Shown here: piece after piece, positions 1 to 64,000 of the stretch
How positions within the stretch are numbered: the stretch's first letter is position 1
How the letters are laid out: every line of letters starts with the position of its first letter
The notes under the pieces: generated by a model
The model's input: the letters and a program-made list of their open reading frames with translations, nothing else
The model's database searches: none
What the model was told of the DNA's origin: nothing
Position numbers and translations under genes: made by a program
From: Spirochaetia bacterium
Lineage (GTDB): Bacteria > Spirochaetota > Spirochaetia > CADAEX01
Length of the DNA stretch: 64,000 bases
Assembly: GCA_024402405.1 (NCBI GenBank)
Contig: JAKSTW010000004.1
Coordinates: forward strand, 6,253 to 70,252
Reading direction: 5' to 3'

Positions 1-120
1 CTGTTCATCAGCGTCAGGACCGCAGAGAACCACAAGGCTAATATAATGCAGAAACTTGGGTGTAAGAATACTGTGGAACTGGTGCGTTTTGCCATAGATA
101 TCGGGCTGATAGATATATGA
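1..120 (+). CDS. 3' end of a LuxR/FixJ-type HTH (response-regulator-like) protein, partial
   Basis: Open frame from the window edge ending at TGA 118-120. C-terminal sequence ...NHKANIMQKLGCKNTVELVRFAIDIGLIDI resembles a GerE/LuxR HTH. Confidence 0.45.
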   Translation: MFISVRTAENHKANIMQKLGCKNTVELVRFAIDIGLIDI

Positions 121-1094
121 AAAAAATATTCAGATTCTGCTGCTGTATCTGTATGCTGATGCTGCTGTTCGCCTGCAGCGGAAAAACAGCTGGAGATAAC
201 AAGAAAAAGTATTTCAATCTTTTTACCATTAAATCCTCATATCTGCGGACTCCTTTTTATAATGCCGGAATTTCACTGGCATATATAATAAATAAAAATA
301 CTGAATATATTGCCATGAACAGTTCTTATGGACTTTCTGAGAATGAGAAGATACAGTCATTGGTTGATGGCAGTGCCAGTGTGGCTTTTATTTCTGGTCC
401 TGAGGCATATATGGCATATTCCGGACATCCGGATTACTGGGATGACTCACAGAATATCAGGGCTCTTTTCGGATTTATTCCTACTGTTTATAACTGTGTG
501 GCTTATAGATCAGCCGGTATAAAAACACTGGAAGATCTGTCTGGAAAGCAGATCGTCCTGGACTCTGTACAGACTGTTACCGGGAATCTCCTTGCCTATC
601 TTCTGGAACTGAATGGAATCACTGGTTCCAACACCCAGATTTACCGCATGAGAGAAACTATAGGAGAAAATCTGTTTAAAAGGCAGGATGTGGATGTCAT
701 GTGGTATCCAATGGGGCGTGAGCATGCTTTTTTCAGGGATATCAATGTGAAGAAAGATACAGGCGATGTATTTTATCTGATTCCCTGCCTGGAGAAGAAT
801 AAACTCAAAGAATTTTTATCTGTATATCCTGTTTTCTATACTGATTCCTTCAGCCACGGTTCAATTTCCTGTGAGAAGTCTCTGATGGCTTATTCATGCT
901 TGGCTTGTTCCGGGGATATGGATGATGAGCTGGCATACAGGATCACGAAACTCTGGTTTGAAAATATAGATTATATCGGCCAGTTCTTTGATTCATACCA
1001 TGAGGATGATGCCAGAATGTATGCCTGCAATGTGCCTCTCCCGTTTCATGCCGGTGCTGAACGGTACCTCCGTGAATCAGGACTTCTTAAGTAG
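117..1094 (+). CDS. TAXI-family TRAP transporter substrate-binding lipoprotein (putative)
   Basis: 325-aa ORF with signal peptide and lipobox (LLFACSG). Central segment MNSSYGLSENEKIQSLVDGSASVAFISGPEAYMAYSG matches the TAXI pattern (GGS-eN-..L..G.aD.A..qsD.aY.A..G). Confidence 0.5.
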   Translation: MKKIFRFCCCICMLMLLFACSGKTAGDNKKKYFNLFTIKSSYLRTPFYNAGISLAYIINKNTEYIAMNSSYGLSENEKIQSLVDGSASVAFISGPEAYMAYSGHPDYWDDSQNIRALFGFIPTVYNCVAYRSAGIKTLEDLSGKQIVLDSVQTVTGNLLAYLLELNGITGSNTQIYRMRETIGENLFKRQDVDVMWYPMGREHAFFRDINVKKDTGDVFYLIPCLEKNKLKEFLSVYPVFYTDSFSHGSISCEKSLMAYSCLACSGDMDDELAYRITKLWFENIDYIGQFFDSYHEDDARMYACNVPLPFHAGAERYLRESGLLK

Positions 1095-1270
1095 CTCATC
1101 TTCTTTCAGAAACAGGTGGCATTTGCATATTCCACTGGATATAAACTCATCACATGGGCACAGGGTAGTGTCATCTGTTTTAAGTCTGCATGGACAGTGT
1201 CCATTTTTATGCTGTATTCCGGCGATTATCTGCGCCACATAATCTTTGTCTGGGTTGAGTCTGAATCCTT

Positions 1271-1588
1271 TCATCTGAAGAAGCCCTCCAGCTTTGATTT
1301 AAGGGTTGCGGCAGGAAGGTAACCTTCAGTTCTGGCCATTGCTTTCCTGTCTTTGAATACGATCATGGTAGGTACTGCATCTATGTTGAATTTCTGTGAC
1401 AGTTCCGGACACTGATCGGTATCGATCTTGAGAATGTCCAGTTCAGGCATATCCTCTGCCAATAATTCCAGTTCCTTACCAAGCATTTTGCATGGACCGC
1501 ACCAGGTGGCGAAGAAATCCACAAGCACAACAGGTTTCGCTCCGGAGAGCATCTCATTGAAATTCTTATCCGATACAAACTTTATCAT
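1271..1588 (-). CDS. trxA: thioredoxin
   Basis: 105 aa with WCGPC active site and typical thioredoxin length and layout. Confidence 0.9.
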   Translation of the reverse strand: MIKFVSDKNFNEMLSGAKPVVLVDFFATWCGPCKMLGKELELLAEDMPELDILKIDTDQCPELSQKFNIDAVPTMIVFKDRKAMARTEGYLPAATLKSKLEGFFR

Positions 1589-1651
1589 AAGCGACTCCTT
1601 ATATTTAATATAATCATATTAAAGAAAGATGTTAATATTTGAATAATCTTA

Positions 1652-1680
1652 TTGACAAAGATTTTATGGGGCTATAAAAT
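1652..1680 (+). promoter_or_regulatory. sigma-70-like promoter for the tRNA cluster (TTGACA-17-TAAAAT)
   Basis: TTGACA at 1652-1657, 17-nt spacer, TAAAAT at 1675-1680, about 20 nt upstream of the first tRNA. Confidence 0.35.
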
Positions 1681-1701
1681 TCGTTATACTTATAATTAAA
1701 T

Positions 1702-1786
1702 GGAGAGGTGGCCGAGCGGTTGAAGGCGGCGGTCTTGAAAACCGTTGATGTGCTAGCTTACGTGGGTTCGAATCCGGCCTGCTCCG
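1702..1786 (+). tRNA. tRNA-Ser (anticodon TGA)
   Basis: Cloverleaf with long variable arm, anticodon loop cTTGAaa, GGTTCGAATCC T-arm. No encoded CCA. Confidence 0.85.
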
Positions 1787-1799
1787 TTTTTTTTTGTTT

Positions 1800-1886
1800 G
1801 GAGAGATGGCCGAGAGGCCGAAGGCGCTTCCCTGCTAAGGAAGTATACTGGTAACGGTATCGGCGGTTCGAATCCGCCTCTCTCCG
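1800..1886 (+). tRNA. tRNA-Ser (anticodon GCT)
   Basis: Long variable arm, anticodon loop cTGCTaa, GGTTCGAATCC T-arm. Confidence 0.85.
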
Positions 1887-1900
1887 TTTCTTTTATTTGT

Positions 1901-1974
1901 GTGCCCATAGCTCAGCTGGATAGAGCGCCAGATTGCGGATCTGAAGGTCGGAGGTTCGAATCCTCTTGGGCATA
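1901..1974 (+). tRNA. tRNA-Arg (anticodon apparently GCG; anticodon reading uncertain)
   Basis: D-arm TAGCTCAGCTGGATAGAGC and T-arm GGTCGGAGGTTCGAATCCTCC resemble bacterial tRNA-Arg. Anticodon loop tTGCGGa. Confidence 0.75.
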
Positions 1975-2006
1975 TTTTCCTCCGACCAAATAATATGAAA
2001 GTTTAT

Positions 2007-2693
2007 TTAATCACAGATAAGTGTTCCTGAAAACTTCTTGTCTTCAAGGATATTCTTGAGGTTTGGTATATTCTTGCCATCAGCCACAATGACATTGAGA
2101 TTCAGGTCTGCGGCTTTCTTTGCAGCGATAGGATCAAACGGCACATTCTTGCCCGGAACCCATTCATCACCTACCAGAGCCCGGAATTCTTTCCATGTCA
2201 TTCTGTCCATAGGAACAGCATCAGGATTTTTCTTAGGATCATCTGAATAGACTTTTGCGATATTTGAAAGATTGACAACAGTCTTTCCTCCGAATTTCTC
2301 AGCCAGGTATACTGCATCAAAATCGGTTGAGAAACCTGGTTTCCAACCTGCACCTACCAATATCCGACCTGTGAAGCTTATATCGGCTGACGGATCAGTG
2401 ACTACAGGATCTGTGCATAATGAGCCGAAGACTGATTTGACCAGCTGTGCATTCAATCTGGTTGCGGCAATACCTATCCAGTCCTGTACATCTGCCGGGC
2501 TTTCCTTAACGATCTCTCTGAATGCTTTCTGATAGATTCTTGCAGGAGCTCCGCCACCTATGACCAGTATAAGTTTTCTTTCCTTATCTGCGTCCAGATA
2601 ATTTTCCACAAGATCTCTGAATTTCTTTAAAAACTCTGTGTCGACTCCCTCAGGAGCCACAATAGAACCACCTAATGATAAAATTTTAACCAT
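2007..2693 (-). CDS. amino-acid-kinase-fold UMP kinase, archaeal-type subfamily (putative)
   Basis: 228 aa. Motifs GGS near N-terminus, VIGGGAPARIY, ATRLNA, and NLSNIAKVYSDDPKKNPDA resemble archaeal-type PyrH rather than bacterial PyrH. Confidence 0.5.
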   Translation of the reverse strand: MVKILSLGGSIVAPEGVDTEFLKKFRDLVENYLDADKERKLILVIGGGAPARIYQKAFREIVKESPADVQDWIGIAATRLNAQLVKSVFGSLCTDPVVTDPSADISFTGRILVGAGWKPGFSTDFDAVYLAEKFGGKTVVNLSNIAKVYSDDPKKNPDAVPMDRMTWKEFRALVGDEWVPGKNVPFDPIAAKKAADLNLNVIVADGKNIPNLKNILEDKKFSGTLICD

Positions 2694-2730
2694 GAGACAA
2701 ATATAGGATTAATAGTATTTTTGTTCAATC

Positions 2731-3537
2731 TTATTTTATGGCTGCCTGATATAATGGGTAAACCTGCTTGGCGATTACTTCCAGATCGCTGATCCTGGAT
2801 CCATGAGAAGGGTGAGTGCTCATTATCTCAGGTGTTTTTGAAGAGCTGAGCTTTTCCATTTTTTTCCAGATATTTACTGCCTCGTATGGATCATAACCGG
2901 CTCTTGCCATAAGTTCTGTTCCCATGTGGTCTGCTTCTGTCTCGTGTGATCTGGAGAATGGCAATGATATACCATACTGTGTTGCCATGGCCAGCAGACT
3001 GCTGCCTGTATTGCTTAAGCCGACGATCTGTGATGTTACAGAGATTCCCAGATTCAGCAGTGCTGACTGACTGGCCTGTTCCCTGCTGTGTTCCTTGAGC
3101 GCATGTGAGATCTCGTGACCCATTACAGCGGCCAGTTCTCCGTCTGTCAGCTTCAGGGAGTCTATGATCCCGGTATAAACTACGATTTTACCGCCAGGCA
3201 TGCACCAGGCATTTACAGTCGGATCTGTGATCACATTTACCTGCCAGTCCCAGTTTACTGCATCTGCCCTGAATACCGTGGTCTGTGCAATAAGACGGTC
3301 GGCTATGTTCTTTACCCTTGCAGTGACCTTTGCATCAGCATTGAGTTTTCCTGCCTTCTTAGCCTCAGCCAGAACCTGTGCATAGGATGAATTTGCACTT
3401 TCCTCCATAGTTTTCTCAGATATGAGAAGCAGCTGTCCTCTGTCTGCTCCTACGGAACCTGCTGATGTGGCTGAAGTCAGACATGATGTGAATATGAGTG
3501 AGACTGCAAGACAGAGTATGGAAAGAAAATATTTCAT
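2731..3537 (-). CDS. M48-family zinc metalloprotease lipoprotein (YggG/LoiP-like)
   Basis: 268 aa with signal peptide and lipobox and an HEISHALKEH (HExxH) motif. Confidence 0.7.
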   Translation of the reverse strand: MKYFLSILCLAVSLIFTSCLTSATSAGSVGADRGQLLLISEKTMEESANSSYAQVLAEAKKAGKLNADAKVTARVKNIADRLIAQTTVFRADAVNWDWQVNVITDPTVNAWCMPGGKIVVYTGIIDSLKLTDGELAAVMGHEISHALKEHSREQASQSALLNLGISVTSQIVGLSNTGSSLLAMATQYGISLPFSRSHETEADHMGTELMARAGYDPYEAVNIWKKMEKLSSSKTPEIMSTHPSHGSRISDLEVIAKQVYPLYQAAIK

Positions 3538-3594
3538 AGTTTGTACCTCGGTTTGAGTAAATAATATCCGATTATAAATTCTGTGAAAATACTT

Positions 3595-4980
3595 TTATCT
3601 TCTTTTTTCAGAAAGCTTTCTGGTCAATATGAAGGCTGATGTTATGATAAGCATGGTGAATATGAAGGCGTCACGATGGGCATGCAAATATGCGCTGCTG
3701 TCTCCGGATGCCATATATACCTGTTCTCGTGCGGCTATTATGGCAGTACCTGTGGCTATGCCAAGACTCTGCCCGAAATTTCTAAGTGTGCCTATCATTG
3801 CAGAGGCTGTTCCTGCTGAACCCTCAGGGACTGAACATAGTATGCATGCATTGATGGCTGCTACGCTGAATCCGTTGCCTGTTCCTATGAGAAGCATGGC
3901 AATGGAAGCTGTCAGTTTTCCGTAATTTGCATCAGAAAGACATATGAGTATTATGCTGGCACATATTATTGCAAGACCGATGGATGCTGATTTTTTGGTG
4001 CCGAGCCTGTCAGACAATGTGCCGCCTACCGGTGAGAATATCATCATGGTGACAGGACTGAGGAGCATTATCATACCTGCTTCTGTAGCAGTGAGTCCCA
4101 GCACTTTTATCAGGAAGAATGGCATCAGATAGATCACTGACTGCTGTGTGAAATAAGAGCAGATGCACACTGCATTGGCATACGTAAAATCTTTTATCTT
4201 AAACAGTTTCAATGGAAGAAGATAAACCTGGGAATTGAGTTCTGTCCTGATGAACAAGACAAGGGATGCAGCTGCTATGACCATACATGAGAGAAATTTT
4301 ACTGAAAGTCCACCCCAGGAATTGCTGTTGTTCAGGGCTGTGATGAAAGTTCCTGTAAAGACAGCAAAAAATACAGTTCCCTTTGTATCTATTTTAACCT
4401 TTGTGCTTGTTTTGCTGTCAGCCGGAAGAACCAGCATTGCTGCTATGAAGCCTGCGATACAGAAAGGAATATTCACATAAAATATGGAATGCCATGAGAA
4501 GAAGTCGATGAGAAAGCCTCCGCAGGTAGGGCCGGCAGCCAGACCGATTGAGACAAACACTGAATTGATGCCTATAGCTTTGCCGCATTCTTCTCTGCCG
4601 AATGTTCTTTTCACTATGGCCTGTGTGATGGATACCAGTATGCTGTATCCCAGACCTTGAAGAGATCGGAACAGTATCAGAAGTCCAAGGTTCCGGGAAC
4701 ACAGAGGAGCCAGCCAGGAGACTGCACCGAACAATGCAAATCCGAACATGAACTGCTTCCTGTAACCAAGCATATCGCCAAGACGACCGAAAAACAGCAG
4801 GGTACAGCATGGAATCAGGTTATATAACAGAGACAGCCAGCTTACTGATGCCTGCGAAACGCCGAATTGGCTGGCGATTGTCGGCAATGCCAGATTCATG
4901 CTGTTTATAGAAAAACCTGCTATGAAATTAGCGGCGCCGACTACCCAGAATATAAGCCATTTGGAATTCTTTATTTCCAT
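3595..4980 (-). CDS. MFS transporter (DHA2-like, 14-TM)
   Basis: 461 aa, highly hydrophobic with repeated TM segments and an MFS motif GRLGDMLGYRK. Confidence 0.7.
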   Translation of the reverse strand: MEIKNSKWLIFWVVGAANFIAGFSINSMNLALPTIASQFGVSQASVSWLSLLYNLIPCCTLLFFGRLGDMLGYRKQFMFGFALFGAVSWLAPLCSRNLGLLILFRSLQGLGYSILVSITQAIVKRTFGREECGKAIGINSVFVSIGLAAGPTCGGFLIDFFSWHSIFYVNIPFCIAGFIAAMLVLPADSKTSTKVKIDTKGTVFFAVFTGTFITALNNSNSWGGLSVKFLSCMVIAAASLVLFIRTELNSQVYLLPLKLFKIKDFTYANAVCICSYFTQQSVIYLMPFFLIKVLGLTATEAGMIMLLSPVTMMIFSPVGGTLSDRLGTKKSASIGLAIICASIILICLSDANYGKLTASIAMLLIGTGNGFSVAAINACILCSVPEGSAGTASAMIGTLRNFGQSLGIATGTAIIAAREQVYMASGDSSAYLHAHRDAFIFTMLIITSAFILTRKLSEKRR

Positions 4981-5852
4981 CTTTTTTTGCCGACTTTGAC
5001 CATCATATCAAGCTTGACAGAATATGGGAAAGTTTCTTTTATCTCTCTCATGGCTGCTTTGCGTATCTTGCCTATCATCTCGCCGCCTTTGCCTATGAGA
5101 ATACGCTTCTGGCTTTCGGTATCTACTGTCAGAAATGCCCTGACCCATAGTCTTTCCATGCCGTTCTCTTCCTGCATCTCCATATCTGCTATTTCTACAG
5201 TGATACAGTGGGGGATCTCATCCTGTGTGCGGTTGATGACTTTTTCTCTTATTATCTCACTTATTCTGAAATCGACTTCCTGATCTGTGTAGTATTCCGG
5301 AGGATACATCATGGGACCTTCCGGAGCAATGTCGAACAATGCATCCAACAGCTGCTCGGTTCCCGAACCTGTTTTTGCCGATACTGAGAATATCTGTGAC
5401 GGCTCTGCATTCAGCGCTTCCTGAAAAAATACGGATCTGTCATGAACTGCATCAGCCGCTTTGTCTCCTGCCTCTTCCATGATGGTGTCCAGCTTGTTCA
5501 GAACGATCACCAGTTTTTTTCCTGCTTTCCCTATTATTTCTGCCAGGGCTTTCTCTTCCTTGCCGGGCTCACGGGTCATATCTGTGACATAAAGTATTAT
5601 ATCTGACTCATCTACAGCTGAGAGCATGATCTCCTGAAGCTCTATGTTGGATTTTTTTTCGCTGTCGTAATAACCCGGTGTATCCAGAAATACGAACTGT
5701 CCGCGGTCAGCAGTATATATGCCTCTGATCTTGTTTTTTGTGGTCTGTGGTGTGCGGGATACAATAGATACTTTGTGTCCGCAGATATAATTTATTAAGG
5801 TTGATTTTCCTGCAGAGGGTCTGCCTGCAACAGTTATAAAAGCTGATTTCAT
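4971..5852 (-). CDS. era: GTPase Era
   Basis: G1 GRPSAGKST, G3 DTPG, NKLD, and a C-terminal KH domain. ORF-track start at 5888 trimmed to the Met preceding AFITVAGRPSAGKS. Confidence 0.88.
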   Translation of the reverse strand: MKSAFITVAGRPSAGKSTLINYICGHKVSIVSRTPQTTKNKIRGIYTADRGQFVFLDTPGYYDSEKKSNIELQEIMLSAVDESDIILYVTDMTREPGKEEKALAEIIGKAGKKLVIVLNKLDTIMEEAGDKAADAVHDRSVFFQEALNAEPSQIFSVSAKTGSGTEQLLDALFDIAPEGPMMYPPEYYTDQEVDFRISEIIREKVINRTQDEIPHCITVEIADMEMQEENGMERLWVRAFLTVDTESQKRILIGKGGEMIGKIRKAAMREIKETFPYSVKLDMMVKVGKKRWK

Positions 5853-5864
5853 TGATGATAGAGT

Positions 5865-5895
5865 AAAAAAAAACGGCCACTTTTTCAAGTAGCCG
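5865..5895 (-). terminator. rho-independent terminator after Hsp20
   Basis: On minus strand: stem cggctac/gtggccg followed by a 9-nt T-run (plus-strand A-run 5865-5873). Confidence 0.5.
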
Positions 5896-5921
5896 CCAAT
5901 TTCATGGGAGGAAATTGAAAA

Positions 5922-6353
5922 TCAGTTGATCTTTATTGTTCTTGGAAGTTCCTTCTCTTTTTTAGGTACTTCCAGTCTGAGAAGACCATTCTCAAAAGTT
6001 GCCTTGATTTTTTCAGCATCGATGTCTTCAGGCATTGAGAAAGATCTGAAATAACTTTCCTGTCTTTCACTCATGATATAATGTGCTTTATTCTCAGTCT
6101 GTTCTGCAGAGGTCTTTTTCTCTGCCTTGAGAGTCAGCCTGTTCTTATCCATTTTTACTTCCAGCTCTTCCTGTGTGAAACCCGGGAATTCAGTCTCGAA
6201 GATGTATTCTGACGGTGTTTCAGTGATATCTGTCAGAGGAACCCTGCTTTTTGTCTTTGCTGTCTCTGCAGGGGCGAAAAAATCATCGAAGAAAGTATCC
6301 CAGAAAGGGGTTGCTGCCTTGTGCATTGGTCTCATTGTCATAATGTCTGTCAT
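5922..6353 (-). CDS. small heat-shock protein, Hsp20/alpha-crystallin family
   Basis: About 143 aa with an alpha-crystallin domain. GGAGGA lies 7 nt upstream of the internal ATG at 6353, which is the likely true start. Confidence 0.85.
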   Translation of the reverse strand: MTDIMTMRPMHKAATPFWDTFFDDFFAPAETAKTKSRVPLTDITETPSEYIFETEFPGFTQEELEVKMDKNRLTLKAEKKTSAEQTENKAHYIMSERQESYFRSFSMPEDIDAEKIKATFENGLLRLEVPKKEKELPRTIKIN

Positions 6354-6405
6354 ATTTTTATCCTCCATAATGGTTTTATGTTTTTTGCTTTACACTAATA
6401 TGAGT

Positions 6406-6421
6406 TGCAAGAGTCGTGCCA
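6406..6421 (-). promoter_or_regulatory. sigma-54 (-24/-12) promoter, TGGCACG-N4-TTGCA
   Basis: Minus-strand reading TGGCACGACTCTTGCA, about 40-55 nt upstream of the Hsp20 start. Matches the TGGCACG-N4-TTGCW consensus exactly. Confidence 0.5.
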
Positions 6422-6508
6422 ACTTAAGATTATATTTTGTAAATCATTATTACATAATAAAATATTTTATTATGAGCCTTTGCGGTATTTTTTCTGACAG
6501 GCAATGAT

Positions 6509-6569
6509 ATTGTATCAGAATGACACTGTGGTAAAAAAACGATCTACCTGTGTATCATTCTGATACAAT
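6509..6569. promoter_or_regulatory. 15-bp perfect inverted repeat pair; candidate enhancer/UAS or operator
   Basis: ATTGTATCAGAATGA at 6509-6523 and its exact reverse complement at 6555-6569, with a 31-bp spacer. Lies 90-160 bp upstream of the sigma-54-like promoter. Confidence 0.35.
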
Positions 6570-6572
6570 GTA

Positions 6573-8066
6573 TTATTTTGACATACCATAATGGTGCGAT
6601 TCCAGTGCTGGTGCCAGTCTTCCATTTCTGAGGAATGAAATAGCTCCATGCCCACAGCAGATATAAAATTTATCCGCACCTTCTGACATATAACTTTCTG
6701 CAATTTCAGTCAGGTCTTCTCTTTCTTTTTTTGCCAGCTCCCTGTCTACATTCACGGAGGTGAGGAACAGATCTGCCAGCTGGTTGTATCTTGCCCTTTC
6801 CCTGGAGATGCTTTTCATGTTCAGCATACTGTCAGCAGTGAACAGAAGATTGCAGTCTGGTTCCAGCAGGAACAGCTGTCCGTACTGGTGTCCGCCATGG
6901 CTTTTCAGCACATAGAAATCCATGCCGCAGGCTTTCAGACGGCCTACAACAGGGAAGGCTCCTATTTTGTCCAGATCTGCTGGCTCAAAGTCCAGCTGCC
7001 GGTCAGGCGGAAGCCATCTGGAGAATGCGCCTATCATGGTTGTATAAATGTGTTCCAGCCGTGAATCCGCATTGATGGATTTATATGCTCTGTTTCCGCT
7101 TTTTATCAGGTCGATTGTTCCGCGGTATGAGTAAGGAACCATTTTCAGATATCCTGCACCGCCGCAGTGGTCTGAATCCCCATGAGATACAAACAGTTTT
7201 TTCGGTTTATCGTCCTGCCACAGGTCTAAAGAATGGAGCATTTTCATTATGTCATCGTGGTAGATTCCATATCCTGTGTCTATCATGAGAGTCTCATCCG
7301 GTGAGTCCAGCAGGTAGATATTTCCACCGCATGGTGGTTGGAAACAGTGCAGGGTTGTCTGTGGTGTCACCTGCAGTATCTGATGTTCTGCATAGAAATT
7401 TTCTCCGGAAGTTTTCAGCAGAGTCTCTCCGTTCTCATAGATCTTCAGGAAAACATCCTCAGGGTCATATCCCAGCTTTTTCAAACTGAATGCGATCTCA
7501 TTGATTTCTGTCAGAAATGATATGATAAGTCTGTCATCATGCCAGCCGGTGAATTTCCTTAGTTTATTTGCGTAGTTGATATAGAAAATAGTGCTGCCAA
7601 GATCATCATCTGAAGGAGTGTATTCCACAATGCTGAGCCTGAACTTCAGCTTGAGATGATCCAGAAATATTTTTATGTTCTGACTGTTATCAGCATTGAG
7701 CATAAGTGTCATCTGATCTTTCTTATGCTGATCTTTGCCGTCATATTCTATAAATGATATAGTGACATCTGATTTTGCTGCCAGTGAGAGAATTTTTGCA
7801 ACAGGATTTTTTTGTTTTGCAATATTGATTTTCAGCTTTATGAAGATAGGTTCCTGGATCGAGGTCAGCATGAATCCGGATTTTTTCAGTTCTTCCTGAA
7901 GTTCCAGAGAATTATTGTCAATATCGAAGAATACTATGTTATTGTCAATTTTGCTGTTGTATATCACTTTATTGATATTGCATTTATTGTGAGTGAGTAT
8001 GGATGTTATTTTTTTCAGTTTGCTGCTTTTATTTATTCTGGCAACAAAAGAAAAACTTGATGTCAT
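6573..8066 (-). CDS. MBL-fold metallo-hydrolase with a roughly 240-aa N-terminal domain of unknown function
   Basis: 497 aa. C-terminal half carries the SHGDSDHCGG metallo-beta-lactamase motif. N-terminal half has no recognisable motif. Confidence 0.5.
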   Translation of the reverse strand: MTSSFSFVARINKSSKLKKITSILTHNKCNINKVIYNSKIDNNIVFFDIDNNSLELQEELKKSGFMLTSIQEPIFIKLKINIAKQKNPVAKILSLAAKSDVTISFIEYDGKDQHKKDQMTLMLNADNSQNIKIFLDHLKLKFRLSIVEYTPSDDDLGSTIFYINYANKLRKFTGWHDDRLIISFLTEINEIAFSLKKLGYDPEDVFLKIYENGETLLKTSGENFYAEHQILQVTPQTTLHCFQPPCGGNIYLLDSPDETLMIDTGYGIYHDDIMKMLHSLDLWQDDKPKKLFVSHGDSDHCGGAGYLKMVPYSYRGTIDLIKSGNRAYKSINADSRLEHIYTTMIGAFSRWLPPDRQLDFEPADLDKIGAFPVVGRLKACGMDFYVLKSHGGHQYGQLFLLEPDCNLLFTADSMLNMKSISRERARYNQLADLFLTSVNVDRELAKKEREDLTEIAESYMSEGADKFYICCGHGAISFLRNGRLAPALESHHYGMSK

Positions 8067-10471
8067 TTTGTTCTCTCCATTATTTTTTCTGCGATCCTGA
8101 CGGCCTCTACACCGTTGGCAGAATAATATGCTCCCAGAGATTCAGCCCATTCTTTTGTGACTACTGCACCGCCCAGCATGAAAGTAGCCCTGATTCCTGC
8201 ATCTGCCGCTTTTTTCATGACCTCCGGCATTCTTATCATGGTCGTTGTCATAAGTGCAGACAGTGCTATTATATCAGGATCCTCTTTTTTTGCTGCCTCA
8301 ATTATTTTTTCTGCACTTACATCCTTGCCCAGATCAATAACACTAAAATCGTAATTTTTCAGCATCAGAATAACAATATTTTTCCCGATGTCATGTATGT
8401 CTCCCTCAACTGTTGCGAAAAGGATTTTGCCCTTGTTTCCCGAAGCTGCCGTCTCCAGCTTGGGTGCCAGAATGGAAAATGCCGATTTCATGGTTTCTGC
8501 ACTGGCTATAAGCTGCGGGAGGAAATATTCTTTCTTTTCGTACAGATCTCCGACTTTTATTATGGCTGGGATCATGATGCCTGTGAGGATGTCTGAAGGT
8601 TTCAGTCCCTTCTCCAATGTCTGTCTGACAGCCAGCTGAATGTCATCTCTGATTCCGTTGATTATGCCCTGGGAGAGTGCCTCTTCCGGGGATTCTGCTT
8701 TCTGCGGCGTGATTTGCTGTGATGGGGCACTGTTGGCTGATATGGCTATGTATTTTGTCCCATCTTTGTCTTTGCCATTGAGCAGGTCTGATGCATATTT
8801 TGTTCTCATCAGAACTTCTTCCATAGGATTTGCTATGACATGAGAAAGCCCGTTCTGGGAGGCCATTGCCAGAAATGCAGAGTTTATCCATTTCCTTTCA
8901 GGCAGTCCGAAAGAGATGTTTGAAAGTCCCAGTACTGTGCCGAAACCATTGGATGATGCCCATTTTATAGTCTTCAATGCTTCTGCTGCTGCCTCTGGAT
9001 CGGCTGATACGGTCATAGCCAGACCGTCTACCAGAATGTCTTTCTTCCTGAATCCGAATTTCTGTGCCTGTCTGTAGATATCTTCCACTATTGTGATGCG
9101 CTCTTCTGCTGTAGCAGGAATATGATTTCCTCTGATAGGTAAAAGTATGAACATGGCTCCGTATTTTGCAGCTTCCGGAAGAAGTGTTTTCAGCCGTGTC
9201 TCTTCGCCTGATATTGAGTTCAGAAGCGCCCGCCCCGGATAAAGTCTGAGTGCGCTGATCGCCGCTTCCGGATTGGTTGTATCGATTACCAGCGGAAGAT
9301 TGCTCTGAGGTGCCAGAAGTGAGATTATTGTCAGAAGTGTCTTCTTTTCATCTATGCCAGGCATACCTGCGTTCACATCCAGAAGTTCGGCTCCTGCATT
9401 TCTCTGTTCTCTGGCCATATTCTGCACTGTGGTGAAATTGCTGTCACGCAATTCTGCCTGCAATTTTTTCTTGCCTGTCGGGTTGATTCTCTCACCTATG
9501 ATATGCAGAGGGCTGTCACTGTATGTTATGAGTACTTCCCGTGAGCTGGTCAGCGCTAAATGATCCTTTGGAACCGCAGATATAGGACTGCATTCTGCCA
9601 TCTGTACTGCCAGCTGCTTTATATGATCCGGTGATGTTCCGCAGCAGCCGCCCATGAAGTTGACACCGGCCTGGGCGAATTTCTGCGCATAGGTACCGAA
9701 TTCCTGGCTGCCCATCGGAAATTTTGTTTTTCCATCCTCAATGAAAGGAAGCCCTGCATTGGGTTTGGCCACCAGCGGTATTTCGGCCAGAGGTTTCAGT
9801 CGCCTGATAATTTCCAGCATCTCCTTTGGTCCTGCGGAACAGTTGCTTCCGAAAGCATCTGTCCCCAGGCTCTGCAGTGTTATAAGTGCGGCCTCCGGTG
9901 TGGTTCCGTTCAGTGTGCGCCCGTTTGGCTCAAATGTCATTGTGGCTATGATGAATGCAGGACAGAGCTCTCTGATAGCTATGACCTGGGCTCTGGCCTC
10001 CTGGATGTCGATCTGGGTTTCCACCGCGAACATATCAACTCCGCCATCCAGAAGTCCCTGTATCTGACGTTTGAACTGCCGTACTGCCTCATCAAGATCC
10101 AGCTCGCCGAAAGGCTGTATGAATTTGCCGCATGGACCTATATTCCCGGCTAACAGCACAGGATGGTCGGCACTGTCCGCACATTTTCTGGCAACTGATG
10201 CCAGTTTCCTGTTCAGAGCCTCCACATCCTCATAGCCGTATTCCTGCAGTTTGAAAGTATTGCCTCCGAATGTCGGAGTGTAGATCACATCTGCTCCTGC
10301 GTTTATATATGCATTGTGTATGGCTTCCTGAACCTCCGGATGTTCTGCTGTCCACAGTTCCGGGCATGTTCCGGCGGGCATTCCCCGTTTCTGCAGCTCT
10401 GTTCCTGTGGCTCCGTCCAGAATCAGAATTTTTTTCTTCAAAATATCGGCAAGCTGTGTGGCTGTTTTCAT
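8063..10471 (-). CDS. metH: methionine synthase, short form (Hcy S-methyltransferase + pterin-binding + B12-binding domains)
   Basis: 802 aa. Zn site GGCCGT, pterin-binding TIM barrel, B12 motif DxHxxG (EGDIHDIGKNIV). Lacks the C-terminal AdoMet reactivation domain. Confidence 0.88.
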   Translation of the reverse strand: MKTATQLADILKKKILILDGATGTELQKRGMPAGTCPELWTAEHPEVQEAIHNAYINAGADVIYTPTFGGNTFKLQEYGYEDVEALNRKLASVARKCADSADHPVLLAGNIGPCGKFIQPFGELDLDEAVRQFKRQIQGLLDGGVDMFAVETQIDIQEARAQVIAIRELCPAFIIATMTFEPNGRTLNGTTPEAALITLQSLGTDAFGSNCSAGPKEMLEIIRRLKPLAEIPLVAKPNAGLPFIEDGKTKFPMGSQEFGTYAQKFAQAGVNFMGGCCGTSPDHIKQLAVQMAECSPISAVPKDHLALTSSREVLITYSDSPLHIIGERINPTGKKKLQAELRDSNFTTVQNMAREQRNAGAELLDVNAGMPGIDEKKTLLTIISLLAPQSNLPLVIDTTNPEAAISALRLYPGRALLNSISGEETRLKTLLPEAAKYGAMFILLPIRGNHIPATAEERITIVEDIYRQAQKFGFRKKDILVDGLAMTVSADPEAAAEALKTIKWASSNGFGTVLGLSNISFGLPERKWINSAFLAMASQNGLSHVIANPMEEVLMRTKYASDLLNGKDKDGTKYIAISANSAPSQQITPQKAESPEEALSQGIINGIRDDIQLAVRQTLEKGLKPSDILTGIMIPAIIKVGDLYEKKEYFLPQLIASAETMKSAFSILAPKLETAASGNKGKILFATVEGDIHDIGKNIVILMLKNYDFSVIDLGKDVSAEKIIEAAKKEDPDIIALSALMTTTMIRMPEVMKKAADAGIRATFMLGGAVVTKEWAESLGAYYSANGVEAVRIAEKIMERTK

Positions 10472-10482
10472 TGTCTTGATCC

Positions 10483-11094
10483 TTATATTATTCCTGTGAT
10501 GGCGATCACTGATTTCTCAGGCACCAGAATACAACTGGCTGTTATATCAATTCCTAATTTATCAAGTTCCAGAATCCTGTAAAGTGACTTCTGATTTTTT
10601 AATTCAAGATCACCGTATCCAGGGGAGAACCTTTTTCTGCTGACCTGCCCGCCCATGCGCTTCATCATTGTGGAGACATAGTGCATTATCCAGTCCAGAC
10701 CTGAGTCTGTGATCTCGCTGGCTGTTGCGTCATAAATAACTGCCTTTGACATATCTGTTTTCTGCAGGCTGCTGATCTCTTCCATTATTTTTCTGCCGGA
10801 TGTGGCTGCCATGATAAGTGCTTTCTCTGACTCCCGTGCCATGAGCATCGGAAGCTTTCCATCGATCCTGTCTCCTGTTTCCAGAAGAATGCCGGTCTCT
10901 GTAGGTGTAAAACTGCAGATCGAATATGCTCCGCGCAGATGTATGAAGGCCGCAGCCTCTTCCATTATGGTCTGAAAATTCTGGAGCTGGCAGCTGAGCA
11001 TGGAAGAAGAGCTTTTTCTGTATCCCAGCCGGCTGAGTATGCGGTTGTATGGTATGTCAATGTTTATTTCCACGAAATTCGTACTTACAGCCAT
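10483..11094 (-). CDS. stand-alone methionine-synthase reactivation (AdoMet-binding activation) domain protein (putative)
   Basis: 203 aa, immediately upstream of and co-oriented with the short metH. Size and position fit the separate activation-domain proteins seen with short MetH forms. Confidence 0.45.
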   Translation of the reverse strand: MAVSTNFVEINIDIPYNRILSRLGYRKSSSSMLSCQLQNFQTIMEEAAAFIHLRGAYSICSFTPTETGILLETGDRIDGKLPMLMARESEKALIMAATSGRKIMEEISSLQKTDMSKAVIYDATASEITDSGLDWIMHYVSTMMKRMGGQVSRKRFSPGYGDLELKNQKSLYRILELDKLGIDITASCILVPEKSVIAITGII

Positions 11095-11189
11095 ATTTTA
11101 TAGTAACATATTTCTGTTTCTAATCCTAGGTTGCTTTTAACTTTTGTTCGTGTTATCATTTCATAAAATTTTAAATTGGGAGTGTTTGA

Positions 11190-12251
11190 ATGACAGACAG
11201 GATGAAAGCTTGCAGAAAGTTGATGGTGGTTTTCTTTTTCCTGATTTTATGTGTCGCATCTTATTCCCAGGAAAATAAAACATCGGAGAATATGAAGAAA
11301 ATGGCAGAAAAATTAGGCGATGGAATTTATGCTGAGATGAGCACTGACAGGGGAGTGATCCTTCTGGCTCTGGAATATGAGAAAGTTCCTCTGACAGTCA
11401 TGAACTTTACAGGTCTTGCTGAGGGCAAGATCGATGGCGGTCAGGGAATCGGAACGCCTTTCTATGACGGACTGAAGTTCCACAGGGTCATTGATGAGTT
11501 CATGATCCAGGGTGGTGACCCAAGAGGAAATGGTACTGGCGGACCTGGATACAGTTTTCCTGATGAATTTGATGATTCACTGAAACACACCGGACCTGGA
11601 ATCCTTTCCATGGCCAACAGCGGTCCTGATACAAACGGAAGCCAGTTCTTCATCACACATGTGGAGACACCTTGGCTGGACGGACATCATGCAGTTTTCG
11701 GTCATGTGGTTGAGGGACAGGATGTGGTCAATGCCATCCGCCAGGGCGACAAGATCATTTCTGTGAAGATCATCAGAGTGGGTAAAAAGGCGGAGGAATT
11801 CAAGAATGACAACACCACATTCAAGGCAGAGCTGAAGGCTTATGCTGCAAAGGCTAAGGAAAGAGCTGCCGCAAAGCTTGCTGCTGACGAGAAATTCATT
11901 GAGAAGAAATGGCCTAATGCCATCAAGACCGAATCAGGTCTGAGATATATCGTGCAGAAACCTGGAAAAGGAACTGCATCTCCTAAAATGGGACAGCGTG
12001 TAGTGACACACTATCAGGGAAAACTTCTGGACGGACGTATGTTTGACAGCTCATACCAGAGAGGTCAGGCACTGGAGTTCTGTATCGGACAGGTTATTCC
12101 TGGCTGGAATGAGGCTCTTATGACCATGAAGAAAGGAGAGAAGAGAACTCTTATCATTCCTCCTGAACTTGGTTATGGCGAGAGAGGTGCAGGTGGAGTG
12201 ATTCCTCCTAATGCATATCTTGTATTTGAAGTTGAGCTGCTGGATTTCTGA
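11190..12251 (+). CDS. secreted peptidyl-prolyl cis-trans isomerase, cyclophilin-FKBP fusion
   Basis: 353 aa with signal peptide. N-terminal cyclophilin motifs ([31 protein letters not shown]) and a C-terminal FKBP domain ([13 protein letters not shown]...VIPGWNEAL). Confidence 0.8.
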
Positions 12252-12275
12252 ACCAGAGCTTGAATTTATATTTGA

Positions 12276-12303
12276 GGGCATCCTTATGGGATGCCTTTTT
12301 TTA
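12276..12303 (+). terminator. rho-independent terminator after the PPIase gene
   Basis: GGGCATCC-ttat-GGGATGCC hairpin followed by an 8-nt T-run. Confidence 0.55.
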
Positions 12304-12336
12304 TTGTATGTAATTTTTGTTTCACTAAAACAATAT

Positions 12337-12762
12337 ATGTATGGTATTGTGCCTGTTATAGCTACTATATATATGGTTGCTTTCGAAATTTATATTAAAT
12401 ATAATCATAAAGCTATGTGTAAATTCATTGGTATGGAATATTTTGCAGCTATAGCCATGGTTTCATTAAAAATGGAGGAAATTCCTTTAAAAATGTTAAA
12501 TGGGTATGGTATATCTGTAATGAAATCCTTTAAAGAGAATGATATAGAAGCGATAATTTTGTATTCAGAGAAATATATATCTAAATTAGTACGTGATTAT
12601 TCAGATTGTTTTGAATTGTCTAATGATGGAAAGTCTTTGAGAAAAATAGTTGATGATGATGTTCTTATTGAAAAGTTTTGGGCATATTTGTCTACTGATT
12701 TAATTCTTGCAATGATGAATACATTTAATAAGCAGCATAAAGTTATTAATGAAACCATTTAA
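12337..12762 (+). CDS. hypothetical small protein with hydrophobic N-terminus; first gene of the island operon
   Basis: The ORF-track start (12211) overlaps the upstream gene and its terminator. First in-frame ATG after the terminator is 12337 (MYGIVPVIATIYMVAFEIY...). Its 3' end overlaps the next gene by 14 nt, which suggests translational coupling. Confidence 0.35.
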   Translation: MYGIVPVIATIYMVAFEIYIKYNHKAMCKFIGMEYFAAIAMVSLKMEEIPLKMLNGYGISVMKSFKENDIEAIILYSEKYISKLVRDYSDCFELSNDGKSLRKIVDDDVLIEKFWAYLSTDLILAMMNTFNKQHKVINETI

Positions 12763-14488
12763 AATAAAAGATCCATTATATGGTTATATTGAAATAAAAG
12801 ATCCTGAAATTTGTGATATAATTAATTCGAGCCAATTTCACAGATTAAAACAAATAATTCAAACAAGCTATACATCTGTTTATCCATCAGCAACACACAA
12901 TAGGTTTATTCATTCTATTGGAGTTTATTATTTAGGTACTCTTGCTATTGAGTCATTAAAGATAGAATTAGAAAAATTAAATTGTTATAAAGAAGAAGAA
13001 TTAAAATCATATTATCAAATTTTTTTATTAGCCTGTTTGCTTCATGATGTGGGGCATTCTCCTTTTTCACATTCTGGAGAAAAATATTATATAAAAAAGA
13101 GAACAGAAAAGGGGATTCCTTGTATTTGGGAAAAACTTTTGGATGAATTAAAAGATGATGAATTTAATATCGATACAAGGGGAGAAATTCAAGGTGCAGA
13201 ACATGAAATAATGAGTTCCTTGTTAGCTATATCTCATTATCAAGAAATATTAAAAAAATATGATAAATCATTTTTTGTTAGGTGCATTATTGGTTTGAAA
13301 TATTCAAAAAATGATATTCGTAATTGTTTTATAGAACTGTTAAATTCAAATACAATTGATGTTGATAAATTGGATTATTTGCTTAGAGATAGTTTATATA
13401 CTGGATTTGCAACAGTTTCTATTGATTATAAGAGATTATTATCTTCTGTATGTATTATAACAGATAGAAATAATAAACCTAGTTTAGGTTTTACTAAAGC
13501 AGCATTAAGTACCCTTGAAAGTGTAATTTTAGCTCGCGATATGGAAAAGAAATGGATTCAAAATCATCCAGTAATTAAATATGAATCATTTCTTATTGAT
13601 CACATGATTTCAGCAGTAAATAAATATTATTCAGACTTGGGTATTGAAATTTTTAGCCTTGAAGCCCTAACTCCAGATGGAATTGCTTGTACGACAGGAA
13701 AATTTAAGACAAACAAATTGTCTGATACAGATATTGAAGTTATCAAGAAATGTAAACAAAATGAGCCATTAACTGAGACTGAAAAGATTGCTGAAAATAA
13801 TATTTTAAAAGAAATCATTGATGAAGAATGTTCAATTAAACTTTTATCTGATACAGATATAATAACAATTGCTAAAAACTGTATAAAAGACGATGAATGT
13901 GTAAAAGAATATTTTGATAGAAGCATACGAAAAAAAGCTTTATGGAAATCAGAAGCAGAGTATCTATTATACTTTAAATGTGGCATTATGAGTGAAAAAA
14001 CATTAGCTCAACTACAAGAAAAATTGTTTTCTATAGAAAATGAATTTAACACATTACAAAGTCCATTTATTAATAATAATTTGTTAGAGTATTTTAAAAA
14101 GGAATTGGAAAAAAATAATAAGCTTGTTTTTCTTAGGGAAGATGAAAAAAAGAAACGGGCTGACGAAATTAATAAAAAAATTCAATTAATACAATTTTTA
14201 AAAGAATACTCGAGGGATTGTAATGTTGATTTTAATTTTGCAATTATTTCTAGTGGGCAATTTAATACAGGATTTACCGAGATTGAATTTAAAAATATCC
14301 AAATTCGATTTGATGATGAACATATTGAACCACTTGAAAAAGTTGTACAATTGCTTGATTCAGAAAAGAAAAAGAATAAGTTCTTTTATTTATATGTAAA
14401 TTGTGCTGATATAAAAGGTAATAAAATTGACTTGAATAATTTTTTGACTGAGTTAAATGATTTTTGTGTGAGAAATCTGCTAGATTAA
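12749..14488 (+). CDS. SAMHD1/dGTPase-family HD-domain dNTP triphosphohydrolase with a roughly 300-aa C-terminal extension
   Basis: Motifs NRFIHSIGV, LLHDVGHSPFSH and DVDKLDYLLRD match the Dgt/SAMHD1 signature. C-terminal half is K/E-rich with an internal repeat (LSDTDIEVIKKCK / LSDTDIITIAKNCIK). Confidence 0.7.
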   Translation: MKPFKIKDPLYGYIEIKDPEICDIINSSQFHRLKQIIQTSYTSVYPSATHNRFIHSIGVYYLGTLAIESLKIELEKLNCYKEEELKSYYQIFLLACLLHDVGHSPFSHSGEKYYIKKRTEKGIPCIWEKLLDELKDDEFNIDTRGEIQGAEHEIMSSLLAISHYQEILKKYDKSFFVRCIIGLKYSKNDIRNCFIELLNSNTIDVDKLDYLLRDSLYTGFATVSIDYKRLLSSVCIITDRNNKPSLGFTKAALSTLESVILARDMEKKWIQNHPVIKYESFLIDHMISAVNKYYSDLGIEIFSLEALTPDGIACTTGKFKTNKLSDTDIEVIKKCKQNEPLTETEKIAENNILKEIIDEECSIKLLSDTDIITIAKNCIKDDECVKEYFDRSIRKKALWKSEAEYLLYFKCGIMSEKTLAQLQEKLFSIENEFNTLQSPFINNNLLEYFKKELEKNNKLVFLREDEKKKRADEINKKIQLIQFLKEYSRDCNVDFNFAIISSGQFNTGFTEIEFKNIQIRFDDEHIEPLEKVVQLLDSEKKKNKFFYLYVNCADIKGNKIDLNNFLTELNDFCVRNLLD

Positions 14489-14511
14489 ATTGGATTCAAT
14501 AGGGAGAAATT

Positions 14512-15234
14512 ATGCCAGCTGATATGAGACAATTGATAAATTGCCTTTCTGAAATGAAAAAAATATATCTGAATAATCCAACGGAAGCAGTGCGTGGGTC
14601 TAGTTTTATTTATAAATTGCATGAATATTGTGTAATGCAATTATATTCTGCAATAGATAATGCAAAAGATAAAGTGCAAATGATAAGGTTAAAAGATATG
14701 GCACAGCCTAGTGGTAAGCCACATTATCCTAGAACTTTAATTGAGCCTAATAAATATCAGCTTTTGCAGGAAGTAACATTATTTGGATCACATAAGAATA
14801 AGGATGAGGATATAGCTTTAATTCATTATGCAAATGGTCCTCAAATTGCTATTGGAATTAGAAGTCAGATGTCCTCTGTTGGAAAAAATATTGAGAATTA
14901 CTATGAGGGTATTATTGGTGAATGTATTTCACTCCATGATCGGTTTCCAATGGCAACTCTTGGATATGTCTATTTGTTGCCTAAAAATCCAATCAAACCT
15001 GGCCTGGCAGAAGAAATAGATTTAGTTCGAGCAGAAACACTGTTCAAAAAAATAATTGGTAGATTGGATTGGCATTCACCTAATGATAAATATGAACATT
15101 TTGCTTTCTTAAAAGTTGATTTTAAGCAAGATCCTCCTGCAATTATCCCTTCTGACCCAGCACTTAGTATTGAGACTTTTTTTGACCGGCTTATTGCAAC
15201 CCATAATGACAGAAATTTATATAATCAGCTTTGA
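14512..15234 (+). CDS. hypothetical protein (240 aa), third gene of the island operon; possible nuclease or effector
   Basis: Begins 23 nt after the HD gene. No recognisable motif. AT-rich codon usage matches the island. Confidence 0.4.
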   Translation: MPADMRQLINCLSEMKKIYLNNPTEAVRGSSFIYKLHEYCVMQLYSAIDNAKDKVQMIRLKDMAQPSGKPHYPRTLIEPNKYQLLQEVTLFGSHKNKDEDIALIHYANGPQIAIGIRSQMSSVGKNIENYYEGIIGECISLHDRFPMATLGYVYLLPKNPIKPGLAEEIDLVRAETLFKKIIGRLDWHSPNDKYEHFAFLKVDFKQDPPAIIPSDPALSIETFFDRLIATHNDRNLYNQL

Positions 15235-15242
15235 CAGAGTAA

Positions 15243-16853
15243 TTATAATATTTTCCGTCTTCTTTTGGGAATGCGCCAATTCCTTAGATTCTCAATTGAA
15301 TTTCTTATCTTGTCGATATTTTCATCTGATAAACCATATATTTCTTGCAGAACTATTTTATCACCTAATTTATAAGTAGCATCTATCCCATTTTCCAATA
15401 AACATTGATTAAGTTGATTATAAACCTTGGCAATTATATTATTTGGAATATCTTTTAATATTTTAATTTTGTCAATTTCTCCAGGAATTAAAACAAGGGT
15501 ACCTCCACCTAAAGAATGTACTAGTGTTTCAATTTGTAATAATGTTAAACTATTATACCATCTACAAATAATATTTTCTTTTGATATGCTATTATCTGTA
15601 ATAATTCCACTGAGCAGACTATTTGATACTAAAAATTTTGCTGAATTGCTTATGAGCCTGGGGATGTCTCCAAATACAGTTAATATTAAATCTGGTATTT
15701 CGATATTAGGGGTTATATACCATGGTGAACGTGAATTACATTTATATCCCTTATTAATTTCCATTTTTTCACCCTCTTTAATATATTGTTTCGTTCCTTC
15801 AGTCAGTAGCCTTGGATAAAAAAGAAAACTTTGGGGAATTATATTGGCGTTATCTACACCAATATGTGGATAAGAATTTATTTCCTTTGAATTTAATATG
15901 CTTGGAAGTAAATTTTGCGAAGAAATTTTATATTCTTGAATGGTTGTTATTGTAGGATGAAAATATTTTTTATTTCCACATACATAACCAATTTTAAATT
16001 TACATTCATTTTTTAATAAGTGGATTTCTTGATTGTTCTCTAAGCCTTGTATTAAATTTTGTGTATCTTCTGATAAGATTTTCTGTTCGAAAGGTTTTTC
16101 CATTTTTAATATCTCTGTTATTTTAATTGAAGCACTAATCATAGAAATATTATTGAACAAATCGCTGATATTGTTATAAATATTATAGTTAACAGAATTG
16201 CATTTTGCTCCTTTCTTATCTGCAAGAAATATTATTGTTTCTACATCAACTTCTGGAAAAAAATCATCATATAGCCGACAGATTGTTAATGATCCAAAAT
16301 TAACAGACAAATATTGCCAAAGGGGGAATGCATATCTTACATATGTCATTTCATAAGGCAAAACAAAGCCAAGTTTGCCATTTGTAGCTAACATCTCGCT
16401 TGCATGAACTACAAAAGGCATCCACAGGCTACCATTGCATGGGATATGGAGTTTATATTTTTTCATTATATTAAATATTTTTTTTTGATTATCATTGGTA
16501 AGATTTTTTAAACTTATGTATGGGGGATTTCCTATTATTGCATTTGGTTTTTTTTCTGGCCAGAAATCCAGATAATCAGAAAGGATGCCATGAATAATAT
16601 TATTTTTTGCCAAATATGAATTATATGGCTCAGATTGTAATTCAATACCTAATATTTGAGGGGAGGTGTTTCCAAAATTATTATAATATTTTATGGAGGC
16701 ATTAAGAAAACTACCGTCGCCAAATGATGGTTCTAATAATAATTCATTGCCAGTTTTTATTGCCCATCTTGCAATGTAATCAGCAATAGAAGAACATGTA
16801 TAAAAAGAGCCAGTTGCTTTTTTTGTTGATAGATTATTTTTTTTCATGCTCAT
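15243..16853 (-). CDS. N6-adenine DNA methyltransferase, gamma class (Type II/IIG-like) with C-terminal target-recognition region
   Basis: 536 aa. Motif X GSFYTC, motif I LEPSFGDGSFL, motif IV NPPY (IIGNPPYIS). Confidence 0.75.
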   Translation of the reverse strand: MSMKKNNLSTKKATGSFYTCSSIADYIARWAIKTGNELLLEPSFGDGSFLNASIKYYNNFGNTSPQILGIELQSEPYNSYLAKNNIIHGILSDYLDFWPEKKPNAIIGNPPYISLKNLTNDNQKKIFNIMKKYKLHIPCNGSLWMPFVVHASEMLATNGKLGFVLPYEMTYVRYAFPLWQYLSVNFGSLTICRLYDDFFPEVDVETIIFLADKKGAKCNSVNYNIYNNISDLFNNISMISASIKITEILKMEKPFEQKILSEDTQNLIQGLENNQEIHLLKNECKFKIGYVCGNKKYFHPTITTIQEYKISSQNLLPSILNSKEINSYPHIGVDNANIIPQSFLFYPRLLTEGTKQYIKEGEKMEINKGYKCNSRSPWYITPNIEIPDLILTVFGDIPRLISNSAKFLVSNSLLSGIITDNSISKENIICRWYNSLTLLQIETLVHSLGGGTLVLIPGEIDKIKILKDIPNNIIAKVYNQLNQCLLENGIDATYKLGDKIVLQEIYGLSDENIDKIRNSIENLRNWRIPKRRRKIL

Positions 16854-17178
16854 TATCTCGCTTTATATTGGTAGAAATAAAGACCTCTAAGAGTAATTTT
16901 ATAGTTTCCCTTTGCTCACCAGATAGATCATCGCAATTAATAATTATTCCATTAGCCTTTAAATATGAAGTTTTTATATCTGATAATCCAAGCAGATAAT
17001 CTGATGAAATATTAAAGTATTTGCAGATTAAAATTAAAATTTCTTGATTGGGAAATCGACTGTCAGATTCATATTGGGATATTGTTGCACAAGAAATTCC
17101 CAATATTTTGCCTAAATCAGTTTGCGACAGATTTGCTGTTTTCCTTAGAATTTTTAATCTTTCACCAAATATTTTCAT
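16834..17178 (-). CDS. XRE-family HTH transcriptional regulator (possible R-M controller)
   Basis: 114 aa. HTH QTDLGKILGISCATISQYESDSRFPN. Overlaps the methyltransferase start by 20 nt, so they are co-transcribed. Confidence 0.65.
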   Translation of the reverse strand: MKIFGERLKILRKTANLSQTDLGKILGISCATISQYESDSRFPNQEILILICKYFNISSDYLLGLSDIKTSYLKANGIIINCDDLSGEQRETIKLLLEVFISTNIKRDNEHEKK

Positions 17179-17270
17179 TTTAAATAAGAATAATACATAA
17201 TTTAACGAAATGCAATATTAATTTTGCATAATGAAAATAGATATGATTATTTGTTAACGACAAATATAAT

Positions 17271-17984
17271 TTAACTGTTAAATGTTTTTCTTGCCTCATG
17301 CATCCATTTTATCAGCATTATGACTGAGTTCATCAGATATATGCACCACATTATGAGGATTGCCGGGCTGCCTGTTCCATGCAGGCAGGAGATCGTCCAC
17401 ATTATGATTGACACTGTGTTTACCATCAGCCAGAGGATCCATGTCTGGGCATATCTTTTTATGGTGACGATCATGGCAATTATGCTGACCGCATTGGTGA
17501 ATGAATCAAGCAGCGGGAGCTTTCCTCCCAAGTATCTCAGCCAGAATGCATAAGACGCTGTTGCTGCTGCCACGGTAATGCCCAGCAGTGCGGTCTGCCT
17601 GCGGTTCATGCTCTTTTTTTTCACCTCATGAGTGCCCTGATCCATGTTCCTGCTCCAGACATATATTCCGTAGAATTCCATTGGGACAAAATACAGCAGG
17701 TTCAGCATCACTTCTCCATAGAAACAGGCTTTCAGGGCAATGAGTGCATACAGTACACGGCCTGTTCCTCCGATGATGTATGCGCTGAGCTTTCCCTTGC
17801 CTGTGAGCACGCTGGCGGAAATACCGCATATTGCAGCTGTTATGGCTGTCAGACTGTCTTTGTATAAACTGGCTATGATACCGACTGCTGTGGATGTGAG
17901 CAGGAGCCACAGTATCTCCCATCTGTGCCATCCGAGAAATTCATTCTTTATTATGTCATAAATTCTGCTGCTGGAATGCCTCAT
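17271..17984 (-). CDS. pnuC: nicotinamide riboside transporter PnuC family
   Basis: 237 aa, about 7 TM, N-terminal WHRWEILWLL-type region typical of PnuC. Confidence 0.7.
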   Translation of the reverse strand: MRHSSSRIYDIIKNEFLGWHRWEILWLLLTSTAVGIIASLYKDSLTAITAAICGISASVLTGKGKLSAYIIGGTGRVLYALIALKACFYGEVMLNLLYFVPMEFYGIYVWSRNMDQGTHEVKKKSMNRRQTALLGITVAAATASYAFWLRYLGGKLPLLDSFTNAVSIIAMIVTIKRYAQTWILWLMVNTVSIIMWTISCLHGTGSPAILIMWCIYLMNSVIMLIKWMHEARKTFNS

Positions 17985-18060
17985 CTTTTCTGAAAGTACA
18001 GGAACATTGGAATTTGGTCAACGCTTGCACCGCATATTGTTTTTTTGTTATGATTTCAGT

Positions 18061-19407
18061 ATGAAAACAAAAGGAAAAATTCCGCTTTCGGTACAAATCA
18101 TTTATGGCCTTGGGGTCAGTTATGCGATTTTTGACCAGATCTTTGCTCAGTGGGTACTGACCTATTATCTGCCTCCGCAGAAATTCAGTTTCTCTGCATT
18201 CATGTCACCGCTTTTTATCGCGCTGGCACTGATCATATCCAGGTTTGTTGATATGGTGTCAGATCCTCTGGTCGGGTACTGGTCTGACCGTACCAATACC
18301 AGATTCGGACGGCGTATACCGTTTATCTGTCTGGGGGCTGTTCCGCTGGCTCTCAGCACTGTTGCATTTTTCTTTCCTGTGAAATCAGGTGGTGCCAGCT
18401 CTTTTATGTTCCTGGCGTGTGTGGGCAGCCTGTTCTTTATTTTTTATACGATCGTAGGTGCGCCGTATAATGCGCTTATCACTGAGCTTTCCTCAAACAG
18501 GGATGACCGGCTGAATCTTTCCACATGGCAGGCAGTTTTCAGACTGGTATATTCTGCCATAGCAATGATCCTGCCCGGTATTCTGATTTCTGTGCTGGGA
18601 CATGGTGATGATGAGAAAGGGCTGCGCCTTATGGTCATCTTCCTTTCTCTGTTTGCCTTGGTGGGACTTTTCATTGTTTCTTTTGGTGTCAATGAGAAGA
18701 AATATTCCGGTGATGCAAAATCAGAATGCAGTCTGAAAGGATCCCTCAGACTGATCTTCAGTGAGAAGCCCTTCATCTGGTATCTTGCCGGTCTTACATT
18801 CTTCTTTATCGGATTCAATATTCTCAGGGCTACCATGAACTACTTTGTTGTGGATATCATGGGCAAAAGCACCGCTATGATAACTCCTGTTTCTGCCCTT
18901 TTCTTCGGCACCGCGGCGCTGTTCTTCTATCCGGTGAAGAAGTTTTCATACAGATTTGGCTACAGATTGCCTATGCTGCTGTCACTTCTTATGCTGGCAG
19001 TCCTCAGCTGTACGCTCTATCTTCTGGGAAGAGGTATTCCTGCGGGATGCGGATTTATTATTTTCGCGCTGTGCGGCATTCCTGTGGCAGGTGCCGCATT
19101 TATTTTTCCCCAGGCTATGCTCAGCGAGATAAGTGCTTATGTGTCATCAAAGACAGAAGAGAATATCGGGGGAATATTTTTCGGGATCCAGGGATTTTTC
19201 CTCAAGCTGGCATTTCTGGTCTCCATTGCCATTCTGCCTGCTGTGCTGGTGTGGGATGGCACAGTTCCGTTCATCCAGATGATGGTCAGTGTTCCTAAAC
19301 AGCCGGAGACAGTCGGTATCTACAGAAGTGCCTGCACTGCTGGTATCTGCTTTGTGCTGGCATTTATATGTTATTGGTTCTACAGGGAGAAGAAAGCTGA
19401 TGAGTGA
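18061..19407 (+). CDS. GPH-family (glycoside-pentoside-hexuronide:cation symporter) MFS transporter
   Basis: Motif DPLVGYWSDRTNTRFGRRIPFI. 12 TM. Start placed at MKTKGKIPLSV rather than the upstream ATG at 18007. Confidence 0.7.
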   Translation: MKTKGKIPLSVQIIYGLGVSYAIFDQIFAQWVLTYYLPPQKFSFSAFMSPLFIALALIISRFVDMVSDPLVGYWSDRTNTRFGRRIPFICLGAVPLALSTVAFFFPVKSGGASSFMFLACVGSLFFIFYTIVGAPYNALITELSSNRDDRLNLSTWQAVFRLVYSAIAMILPGILISVLGHGDDEKGLRLMVIFLSLFALVGLFIVSFGVNEKKYSGDAKSECSLKGSLRLIFSEKPFIWYLAGLTFFFIGFNILRATMNYFVVDIMGKSTAMITPVSALFFGTAALFFYPVKKFSYRFGYRLPMLLSLLMLAVLSCTLYLLGRGIPAGCGFIIFALCGIPVAGAAFIFPQAMLSEISAYVSSKTEENIGGIFFGIQGFFLKLAFLVSIAILPAVLVWDGTVPFIQMMVSVPKQPETVGIYRSACTAGICFVLAFICYWFYREKKADE

Positions 19408-19894
19408 CAGTGATTTTTCAGAAGTTGTACGCCTCAATAATCTTGGGTATGACCATTTTCTTAAAAAAGAATTTGATGAGGCCATAAAGTGTTATGATCA
19501 GGCGCTGGCTCTGTGTCATGAGAAAGAGCAGAAAGCCGGTATGCTCTATAACAAGGGAATGAGTCTGATGGAGTCCGGCAAGCATGACGAGGGAGCTGAG
19601 GTCTTGAACCAGGCTGCTTCCATGATGCGCGACAATGGTGAGTTCCTTAATGAATGCGGTCTCCTGTGCTTCAACAATAAGTGCAACTGTGAAGCAGGGT
19701 ATTTCTACGGGCTGGCGGAGAAAGCCGGCACTCCGGGCACCAGTCTGCTGAACAATATAGGGGTGCTGAATTTTGTCCAGGGAAATTATAAGAAGGCTGC
19801 CGATTATTTTCAGGCTGCACTGGAGGCAGACAGGAACAATTCAGATGCCCGGCTGAATCTGGAAGATACCAGGGAAGTTCTGGGTGATTGTTGA
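19402..19894 (+). CDS. TPR-repeat protein
   Basis: Start ATG overlaps the stop of the upstream transporter (ATGAGTGAC). TPR-like repeats (AIKCYDQALAL..., KAADYFQAALEAD). Confidence 0.5.
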
Positions 19895-19941
19895 TAGTAA
19901 AATTGAAATTTATTATATTTAATATATCGAGGTAAAAAGAA

Positions 19942-21813
19942 ATGGCATCACATCAGTTTCAGACAGAAGTATCTCAGCTTCTGCATCTGATCATTCATTC
20001 ACTTTATTCCAATAAGGAAATTTTCCTTAGGGAACTTATCTCCAATGCCTCTGATGCATTGGACAAACTTAAATATCTTTCACTTACTGATGATAAATAT
20101 AAAAGTTTGGATCAGGAATTCAGGATCGATATTAAATTTGATGAGGAGGCTCACACTCTTACGATCGCTGATACCGGTATCGGTATGAACGATGAGGAGC
20201 TGGCCCAGAACCTTGGAACCATAGCGAAGTCAGGAACCAAGAGCTTTTTGGCTAATCTCTCAGGAGATGCCAAAAAGGATTCCAACCTTATCGGACAGTT
20301 CGGAGTAGGCTTCTACTCAGCATATATGGTGGCTGATAAAATTGAGGTTCTTACCAAGAAACCGGGAGATTCCCAGGGCTGGAAGTGGACCAGTGACGGC
20401 AAGGGCGAGTTCGACATATCTCCTGCTGAGAAAGAGAATTACGGAACATCAATCACTCTTTATCTGAATGATGAGGGCAAGGAATACACTACCAGATGGC
20501 AGCTGGAGCTTCTTATAAAGAAATATTCAGACCATATCTCTTTCCCTATCTATCTGGAATATATGTCCGTGAGATATGAAGGAGACGAGAAGGATCCGAA
20601 GGAGATCAAAGAGAAGAAGATCGAGAAGATCAATTCCGGTTCAGCATTGTGGAAAAGATCCAAGTCTGAGCTTACAGATGCAGATTACAATGAGTTTTAC
20701 AAGACCATCTCCCATGATACTGAGGATCCTCTGTTCTATGTGCACACAAAGGCTGAGGGAACACTGGAATATACGACACTGTTCTTTATTCCTAAGAAGG
20801 CACCTTTTGATATGCTCCATGCTGATTACAAACCGGGCGTGAAGCTTTATGTCTCCAGAGTCTTCATAACCGATGATGACCAGGAGCTTATGCCTGTATA
20901 CCTGAGATTCCTCCGGGGTGTCATTGATTCTGAGGATCTGCCGCTGAACGTAAGCCGTGAGATCCTCCAGCAGAATAAGATCATGTCTTCTATCAGAAAT
21001 GCTTCTGTAAAGAAAGTGCTGGCCGAGCTGAAATCTCTCAGTGAGAGCAACAAAGAGAAATATAATGAGTTCATCAAACAGTACAATGTAGTTCTGAAAG
21101 AGGGAATCTGGTCTGACTGGGCTAACCGTGACACACTGCTGGATCTGGTGAGATTCAAGTCGACCGTTGCAGACGGATATACAAGCTTTGCTGATTATGT
21201 GGGACGTATGAAGGAAGGGCAGAAAGCCATCTATTACATTACCGGCGGAAATGAGCAGAGCCTGAAGGCTTCTCCGCTTATCGAGGCATATAAGGCAAAA
21301 GGATATGAAGTTCTGGTAATGGATGACCCTAGGATTGACGAGATAGTTCTTTCCGCACTTGGAAAATACAAGGATTATGACCTGAAGTCAGTGAACAAGT
21401 CAGGTTCTGCCGAGGAACTGAAGAGTGCTGAGGATGAGGCAAAGGCTGATGCACTCAAACCTGTGCTGGAAAAAATAAAGAATGTTCTTGGTGATAAGAT
21501 CAAGAAGGCAGTTGTGTCCAGCAGGCTCAGCGATTCACCTTCCTGTATAGTTGCAGATGAGAATGATCCTACCATGGAGATGCAGGAAATACTCCGTTCC
21601 ATCGGACAGCAGAAAGATGATTGTGCACCTGTTCTGGAGATCAATCCTGATCATGTCATTGTGAAGAGACTGGCTGATACCGATGATAAGGAGACAGTTG
21701 AGGATATCAGCTGGCTGCTTCTGGATGAGGCAAAGCTGGCTGAGGGTGCAAAACTGGATGACCCTGCCGGATTTATCAGAAGGATCAACAAACTGGCTGA
21801 AAAAGCCCTGTGA
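19942..21813 (+). CDS. htpG: molecular chaperone HtpG (Hsp90)
   Basis: 623 aa. N-terminal GHKL ATPase motifs (ELISNASDALDK, IGQFGVGFYS) and full-length Hsp90 architecture. Confidence 0.92.
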   Translation: MASHQFQTEVSQLLHLIIHSLYSNKEIFLRELISNASDALDKLKYLSLTDDKYKSLDQEFRIDIKFDEEAHTLTIADTGIGMNDEELAQNLGTIAKSGTKSFLANLSGDAKKDSNLIGQFGVGFYSAYMVADKIEVLTKKPGDSQGWKWTSDGKGEFDISPAEKENYGTSITLYLNDEGKEYTTRWQLELLIKKYSDHISFPIYLEYMSVRYEGDEKDPKEIKEKKIEKINSGSALWKRSKSELTDADYNEFYKTISHDTEDPLFYVHTKAEGTLEYTTLFFIPKKAPFDMLHADYKPGVKLYVSRVFITDDDQELMPVYLRFLRGVIDSEDLPLNVSREILQQNKIMSSIRNASVKKVLAELKSLSESNKEKYNEFIKQYNVVLKEGIWSDWANRDTLLDLVRFKSTVADGYTSFADYVGRMKEGQKAIYYITGGNEQSLKASPLIEAYKAKGYEVLVMDDPRIDEIVLSALGKYKDYDLKSVNKSGSAEELKSAEDEAKADALKPVLEKIKNVLGDKIKKAVVSSRLSDSPSCIVADENDPTMEMQEILRSIGQQKDDCAPVLEINPDHVIVKRLADTDDKETVEDISWLLLDEAKLAEGAKLDDPAGFIRRINKLAEKAL

Positions 21814-21840
21814 TATATCTTTAGTTGTAAAAACAACAGA

Positions 21841-21880
21841 GCCCTTTGCTGAAAGATTCAGCAGGGGGCTTTTTTATTTA
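21841..21880 (+). terminator. rho-independent terminator after htpG
   Basis: GCCCTTTGCTGAA...TTCAGCAGGGGGC hairpin followed by TTTTTTATTT. Confidence 0.5.
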
Positions 21881-21886
21881 TGCCTG
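21865..21886 (+). repeat. 22-bp direct repeat, copy 1 (GGGGCTTTTTTATTTATGCCTG)
   Basis: Exact 22-nt identity with 23292-23313. Confidence 0.7.
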
Positions 21887-21959
21887 CAATCAGTACACTT
21901 GGAAACAGCAATTTCTGCATTTTATATTCTATTTATTAGTGGAAAGTTGATGATGGTAT

Positions 21960-22325
21960 TTATTGTTTAATTCTGTCAAAAGCAGTATCGACTGCTGTTT
22001 TTAAATTGGCTATTATTTCTTGTCGAACCTGTTCTATATTTGCATTTGGAGAATATTCCTGAGAAAATAGCTCTATCGAGTGTATATTCAGCGCATATGC
22101 TATACGCTCCAACATTCTTGCAGAAGGAAATTTCTTACCCTGCTCTATGAGCGATATGTAGTTCGGAGCTGCTCCAACTTTCTCAGCTAGATCTGCCTGT
22201 GAAATTCCCATTCCTTTTCTGAGAGCTTTCATGTTCATGGAAAGGTGGTGCTGGAGTTCTGTCATATAACCTCTGGATATAATTTTAAAAATTATACACA
22301 TCATGGTTATAGATTGACAAAGCAC
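21960..22325 (-). CDS. XRE-family HTH transcriptional regulator
   Basis: HTH MGISQADLAEKVGAAPNYISLIEQGKKFP. Confidence 0.65.
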   Translation of the reverse strand: MLCQSITMMCIIFKIISRGYMTELQHHLSMNMKALRKGMGISQADLAEKVGAAPNYISLIEQGKKFPSARMLERIAYALNIHSIELFSQEYSPNANIEQVRQEIIANLKTAVDTAFDRIKQ

Positions 22326-22379
22326 TAATAGAGATATTATAACTAATGGTAATACAAATGTTTTTGTTTGGAGTGAATT

Positions 22380-23252
22380 GTGAATAAAAAAATGAAAAAA
22401 TTTTTGTTTTTGTGTTTTGCAATTTGTATCGCTGTTTTATTAGTTAATTGCAGTGATGGGGGCAAAGGTGGCGATGTTGTAGGAGGCGATGATATCCCAA
22501 ATTATCTCTGCTTCACGGCTGATGCTGACAGAAGTTTGATTTCTGCTGAAGTTTTTAATGGATATGTAGATCCGTTGCCAGTACTTGAGTATTCCATAGA
22601 TGGAGTAAACTGGAGAACATTTATTATAGGTGGAACTAGGGTAAAACTCAACAAAGGTGATAAAGTATATTTAAAAGCAAAAGATAAAAATGAGTCATTC
22701 TCAGAGTATGGTGATTATATAAGATTTTGCATGGAAGGTAGTATAGTAGCCAGTGGCAACATAATGAGCCTGCTGGACAGCACCTGTCAGTCTGTAGAGA
22801 TCCCATGTGATTATTGCTTTAATAATTTATTTGATAGATGTATTAGTTTGACTATTGCATCTATATTATTGCCTGCGACAAAGCTGACCAAGGGGTGTTA
22901 TTCGGCTATGTTCAACGACTGCTATAATTTAAGAACTGCACCTGAGCTACCTGCTGTCATATTGGCTGAACAGTGTTATGAATGTATGTTTTTGCAATGT
23001 GAAAGTCTTGAAACTGCGCCTAAATTGCCAGCGACTACACTGGCTAAAGGATGCTATGAGGGTATGTTTCATGAGTGTAGCAAGCTTACTGCCGTAGAAG
23101 TTTCATTTACGGATTGGAATGAGACAGAATATGCTACTGATGGTTGGCTTGATGGTGTGTCTGCTGCTGGAACATTTGTCTGTCCTGCAGAACTTGATAC
23201 CAGTACAAAAGATACCAGCCATGTACCGGAAAACTGGGCTGTAAATCCATAA
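22380..23252 (+). CDS. BspA-type leucine-rich-repeat surface lipoprotein
   Basis: Signal peptide and lipobox (LLVNCSD). Tandem repeats of about 23 aa (KGCYSAMFNDCYNLRTAPELPA / EQCYECMFLQCESLETAPKLPA / KGCYEGMFHECSKLTAVEV) typical of BspA-like LRRs. Confidence 0.7.
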   Translation: MNKKMKKFLFLCFAICIAVLLVNCSDGGKGGDVVGGDDIPNYLCFTADADRSLISAEVFNGYVDPLPVLEYSIDGVNWRTFIIGGTRVKLNKGDKVYLKAKDKNESFSEYGDYIRFCMEGSIVASGNIMSLLDSTCQSVEIPCDYCFNNLFDRCISLTIASILLPATKLTKGCYSAMFNDCYNLRTAPELPAVILAEQCYECMFLQCESLETAPKLPATTLAKGCYEGMFHECSKLTAVEVSFTDWNETEYATDGWLDGVSAAGTFVCPAELDTSTKDTSHVPENWAVNP

Positions 23253-23291
23253 GCATAGTTGATTACTTATACTGCCTATCGGTATTATTTT

Positions 23292-23313
23292 GGGGCTTTT
23301 TTATTTATGCCTG
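23292..23313 (+). repeat. 22-bp direct repeat, copy 2 (GGGGCTTTTTTATTTATGCCTG)
   Basis: Exact 22-nt identity with 21865-21886. Lacks the upstream hairpin arm present at copy 1. Confidence 0.7.
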
Positions 23314-23339
23314 TCCTCATCTTCTGACATTATTTTCCC

Positions 23340-23825
23340 TCAATCCTCAGCGCGGAGAAGGTCTATGAGCTTTCCTTTGGCAATATAGTCTTCACTCCAG
23401 GATGACATATCCAGCCTGATTGCTGCCATGTGTCCTGGTTTCATGATCGTTCCCATGCCCAGAAGACGTCCTGCCAGGCTTTCCAGCGCAGGATTGTGGG
23501 CCACTATCATGACTGTCTGTGCAGTTCCTGCGTTCTTTGCAAGAAATTCCATTATATCTTCTGCTCCGGCGGAGTACAGTTCCTCGCAGTTTCTGAGTTT
23601 CCCGGCATAACCTGAATTCTTTATGAAAATAGCCGCAGTTTCCTGTGCTCTGACTGCAGTGGATGCAAAGATGACCTGTGGCAGCTCATATCCTATCTCT
23701 TTGAAGAGTCTGGCAGTATCTGCTGCCCGTTTCCTGCCTGTGTCTGTCAGAATCCTGGTGAAATCTGACATCATTGATGGTTCAGCCTTTTCATGTCTGA
23801 ACAGATAAAGCGTAAGCATGATCAT
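23340..23825 (-). CDS. histidine-phosphatase-superfamily protein, SixA-like phosphohistidine phosphatase
   Basis: 161 aa. N-terminal LYLFRHEKA (RHG-like catalytic His) and a second His region VAHNPALESLAG. Confidence 0.55.
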   Translation of the reverse strand: MIMLTLYLFRHEKAEPSMMSDFTRILTDTGRKRAADTARLFKEIGYELPQVIFASTAVRAQETAAIFIKNSGYAGKLRNCEELYSAGAEDIMEFLAKNAGTAQTVMIVAHNPALESLAGRLLGMGTIMKPGHMAAIRLDMSSWSEDYIAKGKLIDLLRAED

Positions 23826-23828
23826 ATC

Positions 23829-24785
23829 CTATGAATTTCTTCCTGTTTTCCAGTGCCAGACTATTCTGCCTGTGCCGCCTGGGAAAGGGGAGAGTTTGTT
23901 GAAATCCGGGTTCCATTCTTCTGTGATCTCGTCTTCCTGTATGAACCCGTCCTCGATTCCATATTCATCCAGGTAAGAATAGACCATGTCCATTTCTGAC
24001 CTGTCCAGGATCCGCTGTGGGAAATCATCATATTCAGGAGATGCCGCTTTTGGTGAATACTGGAACATCACGGAAAGCAGTGCCTTGTCTTTCAGATTCT
24101 CGCTGTACCATTTCAGTACGCGTTCTGTCATTTCAAGGTACCCGGGAATCACCAGATGCCGTATTATGGTGCCGCTGATGATCTTGTCGTCTTTGAATAC
24201 AAGCGGCTTGGACTCTGCCATCTTGATGACTGACTCTTTTGCTCTTTCCGGGTAATCAGACGCATTGAAGAATACAGCTGCGAAATGATGGTTCAGTGTC
24301 TTCAGATCCGGGAGATATACATCAGTGAATGTGTTTACGATGTCCAGCATCTCCGCAGTCTCATATCCTGATGAATTCCACAGTACCGGTATTTTCAGTC
24401 CTTTTTCCCTGGCTTCAGCTATTCCTAAAGCTATGGACGGAATGAACTGAGTTCCGGTGACCAGATTTATATTCTCTGCCCCTGCATTCTGGAGATCCAT
24501 ACAGATGCCGGCAAACTCGGAGACAGACACCTCTTTCCCTATTCCTCCGCGGCTTATCTGATGGTTCTGACAGAACTTGCACTGCAGTGTGCATCCTGTG
24601 AAAAATATAGTGCCTGAGCCATTTTTGCCTGTGATCGGCGGTTCCTCACCTTTGTGCAGAAGTGCGCAGGCAATGCGTATCTGGTCGGATTCACGGCAGA
24701 ATCCGCAGGCTGAAGTCCTGTCTGTGCCGCAGCCACGTCCGCACAGATGGCATTTTCTGTATATGTCCAGTATATTGTCATTCAT
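23829..24785 (-). CDS. radical SAM enzyme (PflX/AmmeMemoRadiSam-type activase-like)
   Basis: CTLQCKFC (Cx3Cx2C) radical SAM motif. N-terminal Cys-rich CHLCGRGCG...CGFC. ORF-track N-terminus (to 24899) overlaps tRNA-Leu, so start reset to the ATG at 24785 (MNDNILDIY...). Confidence 0.65.
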   Translation of the reverse strand: MNDNILDIYRKCHLCGRGCGTDRTSACGFCRESDQIRIACALLHKGEEPPITGKNGSGTIFFTGCTLQCKFCQNHQISRGGIGKEVSVSEFAGICMDLQNAGAENINLVTGTQFIPSIALGIAEAREKGLKIPVLWNSSGYETAEMLDIVNTFTDVYLPDLKTLNHHFAAVFFNASDYPERAKESVIKMAESKPLVFKDDKIISGTIIRHLVIPGYLEMTERVLKWYSENLKDKALLSVMFQYSPKAASPEYDDFPQRILDRSEMDMVYSYLDEYGIEDGFIQEDEITEEWNPDFNKLSPFPGGTGRIVWHWKTGRNS

Positions 24786-24843
24786 ATTGAAGGTATTATT
24801 GATTGACAAAAAATTAAAGTCAATGTACTTTGATAACATACAT

Positions 24844-24928
24844 GCCGGTGTGGCGAAATTGGTAGACGCAGCAGACTCAAAATCTGCCGGTGGCAACACT
24901 GTATCGGTTCGAGTCCGATCACCGGTAA
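24844..24928 (+). tRNA. tRNA-Leu (anticodon CAA)
   Basis: Long variable arm, anticodon loop cTCAAaa, GGTTCGAGTCC T-arm. Confidence 0.85.
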
Positions 24929-25007
24929 CTTATATTTCCCTTTCCTATCCCTTTATTTTTTTTTCATATTATATTATATTAAAATCAGCAAATACTAAGG
25001 AGCTATT

Positions 25008-25682
25008 ATGAATATTCTTATTTTCGGACCTAACGGAAGCGGCAAGGGAACACTTGGCGCAAAAATCAAAGAGAAATATCCTGTTGCACACATTGAGTCT
25101 GGAGCGATCTTCAGAGAGAACATCAAGGGTGGCACAGAGCTTGGAAAAGCTGCTAAGGCTTATATCGACAGAGGAGACCTGGTTCCAGATGAGATCACAA
25201 TCCCTATGATCCTTGACAGACTCCAGAAAGATGACTGCAAGGGCGGCTGGCTTCTTGACGGTTTCCCAAGAAATAAGGTTCAGGCTGAGAAACTTGATGA
25301 GGCTCTCAAGGCAAAAGGAATCAAGCTTGACTATGTAGTTGAGATCCTTCTTGACAGACAGACAGCAAAGAACAGAATCATGGGAAGAAGACTCTGCGCT
25401 AATGACAACAACCATCCTAACAACATCTACATTGATGCAATCAAGCCTAACGGAGACAAGTGCCGTGTATGCGGCGGTGCTCTTTCCGCAAGAAATGATG
25501 ACCAGGATGAAGGCGCAATCACAAAACGCCATGACATCTACTACAACACAGACAATGGAACACTTGCTTCAGCATATTATTTCAAGAATATCGCTGCAAA
25601 AGATGGTTTCAAGTATGTGACACTGGATGGAAGCAAGAGCGTTCCTGAAGTTCTGGCTCAGATGCTCGCTGCTCTCAACTGA
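25008..25682 (+). CDS. adk: adenylate kinase
   Basis: 224 aa. P-loop GPNGSGKGT, and a LID region with Cys pair CRVCGG. Confidence 0.8.
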   Translation: MNILIFGPNGSGKGTLGAKIKEKYPVAHIESGAIFRENIKGGTELGKAAKAYIDRGDLVPDEITIPMILDRLQKDDCKGGWLLDGFPRNKVQAEKLDEALKAKGIKLDYVVEILLDRQTAKNRIMGRRLCANDNNHPNNIYIDAIKPNGDKCRVCGGALSARNDDQDEGAITKRHDIYYNTDNGTLASAYYFKNIAAKDGFKYVTLDGSKSVPEVLAQMLAALN

Positions 25683-25709
25683 TAGTTCCGTATAAACGGT
25701 AAATCAAAG

Positions 25710-25749
25710 CAGATATGCCTGTGGTTTTCAGGTGTATCTGCTTTTTTTA
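25710..25749 (+). terminator. rho-independent terminator after adk
   Basis: GCAGATA...TATCTGC stem followed by TTTTTTT. Confidence 0.45.
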
Positions 25750-25827
25750 TGTACATGATCACAGATCGATGTCATTGCATTTCTGATTTCAATAAAAAAA
25801 ATTTCTTAAAAAATTTTATTCATTTTA

Positions 25828-25856
25828 TTGTAAACGAAAAGCAGATGTTATATAAT
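25828..25856 (+). promoter_or_regulatory. sigma-70-like promoter TTGTAA-17-TATAAT
   Basis: TTGTAA at 25828-33, 17-nt spacer, TATAAT at 25851-56, about 55 nt upstream of the AGGAGG-preceded ATG at 25913. Confidence 0.4.
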
Positions 25857-25912
25857 TTTTCCCGTTGCAGAGATTGCGATAGTCTATGTGTGTTGATTCA
25901 GGAGGATTTCTT

Positions 25913-27106
25913 ATGAGTCGTATGGTGGGAACTGTTTCAAGAGGTCTCCGTGCCCCTATCATCAGGGAGGGAGATGATCTTGTTAAGATCGTTACAGATA
26001 CTGTGCTTGAGGCATCTAAGCAGGATGGCTTCAAGATTCATGACCGTGATGTTGTGGCTATGACTGAGGCTATTGTTGCCAGAGCCCAGGGCAATTATGC
26101 TGCTGTCAGCGATATTGCTGCTGATGTGAAAGCCAAACTTGGCGGCGGTACAGTGGGAGTCATTTTCCCTATCATGAGCCGTAACCGTTTTGCAATATGT
26201 CTGAGAGGAATAGCATCCGGTGCAAAGAAAGTGATCGTAATGCTTTCATATCCGTCTGACGAAGTTGGAAACCATCTGTTTGATCTTGACCTGCTGGATG
26301 AAAAAGGAGTTGATCCTTATAAGGATGTTCTTACAGAAAAGAAATACCATGAGCTGTTCGGTTATCCTAAGCATCAGTTCACCGGCATGGATTATGTTGA
26401 GTATTACAAGCAGCTGATCACTGAGAACGGCGCTGAGGCTGAGATCATTTTCGCCAACAACCCAAGGGCTATCCTTGCTTATACAAAGAATGTCATCTGT
26501 GCTGATATCCATACAAGAGCCAGGACCAAGAGAATTCTCAAGGCTGCCGGCGGGGAGAGGATCTACGGACTTGACGAGATCATGAACGCTCCTGTTAATG
26601 GCAGCGGATGCAATGAGAAATATGGTCTGCTGGGTTCCAACAAAGCTACTGAAGATAAAGTCAAACTGTTCCCTAGAGACTGCCAGGGACTGGTTGAGAA
26701 GATTCAGGCTGAACTGCTGAAGGCTACAGGAAAGCGTGTGGAAGTCATGGTCTATGGAGACGGTGCTTTCAAGGATCCTGTTGGTAAGATCTGGGAGCTT
26801 GCTGACCCTATTGTTTCCCCTGCATATACTTCTGGACTCGAAGGAACACCTAATGAGCTGAAGCTGAAATATCTGGCCGACAATGATTTCGCATCACTTT
26901 CCGGCGATGCGCTGAAGGATGCCATTAAGGGTGAGATCCGCAAGAAAGACGGAAATCTGGTTGGAAAGATGGTATCTGAGGGAACCACACCGAGACGTCT
27001 CACTGATCTGATCGGATCACTGTGTGACCTGACATCTGGAAGCGGTGACAAGGGAACTCCTATTGTTTACATCCAGGGATATTTTGACAACTACACAACA
27101 GACTGA
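25913..27106 (+). CDS. CofE-like (F420-0:gamma-glutamyl ligase family) protein with C-terminal extension
   Basis: N-terminal VGTVSRGLRAPIIREGDDLVKIV...VVAMTEAIVARAQGN resembles the CofE fold. Total 397 aa versus about 250 aa for CofE. Start reset to the ATG with AGGAGG 7 nt upstream. Confidence 0.5.
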   Translation: MSRMVGTVSRGLRAPIIREGDDLVKIVTDTVLEASKQDGFKIHDRDVVAMTEAIVARAQGNYAAVSDIAADVKAKLGGGTVGVIFPIMSRNRFAICLRGIASGAKKVIVMLSYPSDEVGNHLFDLDLLDEKGVDPYKDVLTEKKYHELFGYPKHQFTGMDYVEYYKQLITENGAEAEIIFANNPRAILAYTKNVICADIHTRARTKRILKAAGGERIYGLDEIMNAPVNGSGCNEKYGLLGSNKATEDKVKLFPRDCQGLVEKIQAELLKATGKRVEVMVYGDGAFKDPVGKIWELADPIVSPAYTSGLEGTPNELKLKYLADNDFASLSGDALKDAIKGEIRKKDGNLVGKMVSEGTTPRRLTDLIGSLCDLTSGSGDKGTPIVYIQGYFDNYTTD

Positions 27107-27127
27107 TTTGTTCTGAAGAATGATAAC

Positions 27128-27163
27128 AGCCACATGACATAAATTGTTATGTGGCTTTTTTTA
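27128..27163 (+). terminator. rho-independent terminator
   Basis: AGCCACAT...ATGTGGCT hairpin followed by TTTTTTT. Confidence 0.55.
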
Positions 27164-27178
27164 TGGTAATATATAGTT

Positions 27179-28537
27179 ATGAAGACTGCTGATCTGGAAT
27201 CCATACAGTTTGAGAAGATGACGAAAAAGCCTGTTCCGTGGCTTATCCTTTCTCTGTGTGCCCCTACCATTGTCAGTATGCTGACTACTTCGATCTATCA
27301 TACTGCAGATGCTTTCTTTGTCTCTCAGCTGGGAACCAGTGCCAGCGGTGCAGTCGGCATTGTGTTCTCACTCATGGCCATAATTCAGGCTGTTGGATTC
27401 TCGCTGGGAATGGGATGCGGAAGTCTTATTGCCAGAGCACTGGGCGCCAGAGACGAGGAAAAGGCTTCCATGTATGCCTCTTCAGCTTTTTTTGCTGCCA
27501 TGATATTCGGCATTACTCTGACTGTGCTTGGATTGCTGAATATTGACAGACTTATGCGGTTGCTTGGCTCCACACCTACGATTCTGCCGTATGCACGGGA
27601 TTATGCCAGATTCATCCTGCTTGGCGCTCCGATCATGTGTTCCTCCTTTGTCATGAACAATGTGCTGAGATCTGAGGGCAAAGCCGCTTTCTCAATGATA
27701 GGACTCACTGTTGGCGGCTTTCTGAATGTGGCTCTTGATCCTCTGCTGATTCTTTATATGGGGCTGGGTACTGCCGGTGCCGCTCTGGCTACTCTTATCA
27801 GCCAGTGTGTCAGCTTCTCGATTTTGCTTCAGTTTTTTATCAGAAAAAAAAGTATAACGAAACTTCAGCCTGGCTTTATATCACATGATTTCAGAAGTTA
27901 TGTGCAGATCGTAAAGAACGGATTCCCGTCACTTTGCCGGCAGGGACTGGCCAGTATATCCACGGTGATGCTGAATGTAAGTGCGGCTGCCTTCGGAGAT
28001 GCTGCAGTTGCCGCCATGTCGATTGTCACCAGGCTTATCATGTTTGTGGCTTCTATAATGATAGGAATAGGACAGGGATTCACGCCTGTTTCAGGATACA
28101 ATTACGGAGCCAAGCTGTATGCCCGGGTAAGACAGGCCTACTGGTTCACTGTGCGGCTTGGTTTTGTGGTGCTGCTGATCTTCTCCAGTGCACTGGTGAT
28201 ATGGGCTCCTGCTGTTATCAGAGCATTCCGTGATGATCCGGATGTCATAAGCATCGGTACAGTTGCGTTGAGATGGCAGGCCTGTGTGCTTCCGCTTCAT
28301 GCTTTGATCGTGGGGACCAATATGCTGATGCAGTCCACCGGACAGGCTCTTAAAGCCACTTTCCTGGCCTGTAACCGCCAGGGGGTCTATTTTATTCCTC
28401 TGATCATGATCCTTCCGAAATTTCTGGGACTGCATGGCGTTGAGATTACTCAGGCCTGCTCGGACTTCCTCAGTGTGCTGACTGCCATTCCATATGCCTT
28501 GCTTTTCATACGTTCACTTAAAAGGAGGGAAAAATAA
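27179..28537 (+). CDS. MATE-family multidrug/oligosaccharide efflux transporter
   Basis: 452 aa, 12 TM. Typical MATE N-terminal region (TIVSMLTTSIYHTADAFFVSQLG). Confidence 0.75.
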   Translation: MKTADLESIQFEKMTKKPVPWLILSLCAPTIVSMLTTSIYHTADAFFVSQLGTSASGAVGIVFSLMAIIQAVGFSLGMGCGSLIARALGARDEEKASMYASSAFFAAMIFGITLTVLGLLNIDRLMRLLGSTPTILPYARDYARFILLGAPIMCSSFVMNNVLRSEGKAAFSMIGLTVGGFLNVALDPLLILYMGLGTAGAALATLISQCVSFSILLQFFIRKKSITKLQPGFISHDFRSYVQIVKNGFPSLCRQGLASISTVMLNVSAAAFGDAAVAAMSIVTRLIMFVASIMIGIGQGFTPVSGYNYGAKLYARVRQAYWFTVRLGFVVLLIFSSALVIWAPAVIRAFRDDPDVISIGTVALRWQACVLPLHALIVGTNMLMQSTGQALKATFLACNRQGVYFIPLIMILPKFLGLHGVEITQACSDFLSVLTAIPYALLFIRSLKRREK

Positions 28538-29751
28538 TGCTGACCAGCCCTTTCCCTGAGAAAAAAGCCAGAAGAATATGCCTGAGACTGATGGAGCAGC
28601 TGGATAATGAGAAGACTTTTTCTCCTGGGACAGGACTGATGATAGGTGTGCTCTGCTGTGATGACAGTGATGGAAACCGTGTTGTATTGAAAGCTTTTTC
28701 CGGGCAGTACGATGGCTCCTGGGAACTGCCTGGCTGGGTAGGTCCTGCCTTTGATGTGGATAAGTTCTGGAAAATTGCAGACGAGGCTGACCGAAAGATA
28801 AAGTCCGGTATGCTGGGTGCTGAAGAGTGCAGGACTGTTTCCAGAAAAGCTCAGGAGGATATTTTCGCACTCTATGAGTTTCATTGTGCAGATGGCAGGA
28901 TCATATCTCTGCAGGATGTGTTCCAGAACAGAGGATTCCCAGGTGGAACCGGCGACTGCTGTGAGATAAAACTGCTGAATCATGCATTCCGAAATCATCT
29001 GCAGCCTGTTAGTATGGCACAGTTCTTTTATGGTCAGGAGAATCCGTCCGGGAACAGAAAACATGGAGAGTTCTATTCCCCTTGCGACGAAAAATGTGTA
29101 CCGATCCTGAGAGAAATGCTGGGACTGGATATACTGTATCTGGATCAGGATATTGTAGTGGTGAATAAGCCTGCTGGATTGCTTTCTGTTCCTGGCAAGG
29201 GAGAGGATAAGCAGGACTGTGTGGTAAGCCGAGTCAGACGGCTTTATCCATGGTGCGTGAGAAACCCTGCGGCTCACCGGCTGGATATGGATACATCGGG
29301 ACTTCTGGTGCTGGGGCTGACAGAGAATGCCCACAGACAGCTGTCCATGCAGTTTGAGGGACGCCAGGTGAAGAAAAAATATATTGCTGTTCTTGATGGA
29401 ATTTTGAAATATGACAGCGGGAGAATGGAACTTCCTTTCCGGCTGGATCCTGAGAACCGGCCTTATCAGGTTTATGACCCGGTGAATGGCCGTATGGGCG
29501 TGACATTATGGAGACGATTGCGGGTTTATGATGGAATGACCAGAGTAGAGTTCACACCTCTTACAGGGAGAACTCATCAGCTGAGGATCCATTCTGCCAG
29601 TCCTAAAGGGCTGGGCATTCCTATTGTAGGTGACCGGCTTTATGGCACAAGAACTGAAGGACAGAGACTGCTGCTCCATGCCGGGTATCTCCAGTTCGTT
29701 CATCCTGGAACCGGTAAGACCATGTGCTTTGAGGTTGAGGCACCTTTCTGA
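28537..29751 (+). CDS. RluA-family pseudouridine synthase with roughly 180-aa N-terminal domain of unknown function
   Basis: C-terminal half has VVVNKPAGLLSVPG and HRLDMDTSGLLVLG (catalytic Asp). N-terminal 180 aa has no recognisable motif and several Cys. Confidence 0.7.
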   Translation: MLTSPFPEKKARRICLRLMEQLDNEKTFSPGTGLMIGVLCCDDSDGNRVVLKAFSGQYDGSWELPGWVGPAFDVDKFWKIADEADRKIKSGMLGAEECRTVSRKAQEDIFALYEFHCADGRIISLQDVFQNRGFPGGTGDCCEIKLLNHAFRNHLQPVSMAQFFYGQENPSGNRKHGEFYSPCDEKCVPILREMLGLDILYLDQDIVVVNKPAGLLSVPGKGEDKQDCVVSRVRRLYPWCVRNPAAHRLDMDTSGLLVLGLTENAHRQLSMQFEGRQVKKKYIAVLDGILKYDSGRMELPFRLDPENRPYQVYDPVNGRMGVTLWRRLRVYDGMTRVEFTPLTGRTHQLRIHSASPKGLGIPIVGDRLYGTRTEGQRLLLHAGYLQFVHPGTGKTMCFEVEAPF

Positions 29752-29765
29752 GATATCAGCCTGAA

Positions 29766-30443
29766 TTATCTTCTTCTTTTTGACAGAAGTATGAATCTTG
29801 CCAGGTTGGCTACAGCTGTCAGTGCTGATGCCACATAAGTCATGGCCGCTGCTGTCAGAACTTTCTTGACACCTGCTAGCTCTTCCTCATTTAATGTGCC
29901 CGAACTCCTGAGTATTTTTATTGCTCTGGCTGATGCATCCATTTCCACAGGAAGTGTGACCAGATAGAAGAGAACTGCACATCCGAAAAGGATCAGACCA
30001 ATGTTGATGAGAAGACCATATCCCAGAATGATTCCCAGAATTGCCAGCATCGGACCAGCTCCTGAGCCGATATTTGCCAGAGGTACCAGTGAGCTTCTGA
30101 GCACCAGCGGACCATATCCTGTCTTGTGCTGGATGGCATGACCTGTCTCATGTGCTGCAACCCCGATGGCTGCTATTGATGTCTGCCCATATACTGGCTG
30201 TGATAATCTGAGGACTTTTGCTGACGGATCATAGTGGTCAGTGAGACTGCCCTGTATAGCCTGGATTTTCACATCATTTATCTTATTTGAATACATAAGA
30301 TATTCTGCTGCCTGGCGACCTGTGATCCCTTTTCTGCTTGCCACTTTTGAATATTTAGCAAATGTGGTTGTCACCAGATACTGAGCATACATTGAGAGAA
30401 GCAGTGTAGGAACTACTAGAATAATATAATAGATATCAACCAT
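29766..30443 (-). CDS. membrane-anchored neutral zinc metallopeptidase (pfam04228-like)
   Basis: N-terminal TM, HExxH motif AHETGHAIQH, and a C-terminal TM pair. Confidence 0.6.
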   Translation of the reverse strand: MVDIYYIILVVPTLLLSMYAQYLVTTTFAKYSKVASRKGITGRQAAEYLMYSNKINDVKIQAIQGSLTDHYDPSAKVLRLSQPVYGQTSIAAIGVAAHETGHAIQHKTGYGPLVLRSSLVPLANIGSGAGPMLAILGIILGYGLLINIGLILFGCAVLFYLVTLPVEMDASARAIKILRSSGTLNEEELAGVKKVLTAAAMTYVASALTAVANLARFILLSKRRR

Positions 30444-30448
30444 ATGCT

Positions 30449-31873
30449 TTAGATCTTATCAATAAGTATTGAACATTTGCCTGATGGTATAGGCAACCGC
30501 TTTTTCTTGCCGCCAAGAATATTGATGGTGAAGTAATAAAGTTTCTCTGATTCCATTCTGACTTCCCATCCTCTTCCGCTTTTGTTCACAAGAATTGTTA
30601 TCATGTTGCGCTTCAGTGACAGATCCTCAATTCCCATGATTTCCAGTATCGGTATGGTCCAGTCCACTGTCTTCCTTGGCAGACTGATATAAAGGCCGAT
30701 GACATTCTCGATCATCAGAGTGATGGTGCTGAGTGCGACATAGGACAGAAAATTTTTCCTGGGGAAATTTTTCTTACCTTCCCACTTTGATGGGGCTCCC
30801 TTTACCGGTGAATATGCCTCGTAGATATCTCCCTGTTTGTCTCCGTCAGGGTGCAGTGTGTCCAGTATGAAGTACAGATGGCGGATGGCACATTCTCTGG
30901 CGAAATCGTATCTCTCATATTTTTCCAGCCCTTTTATCAGCATGAATGTCATATGAGGATATACAGATCCGCAGTATCCTCTTCCTGCAGGATCAAAAGC
31001 CGGGGAGTCTGAAGCCAATGTCGGGAACGGATTCTCTGTTGCAAACGGACCATCGGAAAGGAGGTTTATCATTGCTGCAGCCTTGTCCTCGCTTGGAATC
31101 TGTGCCAGGAGGACCCAGTATGATGCAATGGTCTTTACCTTGACTTTCTCCTCATTCTTGTTGAGGTCGTAGTAAAAATTATCTTCCTCGTCCCACATCA
31201 GTGCATCAATTCTTGTCTTGAGGGAATAATATTTCTTCTTGTATTTGAAGCTGATTTCCTTATCATTGAGAATATCACCGATGGCAGACATATAGTATGC
31301 GTTGAGGGCCATCTGTGAGTTGAAGTCAATGAGGTATGCAGCCTTGTCTCTTGGAGTATTGTCCATCTGCTCAACTGCAAGGTGAACTTTGAAGAGTCCA
31401 TTCTTCTGCTGGAATTTTGACTCGATCCACTCATAATATTTTTCCAGCACAGGAATAACTTCCTTGAGCCGTTTCTTTACACCTATTTTATGATAGATAT
31501 TGAATTCTGCCCATGAGAACAGCGGAGGGAAAAGACATTCCGGATTGTCGCGGGTAAAGACCGGCATACCTGTTTCCTGATTATAAATTCCGCGGATCGC
31601 TCCTGATTCTTCCTGTTTGCCGTAGAAATTATCAAGTGCCTGAGTAGGGGAGAATATTGAATTGCTGTAGACCAGAAAAAAAGTTGAGAGACATGCCTCG
31701 TATTGATTTATGACTGTATTTTCCGGATAATTGTAATATTTGTTCTGAAAACCATTTTTCTTGGTTCCTTTTACCCAAAAATCATTGAGCCACAGCCAAG
31801 TTTTATTATATATATCTACAAAATCCTGATCATAAAAATGAATAATAGGGAATCCTGTTTTTAACACGGTCAC
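30449..31873 (-). CDS. glycoside hydrolase, six-hairpin (GH63/MGH-like) family (putative)
   Basis: 474 aa cytoplasmic protein. Aromatic/acidic-rich (alpha/alpha)6-type sequence. Family assignment by general resemblance only. Confidence 0.4.
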   Translation of the reverse strand: MTVLKTGFPIIHFYDQDFVDIYNKTWLWLNDFWVKGTKKNGFQNKYYNYPENTVINQYEACLSTFFLVYSNSIFSPTQALDNFYGKQEESGAIRGIYNQETGMPVFTRDNPECLFPPLFSWAEFNIYHKIGVKKRLKEVIPVLEKYYEWIESKFQQKNGLFKVHLAVEQMDNTPRDKAAYLIDFNSQMALNAYYMSAIGDILNDKEISFKYKKKYYSLKTRIDALMWDEEDNFYYDLNKNEEKVKVKTIASYWVLLAQIPSEDKAAAMINLLSDGPFATENPFPTLASDSPAFDPAGRGYCGSVYPHMTFMLIKGLEKYERYDFARECAIRHLYFILDTLHPDGDKQGDIYEAYSPVKGAPSKWEGKKNFPRKNFLSYVALSTITLMIENVIGLYISLPRKTVDWTIPILEIMGIEDLSLKRNMITILVNKSGRGWEVRMESEKLYYFTINILGGKKKRLPIPSGKCSILIDKI

Positions 31874-31975
31874 TCCTTATGTAAAGCAACATTTATTGTA
31901 CATCACAATTTTATTCCAGTCAAATTTTTTTATTTTTTTTATTGACATTTCGGGGTTAAGTTATATTTTATCAGT

Positions 31976-32329
31976 ATGACTACATGTGATTTTGCGGAAA
32001 AAGTACTGAAACTGAGCCCGGAAGTGCTGAAAAAGCGGACGATATTCATTAAATTTATTGTGTCAGGCGGAAATGTTGTCTTCGATCCTGAACTGTTTGT
32101 CTATTTTGAGGAGAATTATGGCGAGGACAGCCTGTATCATAAGGATATTGCAGGTGCCAATAATATTGACCTGGGAAAAGTTCAGGGCGGCGCATTTGTA
32201 GGAATCGGCTGGGATAAGGTCATTGTATCAGGTTTCAGCACGCAGTTTGGCGGAGTTGAAGAATTCCGCGAGAATGTGCTCAGGTATTTTGAGTCATATT
32301 TTGACTGTCCGGTGGAAATGAATATATAG
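31976..32329 (+). CDS. hypothetical protein (117 aa) immediately upstream of hydE
   Basis: ORF ends 10 nt before the hydE start. No recognisable motif. Confidence 0.3.
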   Translation: MTTCDFAEKVLKLSPEVLKKRTIFIKFIVSGGNVVFDPELFVYFEENYGEDSLYHKDIAGANNIDLGKVQGGAFVGIGWDKVIVSGFSTQFGGVEEFRENVLRYFESYFDCPVEMNI

Positions 32330-32338
32330 GATTCGGTT

Positions 32339-33322
32339 ATGGAGATCATGGATAAAAAAACAGAAGAACGGATCAGACAGGCAGATCTCATTACGGAAAA
32401 GGAATTTCATAAGAAAGTGTTTATCCGGGGAATAATAGAATTCTCCAATTATTGCCGCAAGAACTGCAGATACTGCGGAATCAGACGTGAAAATGCCGGG
32501 GTAAGCCGTTACCGTATGAGTCCGGATGAGATCGTGTCTGTGGCTGAAATGAATCTGCAGAAGGGTATAAAGACCATTGTGCTCCAGAGCGGCGAAGATC
32601 TTTCTTATACCAGGGAAGTGATGTCAGATATCATAAGAAGGATCAAGGCGCTGGATCCTGACTGTGCCATAACCCTGTCCATCGGAGAACGGAGCTGGGA
32701 GGATTATGCTGCTTTCAAGGAAGCTGGTGCTGACAGATTTCTCATGCGGTTTGAGACCAGTGACAGAGCACTTTTCAGACAGCTGCATCCTGACGATGAT
32801 TTTGATGTGCGAATGAGGGCATTGCAGGATCTGAGAGAACTTGGATATGAGGTGGGATCCGGATTCATGATCGGAATTCCTGGAGAAACTGCTGATGCTG
32901 ATGACCGCAATATAGATATGCTGGAGAAGATAGATGTTCATATGATAGGGGCCGGTCCTTTTCTTCCTGCTGCCGGTACTCCTATGGAGAATGAGAGGAT
33001 TTCTGCTGATCTGGAGCGGTGTCTGGATGTATATGCCAGAATCAGAATCCGGTTTCCGAAGGCTAATATGGCGGCTGCCACTGCCCTGGATGCACTGGAC
33101 AAAGGTGGGAGAAAACTTTCTCTCGCAGCAGGTGCAAATGTTGTGATGCCCAATACCACACCGCTGAAATACCGTGACAGTTATTCTATTTATGAGCGCA
33201 AAGGAAAACTGGATGACCACATGGCGGATGCTGAATACCTGGGGGTAGAGCTTGAACGGCTGGGATATGTCCCTATGTGGAATGAGCGAGGAGATTCACT
33301 GCTGGTAAAAAACAATGGATAA
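32339..33322 (+). CDS. hydE: [FeFe]-hydrogenase maturase HydE (radical SAM)
   Basis: CRKNCRYC radical SAM motif in the biotin-synthase-like fold. Strong overall resemblance to HydE (IIEFSNYCRKNCRYCGIRREN...GIKTIVLQSGED). Confidence 0.75.
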   Translation: MEIMDKKTEERIRQADLITEKEFHKKVFIRGIIEFSNYCRKNCRYCGIRRENAGVSRYRMSPDEIVSVAEMNLQKGIKTIVLQSGEDLSYTREVMSDIIRRIKALDPDCAITLSIGERSWEDYAAFKEAGADRFLMRFETSDRALFRQLHPDDDFDVRMRALQDLRELGYEVGSGFMIGIPGETADADDRNIDMLEKIDVHMIGAGPFLPAAGTPMENERISADLERCLDVYARIRIRFPKANMAAATALDALDKGGRKLSLAAGANVVMPNTTPLKYRDSYSIYERKGKLDDHMADAEYLGVELERLGYVPMWNERGDSLLVKNNG

Positions 33323-33405
33323 AAATGACTCGGGTCAGATTTTCTGAATGGAATTATCTGATCAGTCGGGAGGTCTGTGTTTATCACCGGCTTCCCGCTG
33401 ATGTT

Positions 33406-34791
33406 TTACTGATCTTTTCTGCAGAAGATTTTTTTACCGTCGCCCTTTTTGCCCGTGTAAATTCCGTGTTCAACGATTACTTTTCCGCGGAGGAGTACGG
33501 TCTCCGGTCTTCCTTTCTGTTCCATCCCCTCATAAATGCTGTAATCCACACCTTCCAGGCATGTGTTTGCACTCATTATTCCTCGATAGTCCGGATCGAA
33601 GATCACAATATCGGCATCATATCCGGGTGCTATATGGCCTTTTCCTGCAAGACCATTTATTCGGGCTGGATTTGTAGACATGATTTCCACAAATTTCTGT
33701 CTGGAGAGCTTTCCTTCACATACTCCGTATGTCCAGATGGCATTCAATCTGTTCTGGACTGAAGGTGCCCCGTTTGGAATATCTGCGAAAGTGCAGCCTT
33801 TTCCCATGCCCAGATGCTTCTGTACTGCCCAGTCAAATCCGCAATGATCGGAACTTACAGCATTCAGCCATCCGTTCCTTAAAGCTTCCCAGAGGTATGG
33901 CTGATGGTCTTTTGTGCGGAGAGCCGGCGAGCACACGAATTTAGCACCTTCATCATTTGGAAGAGCCAGAGATGACTCGTCAAAAAGAAGGTAATGTGCA
34001 CAGGTCTCACCAGCTACAGGAAGTCCTTTCTGCTGTGCCTCTTTGATGGCCGAAAGTGCCTCACGGCATGTCACATGGACGATATATACCGGTGCCTGAC
34101 ACATTTCAGCAAGGCGGATTGCTCTCTGTGTGGCTTCTCCCTCCACGATGGGCGGTCTTGACAGTGCATGATAATATGCTCCGGTCTTTCCTTCTGCGAT
34201 CAGTTTTTTTGTCAGATAATCCACCATATCAGCATTTTCAGCATGCAGCATCACGGTGACTCCTGCCTCTTTGCCAGCTGCAAGAGCACGTATTATTGTT
34301 TCATCATCAGCATGGAAAAACTGTCCTTTATATGCCATGAACAATTTCATTGTGATGCAGCCAATGCCAGGAAGATCCTTTATTTCTTCAAAGACCTCAG
34401 GACGTGCATCAGTAAGAACAGGATGGAACGCATAGTCCACCATGGAGATGCCCTTTACATAATTTCTGTCATAATCTGAAAGTGACTCAATGAGACCGCG
34501 GCCTTTTTCCTGATTCACGAACTCCACCACTGTGGTGGTACCTCCGACAGTACAGGCATTTGTGGTCTCGAATCCGCGTACACGGCTTCCTTTATATACG
34601 AAGGAATAATGTACATGCTGGTCAATTCCACCCGGCATCACATATTTTCCGCTGGCATCAATTACTCTGTCAGCTGTATTTTCAGGAAGATCCGTACCGA
34701 TGGCTGTTATTTTTTCACCATCTGTCAGAACATCGGCCCTGAATTCGTCTTCTGCTGTAAGAACTGTTCCATTTTTGATCAGTATTTTCAT
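33406..34791 (-). CDS. dihydropyrimidinase / D-hydantoinase
   Basis: 461 aa cyclic amidohydrolase. MKILIKNGTVLT start, metal-binding HxH (DQHVHY), and carboxylated-Lys region (MAYKG). Confidence 0.78.
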   Translation of the reverse strand: MKILIKNGTVLTAEDEFRADVLTDGEKITAIGTDLPENTADRVIDASGKYVMPGGIDQHVHYSFVYKGSRVRGFETTNACTVGGTTTVVEFVNQEKGRGLIESLSDYDRNYVKGISMVDYAFHPVLTDARPEVFEEIKDLPGIGCITMKLFMAYKGQFFHADDETIIRALAAGKEAGVTVMLHAENADMVDYLTKKLIAEGKTGAYYHALSRPPIVEGEATQRAIRLAEMCQAPVYIVHVTCREALSAIKEAQQKGLPVAGETCAHYLLFDESSLALPNDEGAKFVCSPALRTKDHQPYLWEALRNGWLNAVSSDHCGFDWAVQKHLGMGKGCTFADIPNGAPSVQNRLNAIWTYGVCEGKLSRQKFVEIMSTNPARINGLAGKGHIAPGYDADIVIFDPDYRGIMSANTCLEGVDYSIYEGMEQKGRPETVLLRGKVIVEHGIYTGKKGDGKKIFCRKDQ

Positions 34792-34792
34792 G

Positions 34793-36112
34793 TCAGAGTC
34801 CCTCCCTGTCCAGTTTCAGCACCGCATTGAGCAGAACTGTTGCTCCTCCGGTACACTGTCTTACAGAGGTGTGTTCTGGTTCGCAATGTGAAAGACCGCC
34901 GTCAGATGGTACAAAGATCATGGTGGTTGGCAGCATGTAGGATGCATACTGTGCATCATGACCAGCACCGGAATGAATGTCCATATGAGAAATACCGGTT
35001 TCTTCAGCTGCCTGCCGAACATAATTCACCAGTGCAGGGTTCCAGTAGACAGTGTCACGGTTCCAGCCCAGCTCCACTTCACAGCTGCACTGCTGCCATT
35101 TCCTTTCTGGAAGCCTGAACAGGATCTTGCGGACCTTATCCAGTACGGCCGGATCCTCATGGCGTACATCAATTGAAAAATCAAAATAGTCAGGAATCAC
35201 AGTGTTCACACATGGATGTATCACTACCTCTCCTGTTGTATAGACCAGATCATCAACACCCAGTCTGTCGATCTCTTCGTGCAGATAACACAGTGCCTCA
35301 GCAGCGGCATGAAACGCATCATGTCGTTTTTTCATTGGAAATGTGCCGGCATGAGCAGCAAACCCGTAAAATTTTATCCTGTAGATCATCTGTCCCAGCA
35401 CGCAGGTTACAACACCCAGATCCTTTCCGGCGTCTTCCAGAATAGGTCCCTGCTCGATATGAAGTTCAAACATTGCCAGATATCTGTCTGGTGACAGACG
35501 GTTTTCTTTTTTGCCGAGATATCTGAATGCGGAGAGCTTCTTGCCGAACTCAGTTTTGCGGTCTACGATGGAGACAGATTTCAGCATCTTGTCTTCTTTA
35601 AAATTATCTCTGAATCGTTCCGGCATGAAATCGTGGCATACGATCCCGGAACACATCATACATGGAGGAAATTCAGATCCTTCCTCATTAGTCCAGATCA
35701 TTGCGGTAAGAGGATGTGTATGCGGGATGTGTTCTGCTGCCACAGTCTCCAGCACTTCCATGGCACCCATCACGCCCAGAATTCCATCGTAATTACCGCC
35801 ATTCTTGACTGAATCACAGTGGGAACCCATTACGATCCGCTTTGCCTGAGGATCGCTTCCCGGTAGGGTGGCATACATATTGGCCAGATCATCTGTTTCA
35901 ATCACTGCTCCGATTTTTTCCATGCGCCGCACGAACTCATCACGTGCCGACTCATCCTCTTTGGAGAGAGCATATCGTGTGATTCCACCATGTCCGGCAT
36001 CACCGAATTTAGAAAATGTCATTATTTTGTCATGCATCCTTTCCGCACTGCACTGATATATCATAAAATCCTCCTGAAATATAATGATATCATAGGTCAC
36101 TGTGATCCGCAA
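34793..36112 (-). CDS. M20-family amidohydrolase (N-carbamoyl-L-amino-acid hydrolase / allantoate amidohydrolase type)
   Basis: Zn-binding motifs (GSHCDSV, NEEGSEF, IHSGAGHDA). Forms an operon with the hydantoinase. True start probably an internal Met. Confidence 0.72.
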   Translation of the reverse strand: MRITVTYDIIIFQEDFMIYQCSAERMHDKIMTFSKFGDAGHGGITRYALSKEDESARDEFVRRMEKIGAVIETDDLANMYATLPGSDPQAKRIVMGSHCDSVKNGGNYDGILGVMGAMEVLETVAAEHIPHTHPLTAMIWTNEEGSEFPPCMMCSGIVCHDFMPERFRDNFKEDKMLKSVSIVDRKTEFGKKLSAFRYLGKKENRLSPDRYLAMFELHIEQGPILEDAGKDLGVVTCVLGQMIYRIKFYGFAAHAGTFPMKKRHDAFHAAAEALCYLHEEIDRLGVDDLVYTTGEVVIHPCVNTVIPDYFDFSIDVRHEDPAVLDKVRKILFRLPERKWQQCSCEVELGWNRDTVYWNPALVNYVRQAAEETGISHMDIHSGAGHDAQYASYMLPTTMIFVPSDGGLSHCEPEHTSVRQCTGGATVLLNAVLKLDREGL

Positions 36113-36152
36113 TATTATCCGCTGTTATGTAAATGACTCTGATGCCGCAAAT

Positions 36153-36184
36153 AAAAAAAGCGTTCCATTTCGGAACGCTTTTTA
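36153..36184. terminator. bidirectional hairpin terminator (A-run/stem/T-run) downstream of serA
   Basis: AAAAAAAGCGTTCC-atttc-GGAACGCTTTTT. Confidence 0.5.
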
Positions 36185-36205
36185 TGTCTGAGATCACATT
36201 GATCT

Positions 36206-37387
36206 TCAGATAAGTCTTACGGAGATCACACCTTCTGCGGACTCAAGCTTTGTGATCACTCTCTGGAGCATCTCATCAGAAACATCGCATTTACTGTCGA
36301 TTTCAACAATGTTATAAGCATATCCATTCTTATTTTTGTTGATATATTCGGCAATGTTGATTTTCTCGCTTGCCATGATCGTGGAAAGCTGTCCGATCAC
36401 ATTAGGAATATCCTTGTTGATGATGGTGAGTCTCTTTCTTCCGGTATATGGCATCTCACAGTTAGGGAAGTTCACAGAGTTCTTGATATTTCCGAACTCA
36501 AGATAATCTTTCAGTTCTGTTGCTGCCATTGCCGCACAGTTGTCCTCGGCTTCTTCGGAGGATGCTCCCAGGTGAGGGATAGCAATTACATTGTTCATGT
36601 TGATGAGCTCTGCATCAGGGAAGTCTGTCATGTACTTTGATATGATTCCTGCTTCGATGGCAGCCTTAAGGTCATCATTCTTTACCAGTCCGCCGCGGGC
36701 AAAGTTGAGAAGTACAGTTCCCTTCTTCATGATTGCAAACTTGTCTGCATTGAACATTCCCTTTGTACCGTCAGTCAGAGGAACATGCACTGTGATATAG
36801 TCTGATTCAGCGATGAGTGTGTCCAGGCTGATTGCCTTCCTGATCTCTCTTGAGAGACCCCATGCGGCGTCAACAGAAATATATGGGTCGAATCCGATTA
36901 CGTTCATTCCCAGTGCTGCTGCGCTGTTGGCAACCATGACTCCGATTGCACCCAGTCCGATGACGCCCAGTGTCTTGCCTTTCAGCTCGTGTCCTACAAA
37001 CTGTCCTTTGCCTTTTTCTACCAGCTGTGGAACCTCGTCACCCTTGTCTGCCAGTGTCTTGCACCAGTCAATGGCTGCAGGAATGTTTCTGGAGGCAATG
37101 AACATGGATGCGATGACAAGTTCCTTTACGCTGTTTGCATTGGCACCAGGAGTGTTGAATACAACTATACCTTTTTCTGTGCATTTATCTATAGGAATGT
37201 TGTTTACGCCTGCACCTGCTCTTGCTACTGCCAGCAGTGAAGCAGGGAGCTCCATATCATGCATCTTGAAGCTTCTGAGAATGATTCCATCAGGATTTGC
37301 CATCTCTGATGCTGTCTCGTATTTGTCTCTGTCCAGCAGGGAAAGTCCTGCCACTGAAATTTTATTAAGTGTCTGAATCTTATACAT
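36206..37387 (-). CDS. serA: D-3-phosphoglycerate dehydrogenase with C-terminal ACT domain
   Basis: 393 aa. NAD-binding GVIGLGAIG, catalytic region, and an ACT domain. Confidence 0.85.
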   Translation of the reverse strand: MYKIQTLNKISVAGLSLLDRDKYETASEMANPDGIILRSFKMHDMELPASLLAVARAGAGVNNIPIDKCTEKGIVVFNTPGANANSVKELVIASMFIASRNIPAAIDWCKTLADKGDEVPQLVEKGKGQFVGHELKGKTLGVIGLGAIGVMVANSAAALGMNVIGFDPYISVDAAWGLSREIRKAISLDTLIAESDYITVHVPLTDGTKGMFNADKFAIMKKGTVLLNFARGGLVKNDDLKAAIEAGIISKYMTDFPDAELINMNNVIAIPHLGASSEEAEDNCAAMAATELKDYLEFGNIKNSVNFPNCEMPYTGRKRLTIINKDIPNVIGQLSTIMASEKINIAEYINKNKNGYAYNIVEIDSKCDVSDEMLQRVITKLESAEGVISVRLI

Positions 37388-37389
37388 AA

Positions 37390-38481
37390 TCAGTTTTCCT
37401 TTGCAAATTTTTTCATGAATTCGACCAGTGCTTTGACGCCATCCAGTGTCATTGCATTGTAGATACTTGCTCTCATTCCACCTACCAGACGGTGTCCTGC
37501 CAGGTTCACAAGTCCTGCGGCTGCAGCTTCCTTGACAAATTTCTTGTTGATGGCATCAGCTGCCTCACCTGTGTACTTTGTCAGGAAAGGAACGTTCATA
37601 AGTGATCTGCTGCCCTTGTCGACTGTAGCATGGTAGAAATCGTTGTTGTCCAGATAATTGTAGAGATAATCTGCCTTCTCCTTATTGCGTTTCAGCATTC
37701 CTTCTGCTCCGCCGTTCCTGTCGATCCAGTGAAGAACTTTTCCGACCACGTAGATAGCATGGCAAGGAGGTGTGTTGTACATGCTCTCTCCGTCAACATG
37801 TGTCTTGTAGGAGAGCATTGTAGGAGTTCCCGGCAGAGGATTCTCAGTGATCAGATCTTCTCTGATGATTACTACTGTGGCACCTGCAGGTCCCAGGTTC
37901 TTCTGTGCTCCTGCGAAGAGAACACCAAACTTTGTCACATCCAGTGGCTCACTGAGGATGCATGATGAAATATCTGCAACCAGCGGAATATTTCCTGTGT
38001 CCGGAATATATTCATAATGGGTTCCCATGATCGTATTGTTGAAGCAGATATATGCATAATCGTAATCTCCCTCAATTTTCTCAACTTTTGGAATGTAACA
38101 GAATCCTCTGTCCTCGGAAGATGCTATCTCATCAACTGTGATGAATTTTTTTGCTTCAGCTGCGGCTTTCTTTGCCCATACACCTGTTCTGATATATGCT
38201 GCCTTCTTATATTTTGTTCCCAGGTTCAGAGGGATCATTGCAAACTGAGTTGAACCGCCACCCTGAAGGAAAAGGATCTTGTAGTTCTCAGGAACATTCA
38301 TGAGCTTTCTTACCATTGCTTCTGCATCCTGAATGATCGGCTTATATGCCGCAGAGCGGTGGCTCATTTCCATGACTGACTGGCCTGTTCCATTGTAGTT
38401 GAGCATCTCGGCTGCGCATTCTTTCAAAACTTCTTCAGGCAGGCATGAAGGACCTGCGGAAAAATTGTAAACTCTATCCAT
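37390..38481 (-). CDS. serC: phosphoserine aminotransferase
   Basis: 363 aa class-V aminotransferase with N-terminal FSAGP-type motif (NFSAGPS). Confidence 0.88.
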   Translation of the reverse strand: MDRVYNFSAGPSCLPEEVLKECAAEMLNYNGTGQSVMEMSHRSAAYKPIIQDAEAMVRKLMNVPENYKILFLQGGGSTQFAMIPLNLGTKYKKAAYIRTGVWAKKAAAEAKKFITVDEIASSEDRGFCYIPKVEKIEGDYDYAYICFNNTIMGTHYEYIPDTGNIPLVADISSCILSEPLDVTKFGVLFAGAQKNLGPAGATVVIIREDLITENPLPGTPTMLSYKTHVDGESMYNTPPCHAIYVVGKVLHWIDRNGGAEGMLKRNKEKADYLYNYLDNNDFYHATVDKGSRSLMNVPFLTKYTGEAADAINKKFVKEAAAAGLVNLAGHRLVGGMRASIYNAMTLDGVKALVEFMKKFAKEN

Positions 38482-38484
38482 ATT

Positions 38485-39111
38485 CTACTCCTTTTGGATA
38501 CTTGGTATCATTGCTGAAAGAAATCTTAATTCTTCAGTAAAATGTACATTCCTAACAATTATATCTTTATCTCCCAATATAGCGGAAGAAAAATTCAGAA
38601 TTCCCTTTATGCCGCCTTCCTTCATCCTCTGAAGGGTGCTTTCTGCGGCCTGGGCAGGTACGGCTATTATGCCGAAATCAATATTCATCTCCTTTATCCT
38701 GTCTGTCATCTCGCAGGCAGGGAAAAGCGGTACGGAAGTCCTCATGACCTCCAGTCTGTTTATGTTGCTGTCAAATCCTGCAACTATCATATACTGGCCA
38801 TTCTCAATGACCGGGTTCTTTATGAAAGAACTTCCCAGCAGTCCTATCCCGGCTATACATACCCTGACCGGTCTGTCAAACCTGAACAGATCTTTTATGA
38901 AATCCGCAAGTTCTCCGGCGCTGTATCCCTGGGTGGAACTTTTCAGCTTTCCGGCCAGACTCAGGTCTTTTCTTATTGTGCAGGCAGAGATCTTTGTGAG
39001 CTTTTCCAGGCTGGAAGAGGTCAGAATTTCGTTTCTGTCCATTCCTTCCAGAACCCTGTAAAGCAGACAAAGCCTTGTTATTGCCTGTACCGGCAGATTT
39101 TCCTTCGCCAT
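38485..39111 (-). CDS. rex: redox-sensing transcriptional repressor Rex
   Basis: 208 aa. N-terminal winged helix (AITRLCLLYRVL) and Rossmann NAD(H) site (VCIAGIGLLGSS). 3 nt upstream of serC. Confidence 0.85.
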   Translation of the reverse strand: MAKENLPVQAITRLCLLYRVLEGMDRNEILTSSSLEKLTKISACTIRKDLSLAGKLKSSTQGYSAGELADFIKDLFRFDRPVRVCIAGIGLLGSSFIKNPVIENGQYMIVAGFDSNINRLEVMRTSVPLFPACEMTDRIKEMNIDFGIIAVPAQAAESTLQRMKEGGIKGILNFSSAILGDKDIIVRNVHFTEELRFLSAMIPSIQKE

Positions 39112-39120
39112 AAACTTCCC

Positions 39121-39137
39121 TTGTGAAAATTTTCACA
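39121..39137. promoter_or_regulatory. Rex operator (TTGTGAAAATTTTCACA)
   Basis: 16-bp perfect palindrome TGTGAAAATTTTCACA. Matches the Rex consensus TTGTGAA-N4-TTCACAA in 17 of 18 positions. Lies 10 nt upstream of the rex start codon. Confidence 0.6.
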
Positions 39138-39195
39138 GACAGTATATGAAATTTATCTTTGATTGTCAATATACAATATGATATAATACCACAAT

Positions 39196-40431
39196 ATGAA
39201 AAAAATAGTTGTTTTATTTTTGATTTTTTTTGCGTCCGTATCTGCATTCAGCCAGGATATGACTTCCTATGCTTACAGTGATGGTGCGGCGCGGATCGTT
39301 CAGGATGGAGAAAACAGCATTATTTATCTTGGAACATCTGTGAATGATGGTTCCTGCATCACGCTGAAATTTTCCAAAGAGACTGCCTCAGCCGCAGCTT
39401 CTTTTTATAACGGTGAGAAATTCAGCTCTTTCTCATGCTCAAATCTTGTCCCTGTCCATGAGGCCACTTTTTATTTTGCAGCTCTTGGATTTGTTCCTGA
39501 CAAGATCGTCGTTAATTTTAAGGATGATAGATCTGCAATAACAGGACTGAGTGTAAAAACATTTGAGAATTCTGATTTCCCGCCATTGTCTCCGCTGCCT
39601 GCTGATCTCAGTCAGATTCTTGCCGTGGATGAGCATACATGGCGGTACAGCGACTGGGAAGTGTATCAGTGGGAGAGTTTCCCGGGCATTCTGGTGTTTG
39701 ATACATTGAACTATGATATTCAGAGCAATATTTTCAAGCGGCTCTCATTTTTTGTGGAAAAAAGAGGATTTACCGGCAGGATCCACAGTTTCAGCACACT
39801 TTCCGGCAAGGCTGACTGGAACGGACATAATTATCTGTCTGCAGATCTTGCTGAGTTTTTCAATGAAGCTGAGAGAACTGGAATCGTGCTGACTTCCGGA
39901 GAGCGATATCTCCGTGAACTGCTGCTTTCCTGCGGAATCATTGAGAAGTCGGATTCAGGTTATACCGGCAATGATCATACGGGTGTTATCTCCATTTCCA
40001 GAGAGTCGGGTTCTTATCTGCGTGGCCTGCTGCTGACCCACGAGGGATTTCATGGGCTGTATTATGCGGTTCCTGCTGTAAGAGAGCTCGTGGAGGATGG
40101 ATGGGACAGTCTGGCTGATCCTTCCAGAGAGATCTGGCTTGATTATCTGAGGACTTCAAAAGGCTGGAATTATAATTATGAGGATATGTATCTGGTGAAG
40201 AATGAACTGTTTGGCTATATGATGCAGCAGCGTTATTTCGCTGAATATTTTGATAATTTTCTTTACCCGAGAGTTCTGAAGAATTGCAGTGAGAAGAGTG
40301 CGTATTATTCTGAGCACAAGGATGAGATACGTACTGATATGATAAAACTTGCTGAGAATTTGAATTCTTTTCTTGGGACAGGTCTCGGACTTTCAGCCGG
40401 AAATCTTATTTATATCAGAGAGATCAAGTGA
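39196..40431 (+). CDS. secreted hypothetical protein (411 aa)
   Basis: Signal peptide MKKIVVLFLIFFASVSAFSQD. No recognisable catalytic motif. Confidence 0.4.
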   Translation: MKKIVVLFLIFFASVSAFSQDMTSYAYSDGAARIVQDGENSIIYLGTSVNDGSCITLKFSKETASAAASFYNGEKFSSFSCSNLVPVHEATFYFAALGFVPDKIVVNFKDDRSAITGLSVKTFENSDFPPLSPLPADLSQILAVDEHTWRYSDWEVYQWESFPGILVFDTLNYDIQSNIFKRLSFFVEKRGFTGRIHSFSTLSGKADWNGHNYLSADLAEFFNEAERTGIVLTSGERYLRELLLSCGIIEKSDSGYTGNDHTGVISISRESGSYLRGLLLTHEGFHGLYYAVPAVRELVEDGWDSLADPSREIWLDYLRTSKGWNYNYEDMYLVKNELFGYMMQQRYFAEYFDNFLYPRVLKNCSEKSAYYSEHKDEIRTDMIKLAENLNSFLGTGLGLSAGNLIYIREIK

Positions 40432-41050
40432 TATGTCTTGGGCAGAGGTCTGAGAGAAAGCACCTGTCACATTCCGGATTTCTTGCATGGCAGCATTCTC
40501 TTCCGTGAAGGTTTGCTGTCATGGAAAATCTGTACTGCATGGCAGGCGGTATAATTCTTCTTATGTCCATCTCCACTTTTTCCGGTTCTTTGCTGTCTGT
40601 AAGTCCCAGCCTGTAAGTTACACGTTTGAAATGAGTGTCAACTATCACTGCCGGCTGGCTGAACACAGTTCCTACCACCACATTGGCTGTTTTTCTCCCT
40701 ACACCAGGAATCTTGACTAATTCTTCTATTTTGTCAGGCACCCGGCCATCATATTTTTCCAGCAGCATTTTTGCCGCCTCTTTTATATTCCGGGCTTTTG
40801 CGTGAAAGAATCCAGTGGCATGAATTATTTTTTCAAGCTGTGCTATGTCTGCCTCAGCCATAAGCTGTGGGGTAGGGAAGTTTCTGAAAAGCTCCGGGGC
40901 CACTCTCATTACCTGCTGATCTGTGGTCTGTGCGCTGAGAATCACACATATAAGCAGTTCGAAATTGTTTCTGAATTTCAGGAACTGTATATCTGCCGGG
41001 TATTTTTCATCCAGCCTGCGAAGGATTTCATCTGTATTTTTGCACATCAT
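40424..41050 (-). CDS. nth: endonuclease III (DNA glycosylase/AP lyase)
   Basis: HhH-GPD fold (IPGVGRKTANVV) and a 4Fe-4S loop CHARNPECDRCFLSDLC. Confidence 0.85.
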   Translation of the reverse strand: MMCKNTDEILRRLDEKYPADIQFLKFRNNFELLICVILSAQTTDQQVMRVAPELFRNFPTPQLMAEADIAQLEKIIHATGFFHAKARNIKEAAKMLLEKYDGRVPDKIEELVKIPGVGRKTANVVVGTVFSQPAVIVDTHFKRVTYRLGLTDSKEPEKVEMDIRRIIPPAMQYRFSMTANLHGRECCHARNPECDRCFLSDLCPRHIT

Positions 41051-41115
41051 AAAAAGAAAATATCATTTCTTACTTGACCCTGTAAAGAGAATTCTTTATA
41101 CTGTTAAATATATTA

Positions 41116-41188
41116 CGGAATGTGGCCCAGTGGCTAGGGCACCTGCTTTGGGAGCAGGGTATCGTGGGTTCGAGTCTCACCATTCCGA
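41116..41188 (+). tRNA. tRNA-Pro (anticodon TGG)
   Basis: Acceptor CGGAATG/CATTCCG, anticodon loop tTTGGGa, GGTTCGAGTCTC T-arm. Confidence 0.85.
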
Positions 41189-41192
41189 CTAA

Positions 41193-41219
41193 TCTCTCCC
41201 TCGAGGAGAGATTTTTTTT
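41193..41219 (+). terminator. rho-independent terminator after tRNA-Pro
   Basis: TCTCTCC-ctcga-GGAGAGA hairpin followed by TTTTTTTT. Confidence 0.6.
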
Positions 41220-41222
41220 GCC

Positions 41223-43361
41223 CTAATTCCTTGTCAGGATCCAGCACTTATGTATTTTTGTATTTCTTGCATAATCGAAAGGTATGCTGCTCTTTGTGAT
41301 ATCTTCGACATTAAATGATTCTGACAGGCTGTCATCCAGCTCGAATTTCCTTGAGTTTGTGGAAAATATTATTTTTCCTCCATTGTTCAGACTGTTTCCT
41401 GCCAGTCTCAATAGGGAGGCATGATCCCGCTGTATGTCGAATATATTTTCCCTGCTCTTTGAATTGGAGAAAGTAGGGGGATCAATGAAGATCAGATCAA
41501 ATTTCTGCTGGTTCTTCTGAAGAAATTCTATTGAATCGCATTTTATGAAATCATGCTCTTTGGGATTCAGACCATTGAGCTGAAAATTCCGCTGTCCCCA
41601 ATCCAGGTAGGTCGATGATGTATCCACACTGACTGCCTTGACAGCTCCGCCTGTTACTGCATATATGGATGCTGTGCATGTGTATGCGAACAGGTTCAAG
41701 AATTTTTTGCCCTGGCTTTCCTGCTTTATGAGACTGCGCACATCCCGGTGATCAAGGAAAATTCCGGTATCCAGATAGTCGTAGAAGTTCACATAGAATT
41801 TTATTCCGTTTTCCTGCATTATCTCGAACTTGCCTGTATTGCTGTTCTTCTCATATTGCATTGCTCCGTGCTGTTTTTCCCTGCGTCGGATAAATATATT
41901 TTCCCTGTCTGTATACTGGGTAAGGACCTGCTCCATTTCTTTTATCCGCCGTTTTGTCTTTGTCGGGTCTATATATGCAGGAGCCGCATATTCCTGAAGA
42001 TAGATCCATTTGTCCTCATAAAAATCAATGGCTGCGGAATAATCAGGCATATCCGCGTCATAGATCCTGTAGCTTGTCACACCCAGCCTTCTGGCTGTTT
42101 TTCTCATCAGCTTAAGGTTTTTGGCTATCCTGTTGGCGAACATCTGTGCTGCCGGAGAGAGTTCATGCTCATGCTCTTCCCTGTACTCAGGATCCAGTGA
42201 GAATACTGCAGAGATACATTCCAGCGGACCATTGTACAATTTGTTTACTTTGGTTGCTTTAAGTCCTGTCTTTCTGGCCAGTTCCTGATCTCCGGTTATG
42301 AAGAATCCCTTCCATCCGTTGAAACGTTCCTTGAAAATGTTTCCCATATCAGCATACAGCTGTTTCAGCTGCTCTTTTTCGCCCAGACGCTCGCCGTATG
42401 GCGGATTCACGCCGATCAACCCAGGGGCACCTGCATTATCAGGGATGGAGAGTTTGTGTATTTCCTTCTTTGATATCCTTATTTTATCCAGAAGTTCCGG
42501 ATACATGGAGAAAGCCTTTGAGACATTTTTCCTGGCAGCGTTGACAGAATCAGTGCTGTAGTCGAAACCGAACACATTCGGTACTGATGGTATGGATTGG
42601 GTTATGAGCTCTGTAGCTTCCTGCCGTATTTCCTCCCAGAGATTCCGGTTGAATTTTCTCCAGTTCTTGAAGCAGAAATAGTTCCGGTCGAAAGCAGGCG
42701 GAATATTTGCAGCCATCATCACTGACTCGATCACCAGTGTTCCTGAGCCGCACATTGGATCTATGAAGCTGCCTCCTGATGCTGCCACGTCCTGCCAGTT
42801 TCCACGGTACAGCAATGCTGCTGCCGCATTTTCCTTGAGTGGAGCCTCCACATGGGCTATCCTGTATCCTCTTCTGTGCAGTGAGTCACCGGCCATATCC
42901 AGACTGACAGTGCCTCTGTCCCTGTTTATGAAAAAATTTATTCTGATATCCGGCTGTTCTGTCTCTACATCAGGACGTTTTCCGGTCTTTTTCCTGAAAC
43001 TGTCAGCTATTCCGTCTTTTACTACCAGTGACAGATATGCATTGTTCCTGAAGTTTGCTGTCGCCAGGACAGTATCTACCGCAAAAGTCCTTGACAGTGA
43101 GAAGATGCTGTCCCAGTCATAGTTGACTACATTCTTATATATGTCTTTCTCGTTTTTTACAGTGAATTCCATAAGATTCAGCAGTACTTTCGATGCCACC
43201 CTGGACCAGAGGCATACTTTCAGACCATCTTTCTGAGTTCCTCTGAAAGAGACATTTCCCTGTCCCATTGTATATTTCCTGATTCCAAGAGCTTCCAGCT
43301 CTTTTGCGATAAGGTTCTCGTAGCCGTTGGCCGAGGTCACTGTAAAATTGAAAAGTTCCAT
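41223..43361 (-). CDS. rlmL: bifunctional 23S rRNA methyltransferase RlmKL (m2G2445/m7G2069)
   Basis: 712 aa. N-terminal THUMP and class I MTase (DPMCGSGT), C-terminal second SAM-MTase domain (VNPPYG, DPPTFSNS). Confidence 0.75.
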   Translation of the reverse strand: MELFNFTVTSANGYENLIAKELEALGIRKYTMGQGNVSFRGTQKDGLKVCLWSRVASKVLLNLMEFTVKNEKDIYKNVVNYDWDSIFSLSRTFAVDTVLATANFRNNAYLSLVVKDGIADSFRKKTGKRPDVETEQPDIRINFFINRDRGTVSLDMAGDSLHRRGYRIAHVEAPLKENAAAALLYRGNWQDVAASGGSFIDPMCGSGTLVIESVMMAANIPPAFDRNYFCFKNWRKFNRNLWEEIRQEATELITQSIPSVPNVFGFDYSTDSVNAARKNVSKAFSMYPELLDKIRISKKEIHKLSIPDNAGAPGLIGVNPPYGERLGEKEQLKQLYADMGNIFKERFNGWKGFFITGDQELARKTGLKATKVNKLYNGPLECISAVFSLDPEYREEHEHELSPAAQMFANRIAKNLKLMRKTARRLGVTSYRIYDADMPDYSAAIDFYEDKWIYLQEYAAPAYIDPTKTKRRIKEMEQVLTQYTDRENIFIRRREKQHGAMQYEKNSNTGKFEIMQENGIKFYVNFYDYLDTGIFLDHRDVRSLIKQESQGKKFLNLFAYTCTASIYAVTGGAVKAVSVDTSSTYLDWGQRNFQLNGLNPKEHDFIKCDSIEFLQKNQQKFDLIFIDPPTFSNSKSRENIFDIQRDHASLLRLAGNSLNNGGKIIFSTNSRKFELDDSLSESFNVEDITKSSIPFDYARNTKIHKCWILTRN

Positions 43362-43452
43362 AGTTTAACGATAACTTTTTTTCCTGTCTGAAACAAGAAG
43401 GTTGATAATTCAGATGTTGTATTTTGTGCTGAATTCTTTTATGCTTTCAGTT

Positions 43453-45828
43453 ATGGAAAAGAAATTACCTGATATTCTTGCTCCGGCAGGAGATATGGAT
43501 TGTGCCAAAGCCGCCATACTGGCCGGGGCTGATGCTTTATATATCGGTCTCAGAAAATTCAACGCCAGAGAACGTGCAGTGAACATAGGAATTCCTGAAC
43601 TTAAGGAAATCATTTCTATTGCCCATGCCAGAAATGTGAAAGTTTATGTCACCATGAATACCCTTCTGACAGAAGCTGAGCTCCCTGAGGCTTTTCAGAC
43701 CGCATCTGAGATTTACAGCTCCGGTGCTGATGCTCTTATTGTACAGGATCCCGGACTGATCTGGCTTCTTCATCAGTATATACCTGATCTGGAACTCCAT
43801 GCATCAACCCAGATGACCACCCATAACTGCTGCCAGCTGGATTATCTTAAAAGCCTCGGAATAAAAAATGTGAATTTTGCCAGGGAACTTTCTTGTTCTG
43901 AACTTAAAAAAGCTGTTTCTTATGCCGGGGATCTGGGAATCAGAACTGAGATCTTTGTCCACGGGGCATACTGCATATCATGTTCCGGCATCTGCTATAT
44001 GAGTTCTTTTATTTCCGCTCAGGCTGGAAACCGTGGCAAATGTCTTCAGCCATGCAGACGCAGGTACAGCCTGAAACCTGGCGGAGAGAAAAAATATTTT
44101 TTCAGTCTTAAAGATAATAATGCGCTGGATAATCTGGAGCAGATCATGGATTCCGGAGCTGAGGCTCTGAAAATAGAGGGACGGATCAAGAATTACAGTT
44201 ATGTTTATACCACTGTCTCTGCATGGCGTGAGCATCTGGACAGCTTGCTGCATCCGGGGGATATCTCTTTTCAGTCTGATGTGAGCAAGGTTTTCAACAG
44301 AGGATTCAGTACCGGATATTTTGATGGCAGGATCTCGCCTGCTATGTTTGTTGAGTCTCCGTTGGATCAGGCTATGGTACAAGCTGGTACAGTCCTTTCG
44401 TTCAATGCAGACCAGCAGCTTCTGACAGTGGATAATAAATGTGCAGATATTGAAGTCGGCGCACGGATAAATATTTATACTGCTGAAAATGCCTTTGTCT
44501 GCGGTGCTGTGGTGAGAGAGGCCGTGGACGACAGCCGGTTTGTTATTACCATCGAGAATCTGCTTCATGGCAAGATTCTGAGAGGCCAGCTGGTTACATT
44601 GTTTCCGGAACCATCCAGAATGGCGGAATTAAAGACTGATATCAACAGTCTTAAGGCTGAGAATGTGCCGTTTGATGTGGCTGTCTCAGGTTCTGCAGGG
44701 CAGCCTCTGAAAGCTGTTTTTTCTGCAGCTGGCAGATCTGTGACTGTGGAGAGTGCTGTCTTGCTGGAGAATGCAAAAAATGTAGGACTGACTTTGGATA
44801 ATGTAAAGGAACAGTTCGAGAAGACTGGCGGACAGCTGTGTGTGCTGGGCGATATGTCTGATGCAGGTCTTCAGCCTGATCTCTTCCTGCCTGTAAGGGA
44901 ATTGAACCGTATGCGCAGGGAAGGGCTTGAGAGGCTGTTCACCAGGGAGGCTGTTTCCGAATATCCGGTGAAAAAGGCATATCATTTCGGTAAAAGAAAA
45001 GCAGCTGTTCTGGTTTCTTCTCCTGGAGATGCCATGCTGTTTGCTGATAAGGCTGATTTTGTCTTTATGGAAGTTTTTCCTGGAATGGACTGTGGTATAT
45101 TCAATGAAAAAAATCATGTATATCCATGGTTCCCGCCGTTTATTCCGGACAGTCAGGTGGACTTCTACATTTCTGTCCTTGAACAAAAGCCTGAATATCT
45201 GGTTTCTGATAACGCCGGGCTGGGACTGATGGCTTCAAAATATGGATGCCGCTGGATAGCCGGACCGATGCTGAACAGTGCGAACAGTTTCGCATTCGAG
45301 GCTTATAGCAAGAGCTGCGGTGCCTGGGGCGGGTTCATGTCTGATGAGCTTAACGAGGAACAGCTGGCAGATATATCAGCTCCTGGAAATTTTTCAGTCT
45401 TCATGCGTATTTTCGGCCCTGTCACCATGATGACCACCAGACAGTGTCTGCTGGCTTCTGCAGGCAGATGTCGCAGCGGAAGAAATATGTTCACTGATGA
45501 GTGTGTCCGCAATTGTCATGGCTGGGAAAAATTTTATGATGAGAAGAATATTCCTTTTCATATTGTGAAGAGCCGTGGATATGTGAACAGGGTATTCAAT
45601 GATTCTGTGCTGTTCTTGCCTGAGGCATGTTCATATATCAATGCTGATTATTTTCTGGTGGATCTCAGAAGTTTCCCTTTCTGCAATTATACAGAGAAAG
45701 AAAAGATGGAGATCTTTGATTTCTTCCGAAATACTGTGCAGCACGGCAGGGCTGACAGAAATTCTGCTGAAAATGTGAAAAAAATTGCAGGAAAAGTGAC
45801 CAGAGGAAATTATCAGAGGGGATTTTAA
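43453..45828 (+). CDS. peptidase U32-family protein (collagenase-like), long form
   Basis: N-terminal U32 domain (LAPAGDMDCAKAAILAGADALYIG, E-x-F-x-HGA). About 790 aa with C-terminal extensions. Start placed at MEKKLPDILAPAG. Confidence 0.7.
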   Translation: MEKKLPDILAPAGDMDCAKAAILAGADALYIGLRKFNARERAVNIGIPELKEIISIAHARNVKVYVTMNTLLTEAELPEAFQTASEIYSSGADALIVQDPGLIWLLHQYIPDLELHASTQMTTHNCCQLDYLKSLGIKNVNFARELSCSELKKAVSYAGDLGIRTEIFVHGAYCISCSGICYMSSFISAQAGNRGKCLQPCRRRYSLKPGGEKKYFFSLKDNNALDNLEQIMDSGAEALKIEGRIKNYSYVYTTVSAWREHLDSLLHPGDISFQSDVSKVFNRGFSTGYFDGRISPAMFVESPLDQAMVQAGTVLSFNADQQLLTVDNKCADIEVGARINIYTAENAFVCGAVVREAVDDSRFVITIENLLHGKILRGQLVTLFPEPSRMAELKTDINSLKAENVPFDVAVSGSAGQPLKAVFSAAGRSVTVESAVLLENAKNVGLTLDNVKEQFEKTGGQLCVLGDMSDAGLQPDLFLPVRELNRMRREGLERLFTREAVSEYPVKKAYHFGKRKAAVLVSSPGDAMLFADKADFVFMEVFPGMDCGIFNEKNHVYPWFPPFIPDSQVDFYISVLEQKPEYLVSDNAGLGLMASKYGCRWIAGPMLNSANSFAFEAYSKSCGAWGGFMSDELNEEQLADISAPGNFSVFMRIFGPVTMMTTRQCLLASAGRCRSGRNMFTDECVRNCHGWEKFYDEKNIPFHIVKSRGYVNRVFNDSVLFLPEACSYINADYFLVDLRSFPFCNYTEKEKMEIFDFFRNTVQHGRADRNSAENVKKIAGKVTRGNYQRGF

Positions 45829-45863
45829 TTGACTTATAAGTATAAATTCGGTAAAGTTTCGTT

Positions 45864-46349
45864 ATGCCAAAAGTAATTTTTCCTGGATCCTTTGATCCTG
45901 TGACCAATGGACACCTTAATGTAATCGACCGTGCTGTAAAAATCTTTGACAAGGTTGAAGTTGTAATATCAGTAAATCCCCAGAAAAATTATTTCTTTTC
46001 TGTAGAAGAGCGGTTTGAAATGTTATCAGCGCTGACAGCCCATTATGATAATGTGCATATCTCTGTATGGGATAAGCTTATAGTTGATTTTGCCGATAAG
46101 GTAGGCATATATCTTTTTATCCGCGGTGTCAGATCTCTCAATGATTTTGCCTATGAGTTTGAGCTTTCTCTTATGAACAGGGGACTGAACCATAAGATCG
46201 ACACTGTGTTCATTCCGACTGATTCGGAGTACTCGCTGCTCAGATCTTCTGCCATAAAAGAGCTTGCATATTTTGGCGGTGATGTCTCCAAGATGGTTCC
46301 TCCTATTGTGGAGAAAGCCCTGAAGGCAAAATTCAATACGGGGACTTGA
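45864..46349 (+). CDS. coaD: phosphopantetheine adenylyltransferase
   Basis: [19 protein letters not shown] (T/HxGH motif), 161 aa. Confidence 0.85.
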
Positions 46350-46428
46350 CAATATATTGACGATAAGTTAAATTTTCATAACTGTCTAATTGTAATTTGG
46401 AATATTTTTATATAAAGAGGTAATAAAA

Positions 46429-46617
46429 ATGGCTGTACCTAAAAGAAAGCCTTCAAAAGCAAGAAGTAGAAGAAGAGAAGCTATAAACATGAGACTTGAA
46501 AGTCCTGCACTTACAGAATGCTCAACATGCGGAAATAAGGTGGCTCGCCATCAGGTTTGTCCTAAATGTGGATTCTATAAGGGTAAACAGTATCTGGATC
46601 TGGAAGAAATGGCTTGA
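46429..46617 (+). CDS. rpmF: 50S ribosomal protein L32
   Basis: MAVPKRKPSKARSRRR N-terminus and a CxxC...CxxC zinc ribbon. 62 aa. Confidence 0.85.
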   Translation: MAVPKRKPSKARSRRREAINMRLESPALTECSTCGNKVARHQVCPKCGFYKGKQYLDLEEMA

Positions 46618-46641
46618 TAGCCTGAGCTGGGAGTAATACTT

Positions 46642-46878
46642 ATGGATGAAATATTCGAAAAAGTAAAGAAGATCATAGCTGATAAACTTGAGATAGATGA
46701 AAGCAGGATCACTATGGATGCTTCATTCCGCCAGGATTTGGGAGCTGATAGTCTGGATACTTACGAACTTATTTACGCATTGGAAGAGGAACTTGGAATA
46801 CAGATTCCTGATGAAAAAGCCAACGAGTTTGAGACAGTAGGTAACGCTGTAGAATTTATTAAGACTGCAGTAAAATAA
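46642..46878 (+). CDS. acpP: acyl carrier protein
   Basis: 78 aa with DLGADSLD phosphopantetheine attachment motif. Confidence 0.9.
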   Translation: MDEIFEKVKKIIADKLEIDESRITMDASFRQDLGADSLDTYELIYALEEELGIQIPDEKANEFETVGNAVEFIKTAVK

Positions 46879-46883
46879 TTTCA

Positions 46884-47657
46884 GTGTTTAATTCTCAAAA
46901 AAAAATTAATATCAGAGCTCCCAGAATAGAAGCCAGACGGCGGAGGGAGCTTTTATTATTTCAGAGTCAGGTTGGCCTGAAATTTAAAAACCTTGATTTA
47001 TTGAATCTCGCATTCTGTCATCGTTCTTATGTCAATGAGAGCAATGAGGATATCGACAACAATGAGAAGCTGGAATTTCTTGGCGATTCTGTGCTGGGCA
47101 TGGTTGTCAGTGAATATCTTTATAATTTTCTCATGGGCAAGGCAGAGGGAGAGCTGGCCCGTGTCAAATCATTTGTCGTCAGCGAGAATACTCTCAGTAA
47201 AATTGCAAAAGTCATAAGAATCGATAATTTTATTCTCATTGGAAAAGGTGAGGAATATTCTGGCGGACGAGAGAAGAAGGCCATCCTTGCGGATTGTATG
47301 GAGGCTATGTTCGGTGCATATTACCTGGATTCCGGACTGAAGCCTGTGAAAGAGTTCATACTGAGCTATCTGGTTCCTGAGATCATGTGTGTCATTGAAA
47401 ACAAGCACGAGAAAGATTATAAGACACTTCTTCAGGAATTTGTCCAGAAAAAATATAAGACATGTCCGAAATATAAGATGATCAAGAAGACTGGTCCTGA
47501 TCATGACCGTACATTTGTGGTTGAGGTTCATATAAAGGATGATGTGTTCGGACCTGGTGAAGGAAAAAATAAAAAGGCTGCTGAGCAGAGTGCTGCTGCC
47601 ATAGCTTATAAAGAATATATAAAAGTCACATCCACTGAAAATTCTGAAAAAGAGTAA
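46884..47657 (+). CDS. rnc: ribonuclease III
   Basis: EKLEFLGDSVL signature and a C-terminal dsRBD. Begins 6 nt after acpP. Confidence 0.85.
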   Translation: MFNSQKKINIRAPRIEARRRRELLLFQSQVGLKFKNLDLLNLAFCHRSYVNESNEDIDNNEKLEFLGDSVLGMVVSEYLYNFLMGKAEGELARVKSFVVSENTLSKIAKVIRIDNFILIGKGEEYSGGREKKAILADCMEAMFGAYYLDSGLKPVKEFILSYLVPEIMCVIENKHEKDYKTLLQEFVQKKYKTCPKYKMIKKTGPDHDRTFVVEVHIKDDVFGPGEGKNKKAAEQSAAAIAYKEYIKVTSTENSEKE

Positions 47658-48959
47658 CTATTCCTTATGAAAATTTCTGGCCGGAGGCATTCTTTTCTCA
47701 AGTTCTGCCATCTGACCAGCGACTTTTTTGATCTCGTCCCTTAGAATAAAGATACAGTCTGTTTTATGTGCTTTTCCGGTTACAATATCCTCTGCCAGTG
47801 AATGACAGTTAGGTGCCCCGCAGGAACCGCAGTCCAATCCCGGAAGCATGGAATCTATTTTCTCGATCTCATCCATCATCTGCAATGCCTCAGAAACATC
47901 CTCGCTGAGCTTGAGGATCGGACGTGAGTAGATCTCTTTTGTCCAGGAGATATCAAAACCAGGATTCAGATTGATATCTTCCTCATTATTTTTCAGTGGC
48001 ACCGAAGCAACCAGTCTTTTTACTCTGGATCTGGCTATGTAAGGATTCTCTACCGTGAGAGTACCACCCACACATCCTCCTGGACATGCCATGGCTTCTA
48101 TGAAATCTATATGATGGAAATCCTCATTTTCAATCTGCTCCAGCACTTTTATCACATGCTCTATGCCATCTACTGCTATGCTCTTTGGAGATCTGACAGC
48201 TTCACTCTCGCCGTCACTGTGGGCCCAGCGTATTCCGGTACCGGATGCTTTGGAAAGCTTTTCAGGCTTGTCGATTGTTTTGATCAGCCTGTGCATTGCC
48301 GGAAAAATATCTTTCTGTGCTATTACCCCATCAACTGCTGACTGCTCATTTCCCAGAGGAGATCTGACACTGGTGATCTTTGCAGGACATGGAGATATGA
48401 AAAACACACCTATATTCTTCTTATCCGGATAAAGTTGTTTTTTTACTATTCTGGCGGCGATTTCCATCGGAGTCTGAAGCTTTATGACGTGTTCAATAAG
48501 GCTTGGAAATCTTACCTGGATAAGTCTGACTACTGCAGGACATGAAGATGATATAAGAGGCCGAGGATAATTTCCCTTTTTTATAAGATCTGCTGTAGCC
48601 TGAGATGCTATCTCTGCCGCACTGGCAACTTCATATACATCATCAAAGCCGAGCTTTTTCAATGCTGTCAGGATCACGTCTGTCGGTGTGTTCTTGAATT
48701 GACCATATAGACTTGGAGCTGGAATTGCCACTTTGAAATCATAATTTCTGATTATGTCCAGTGGATCACTGACTGCTTTTTTTGCATGGGAAGGGCATTT
48801 TCTGATACATTCACCGCAGTCGATGCAACGTTCTGTAATGATCATGGCCTTTGCATCTCTTACTCTTATAGCCTCAGTAGGACATTTTGAAATGCAGTTT
48901 GTGCATCCTTTGCATAGTGTTTTATCCAAGGTAACAGAGTGAAAGTATTCTCTTGCCAT
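47658..48959 (-). CDS. [FeFe]-hydrogenase-like protein, non-canonical (putative sensory/regulatory class), with N-terminal 2[4Fe-4S] and C-terminal RnfB-like Cys motif
   Basis: CKGCTNCISKCP and CIDCGECIRKCP ferredoxin motifs. H-cluster-like motifs SSSCPAV (L1), SPCPAK (L2) and EAMACPGGCVGG (L3). C-terminal DCGSCGAPNCHSLAEDIV. Confidence 0.7.
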   Translation of the reverse strand: MAREYFHSVTLDKTLCKGCTNCISKCPTEAIRVRDAKAMIITERCIDCGECIRKCPSHAKKAVSDPLDIIRNYDFKVAIPAPSLYGQFKNTPTDVILTALKKLGFDDVYEVASAAEIASQATADLIKKGNYPRPLISSSCPAVVRLIQVRFPSLIEHVIKLQTPMEIAARIVKKQLYPDKKNIGVFFISPCPAKITSVRSPLGNEQSAVDGVIAQKDIFPAMHRLIKTIDKPEKLSKASGTGIRWAHSDGESEAVRSPKSIAVDGIEHVIKVLEQIENEDFHHIDFIEAMACPGGCVGGTLTVENPYIARSRVKRLVASVPLKNNEEDINLNPGFDISWTKEIYSRPILKLSEDVSEALQMMDEIEKIDSMLPGLDCGSCGAPNCHSLAEDIVTGKAHKTDCIFILRDEIKKVAGQMAELEKRMPPARNFHKE

Positions 48960-48963
48960 TATA

Positions 48964-49377
48964 TCATCCTAATTTTTCTATGATTTTTACTGTGGTTCCT
49001 TTTCCCGGAACAGAATTTATTTCCATCTCGTCTGAATTGCGTTTTATGTTTGGAAGTCCCATTCCCGCTCCGAATCCCATTTCTCTGATGGCATCAGTGG
49101 CTGTTGAATATCCTTCCTGCATGGCAAGTCCTATGTCTGCTATGCCGGGACCGTGATCGACCAGTATACATATTATGTTTTCTGGAGTGATGTCGATAGT
49201 TATATTACCGCCGCCGCCATGGATTACCATGTTGATCTCAGCCTCATATAATGCTATGACTGTTTTTTTTATTATAGAGTTGTCGACCCCAATCTGCTGG
49301 AGCTTTTTCTTTAATGTGCTGGAGGCGATGCCAGCCAGATCCATGTCATTTCCAGGTATGGAAAAATTCAACTGCAT
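48964..49377 (-). CDS. GHKL-family ATPase / RsbW-SpoIIAB-like anti-sigma-factor serine kinase
   Basis: 137 aa. N-box EAEINMVIHG, G1 DHGPGI, G2 GFGAGMGL. 4 nt from both neighbours. Confidence 0.7.
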   Translation of the reverse strand: MQLNFSIPGNDMDLAGIASSTLKKKLQQIGVDNSIIKKTVIALYEAEINMVIHGGGGNITIDITPENIICILVDHGPGIADIGLAMQEGYSTATDAIREMGFGAGMGLPNIKRNSDEMEINSVPGKGTTVKIIEKLG

Positions 49378-49381
49378 AAAA

Positions 49382-50566
49382 TCACCATCTAAAATTCATA
49401 ACTGGCGGATATGCTTTCTTTACAGATAAGAACAGAAAAAATCCGCCTGCGGCCCCAACTGCGTTCTGCAGTATATTCATCGGAATTTCTGAAATTGCGG
49501 CTCCTGGTCCCACGATGAAATATCCTGTAAAAAAATATCCTGCTACCATTATAACAGCTCCTGCAAAGAAAACAAGAAATTTTGATAAAAATAGTGAAAT
49601 TTTATTCATGTTCCTGTTGAAGATATTGAATGTGAACCCGATTGCAAATCCCTGCAGTCCATGTATCAGCAGTGAGAATAATGCCCACTGGGAATATCCG
49701 CTGAGTATGTCTGCGATTGCTGTCCCTAATCCTCCTGCTATAAAACCGGCGGCAGGACCGAATGTGATGGCTGAGAAAAATATTGCCATATCACCGAAAT
49801 TCAGGTATCCCCTTGTGGGTCCTATTGGAATTCGTATGAGTATGGTCATGACCACGACTATTGCTGTGAGTATGGCAGAAGCTGCGATTCTGAACGAAAA
49901 GGTCTTCATTGCTGCATTGCCTGTTTTTCTTCCGGTCTGATTTCTGATGCCTCGTGTCTCCAGTGCCATTGCCAGAGTCGGAATATTTTTTATTGCCTGT
50001 ATCAGTACTGAGGCCAGGATCGGAAGGGTGCTTCTGAACCTGCCGATGAAATTCCATCTGCCTGGATCAGCGCAGCCCTCTGTCTTTCTCATTTTATGTG
50101 CATTTTCTGTATTTCTGTATATCCTGATAAGGTAGGGAATATATCTGGATGCAATCGATATTGTAAGTGCAAATTTGAACGGTAGGCCGAAAAAACGTAA
50201 TGTCTGGATGAAGACATCCTGCGATGTTGTTCTGAAATAAAGATAAAAGAGGGCAGTGATCCCGAAAAACCGTATTATGATCCTTGATGTCTCATACAGA
50301 CCTGTCTGTGTCAGCCATATGAAATTACCGGTCTGTATTACCGGTGTTCCGCTGCGGAAAAAAAGCGGGGTAAGGACAGCTGTCAGAATCACCAGTGGAA
50401 GTATTGCTCTGAATATCTTCAGGAAATCTTTCCAGCCGCATATGCTGATGCCTGCCGGTAACAGAGGCAGAAACAGCAGCAGATAGTGAAGCGGGGAAAA
50501 AAAAAAAAAAAAAAGAACAGAGTACAATATGAGAAAAATAAATTTAAGTCTCGGATCTGTTCTCAA
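49382..50566 (-). CDS. ECF transporter transmembrane protein: EcfT(CbiQ)-like N-terminal part fused in-frame to an S-component-like C-terminal part
   Basis: N-terminal about 225 aa has EcfT features (ASRYIP..., ALETRGI). C-terminal about 170 aa is a 5-6-TM S-component-like module (MKTFSFRIAASAILTAIVVV...). Apparent TTG start. Contains an 18-nt T-run at 50497-50514. Confidence 0.55.
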   Translation of the reverse strand: MRTDPRLKFIFLILYSVLFFFFFSPLHYLLLFLPLLPAGISICGWKDFLKIFRAILPLVILTAVLTPLFFRSGTPVIQTGNFIWLTQTGLYETSRIIIRFFGITALFYLYFRTTSQDVFIQTLRFFGLPFKFALTISIASRYIPYLIRIYRNTENAHKMRKTEGCADPGRWNFIGRFRSTLPILASVLIQAIKNIPTLAMALETRGIRNQTGRKTGNAAMKTFSFRIAASAILTAIVVVMTILIRIPIGPTRGYLNFGDMAIFFSAITFGPAAGFIAGGLGTAIADILSGYSQWALFSLLIHGLQGFAIGFTFNIFNRNMNKISLFLSKFLVFFAGAVIMVAGYFFTGYFIVGPGAAISEIPMNILQNAVGAAGGFFLFLSVKKAYPPVMNFRW

Positions 50567-52047
50567 AGGATCTCTCCTGGCAGAAAAGAATAATTTAATA
50601 TATTTTCCAGTTTGTCACCCGGTTCCTCAAATTTACCGTTGTTCATGAAATATATGGAATCTGCATTGGATACAGCCAGTTTGAAGTCATGTGTTATTAT
50701 CATGATGGCCGGATCTTTGTCGGAATTTCTGAACTGCCTGATGATGTTTGTGTATTCTGTAAAGGAAATCCCTGAATCTGCCTCATCTATGATTATTATA
50801 TCTTTGTTCAGCAAGTAATAGATCGCTGCCTGCAGTTTCTTCTTCTGACCATAACTCATAAGTACCGGTGATGCGGTCACAGATTCTATGCCGAAAATTT
50901 TTACAGCATCGGATATCTGTTCCGGATCAGTGCTTTTATTTCTGAGCTTCAGGCCATATTCCAGTTCCTCCTGTACAGTGGGAAGAAAAAGCTGGTAATC
51001 CGGATTCTGGAAGAGATATGATACATTTCTGTTCAGTTTGCCCGGATCTGTTTCTTTTCCCATAAAGCTTATTTTGCCTGCTGATGGGATCAGAAGTCCT
51101 GCTATGAGTTTTGATAATGTGGATTTTCCGCATCCGTTGGTACCTATTACCGCAGTAGTTTTTCCTCTGTGCAGAGAAAAATCCTCTATTTCAATGCTGA
51201 ATTTGGAATCTGGATAGGCGAATTTTATATTCTGAAGTCTGATGACAGGATCGCATTCCGGTTTCTTCAGGAATTTATCTCGCAATACCGATATCTCAGG
51301 CATGTGAAGATTTATGAACAGTCCAAGTTCCGATGCTCTTTCATATAGTTTATTGTCAGCCGGCTGAAAATGTTCTATGGTGCCGTGGCTGAATATAAAA
51401 AAATCAGAGGCAAATTCCCTATATATATCCAGCATTTTAGATGTCAGTATAAGAACAGTTTTTCCTGAGCTTTTAAGTGTCTCCAGAATTTCTTTTCTGG
51501 CATAAATATCTATTTCTTCCAGTGTCTCATCCAGTATCCACAGCTGAGGATCCACTGCATGCAATACGGCCAGCATAAGTCGGCGTTTCTGTCCGCCTGA
51601 AAGGCTGCTTGGAACCTGTTCCCTGAGTTCTTCTATATGCATCTTCGATAATGCATTCTGTACTTTCGTGCTGATTTCTTCTGGCGGGAGTTCCATATTC
51701 TCCAGCGGAAAACTGATTTCTTTTTCTGCAGTAGAGCATATTATCTGTTCATCCGGATTCTGAAATACGATTCCGACTTTGTTCAGCATATCTGAGCTGT
51801 GTAATTCTGTGAGTTCTGCATCATCCAGTCTGATGCTGCCTGAGAGTGTGCCTCCGGTATATGACGGAACCAGGGATGTTATTATTCTGGATAATGTTGT
51901 TTTACCGCTTCCGGGAGGAGCCAGAAAAACAGACACAGTGCCTTTCTGCAGGGAAAAAGAGAGAGAATCAAACAGTAACGGGCTTTCCAGTCCCTGATAA
52001 GATGGATATCTGAATGACAGATTATTTACTGAAAAATATACCGGCAT
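50563..52047 (-). CDS. ECF/CbiO-type ABC ATPase, duplicated (A-A' fusion)
   Basis: Two ABC domains. Walker A APPGSGKTT and GTNGCGKST. Signatures LSGGQKRRL and MSYGQKKKL. Stop overlaps the next gene's start. Confidence 0.75.
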   Translation of the reverse strand: MPVYFSVNNLSFRYPSYQGLESPLLFDSLSFSLQKGTVSVFLAPPGSGKTTLSRIITSLVPSYTGGTLSGSIRLDDAELTELHSSDMLNKVGIVFQNPDEQIICSTAEKEISFPLENMELPPEEISTKVQNALSKMHIEELREQVPSSLSGGQKRRLMLAVLHAVDPQLWILDETLEEIDIYARKEILETLKSSGKTVLILTSKMLDIYREFASDFFIFSHGTIEHFQPADNKLYERASELGLFINLHMPEISVLRDKFLKKPECDPVIRLQNIKFAYPDSKFSIEIEDFSLHRGKTTAVIGTNGCGKSTLSKLIAGLLIPSAGKISFMGKETDPGKLNRNVSYLFQNPDYQLFLPTVQEELEYGLKLRNKSTDPEQISDAVKIFGIESVTASPVLMSYGQKKKLQAAIYYLLNKDIIIIDEADSGISFTEYTNIIRQFRNSDKDPAIMIITHDFKLAVSNADSIYFMNNGKFEEPGDKLENILNYSFLPGEIL

Positions 52048-52109
52048 GGTTCTCTGAAAGAAAAAAAGTCTCCCTGACGGGAGACTTCAAAATCATAAGA
52101 TTTTTATGA

Positions 52110-52283
52110 TCAGTCAGCAAGAATAGCATCTGCTGGGCATGCGTCCTTGCAAGTACCGCAAGAAATGCATTTTGCAGCGTCAATTGCTCTCTTTCCGTCT
52201 TTTTCGCTGATAGCTTCGTTTGGACATTCACCCTCACAAGCACCGCAGTTCAGACATTCATCTGCCTTAATTGAATAAGCCAT
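52110..52283 (-). CDS. 2[4Fe-4S] clostridial-type ferredoxin (57 aa; not in ORF track)
   Basis: Hand translation MAYSIKADECLNCGACEGECPNEAISEKDGKRAIDAAKCISCGTCKDACPADAILAD. Two Cx2Cx2Cx3CP motifs. GAGGAG RBS 7 nt upstream. Confidence 0.8.
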   Translation of the reverse strand: MAYSIKADECLNCGACEGECPNEAISEKDGKRAIDAAKCISCGTCKDACPADAILAD

Positions 52284-52313
52284 AACTGTCTCCTCATTAA
52301 TTTTGTTTTTACT

Positions 52314-52341
52314 ATTCTACACTATAGGTTATTTTTGTCAA
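52314..52341 (-). promoter_or_regulatory. sigma-70-like promoter (TTGACA-16-TAGAAT) for the ferredoxin-ECF-kinase-hydrogenase-like operon
   Basis: Minus-strand TTGACA (52336-41) and TAGAAT (52314-19), about 25 nt upstream of the ferredoxin ATG. Confidence 0.4.
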
Positions 52342-52482
52342 TCCAGTATCTTTATACCTAAAAAAACTGCTTCTGAAGTAAAAACTATACGGTATTTATA
52401 TTGAATTCAAGCTATAGAAAATAATGATCCCTATCAAATGAAGAATACCAATTTCAGAGTCATTGTGGTCATTTGTAAAGTG

Positions 52483-52512
52483 AAAAAAATTACCCGGGAC
52501 GGAATTCCCGGG
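52483..52512 (-). terminator. rho-independent terminator (minus-strand orientation)
   Basis: CCCGGGA-cggaat-TCCCGGG hairpin followed on the minus strand by TAATTTTTTT. Confidence 0.4.
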
Positions 52513-52545
52513 ATTTAACAAGATAAAATTGAAAACAGAACTTTA

Positions 52546-52632
52546 TTATTTCTTATGTCTGTTCTTTCTCAGTTGTTTCTTTCTTTTATGAGTTGCAATT
52601 TTATGTCTTTTCCGTTTTCTTCCGCAAGGCAC
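52546..52632 (-). CDS. candidate small ORF encoding a 28-aa highly basic peptide (VPCGRKRKRHKIATHKRKKQLRKNRHKK)
   Basis: GGAG 7 nt upstream of a GTG start. Ends about 30 nt before the minus-strand terminator at 52483-52512. Not in ORF track (<60 aa). Confidence 0.3.
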   Translation of the reverse strand: MPCGRKRKRHKIATHKRKKQLRKNRHKK

Positions 52633-52777
52633 AGCTAGACTCCTTTAAATGAAATTAAATGTATTATGATATTTGGAAAAGATTCCGTCAAGTCCTCTTA
52701 TCTCTAATAATTTTATTCTTTTTTTTTAATTTGGTATATAGTATAGTCTGAAAAAACTGAATTATTTTGGGGCTTGT

Positions 52778-53725
52778 ATGAATTTTCTTATAATTAATAC
52801 TGGCGGAACTATAGTTTCTTCTGATCACGGTGCCGGTTTATCTCCTTATTCTGATATATCTTATGGCATGATGAACTGTCCTGCGGCAGATCTGATGTCG
52901 GTGGACAGCACCAATATGGATCCGGATTTCTGGCTGAAGATCTCAGATAAGATACGCTCAGAATCATCATCTTATGACGGATTTCTCATACTGCATGGAA
53001 CTGACACCATGGCTTATACGGCATCGGCCATTTCTTTCATCCTCAGAGATGTGGAAAAACCTGTGGTTCTGACTGGTGCCAGTGTACCTCTGGGCACTTC
53101 TGGCGGCGACGGTGAAGGGAATATGTCCTGCAGCTTTTCAGTTCTGGAAAAGATGGTGGGTATGAATATTAATTCTGTCGTGGTCTGCTTTAGTGGAAAT
53201 ACTGTGCTTGGATGCCGTGCCTCAAAGAACAGTATGAAAGGAAATATCACTTTCGGTATGTCCGGAATTGCATTTCCAACAGACCGTGCCATGTATACAG
53301 AGTCTTTCAGACAGGGTTTTGACCGCAATATCCTTTCAGTGAAACTTTTTCCGGGATACAGAGCTGATTGGTTGGAAAAACAACTGGATATTCTGCCTGA
53401 TGTCCATGGACTTGTGATCGATACTTTCGGTGCCGGAGGCTTGCCATATAAGAGGGAGAATCTGCTGCCAGCTGTACGAAAGGCTGTATCCCGAAAAATT
53501 CCTGTGGTACTGACATCCCAGGTACCTGGACAGGCAGTTGATCTGAAACTGTATAATGTGGGTGTGCAGGCAATGGAAGCAGGAGCCATCAGCAGCTATG
53601 ACATGACATTTGAGACTGCGGTCACAAAGCTTATGTGGCTGTGTCATTCTTTCAGTTATGATGATATTATAAAATTATTTCATCATTCATTCTGCGGCGA
53701 GATTTCTGTCTGTGCAAGATCCTGA
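52778..53725 (+). CDS. ansA: L-asparaginase, type I (cytoplasmic)
   Basis: INTGGTIVS and HGTDTMAYTASA motifs. 315 aa. Confidence 0.8.
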   Translation: MNFLIINTGGTIVSSDHGAGLSPYSDISYGMMNCPAADLMSVDSTNMDPDFWLKISDKIRSESSSYDGFLILHGTDTMAYTASAISFILRDVEKPVVLTGASVPLGTSGGDGEGNMSCSFSVLEKMVGMNINSVVVCFSGNTVLGCRASKNSMKGNITFGMSGIAFPTDRAMYTESFRQGFDRNILSVKLFPGYRADWLEKQLDILPDVHGLVIDTFGAGGLPYKRENLLPAVRKAVSRKIPVVLTSQVPGQAVDLKLYNVGVQAMEAGAISSYDMTFETAVTKLMWLCHSFSYDDIIKLFHHSFCGEISVCARS

Positions 53726-53746
53726 TAAATATGATATGATTTAAGT

Positions 53747-54283
53747 ATGAGAATTATAGCTATATCAGGCAGTCCTAGAATGGACGGAACAACAAATGCG
53801 ATCATACAGAAACTTATGGAGAATGCTGCCGCAAAGGGACATTTCTGTGAGTTTTATATCCTCAACCGATTTGAGCTGCATGGCTGTCAGGCATGTCGTT
53901 ATTGCCGTACTGAGGGTGACAGGTGCGGAATTGATGATAAGATCTCACAGATCCTGGACAAGATTTATGATGCGGATATGCTGATCGTAGGCTCTCCTGT
54001 TTATATGGGAGATGTGACAGGACAGCTGAAAATTTTTATGGACAGGCTGTATTCCATGAAAGATTCATCAGGAAAACCGCGTCTTTCTGATAAAAAGGGC
54101 ATTCTGGTTTTCTCCCAGGGCGCTTCAGGGAAAGAATATTATAAGGATATGTTCAGCCGTGTGAAAAAGACTTTTGATGGGTACAACATAAAGATTCAGA
54201 ATATGATTGTGAATGATTCTGCTGACATCAGCCAGGACAGCGAGCTGCAGTCTGAGATAGAATCTGTATGTGCGGATCTGTAA
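53747..54283 (+). CDS. iron-sulfur flavoprotein / NADPH-dependent FMN reductase family
   Basis: Flavodoxin-like fold (MRIIAISGSPR) with compact Cys motif CQACRYCRTEGDRC typical of Isf proteins. Confidence 0.65.
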   Translation: MRIIAISGSPRMDGTTNAIIQKLMENAAAKGHFCEFYILNRFELHGCQACRYCRTEGDRCGIDDKISQILDKIYDADMLIVGSPVYMGDVTGQLKIFMDRLYSMKDSSGKPRLSDKKGILVFSQGASGKEYYKDMFSRVKKTFDGYNIKIQNMIVNDSADISQDSELQSEIESVCADL

Positions 54284-54729
54284 GAGCCTCCATTGACGCA
54301 TCCAGTATAATTTATCTTCTGAAGACCGGGGTATTGGGAACGGCAGCATCGGCAATTCATTTTTATGCATCGCCGCAGGTGATCGATGAAGTGGGATGGC
54401 CATCCCTGCCGGTGAGATCTGTGGTTCCCAAGGGTGATTTCAGTTCCAATGATGAATCTGTCCTGATACTGGCAGAGGAGCTTGGGGTTCCTGTTATTTC
54501 GGAAGATAAGAAGATCCTGCTGGCAGCCAGAGAACATGGTATTCCATTCTATAATGCTGCCATGGTGCTGAATTATCTGCTGAAAATTGAGAAAATAAAT
54601 ATTACACAGTATGATGAGTTTTTCAGTGAGCTTGTAAAAGTTGCACGATACAGCCGGGATGTCATAGAATATGCTGTCCGTGACAAAGAACAGATACTGC
54701 GGGAACTGGAAAGCCGGAAAGGTAAATAA
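54268..54729 (+). CDS. PIN-like domain protein (DUF3368-like), orphan
   Basis: N-terminal IDASSIIYLLKTG...SPQVIDEV pattern resembles PIN-like/DUF3368. Overlaps upstream gene by 16 nt. No cognate antitoxin nearby. Confidence 0.35.
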   Translation: MCGSVRASIDASSIIYLLKTGVLGTAASAIHFYASPQVIDEVGWPSLPVRSVVPKGDFSSNDESVLILAEELGVPVISEDKKILLAAREHGIPFYNAAMVLNYLLKIEKINITQYDEFFSELVKVARYSRDVIEYAVRDKEQILRELESRKGK

Positions 54730-54774
54730 AAAAGGGGAAGATAACTCTTCCCCCTGATTTTTCAGATGAAGTGA

Positions 54775-55305
54775 TCAGTGGCAGTGTCCGCAGTCGCATC
54801 CATCATCGTGGCAGTCATCACAGCCACAGTCGCATTCATATTCGATATCGCCTCTCTCGATTTCCTCAGGAGTTGCATCTCTGACGTCAAGGATTTTGAT
54901 GTCAAAATCCAGATCCAGGTCTGCATAAGGATGGTTTCCATCCAGTTTGACCTGTCCATCTTTTATCTCTACTACCTCGAATACGATTTCTTCCTCTGAG
55001 TCATCATCACTTGGCATGAGGATCTGCTGGCCGACTTCCGGCTTGTCCTCACCGAACTCCTCAATATGAAATGAGACCACCAGAGTGTCATCATATTCTC
55101 CGAATGCATCTTCCATCTTGATGAATGTCTTCACCGTATCTCCAGGTTCCTTGCCTTCCAGTGCTGCTTCCAGTGCAGGAAGAAAATTACCATAACCATG
55201 AAGGTAACAGCTGGTACCCTGTTCTTTTGTATCTTCCAGTATGTTGCCTTTGCCGTCTTTAAGAATGCAGTCAAAAGTGACGACCTTGTCTTTTTCTATT
55301 TTCAT
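54775..55305 (-). CDS. slyD: FKBP-type peptidyl-prolyl isomerase SlyD with Cys/His-rich metal-binding tail
   Basis: FKBP and IF domain, plus C-terminal tail CDCGCDDCHDDGCDCGHCH. Confidence 0.78.
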   Translation of the reverse strand: MKIEKDKVVTFDCILKDGKGNILEDTKEQGTSCYLHGYGNFLPALEAALEGKEPGDTVKTFIKMEDAFGEYDDTLVVSFHIEEFGEDKPEVGQQILMPSDDDSEEEIVFEVVEIKDGQVKLDGNHPYADLDLDFDIKILDVRDATPEEIERGDIEYECDCGCDDCHDDGCDCGHCH

Positions 55306-55385
55306 TGATTTCTCCTGTTTTGTCTCAGTTTGAAAAATTATACTTCATAATGCTGATATTTACCAGCATAAAATGCTTTATGGTC

Positions 55386-56021
55386 TCAGAATCCCAGTTC
55401 CTCACCTACCAGAAGCACTTTTATTCTTCCCGGCACTCTTGAAAATCTGGTTATCACTGTCTGGCAGCAGATGCAGCCTGTATTGAGACAGTGACCGCAT
55501 GAACCGGTCTGGGAGCATAATGTGTTCTGCTTCAGCCTTATGGCATTCACCGGTGCTGCCAGATTCTTCACTCTGTCCATAGCAGAATCTTCATCCTTCA
55601 CCACTTTGTTCATGCCTGCTACTATGATCACATTTTCAGGGCCATAGATAAGGGCTGCCACACGGTTGCCATTGCCGTCTATGTTCACAAGCTTTCCATC
55701 CATTGTTATGGCATTGGAGCTCATAAAATAATAATCAGCTGAAAGTGCCTGATGAAAGATTTCCTGCATCTGTCTGCGGTCTTTTGCTGTATCTCTGTCC
55801 AGAGCCTGGAATCTGCCGGATTTCAGAAAATCCAGTATACCTGTCTGATCCAGCGTCACTGAGCCGCCCCAGGATACGGTTGAGTTTTCAGGAATGTTTG
55901 CCTTGAGGTAATCAAGGACCTGAGCGGTGGTCTCAAAATAGTGAGCTTCCATCTGTCTTTTTTCCATCATCGGAATGATCTGTTCTGCGCATATTTTGTA
56001 ATATTCTGATTTTGCTGTCAT
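55386..56021 (-). CDS. LUD-domain (YkgG/LutC-like, DUF162) protein with C-terminal Cys cluster
   Basis: LUD-type sequence. C-terminus CSQTGSCGHCLNTGCICC. Confidence 0.5.
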   Translation of the reverse strand: MTAKSEYYKICAEQIIPMMEKRQMEAHYFETTAQVLDYLKANIPENSTVSWGGSVTLDQTGILDFLKSGRFQALDRDTAKDRRQMQEIFHQALSADYYFMSSNAITMDGKLVNIDGNGNRVAALIYGPENVIIVAGMNKVVKDEDSAMDRVKNLAAPVNAIRLKQNTLCSQTGSCGHCLNTGCICCQTVITRFSRVPGRIKVLLVGEELGF

Positions 56022-56023
56022 TT

Positions 56024-57709
56024 TTATTTCCTTAAATTAACATCATATATACTATAACCTAAAAATTCCCTCAGGATTGAATCAAATGGAACCAATATTG
56101 AAGGCATTCTCAGAAAGTTCTTAAGCAGATACTGCAGTCTTCTGGCAGTCATATATTCTGGCTGATCTGGTTTGACGGACATGAGCAGAGGAGTTGCTAT
56201 TGGTCCCAGGATGGCAAGCTCGTAATCAAGAGCTGAGTTGAATGCCATATCTGCATTACTCTGGAATGGGAAGATATTCTTGTCCTCTCCCTTCCTGACT
56301 GCTTCCCACATAGAAAGTGTTGTAGTGGCAGAATTGCCTCTGGTCTTATAGTCTCTGACCAGACGGCGTATAAGTCTGTTGTCTGTGGTATGGATCCTGT
56401 TGTGGTCATCCAGATTCAGCTGTGTCAATGCTGATATATAGATCTTGAATTTGTTTTCTTTCGGAATATTATAAGTGAGTTTATCATTCAGGCCGTGGAT
56501 GCCTTCAACCAGCAGGATCGAGTTTGGCTCTGCCTTCAGCCTGGTACCCTTGTATTCTCTCAGACCTGTGATAAAGTTATAGGTAGGAATATTTATCTCT
56601 TTACCTTTGAAGAAATTATTAAGATCTTTGTTCAGCAGTTCTATATCTATGGCTTCTATGCATTCAAAATCATAATTGCCGTTCTCATCTTTAGGTGTCT
56701 CCAGCTTTGGAACAAAATAGTCATCCAGAGAAAGCTGCTGTGGCTTGAAACCCAGTATCTGAAGCTGTGTGGAGAGCCTCTTGATGAAGGTTGTCTTTCC
56801 GGAAGATGAAGGCCCGGCTATCATTATGACTTTGACTGTGCCTTTTCTTGAATATATCTCTTCCGCAATGATGGCGATCTTTTTTGTCTGCAGCACCTCA
56901 CTCATAAGGATGATATCTCTTTCATGACCTGCAGCGATATGAGCGTTTAACTCGCCTACATTGCTGAAATTCTGTAAGGTCGCTCTCATTCTGTATTCCT
57001 TGAAAATGGATGTAAGTACCGGAATATCCTTGAAAATAGGAATTTTATCTATGGTTCCTTCTTTTGGAAACTGAACCAGAAAACCAATATTGTAGCACAT
57101 GAATTTATAATGAGACAGATATTTGGTGGATGGAATCATAGGACCATGGGCTAGGTCAGAGTAATTCCTGCATTTTGAAATACGGATTATAGGTGAATTT
57201 GTATATTGCAGAAGCATGGCCGCACCATCTATTTTCTGGGTCCTGAAAAGTTCTTCAGCTTCAGAATAGGCAAGCTGAGACTGAATTATCGGCTCGTCTT
57301 TTTCTACTATTTCTGAAAATTTCTCATCAAGAAGCGACAGGTCATCAGCACTTACATCCATGATATGTTCAAAATAAAAAGTATAGCAGTCGCCTATGGT
57401 GTTGCCCACTATGAGCTTACGGTCCGGAAACACCTCTTTTGCCACCATTGCCAGTATGAAACAGAATGTGTGCCTGTATATATCGCTTCCGATCTTTGAA
57501 TCAAGATAGATTGGTTCCACAACAGAGTTTACGATCAGCCGGTAATGGATTCCTCCCGGTATATTGTTTATTTTTATACCTACCAGAGTGCGGTCCTTGT
57601 CAATTATGTTCAGTCCTTTCGCCGCATCGATGGCTTTTATTCCCAATGTGAATTTCTTTGAATTTCCATTTATATCCGAAACTGTAATTTCTTTTAATAA
57701 ATCAGACAT
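56024..57709 (-). CDS. uridine kinase / phosphoribulokinase-family kinase fused to ThrRS-like N-terminal (TGS-type) domains
   Basis: P-loop IAGPSSSGKTTF in the C-terminal half. About 270-aa N-terminal extension. Confidence 0.6.
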   Translation of the reverse strand: MSDLLKEITVSDINGNSKKFTLGIKAIDAAKGLNIIDKDRTLVGIKINNIPGGIHYRLIVNSVVEPIYLDSKIGSDIYRHTFCFILAMVAKEVFPDRKLIVGNTIGDCYTFYFEHIMDVSADDLSLLDEKFSEIVEKDEPIIQSQLAYSEAEELFRTQKIDGAAMLLQYTNSPIIRISKCRNYSDLAHGPMIPSTKYLSHYKFMCYNIGFLVQFPKEGTIDKIPIFKDIPVLTSIFKEYRMRATLQNFSNVGELNAHIAAGHERDIILMSEVLQTKKIAIIAEEIYSRKGTVKVIMIAGPSSSGKTTFIKRLSTQLQILGFKPQQLSLDDYFVPKLETPKDENGNYDFECIEAIDIELLNKDLNNFFKGKEINIPTYNFITGLREYKGTRLKAEPNSILLVEGIHGLNDKLTYNIPKENKFKIYISALTQLNLDDHNRIHTTDNRLIRRLVRDYKTRGNSATTTLSMWEAVRKGEDKNIFPFQSNADMAFNSALDYELAILGPIATPLLMSVKPDQPEYMTARRLQYLLKNFLRMPSILVPFDSILREFLGYSIYDVNLRK

Positions 57710-57805
57710 ATCAGTTCTCCTAACCGTTCTGAAGTATAATTCCTATTATATGCTGTTGTCAAATGAGGTGATTTTAGATATTCTTTTTACCATAAAGGGA
57801 GAAGT

Positions 57806-59740
57806 ATGAAAAAGAATCTTACCAGAAAAATAATTGAAAGACACCTCGTTTCCGGAGAAATGACTGCCGGAAAGGAGATCGGAATAAAAATAGATCAGAC
57901 ACTGACACAGGATGCTACAGGAACAATGGTATACCTGCAGTTCGAGGCCATAGGAATAAAGAGAGTCAGAACAGAACTTTCTGTATCTTATGTGGATCAT
58001 AACACGATTCAGACAGACTTCAAAAATCCTGATGACCATCTTTTCCTGCAGAGCTTTGCAAAGAAATATGGTCTTTATTTTTCACGGCCAGGCAATGGGA
58101 TCTGCCACCAGGTGCATCTGGAGAGATTCGGACTTCCTGGCAAGACACTGCTGGGTTCTGATTCACACACACCTACGGGCGGCGGTCTGGGAATGCTGGC
58201 TATAGGTGCCGGCGGACTTGATATTGCCTGTGCCATGGCCGGAGCTCCGTTCACACTGACTATGCCGAAAGTTATAGGTATCCATCTGACCGGTGCTCTC
58301 CAGCCTATGTGCAGTGCCAAGGATGTGATTCTGGAATTGCTGCGCCGCTGTACTGTCAAGAACGGTGTGGGCAAGGTGTTCGAGTATTACGGCGAGGGCG
58401 TTAAGACCCTTTCTGTGCCTCAGCGTGCCACAATAACCAATATGGGCGCCGAGCTGGGTGTCACAACTTCTGTTTTCCCAAGCGATGAGATCACACGTGA
58501 ATGGCTGAAACTTCAGGAACGTGAGTCTGGCTGGGTGGAACTTAAGGGCGATGAGGGCTGCAGCTATGACGAGATCATCGAGATCGACCTGAATAAGATC
58601 GAGCCTATGGTGGCACAGCCGCATATGCCTGACCTGGTCGTTCCTGTGCGTGAGATCGAGGGTAAGCCTATTGTACAGGCTGCCATCGGATCATGTACAA
58701 ACTCATCAATAAATGATCTTGGTATTGCAGCTGATATTCTGGATGGACGGACAGTGGCTCCGAATGTATCTCTCGGGGTATCTCCGGGATCCAAGCAGGT
58801 TTATACCAGCGCCATTGAGGCCGGCATCATAAAGAAGCTGGTCAAAAGCGGCGCCAGAATTCTGGAGAGTGCGTGCGGACCTTGCATCGGAATGGGATTT
58901 GCTCCTGCTTCCAAGGGTGCCAGCATAAGAACTTTCAACAGAAACTTCAAGGGACGCAGCGGTACAGCTGATGCTGAGATCTATCTGGCATCTCCGGAGA
59001 CTGCTGCTGCATCGGCACTTTTCGGATGCATTACAGACCCTAGAAAAGTTCCGGTGAAGATGACAGATTATACATCAAAGACTGAGATCAATGACAATAT
59101 GATCATTCCTCCTGCTCCTGCAGATAAATTTGACAGTCTTGAAATCATCAGAGGACCTAACATCAAGCCTTGTCCTAAGGCTGTGCCTGCTCCTGCTGAG
59201 TTTGAGGCTGAGATTCTCATCAAGACAGGGGATAATATCACCACTGACCATATCATGCCTGCCGGAACCAGAGTTCTTCCATACCGTTCCAACATTCCGG
59301 AGATCGCAAAGTTCGTATTCGAGGCAGTAAGTCCTGGATTCTATGACAGGGCAAAAAAGGCAGGAACAGGTGTCATCATTGGAGGTGAGAACTATGGACA
59401 GGGTTCTTCCCGTGAACATGCGGCGCTGGCACCTATGTATCTTGGTGTCAAGGCTGTCATAACAAAGAGCTTTGCCAGAATACACAAAGCCAACCTGGTG
59501 AATTTCGGTATTGCACCTCTCACTTTTGAAAATCCTGCTGACTATGATCTGCTGGAACAGGGAATGAGTCTTTATTTCCCAAGCTTCATGGATGATATCA
59601 GAAATGGAAAGAGGGTGAAGGCTGTGGACAGAAAGAGCGGCCGTGAATTCTATTTCCTCCATGATCTCGAGGAGAAGGGTGTGAGCCTTATTGAGGCTGG
59701 CGGAATGCTGAACTACATTTTCAAGAGGCAGAATGGCTGA
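57806..59740 (+). CDS. aconitate hydratase (aconitase-family, about 640-aa single-chain form)
   Basis: Fe-S ligand regions (SDSHTPTGGGLGMLAIGAGG; CGPCIGM) and a swivel domain (GDNITTDHIMPAG...SSREHAALAP). Confidence 0.78.
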   Translation: MKKNLTRKIIERHLVSGEMTAGKEIGIKIDQTLTQDATGTMVYLQFEAIGIKRVRTELSVSYVDHNTIQTDFKNPDDHLFLQSFAKKYGLYFSRPGNGICHQVHLERFGLPGKTLLGSDSHTPTGGGLGMLAIGAGGLDIACAMAGAPFTLTMPKVIGIHLTGALQPMCSAKDVILELLRRCTVKNGVGKVFEYYGEGVKTLSVPQRATITNMGAELGVTTSVFPSDEITREWLKLQERESGWVELKGDEGCSYDEIIEIDLNKIEPMVAQPHMPDLVVPVREIEGKPIVQAAIGSCTNSSINDLGIAADILDGRTVAPNVSLGVSPGSKQVYTSAIEAGIIKKLVKSGARILESACGPCIGMGFAPASKGASIRTFNRNFKGRSGTADAEIYLASPETAAASALFGCITDPRKVPVKMTDYTSKTEINDNMIIPPAPADKFDSLEIIRGPNIKPCPKAVPAPAEFEAEILIKTGDNITTDHIMPAGTRVLPYRSNIPEIAKFVFEAVSPGFYDRAKKAGTGVIIGGENYGQGSSREHAALAPMYLGVKAVITKSFARIHKANLVNFGIAPLTFENPADYDLLEQGMSLYFPSFMDDIRNGKRVKAVDRKSGREFYFLHDLEEKGVSLIEAGGMLNYIFKRQNG

Positions 59741-60968
59741 TTCTGAGAGAGAAAGGATAATCAGATATCTTGATCAGTCTTTCACAGAGCCGGTGAGGGA
59801 TCCTGTCTGGGGAAATATAATGTTCTCCAGGGATTTCAGGGAAATAATATCATCACCGGTTCTGCAGAAAATGAACAGGATCAGACAGCTGGGGCCAACC
59901 TATCTGGTTTATCCGGGGGCAGTGCATACCAGATTCAACCACAGTCTGGGAGTCTATCATATAGGCTATCGGATAATCCGGCAGCTGCTGACTTTCAGTG
60001 TGTGTCCTGAGCTGAGCCTTGACGGTGTCCGAGGATTCCTATGTGCCTGCCTTCTTCATGATCTGGGACATTTTCCGTATACACATTCACTGAAGGAACT
60101 TCCGCTGAAAGAACATGAGGTCCTGACTGGTGAATATATTATGGCAGAGCCGCTGAAAAGCCTGATCGGGAGAGCTTTGGAAATCGATCCTTATATTCCT
60201 GCATCCATAGTGGATGAGAATCTGAAAACAGACAGTCGGGAAATTCACTTCTTCAGAAATATACTTTCAGGAGTTCTGGATCCTGACAAGCTTGATTATC
60301 TGACCAGGGATGCCTGGTTCTGCGGTGTTCCTTATGGAACCCAGGATATAGATTTTGTGATAAGTGCCATTTATCCTCATCCTGAATGCGGCATAAGCAT
60401 TCTTCCTGCCGGAATACCGGCTGTGGAGAACATACTGTTCTCAAAATATCTTATGTACAGGACTGTCTATTGGCATAAGACTGTACGGTGTGCTACTGGA
60501 ATGATAAAAAAAGCCATAATCAGGGCGTTGGATGATGGAAGTCTGAATCCCGAGCAGCTGTATGGTCTGGATGACGAGTCTCTGTTTCAGACATGCAGCG
60601 GAAAACTTTTCAGAATGGTGCATGAACGGCAGCTGTACAAGATGGTGTCTGAAACAGTTTTTGATGATTCAGATCCTGTGCATGTCTCTCTCATGGACCT
60701 GCAGAGACGGAGCGAGCTGGAAGAAAAAATCGTGGATGATATCAGAAATCAGGGGATTTCCTGTGATGACGATTCTGTTTTCATAGATGTGCCTGAGCGA
60801 ATAAATTTTGAGACTTCATTGCCTGTATTTGAGAATGGCAGCTTCAGGACATTCTCTGGCAGCAGAGGGCTTGAGAATTTTTCCAGATCACTGCGTATGC
60901 TCAGGGTGTTTGCTGCTCCTGAAGTTGCAGAACAGTTGAAAAAGATCAAGGATATCAGATGGATCTGA
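59733..60968 (+). CDS. HD-domain phosphohydrolase, SAMHD1/dGTPase-like (core paralogue)
   Basis: TRFNHSLGV, LLHDLGHFPYTH and DPDKLDYLTRD motifs. 411 aa. Confidence 0.65.
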   Translation: MADSERERIIRYLDQSFTEPVRDPVWGNIMFSRDFREIISSPVLQKMNRIRQLGPTYLVYPGAVHTRFNHSLGVYHIGYRIIRQLLTFSVCPELSLDGVRGFLCACLLHDLGHFPYTHSLKELPLKEHEVLTGEYIMAEPLKSLIGRALEIDPYIPASIVDENLKTDSREIHFFRNILSGVLDPDKLDYLTRDAWFCGVPYGTQDIDFVISAIYPHPECGISILPAGIPAVENILFSKYLMYRTVYWHKTVRCATGMIKKAIIRALDDGSLNPEQLYGLDDESLFQTCSGKLFRMVHERQLYKMVSETVFDDSDPVHVSLMDLQRRSELEEKIVDDIRNQGISCDDDSVFIDVPERINFETSLPVFENGSFRTFSGSRGLENFSRSLRMLRVFAAPEVAEQLKKIKDIRWI

Positions 60969-61726
60969 AAGATATCGAAGATATGCAGCCATGGCTCATG
61001 CGTATCGTGAAAGAGACCGGGCGGGGAATCAACCGTTTTGATATGATCGGAGACGGTGACAAAGTGCTGCTGGCTATATCCGGAGGGAAAGATTCCCTGG
61101 CCTTGGCTTTCACTCTGGCTGTGCGTCAGAAGTGGCTGCCTATAAAATACCAGCTCCATGCCATGCGCATTGACTGGAACCAGTATCCTATGCCGGAAGA
61201 GCACGACCGGAAAATGGCAGAGTTCTTTGACCTGCTTAAGATCCCGTACCATGTGGAGCACGCTGATATGTTTCCTCCGTCTTTCAGAGGTGATTTCAAC
61301 TGCTATCTCTGTGCCCGAAACCGGAAAAGGATGCTTTTTGACAAGGCTGCTGAGCTGGGATTTTCAAAAATAGCCACCGGACACCACATGGATGATATTG
61401 TAGCCACCACTCTCATCAATCTGTGCTACCGGGGAAATTTTTCTACCATGATGCCTGTACAGCAGTTTTTCAGTGGCAAGCTGACACTGATCCGTCCTAT
61501 GTGCATGGTGCATGAGTCCAAGATCAGACTTATGGCAGAACGTCTTGCATTTCCGGTATATAACACAGACTGTCCGTTCAAAGAGACAAATATGCGGCTG
61601 AAGATAAGGCCTATAATAAATATGCTGTCCCAGGACAACCGGCGTCTCCGTGAGCATATCTTTGAGGCACCGTGGAACATCAACGAGGAGTATCTGCCCG
61701 GGAATCTGGGAAAAGGAGAAAAATAG
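60959..61726 (+). CDS. PP-loop ATPase of the TtcA/TilS family (tRNA thiolation/modification)
   Basis: SGGKDS PP-loop and CYLCARNRKR Cys pair. 255 aa. Confidence 0.65.
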   Translation: MDLKDIEDMQPWLMRIVKETGRGINRFDMIGDGDKVLLAISGGKDSLALAFTLAVRQKWLPIKYQLHAMRIDWNQYPMPEEHDRKMAEFFDLLKIPYHVEHADMFPPSFRGDFNCYLCARNRKRMLFDKAAELGFSKIATGHHMDDIVATTLINLCYRGNFSTMMPVQQFFSGKLTLIRPMCMVHESKIRLMAERLAFPVYNTDCPFKETNMRLKIRPIINMLSQDNRRLREHIFEAPWNINEEYLPGNLGKGEK

Positions 61727-62904
61727 ATTTGGAAAAGAAGAGACTGATTTCTGACGGAGCTGTTCTTTCTGCCCTTCATATGGTGAATGATGGGTATCTG
61801 GCCTGTCTGCCGCTGTTTCTTCCATTCATATCTGAAAGTATTGCCATTTCACTTTCTCAGGCTGGTTTCCTGGGAAGTGTACTCCACCTGTCCAGCATCC
61901 TGCTGGCATTTCCTGCAGCGTTCTTGGGGGCACGGTTGGGAAGTTTCCATACTCTGGGTTATGCCGCGCTGTTTACTTTTCTCTCTTATATTCTTATGTT
62001 CTTTGCCAGAAACTATGACTGGATCCTTGCGGCATTTCTGGCAGGCAGTCTGGGATTCGGTGTGTTCCATCCTGTGGCATTTGCTGCGGTGGCCAAGACC
62101 AGCGATTCAAAGCTGGGGACAAAAATGGGAAATTTCACTGCCAATGGTGATATAGGACGTATCGCTCTTTCAGCATTGCTGACATTTCTCATTGCCAGAA
62201 TCTCATGGGGAAATACAGCCTTGGTATATTCTTTCCTGCCTCTGCTGTGTGGCCTTGCAATTCTGCTGTGCGGACGGTACAGACATGAGGCTGTGCTTGC
62301 TGATGGTGCAGCCAGGAAGGGAAAACAGAAAATTTTTGTCATCCCTGGCAAGCGTCTGGCACTTCTTTTTGCAGTCATTTTTACTGATGGTTTTGCAGTT
62401 GCATCATTGTTTCTGTTCCTGCCATTCCTTTTTCAGTCCAAGGGTTTTGACACAGCCATAATAGGTTCTCTCACCGGTGTTTTCTTCATAGGAAATTATC
62501 TGGGCAAGATGGTGTGCGGCAGGATAGTAGAGCTGAAAGGGGTCAAAAAAGTGTTCCTGTGTGCTGAGTTCTGTCTGGCTCTCACGGTATTCAGCCTCTC
62601 ATTTGTTGACAATATGTATCTGCTGATCGTGCTGCTGGTGGTCATGGGAATCCTTTCCAAAGGGACAGTGCCGGTGCTCAGCACATTCCTGGCTGATACT
62701 GCCAAAGAGATGGGAGTCAATATAGACGGTGTCTATTCAATGTATTCATTTATCCTGGGGATTGCAGAGACTGTGTCGCCGCTGGTGCTGGGCATGGTGG
62801 CCGCATCTTTCGGAATAGGAAAAATGTTTATTGTATGCTCTGTGATCTCTGCCTGCACTGTGATGCTGGGACTGTTCCTGACAGAACCGGAGAATGACAA
62901 ATAA
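61672..62904 (+). CDS. MFS transporter
   Basis: 12 TM. The ORF-track start overlaps the upstream gene. True start likely a downstream TTG or ATG (around 61729-61780). Confidence 0.55.
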   Translation: MEHQRGVSARESGKRRKIDLEKKRLISDGAVLSALHMVNDGYLACLPLFLPFISESIAISLSQAGFLGSVLHLSSILLAFPAAFLGARLGSFHTLGYAALFTFLSYILMFFARNYDWILAAFLAGSLGFGVFHPVAFAAVAKTSDSKLGTKMGNFTANGDIGRIALSALLTFLIARISWGNTALVYSFLPLLCGLAILLCGRYRHEAVLADGAARKGKQKIFVIPGKRLALLFAVIFTDGFAVASLFLFLPFLFQSKGFDTAIIGSLTGVFFIGNYLGKMVCGRIVELKGVKKVFLCAEFCLALTVFSLSFVDNMYLLIVLLVVMGILSKGTVPVLSTFLADTAKEMGVNIDGVYSMYSFILGIAETVSPLVLGMVAASFGIGKMFIVCSVISACTVMLGLFLTEPENDK

Positions 62905-62983
62905 AGTACCGGATGTTATTTACGCGATTCTCTGATTTGAAGTATAGTGTGTTAGATCAATATACTTACAGGAGCGTGAAATC

Positions 62984-63433
62984 ATGAAAAAAGCAATTAT
63001 TGTTTTGATGTGTGTATCAGTATTATTTATTCTCAGCGGATGCTGTACTTCTGCCAAAGAGGTTATATCCACAGAAAATGCACCGGCTGCAATAGGTCCT
63101 TACAATCAGGCCATTGTATATGGTGACACTGTTTATTGTTCAGGTCAGATCGCCATTGATCCTAAGACCAATGAATTTATCGGCGGCGATATAGTTGCCC
63201 AGACTAACCGTGTGTTTGAGAATATCAGGGGACTGCTGGCTGCCTGCGGAAGCGGCATGGATAAGGTCGTCAAATGCGATGTTTATCTGAAGGATATCAA
63301 TGACTTTGCGACAATGAATGAGATATATGCCTCATACTTCGAGGGATGTGATTATCCTGCCCGCAGTGCCATGGAAGTTGCGAACCTTCCGAAGGGAGCA
63401 CTGATAGAAATAGAGGTTGTGGCAACAAGATAA
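62984..63433 (+). CDS. RidA/YjgF-family (enamine/imine deaminase) protein with signal peptide and lipobox
   Basis: Mature part AIGPYNQAIVYGDTVYCSGQIAIDP...PARSAMEVANLPKGALIEIEVVA is classic RidA. Preceded by MKKAIIVLMCVSVLFILSGC. Confidence 0.75.
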   Translation: MKKAIIVLMCVSVLFILSGCCTSAKEVISTENAPAAIGPYNQAIVYGDTVYCSGQIAIDPKTNEFIGGDIVAQTNRVFENIRGLLAACGSGMDKVVKCDVYLKDINDFATMNEIYASYFEGCDYPARSAMEVANLPKGALIEIEVVATR

Positions 63434-63469
63434 AAGCCGGGAGATACCGGATAGAAACGGCTGGAAGCT

Positions 63470-64000
63470 ATGAAGAAAAACGCAGGAATCATATTTATCA
63501 TAATAGTGGCTCTGGTGCTTATATCGGTATTTCTTTGTGTCAATGACAGAGAATATGACGGAACATCTGTCCGGATTGAGAATGTCACAGTTCTCAGTCT
63601 GTCGGGAACATGGTTTGAGATGGGCCGACAGTATGGCAATCTTGCCAGGAAGCAGCTGACTGATGTATTTGCTTTCTGTACCAGCATGATCGAGATCAAA
63701 GAGGGAAATGCTGACAGAACGTCAGAGATCGTAGCCCGGCAGGTTGAGCAGATGCCGTATACCATCAGGGAGTTTTTCCGTGGAGCTTCGGAGACATCGG
63801 GACTTACAGCAGACCAGCTGTATATTGTGAATGCTGTTGAACGAATAGCCGGATTGCCGCAGCACTGCAGTATGGCTGCAGTCTGGGGTGATTATGCTGA
63901 GAAACAGATGATCGTGGGCCGCAACTATGATTACGGAGATATCTTTTCCAGACTGCATGATGATATAATGGTCACTGTCTTCAACCCGGCGGACGGAGCG
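63470..64000 (+). CDS. Ntn-hydrolase, C45/acyltransferase-like family (putative), 5' partial (runs off window)
   Basis: Open frame with GGAAG RBS and signal-peptide-like N-terminus. QHCSMAAVWG segment resembles the autoprocessing Cys region of C45/AAT-family proteins. Not in ORF track because it has no stop. Confidence 0.4.
   Translation, partial: MKKNAGIIFIIIVALVLISVFLCVNDREYDGTSVRIENVTVLSLSGTWFEMGRQYGNLARKQLTDVFAFCTSMIEIKEGNADRTSEIVARQVEQMPYTIREFFRGASETSGLTADQLYIVNAVERIAGLPQHCSMAAVWGDYAEKQMIVGRNYDYGDIFSRLHDDIMVTVFNPADGA

Follow-up and report, generated by a model that had tools for sequence, protein, structure and literature searches.

A spirochaete hydrogenase predicted to be of the group D, TamHydS type, and the SpoIIAB-like kinase gene upstream of it

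Group D hydrogenases as putative H2 sensors

To our knowledge, no class of putative H2 sensor is understood less well than the group D [FeFe] hydrogenases, which have no solved structure, demonstrated signalling partner or known physiological role, and we know of no group D enzyme for which H2 sensing in vivo or interaction with a kinase has been demonstrated. Sensing is the working hypothesis for the group (PMC8163306, PMC13104023). TamHydS of Thermoanaerobacter mathranii (WP_013150113 / WP_418365830) binds [2Fe]adt and has a spectroscopically normal H-cluster (PMC8163306). It interconverts H+ and H2 reversibly, about 1000-fold more slowly than group A enzymes, evolving H2 at 0.25 U/mg and oxidising it at 2-22 U/mg (PMC11803613), and displays high H2 affinity and a stabilised Hred state (PMC8163306, PMC11803613). 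A proton path comprising E252, E289, S249 and D265 (TamHydS numbering) is exclusive to group D (PMC10407848). The N-terminal 2x[4Fe-4S] domain corresponds to the usual catalytic electron path, and the C-terminal motif of groups C and D is Cx2Cx4Cx16C (PMC8163306). In TamHydS, basic residues ring the N-terminal clusters and acidic ones the C-terminal cluster, whose potential is more negative and which H2 does not reduce; its disruption leaves activity nearly intact, and H2 alters the secondary structure of the protein (PMC13104023). In group C, deletion of hfsB shifts adhE expression and the product profile (PMC5707799). Published work on TamHydS-type enzymes names the neighbouring kinase merely in passing.

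The hydS gene and its class

The window, meaning the whole 64 kb stretch of Spirochaetia DNA analysed here, encodes a protein that resembles TamHydS and is called window HydS below. The gene and its parts are as follows.

47658..48959, minus strand: hydS-like gene, predicted group D (M2e) [FeFe] hydrogenase, 433 aa, exact ORF
48780..48935, minus strand: N-terminal F-domain with two [4Fe-4S] motifs (C16, C19, C22, C26 and C45, C48, C51, C55)
48879-48914, minus strand: first CxxCxxCxxxCP motif, CKGCTNCISKCP, aa 16-27
48792-48827, minus strand: second CxxCxxCxxxCP motif, CIDCGECIRKCP, aa 45-56
48063..48731, minus strand: H-domain, with H-cluster cysteines C140, C191, C292 and C296, K194, and second-sphere residues S139, S189 and M290
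48537-48551, minus strand: L1, SSSCP, aa 137-141
48369-48395, minus strand: L2, SPCPAKITS, aa 189-197
48051-48098, minus strand: L3, EAMACPGGCVGGTLTV, aa 288-303
47748..47846, minus strand: C-terminal Cx2Cx4Cx16C [4Fe-4S] domain (C377, C380, C385, C402)
47754-47834, minus strand: DCGSCGAPNC-x16-C, aa 376-402

Each motif quoted in an earlier note on this DNA is present in the 433-aa ORF. Fer4 dicluster families match aa 9-60 (E 4e-9), in keeping with that note's reading of the paired CxxCxxCxxxCP motifs as 2[4Fe-4S]; Fe_hyd_lg_C matches aa 77-299 (E 4.5e-39), and PF04060 ('Putative Fe-S cluster') matches aa 372-404 (E 5.3e-12; 45.7 bits, above the gathering score of 23). PAS, HisKA and MCP gave no Pfam match in window HydS at E <= 0.01, so the protein is PAS-free, as the note had stated. 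This set of motifs and domains is far beyond chance. PF04060, the N-terminal domain of RnfB/CdhE, together with the alignment of aa 367-400 to residues 40-73 of RnfB chain 9eri_B, bears out the description of the C-terminal cysteine motif as RnfB-type; the last cysteine lies 31 aa from the C-terminus. Window HydS scored 61.8 bits with TIGR01944, below the cutoff of 68.7, and is not an RnfB; it belongs with RnfB/CdhE at domain level only.

The eight F-domain cysteines are invariant in 117 sequences and the four H-cluster cysteines in both the 212 and the 117 sequences compared; K194 (K358 in CpI) and the L1 and L2 prolines are likewise invariant. An AF2 model built from the 117-sequence alignment (pLDDT 91.1, pTM 0.88) has the [FeFe]-hydrogenase fold and supersedes a run on 17 sequences (pLDDT 68) in which the domains at the N- and C-termini were unreliable. 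Its best Foldseek matches are DdH, CbA5H and CpI (TM 0.63-0.67, rmsd 3.3-3.9 A).

Window HydS and TamHydS are 51% identical end to end (E 8e-164). T. mathranii itself was not among the genomes returned by the genome scan, and the TamHydS sequence was reconstructed from an OCR-damaged coding sequence in the supplement of PMC13104023, checked against 17 published residue numbers and left undefined at one residue, at about position 343. A neighbour-joining (NJ) tree computed from distances covered group D and, as references, 5 proteins of group A and 16 of group C, but not groups B or E-G; in it, group D including both proteins is monophyletic in 100/100 bootstraps. The comparison with catalytic and HydS sequences and the phylogenetic placement, both named beforehand as checks, place window HydS with TamHydS and apart from groups A and C: identity is at least 51% to group D and at most 24% to groups A and C. 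The group-D-specific proton path is complete (S248, E251, D264, E288), and across 212 group D sequences each of its residues is kept in 86-100% (E251 in 210/212, E288 in 212/212). The charged residues R30, R32, K35 and K58 of TamHydS are conserved as R32, R34, K37 and K60, and D378, E392, D393 and D403 as D376, E390, D391 and D401. Its sequence places window HydS with TamHydS among the [FeFe] hydrogenases of group D, subclass M2e, as a new member of a class already published. Because the combination of motifs defines group D / M2e, the unusual motifs are a family signature and no peculiarity of window HydS. The motif combination that had been singled out as odd is real, but it is shared by this very large, described group, whose architecture is common to more than 8000 protein clusters.

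With CpI numbering transferred via TamHydS, the L1 positions C299 and C300 correspond to S139 and C140; the L2 positions M353, C355, K358 and E361 to S189, C191, K194 and S197; and the L3 positions M497, C499 and C503 to M290, C292 and C296. The proton pathway of group A (C299-E279-S319-E282-R286) reads S139, A121, I159, D124 and K128. Among the group A motif and pathway positions, only M497 is kept, and the TIGR02512 score of 100 bits is well under its cutoff of 406. The claim that the H-cluster motifs are systematically substituted was correct (C299, M353 and E361 all became Ser), as was the claim that the cluster-ligating Cys of L1 is kept, this being C140, which no member of the 212-sequence set lacks. 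In the same 212 group D sequences, either Ala (147) or Ser (65) occupies position 299, and either Thr (108) or Ser (104) position 353.

The upstream kinase gene and the wider neighbourhood

A kinase gene, which the earlier note missed, lies directly upstream of hydS. The genes considered in the window besides hydS are given below.

48964..49377, minus strand: SpoIIAB/RsbW-like HATPase (Ser kinase / anti-sigma type), 137 aa, HATPase_c_2 E 9e-9
49382..50566, minus strand: ECF transporter T + S fusion, CbiQ at aa 2-207 and ECF-ribofla_trS at aa 226-384
50563..52047, minus strand: ECF transporter double ATPase (EcfA-EcfA'), two ABC_tran domains, TIGR04520/04521
52110-52283, minus strand: 57-aa 2x[4Fe-4S] ferredoxin gene, head of the same-strand gene run
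32339..33322, plus strand: hydE, H-cluster radical SAM maturase, TIGR03956 rSAM_HydE 315.9 bits against a cutoff of 254.6, E 3.4e-94

The kinase reading frame stops 4 nt ahead of the hydS ATG. Of 81 loci compared, 79 have a gene for a SpoIIAB-like HATPase kinase (about 143 aa) immediately upstream in the same orientation, and 80 orthologues retain its N-box, G1 and G2 boxes. The nearest solved structure is the anti-sigma F factor SpoIIAB (E 8e-4). Like SpoIIAB and RsbW, the kinase has about 140 aa, a single HATPase_c_2 domain and the three boxes; unlike theirs, its neighbourhood has neither a STAS antagonist gene nor one for a sigma factor, and none was found among the scanned window ORFs. TIGR01925 (spIIAB) matched at E 1e-13, but its 51.2 bits fall far short of the cutoff of 135, and the kinase was rejected as a SpoIIAB equivalog. 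Judged by fold and ATP boxes, the kinase resembles the SpoIIAB family yet is not a member. Translationally coupled and present in almost every locus (79/81), this partner is the most evident candidate for the signal-output component still missing.

The T/S fusion gene ends 4 nt before the kinase ATG and is probably in one transcript with the kinase gene and hydS; the EcfA-EcfA' gene overlaps it by 4 nt. ECF genes also precede the kinase gene and hydS in the closest spirochaete relatives (loci L001-L004). The ferredoxin gene was considered as part of the hydS module and rejected, because L001-L004 lack it and it has promoter-like and terminator-like sites of its own. In Firmicute loci, the kinase gene is flanked by genes for DRTGG-domain proteins and a PHP phosphoesterase. 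An HMM search of the window found no DRTGG, PHP, HydC, HydB or 188-aa HK-like ATPase, and no STAS or sigma factor gene was found among its scanned ORFs, nor is HydABC encoded in it. No other hydrogenase was found by HMM across the window, only window HydS and the small ferredoxin being matched.

The hydE gene is unlinked to hydS, 14 kb away. Its presence suggests that the organism matures H-clusters, and maturation of window HydS is plausible on these grounds. HydF and HydG were not found within the 64 kb window; a radical SAM gene at 23829-24899 was considered as a maturase and rejected, since it has a weak NrdG-like match only.

Possible roles

Window HydS most likely acts as an H2 sensor, or as a sensor of H2 and ferredoxin redox state, through the kinase, a reading held with some reserve. 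The N-terminal ferredoxin-like domain would carry two [4Fe-4S] clusters, the H-domain would hold a normal H-cluster through C140, C191, C292 and C296 by analogy with TamHydS, and the C-terminal RnfB-type [4Fe-4S] domain would pack on the N-terminal domain. Cys299 and the rest of the group A proton relay are missing; protons would instead move from E251 through E288 and S248 to D264, and this group-D-specific route may account for slow H2 turnover and stabilised reduced H-cluster states. H2 would reduce the H-cluster and an N-terminal cluster, and the ensuing conformational change in HydS may modulate the co-translated kinase, which could forward the signal by phosphorylation or partner binding. 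A neighbouring HydABC, the presumed target in most Firmicutes, is not the regulated target here. In group C, the Fer4-H-FeS core is fused to MCP, HisKA/HATPase or PAS-sigma54 outputs, which suggests that this core has been wired repeatedly to signalling outputs.

The earlier note had argued for sensing or electron relay rather than catalysis. The sensing part agrees with the published hypothesis and with the kinase pairing, but 'not catalytic' is too strong, because TamHydS interconverts H+ and H2 reversibly. Redox-relay signalling through the C-terminal cluster is also unlikely, since H2 fails to reduce that cluster in TamHydS and disrupting it barely alters activity (PMC13104023).

That same reversible turnover (PMC11803613), together with the usual catalytic electron path in the N-terminal domain (PMC8163306) and the ferredoxin gene heading the same-strand run, is what would be expected of a slow metabolic hydrogenase that trades electrons with ferredoxin via its N-terminal clusters and makes or takes up H2 at low flux, with the kinase either regulating HydS or being unrelated. 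Such a role seems unlikely: the rates are about 1000-fold below those of group A, the pairing with a signalling-type HATPase is near-obligate, the sister clade is the output-domain-fused group C, and the ferredoxin gene has the separate sites noted above and is missing in L001-L004.

Window HydS might instead sense the redox state of the ferredoxin pool and not H2, with the H-cluster merely equilibrating the Fe-S chain with H2/H+ or the C-terminal cluster sensing O2 or redox state. The three accessory clusters lie in distinct electrostatic environments, the C-terminal one is more negative in potential and unresponsive to H2 (PMC13104023), and PF04060 domains are found in redox complexes such as RnfB. 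This appears quite improbable, however, because strict conservation extends to the full H-cluster site and to a dedicated proton path, which makes little sense unless H2 chemistry is important, and because H2 causes a structural change in TamHydS (PMC13104023). A hydrogenase-like Fe-S protein without the [2Fe] subcluster, comparable to eukaryotic Nar1/NARFL, might fit the failure to find HydF and HydG in the window and the several second-sphere residues that differ from group A, but it can be rejected almost outright, because all H-cluster ligands are conserved (with K194 and the L1 and L2 prolines also invariant), HydE is encoded 14 kb away, and the 51% identical TamHydS assembles a normal H-cluster (PMC8163306).

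An active-site subtype and comparison with known systems

Positions 299 and 497 (CpI), which presumably flank the adt amine, are Ser/Met in window HydS and Ala/Leu in TamHydS. In the 212 group D sequences, the two positions covary, Ser299 being paired with Met497 in 64 of 65 cases and Ala299 in 0 of 147. The Ser/Met proteins occur mainly in spirochaetes, keep the kinase partner and mostly have no DRTGG, PHP or HydABC neighbours; in the closest spirochaete relatives, their genes are operonic with the ECF transporter. An engineered TamHydS variant, A137C + L291M + S191M, is reportedly catalytically dead, and natural Ser/Met enzymes are on this account perhaps near-pure sensors. It is a tentative and rather doubtful proposal that window HydS represents a distinct group D active-site subtype whose natural members could be such sensors, with other H-cluster tuning and control over something other than the bifurcating hydrogenase. 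In an NJ tree built without columns 299 and 497, the Ser/Met proteins do not form a single clade: there is one of 57 and one of 5, besides singletons, with unsupported topology. Met at 497 may simply be ancestral; for these two reasons, repeated convergent covariation is not claimed. The natural Ser/Met proteins offer a counterpart to the engineered TamHydS active-site variants, and their minimal kinase-HydS context is a simpler system for testing signalling.

TamHydS (435 aa) and window HydS (433 aa) share the PAS-free layout of Fer4x2, H-domain and Cx2Cx4Cx16C, the loss of C299, Ser at M353, the S-E-D-E proton path, the charged residues near the N- and C-terminal clusters, and an adjoining gene for a histidine-kinase-like ATPase (PMC8163306). 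The two differ at the C299 equivalent (Ser139 versus Ala137), at the M497 equivalent (Met290 versus Leu291) and in L2 (SPCPAK versus SPCAAK). The host of TamHydS is a Firmicute and that of window HydS a spirochaete, and the locus here runs from ECF transporter to kinase to hydS, without the DRTGG, PHP, AraC regulator and downstream bifurcating HydABC genes of the TamHydS locus.

Group C (TmHydS, R. albus HydS, HfsB; M2f; HydDB C1-C3) is the sister clade in the NJ tree and has the same Fer4x2, H-domain and PF04060 core; it too has lost the C299 proton relay and is putatively sensory. Its output domains (PAS, HisKA/HATPase, MCP, sigma54 AAA+) are fused to that core and absent from window HydS, whereas the SpoIIAB-type kinase of group D is separate and encoded upstream, and the E252/S249/D265 path of group D is missing from group C (PMC10407848). 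With 21-23% identity to 16 group C proteins and a place in a separate clade, window HydS is indeed distinct from PAS-containing HydS proteins, as had been proposed. Group A enzymes (CpI, DdH, CrHydA1, the HydA of HydABC) have in common with it the H-domain fold, the four cluster cysteines, K358, the N-terminal 2x[4Fe-4S] relay and Met497, but identity is 19-24%, C299, M353 and E361 are all Ser, E279 is Ala and S319 is Ile, and window HydS has no small-subunit-like C-terminus and an extra C-terminal Fe-S domain. Set beside these systems, the locus brings no new kind of system but two leads, the kinase pairing and the Ser/Met subtype.

The hydS product and group D [FeFe] hydrogenases

The protein encoded by hydS carries the following motifs and Pfam domains:
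47658-48959 (-): hydS open reading frame, 433 aa
aa 9-60: Fer4 dicluster families (Pfam)
aa 16-27 and aa 45-56: two CxxCxxCxxxCP motifs
aa 77-299: Fe_hyd_lg_C (Pfam, E 4.5e-39)
aa 137-141: L1, SSSCP
aa 189-197: L2, SPCPAKITS
aa 288-303: L3, EAMACPGGCVGGTLTV
aa 372-404: PF04060, 'Putative Fe-S cluster' (Pfam, E 5.3e-12)
aa 376-402: DCGSCGAPNC-x16-C

All motifs quoted in the earlier note were found where it placed them, and its observation is confirmed in full: the C-terminal Cys motif that it called RnfB-type is assigned to PF04060, the domain type of the RnfB/CdhE N-terminus, and the Pfam search finds no PAS domain in the protein. The NCBIfam models of group A and B1 hydrogenases match it only below threshold. 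The M2e subclass corresponds to group D [FeFe] hydrogenases, for which TamHydS of Thermoanaerobacter mathranii is the model enzyme (Land et al., PMC8163306). Group D is defined by an H-domain, a C-terminal Cx2Cx4Cx16C motif and no PAS domain, together with loss of the proton-relay Cys299 and replacement of Met353 (CpI numbering) by Ser or Thr (PMC8163306). TamHydS (435 aa) was reconstructed from the coding sequence in the supplement of PMC13104023, and 17 paper-numbered residues match the expected amino acids. Over the full length, TamHydS and the window protein share 51% identity (E 8e-164). The TamHydS proton path (E252, E289, S249 and D265) is supported by mutagenesis and reported to be exclusive to group D (PMC10407848); its equivalents in the window protein, E251, E288, S248 and D264, show 86-100% conservation among 212 distinct family members. 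The charged residues near the accessory clusters of TamHydS (R30, R32, K35, K58, D378, E392, D393 and D403; PMC13104023) also have equivalents in the window protein and are conserved in the family.

The protein was placed by neighbour joining in a tree covering groups A, C and D (410 columns, 100 bootstraps). Five HydA genes from the loci compared represented group A, and sixteen proteins represented group C, the query being an MCP-fused hydrogenase that adjoins a group D gene in a Clostridia MAG. All 100 bootstraps recover group D, with the window protein and TamHydS in it, as one clade apart from groups A and C; group C is monophyletic in 93/100. The window protein shares at least 51% identity with every group D sequence and at most 24% with any group A or C sequence.

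The AlphaFold2 model (117-sequence alignment) has a pLDDT of 91.1 and a pTM of 0.88, with a single weak segment in the loop around residues 321-330; the published TamHydS model is alike (pLDDT 94.2, weak loop 323-334). Foldseek returned only group A/B [FeFe] hydrogenases (DdH, CbA5H, CpI and the HydA of HydABC; TM-scores 0.63-0.67, rmsd 3.3-3.9 A, identity 21-22%) from a PDB copy lacking group C and D structures.

The window protein is an ordinary member of a known and abundant class, group D. Its relatives fall into more than 8000 90%-identity clusters at E <= 1e-10 (a lower bound), all 120 clusters listed share its Pfam architecture at lengths of about 420-470 aa, and species-representative genomes hold at least 595 confirmed relatives. 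A member of its identical cluster is already deposited from a Spirochaetia MAG as '4Fe-4S binding protein' (MCQ2603753.1). The Acetivibrio thermocellus homologue, 56% identical, comes from a species that figures among the 70 group D enzymes listed in the literature; no spirochaete is on that list.

The putative kinase partner and the gene neighbourhood

Directly upstream of hydS lie these genes:
48964-49377 (-): SpoIIAB-like kinase, 137 aa, single HATPase_c_2 domain, 4 nt upstream of hydS
49382-50566 (-): ECF transporter T/S fusion, one 394-aa ORF, 4-nt gap to the kinase
50563-52047 (-): ECF double ATPase, 4-nt overlap with the T/S gene

SpoIIAB is the top match of the kinase both in NCBIfam (anti-sigma F, under cutoff) and in the PDB. 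In 79 of 81 loci (the window plus 80 genomes), the gene just upstream of hydS on its strand is an orthologue of this kinase, whose boxes are at least 90% conserved (N-box YExExNxVIH, G1 DxGPGI, G2 GFGAGMGLPN).

The order ECF - kinase - HydS recurs in the four closest spirochaete loci among the matches listed (L001-L004, 66-79% identity); the T and S components fused in the window are separate genes in L002-L004. The S component belongs to the riboflavin-transporter-like family PF07155. Downstream, hydS faces a convergent gene for RNase III. The run of same-strand genes that ends with kinase-hydS begins with one for a 57-aa clostridial-type 2x[4Fe-4S] ferredoxin (52110-52283 (-); FdxA_fam at 73.6 bits, cutoff 65). 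This ferredoxin gene has the region's best promoter-like site (52341-52314, matching at 11/12) and, at 52088-52065, a terminator-like hairpin; it is not found in L001-L004.

Most Firmicute loci have a larger module, DRTGG protein - kinase - HydS - DRTGG protein - PHP phosphoesterase - HydC - HK-like ATPase - [2Fe-2S] protein - HydB (- HydA), whose extra genes do not occur in the window. This order is consistent with the published setting of the TamHydS gene, upstream of a bifurcating hydrogenase and adjoining a histidine-kinase-like ATPase (PMC8163306). In Firmicute examples like L005 and L006 (about 5170-10055), kinase-hydS has one of two paralogous DRTGG-domain proteins on either side; the module also has a PHP phosphoesterase and, between hydC and the [2Fe-2S] protein, a second HATPase of 188 aa. 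The DRTGG proteins, phosphoesterase and 188-aa HATPase are candidate signalling components not discussed in the papers cited. In the Clostridia MAG locus L058, the gene right after a group D hydS (6001-7278 +) encodes a group C2 hydrogenase (7401-9314 +) with a fused MCP signalling domain (Fer4-H-FeS-MCPsignal), giving a tandem of putative H2 sensors from two different groups.

H-cluster maturation and function

One maturase gene lies in the window:
32339-33322 (+): hydE, radical SAM maturase of the H-cluster (TIGR03956 at 315.9 bits, cutoff 254.6)

HydE indicates that the host organism makes H-clusters; its gene neighbours encode a glycoside hydrolase and an amidohydrolase, and no HydF, HydG or second hydrogenase was found within the 64 kb window. 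Elsewhere in the window, a low-GC stretch at about 12000-17000 (GC 0.29 against about 0.44 in the rest) contains three ORFs that match no Pfam family (12211-12762, 12749-14488 and 14512-15234), adjoined by an Eco57I-like type II N6 DNA methyltransferase (15243-16853 (-)). The stretch probably represents an acquired island for restriction-modification or defence.

Judged by its homology to TamHydS, the window protein would carry a standard H-cluster and be reactive towards H2. Its turnover would be roughly thousand-fold slower than that of group A enzymes, its reduced states stabilised and its affinity for H2 high (PMC8163306, PMC11803613). H2 sensing is the field's working hypothesis for group D and was published as such (PMC8163306, PMC13104023). 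The nearly invariant kinase pairing is a supporting fact, as are the fusions in group C, the sister of group D, of the same core to MCP, HisKA/HATPase or PAS-sigma54 outputs. In the proposed mechanism, the protein would change conformation on reaction with H2 and thereby modulate a SpoIIAB-like kinase bound to it. The sensing role guessed in the earlier note agrees with this hypothesis, whereas the electron-relay role it offered for the C-terminal motif is doubtful, as H2 does not reduce the C-terminal cluster of TamHydS (PMC13104023). A slow catalytic hydrogenase linked to ferredoxin is an unlikely reading of the protein, and a sensor of the redox pool unlikelier still. A Nar1-like protein without an H-cluster is very improbable.

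The Ser/Met active-site pair

Slightly new here is a covariation within group D between the positions of C299 and M497, which would flank the adt amine. Among 212 group D sequences, a sample skewed towards relatives of the query, Ser at the first position is paired with Met at the second in 64/65, and Ala with Leu, Asn or Gln in 147/147 (Met in 0/147). The window protein (S139 and M290) is of the Ser/Met type. In the 81 loci, this type retains the kinase in 13/13, and its DRTGG/PHP/HydABC neighbours are mostly missing (DRTGG in 3/13 loci versus 66/68 of the Ala type). In a neighbour-joining tree without support values, the Ser/Met sequences are divided between a large clade, a small clade and several singletons, and Met may be ancestral; given these points and the sample bias, no claim is made that the pairing arose repeatedly.

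TamHydS, in contrast to the window protein, has Ala and Leu at these positions. Activity was lost or lowered when TamHydS was engineered towards group A: A137C alone kept 10-25%, and the triple variant A137C + L291M + S191M lost catalysis (PMC11803613). It is therefore possible that the Ser/Met pair found in nature gives the active site a different tuning.
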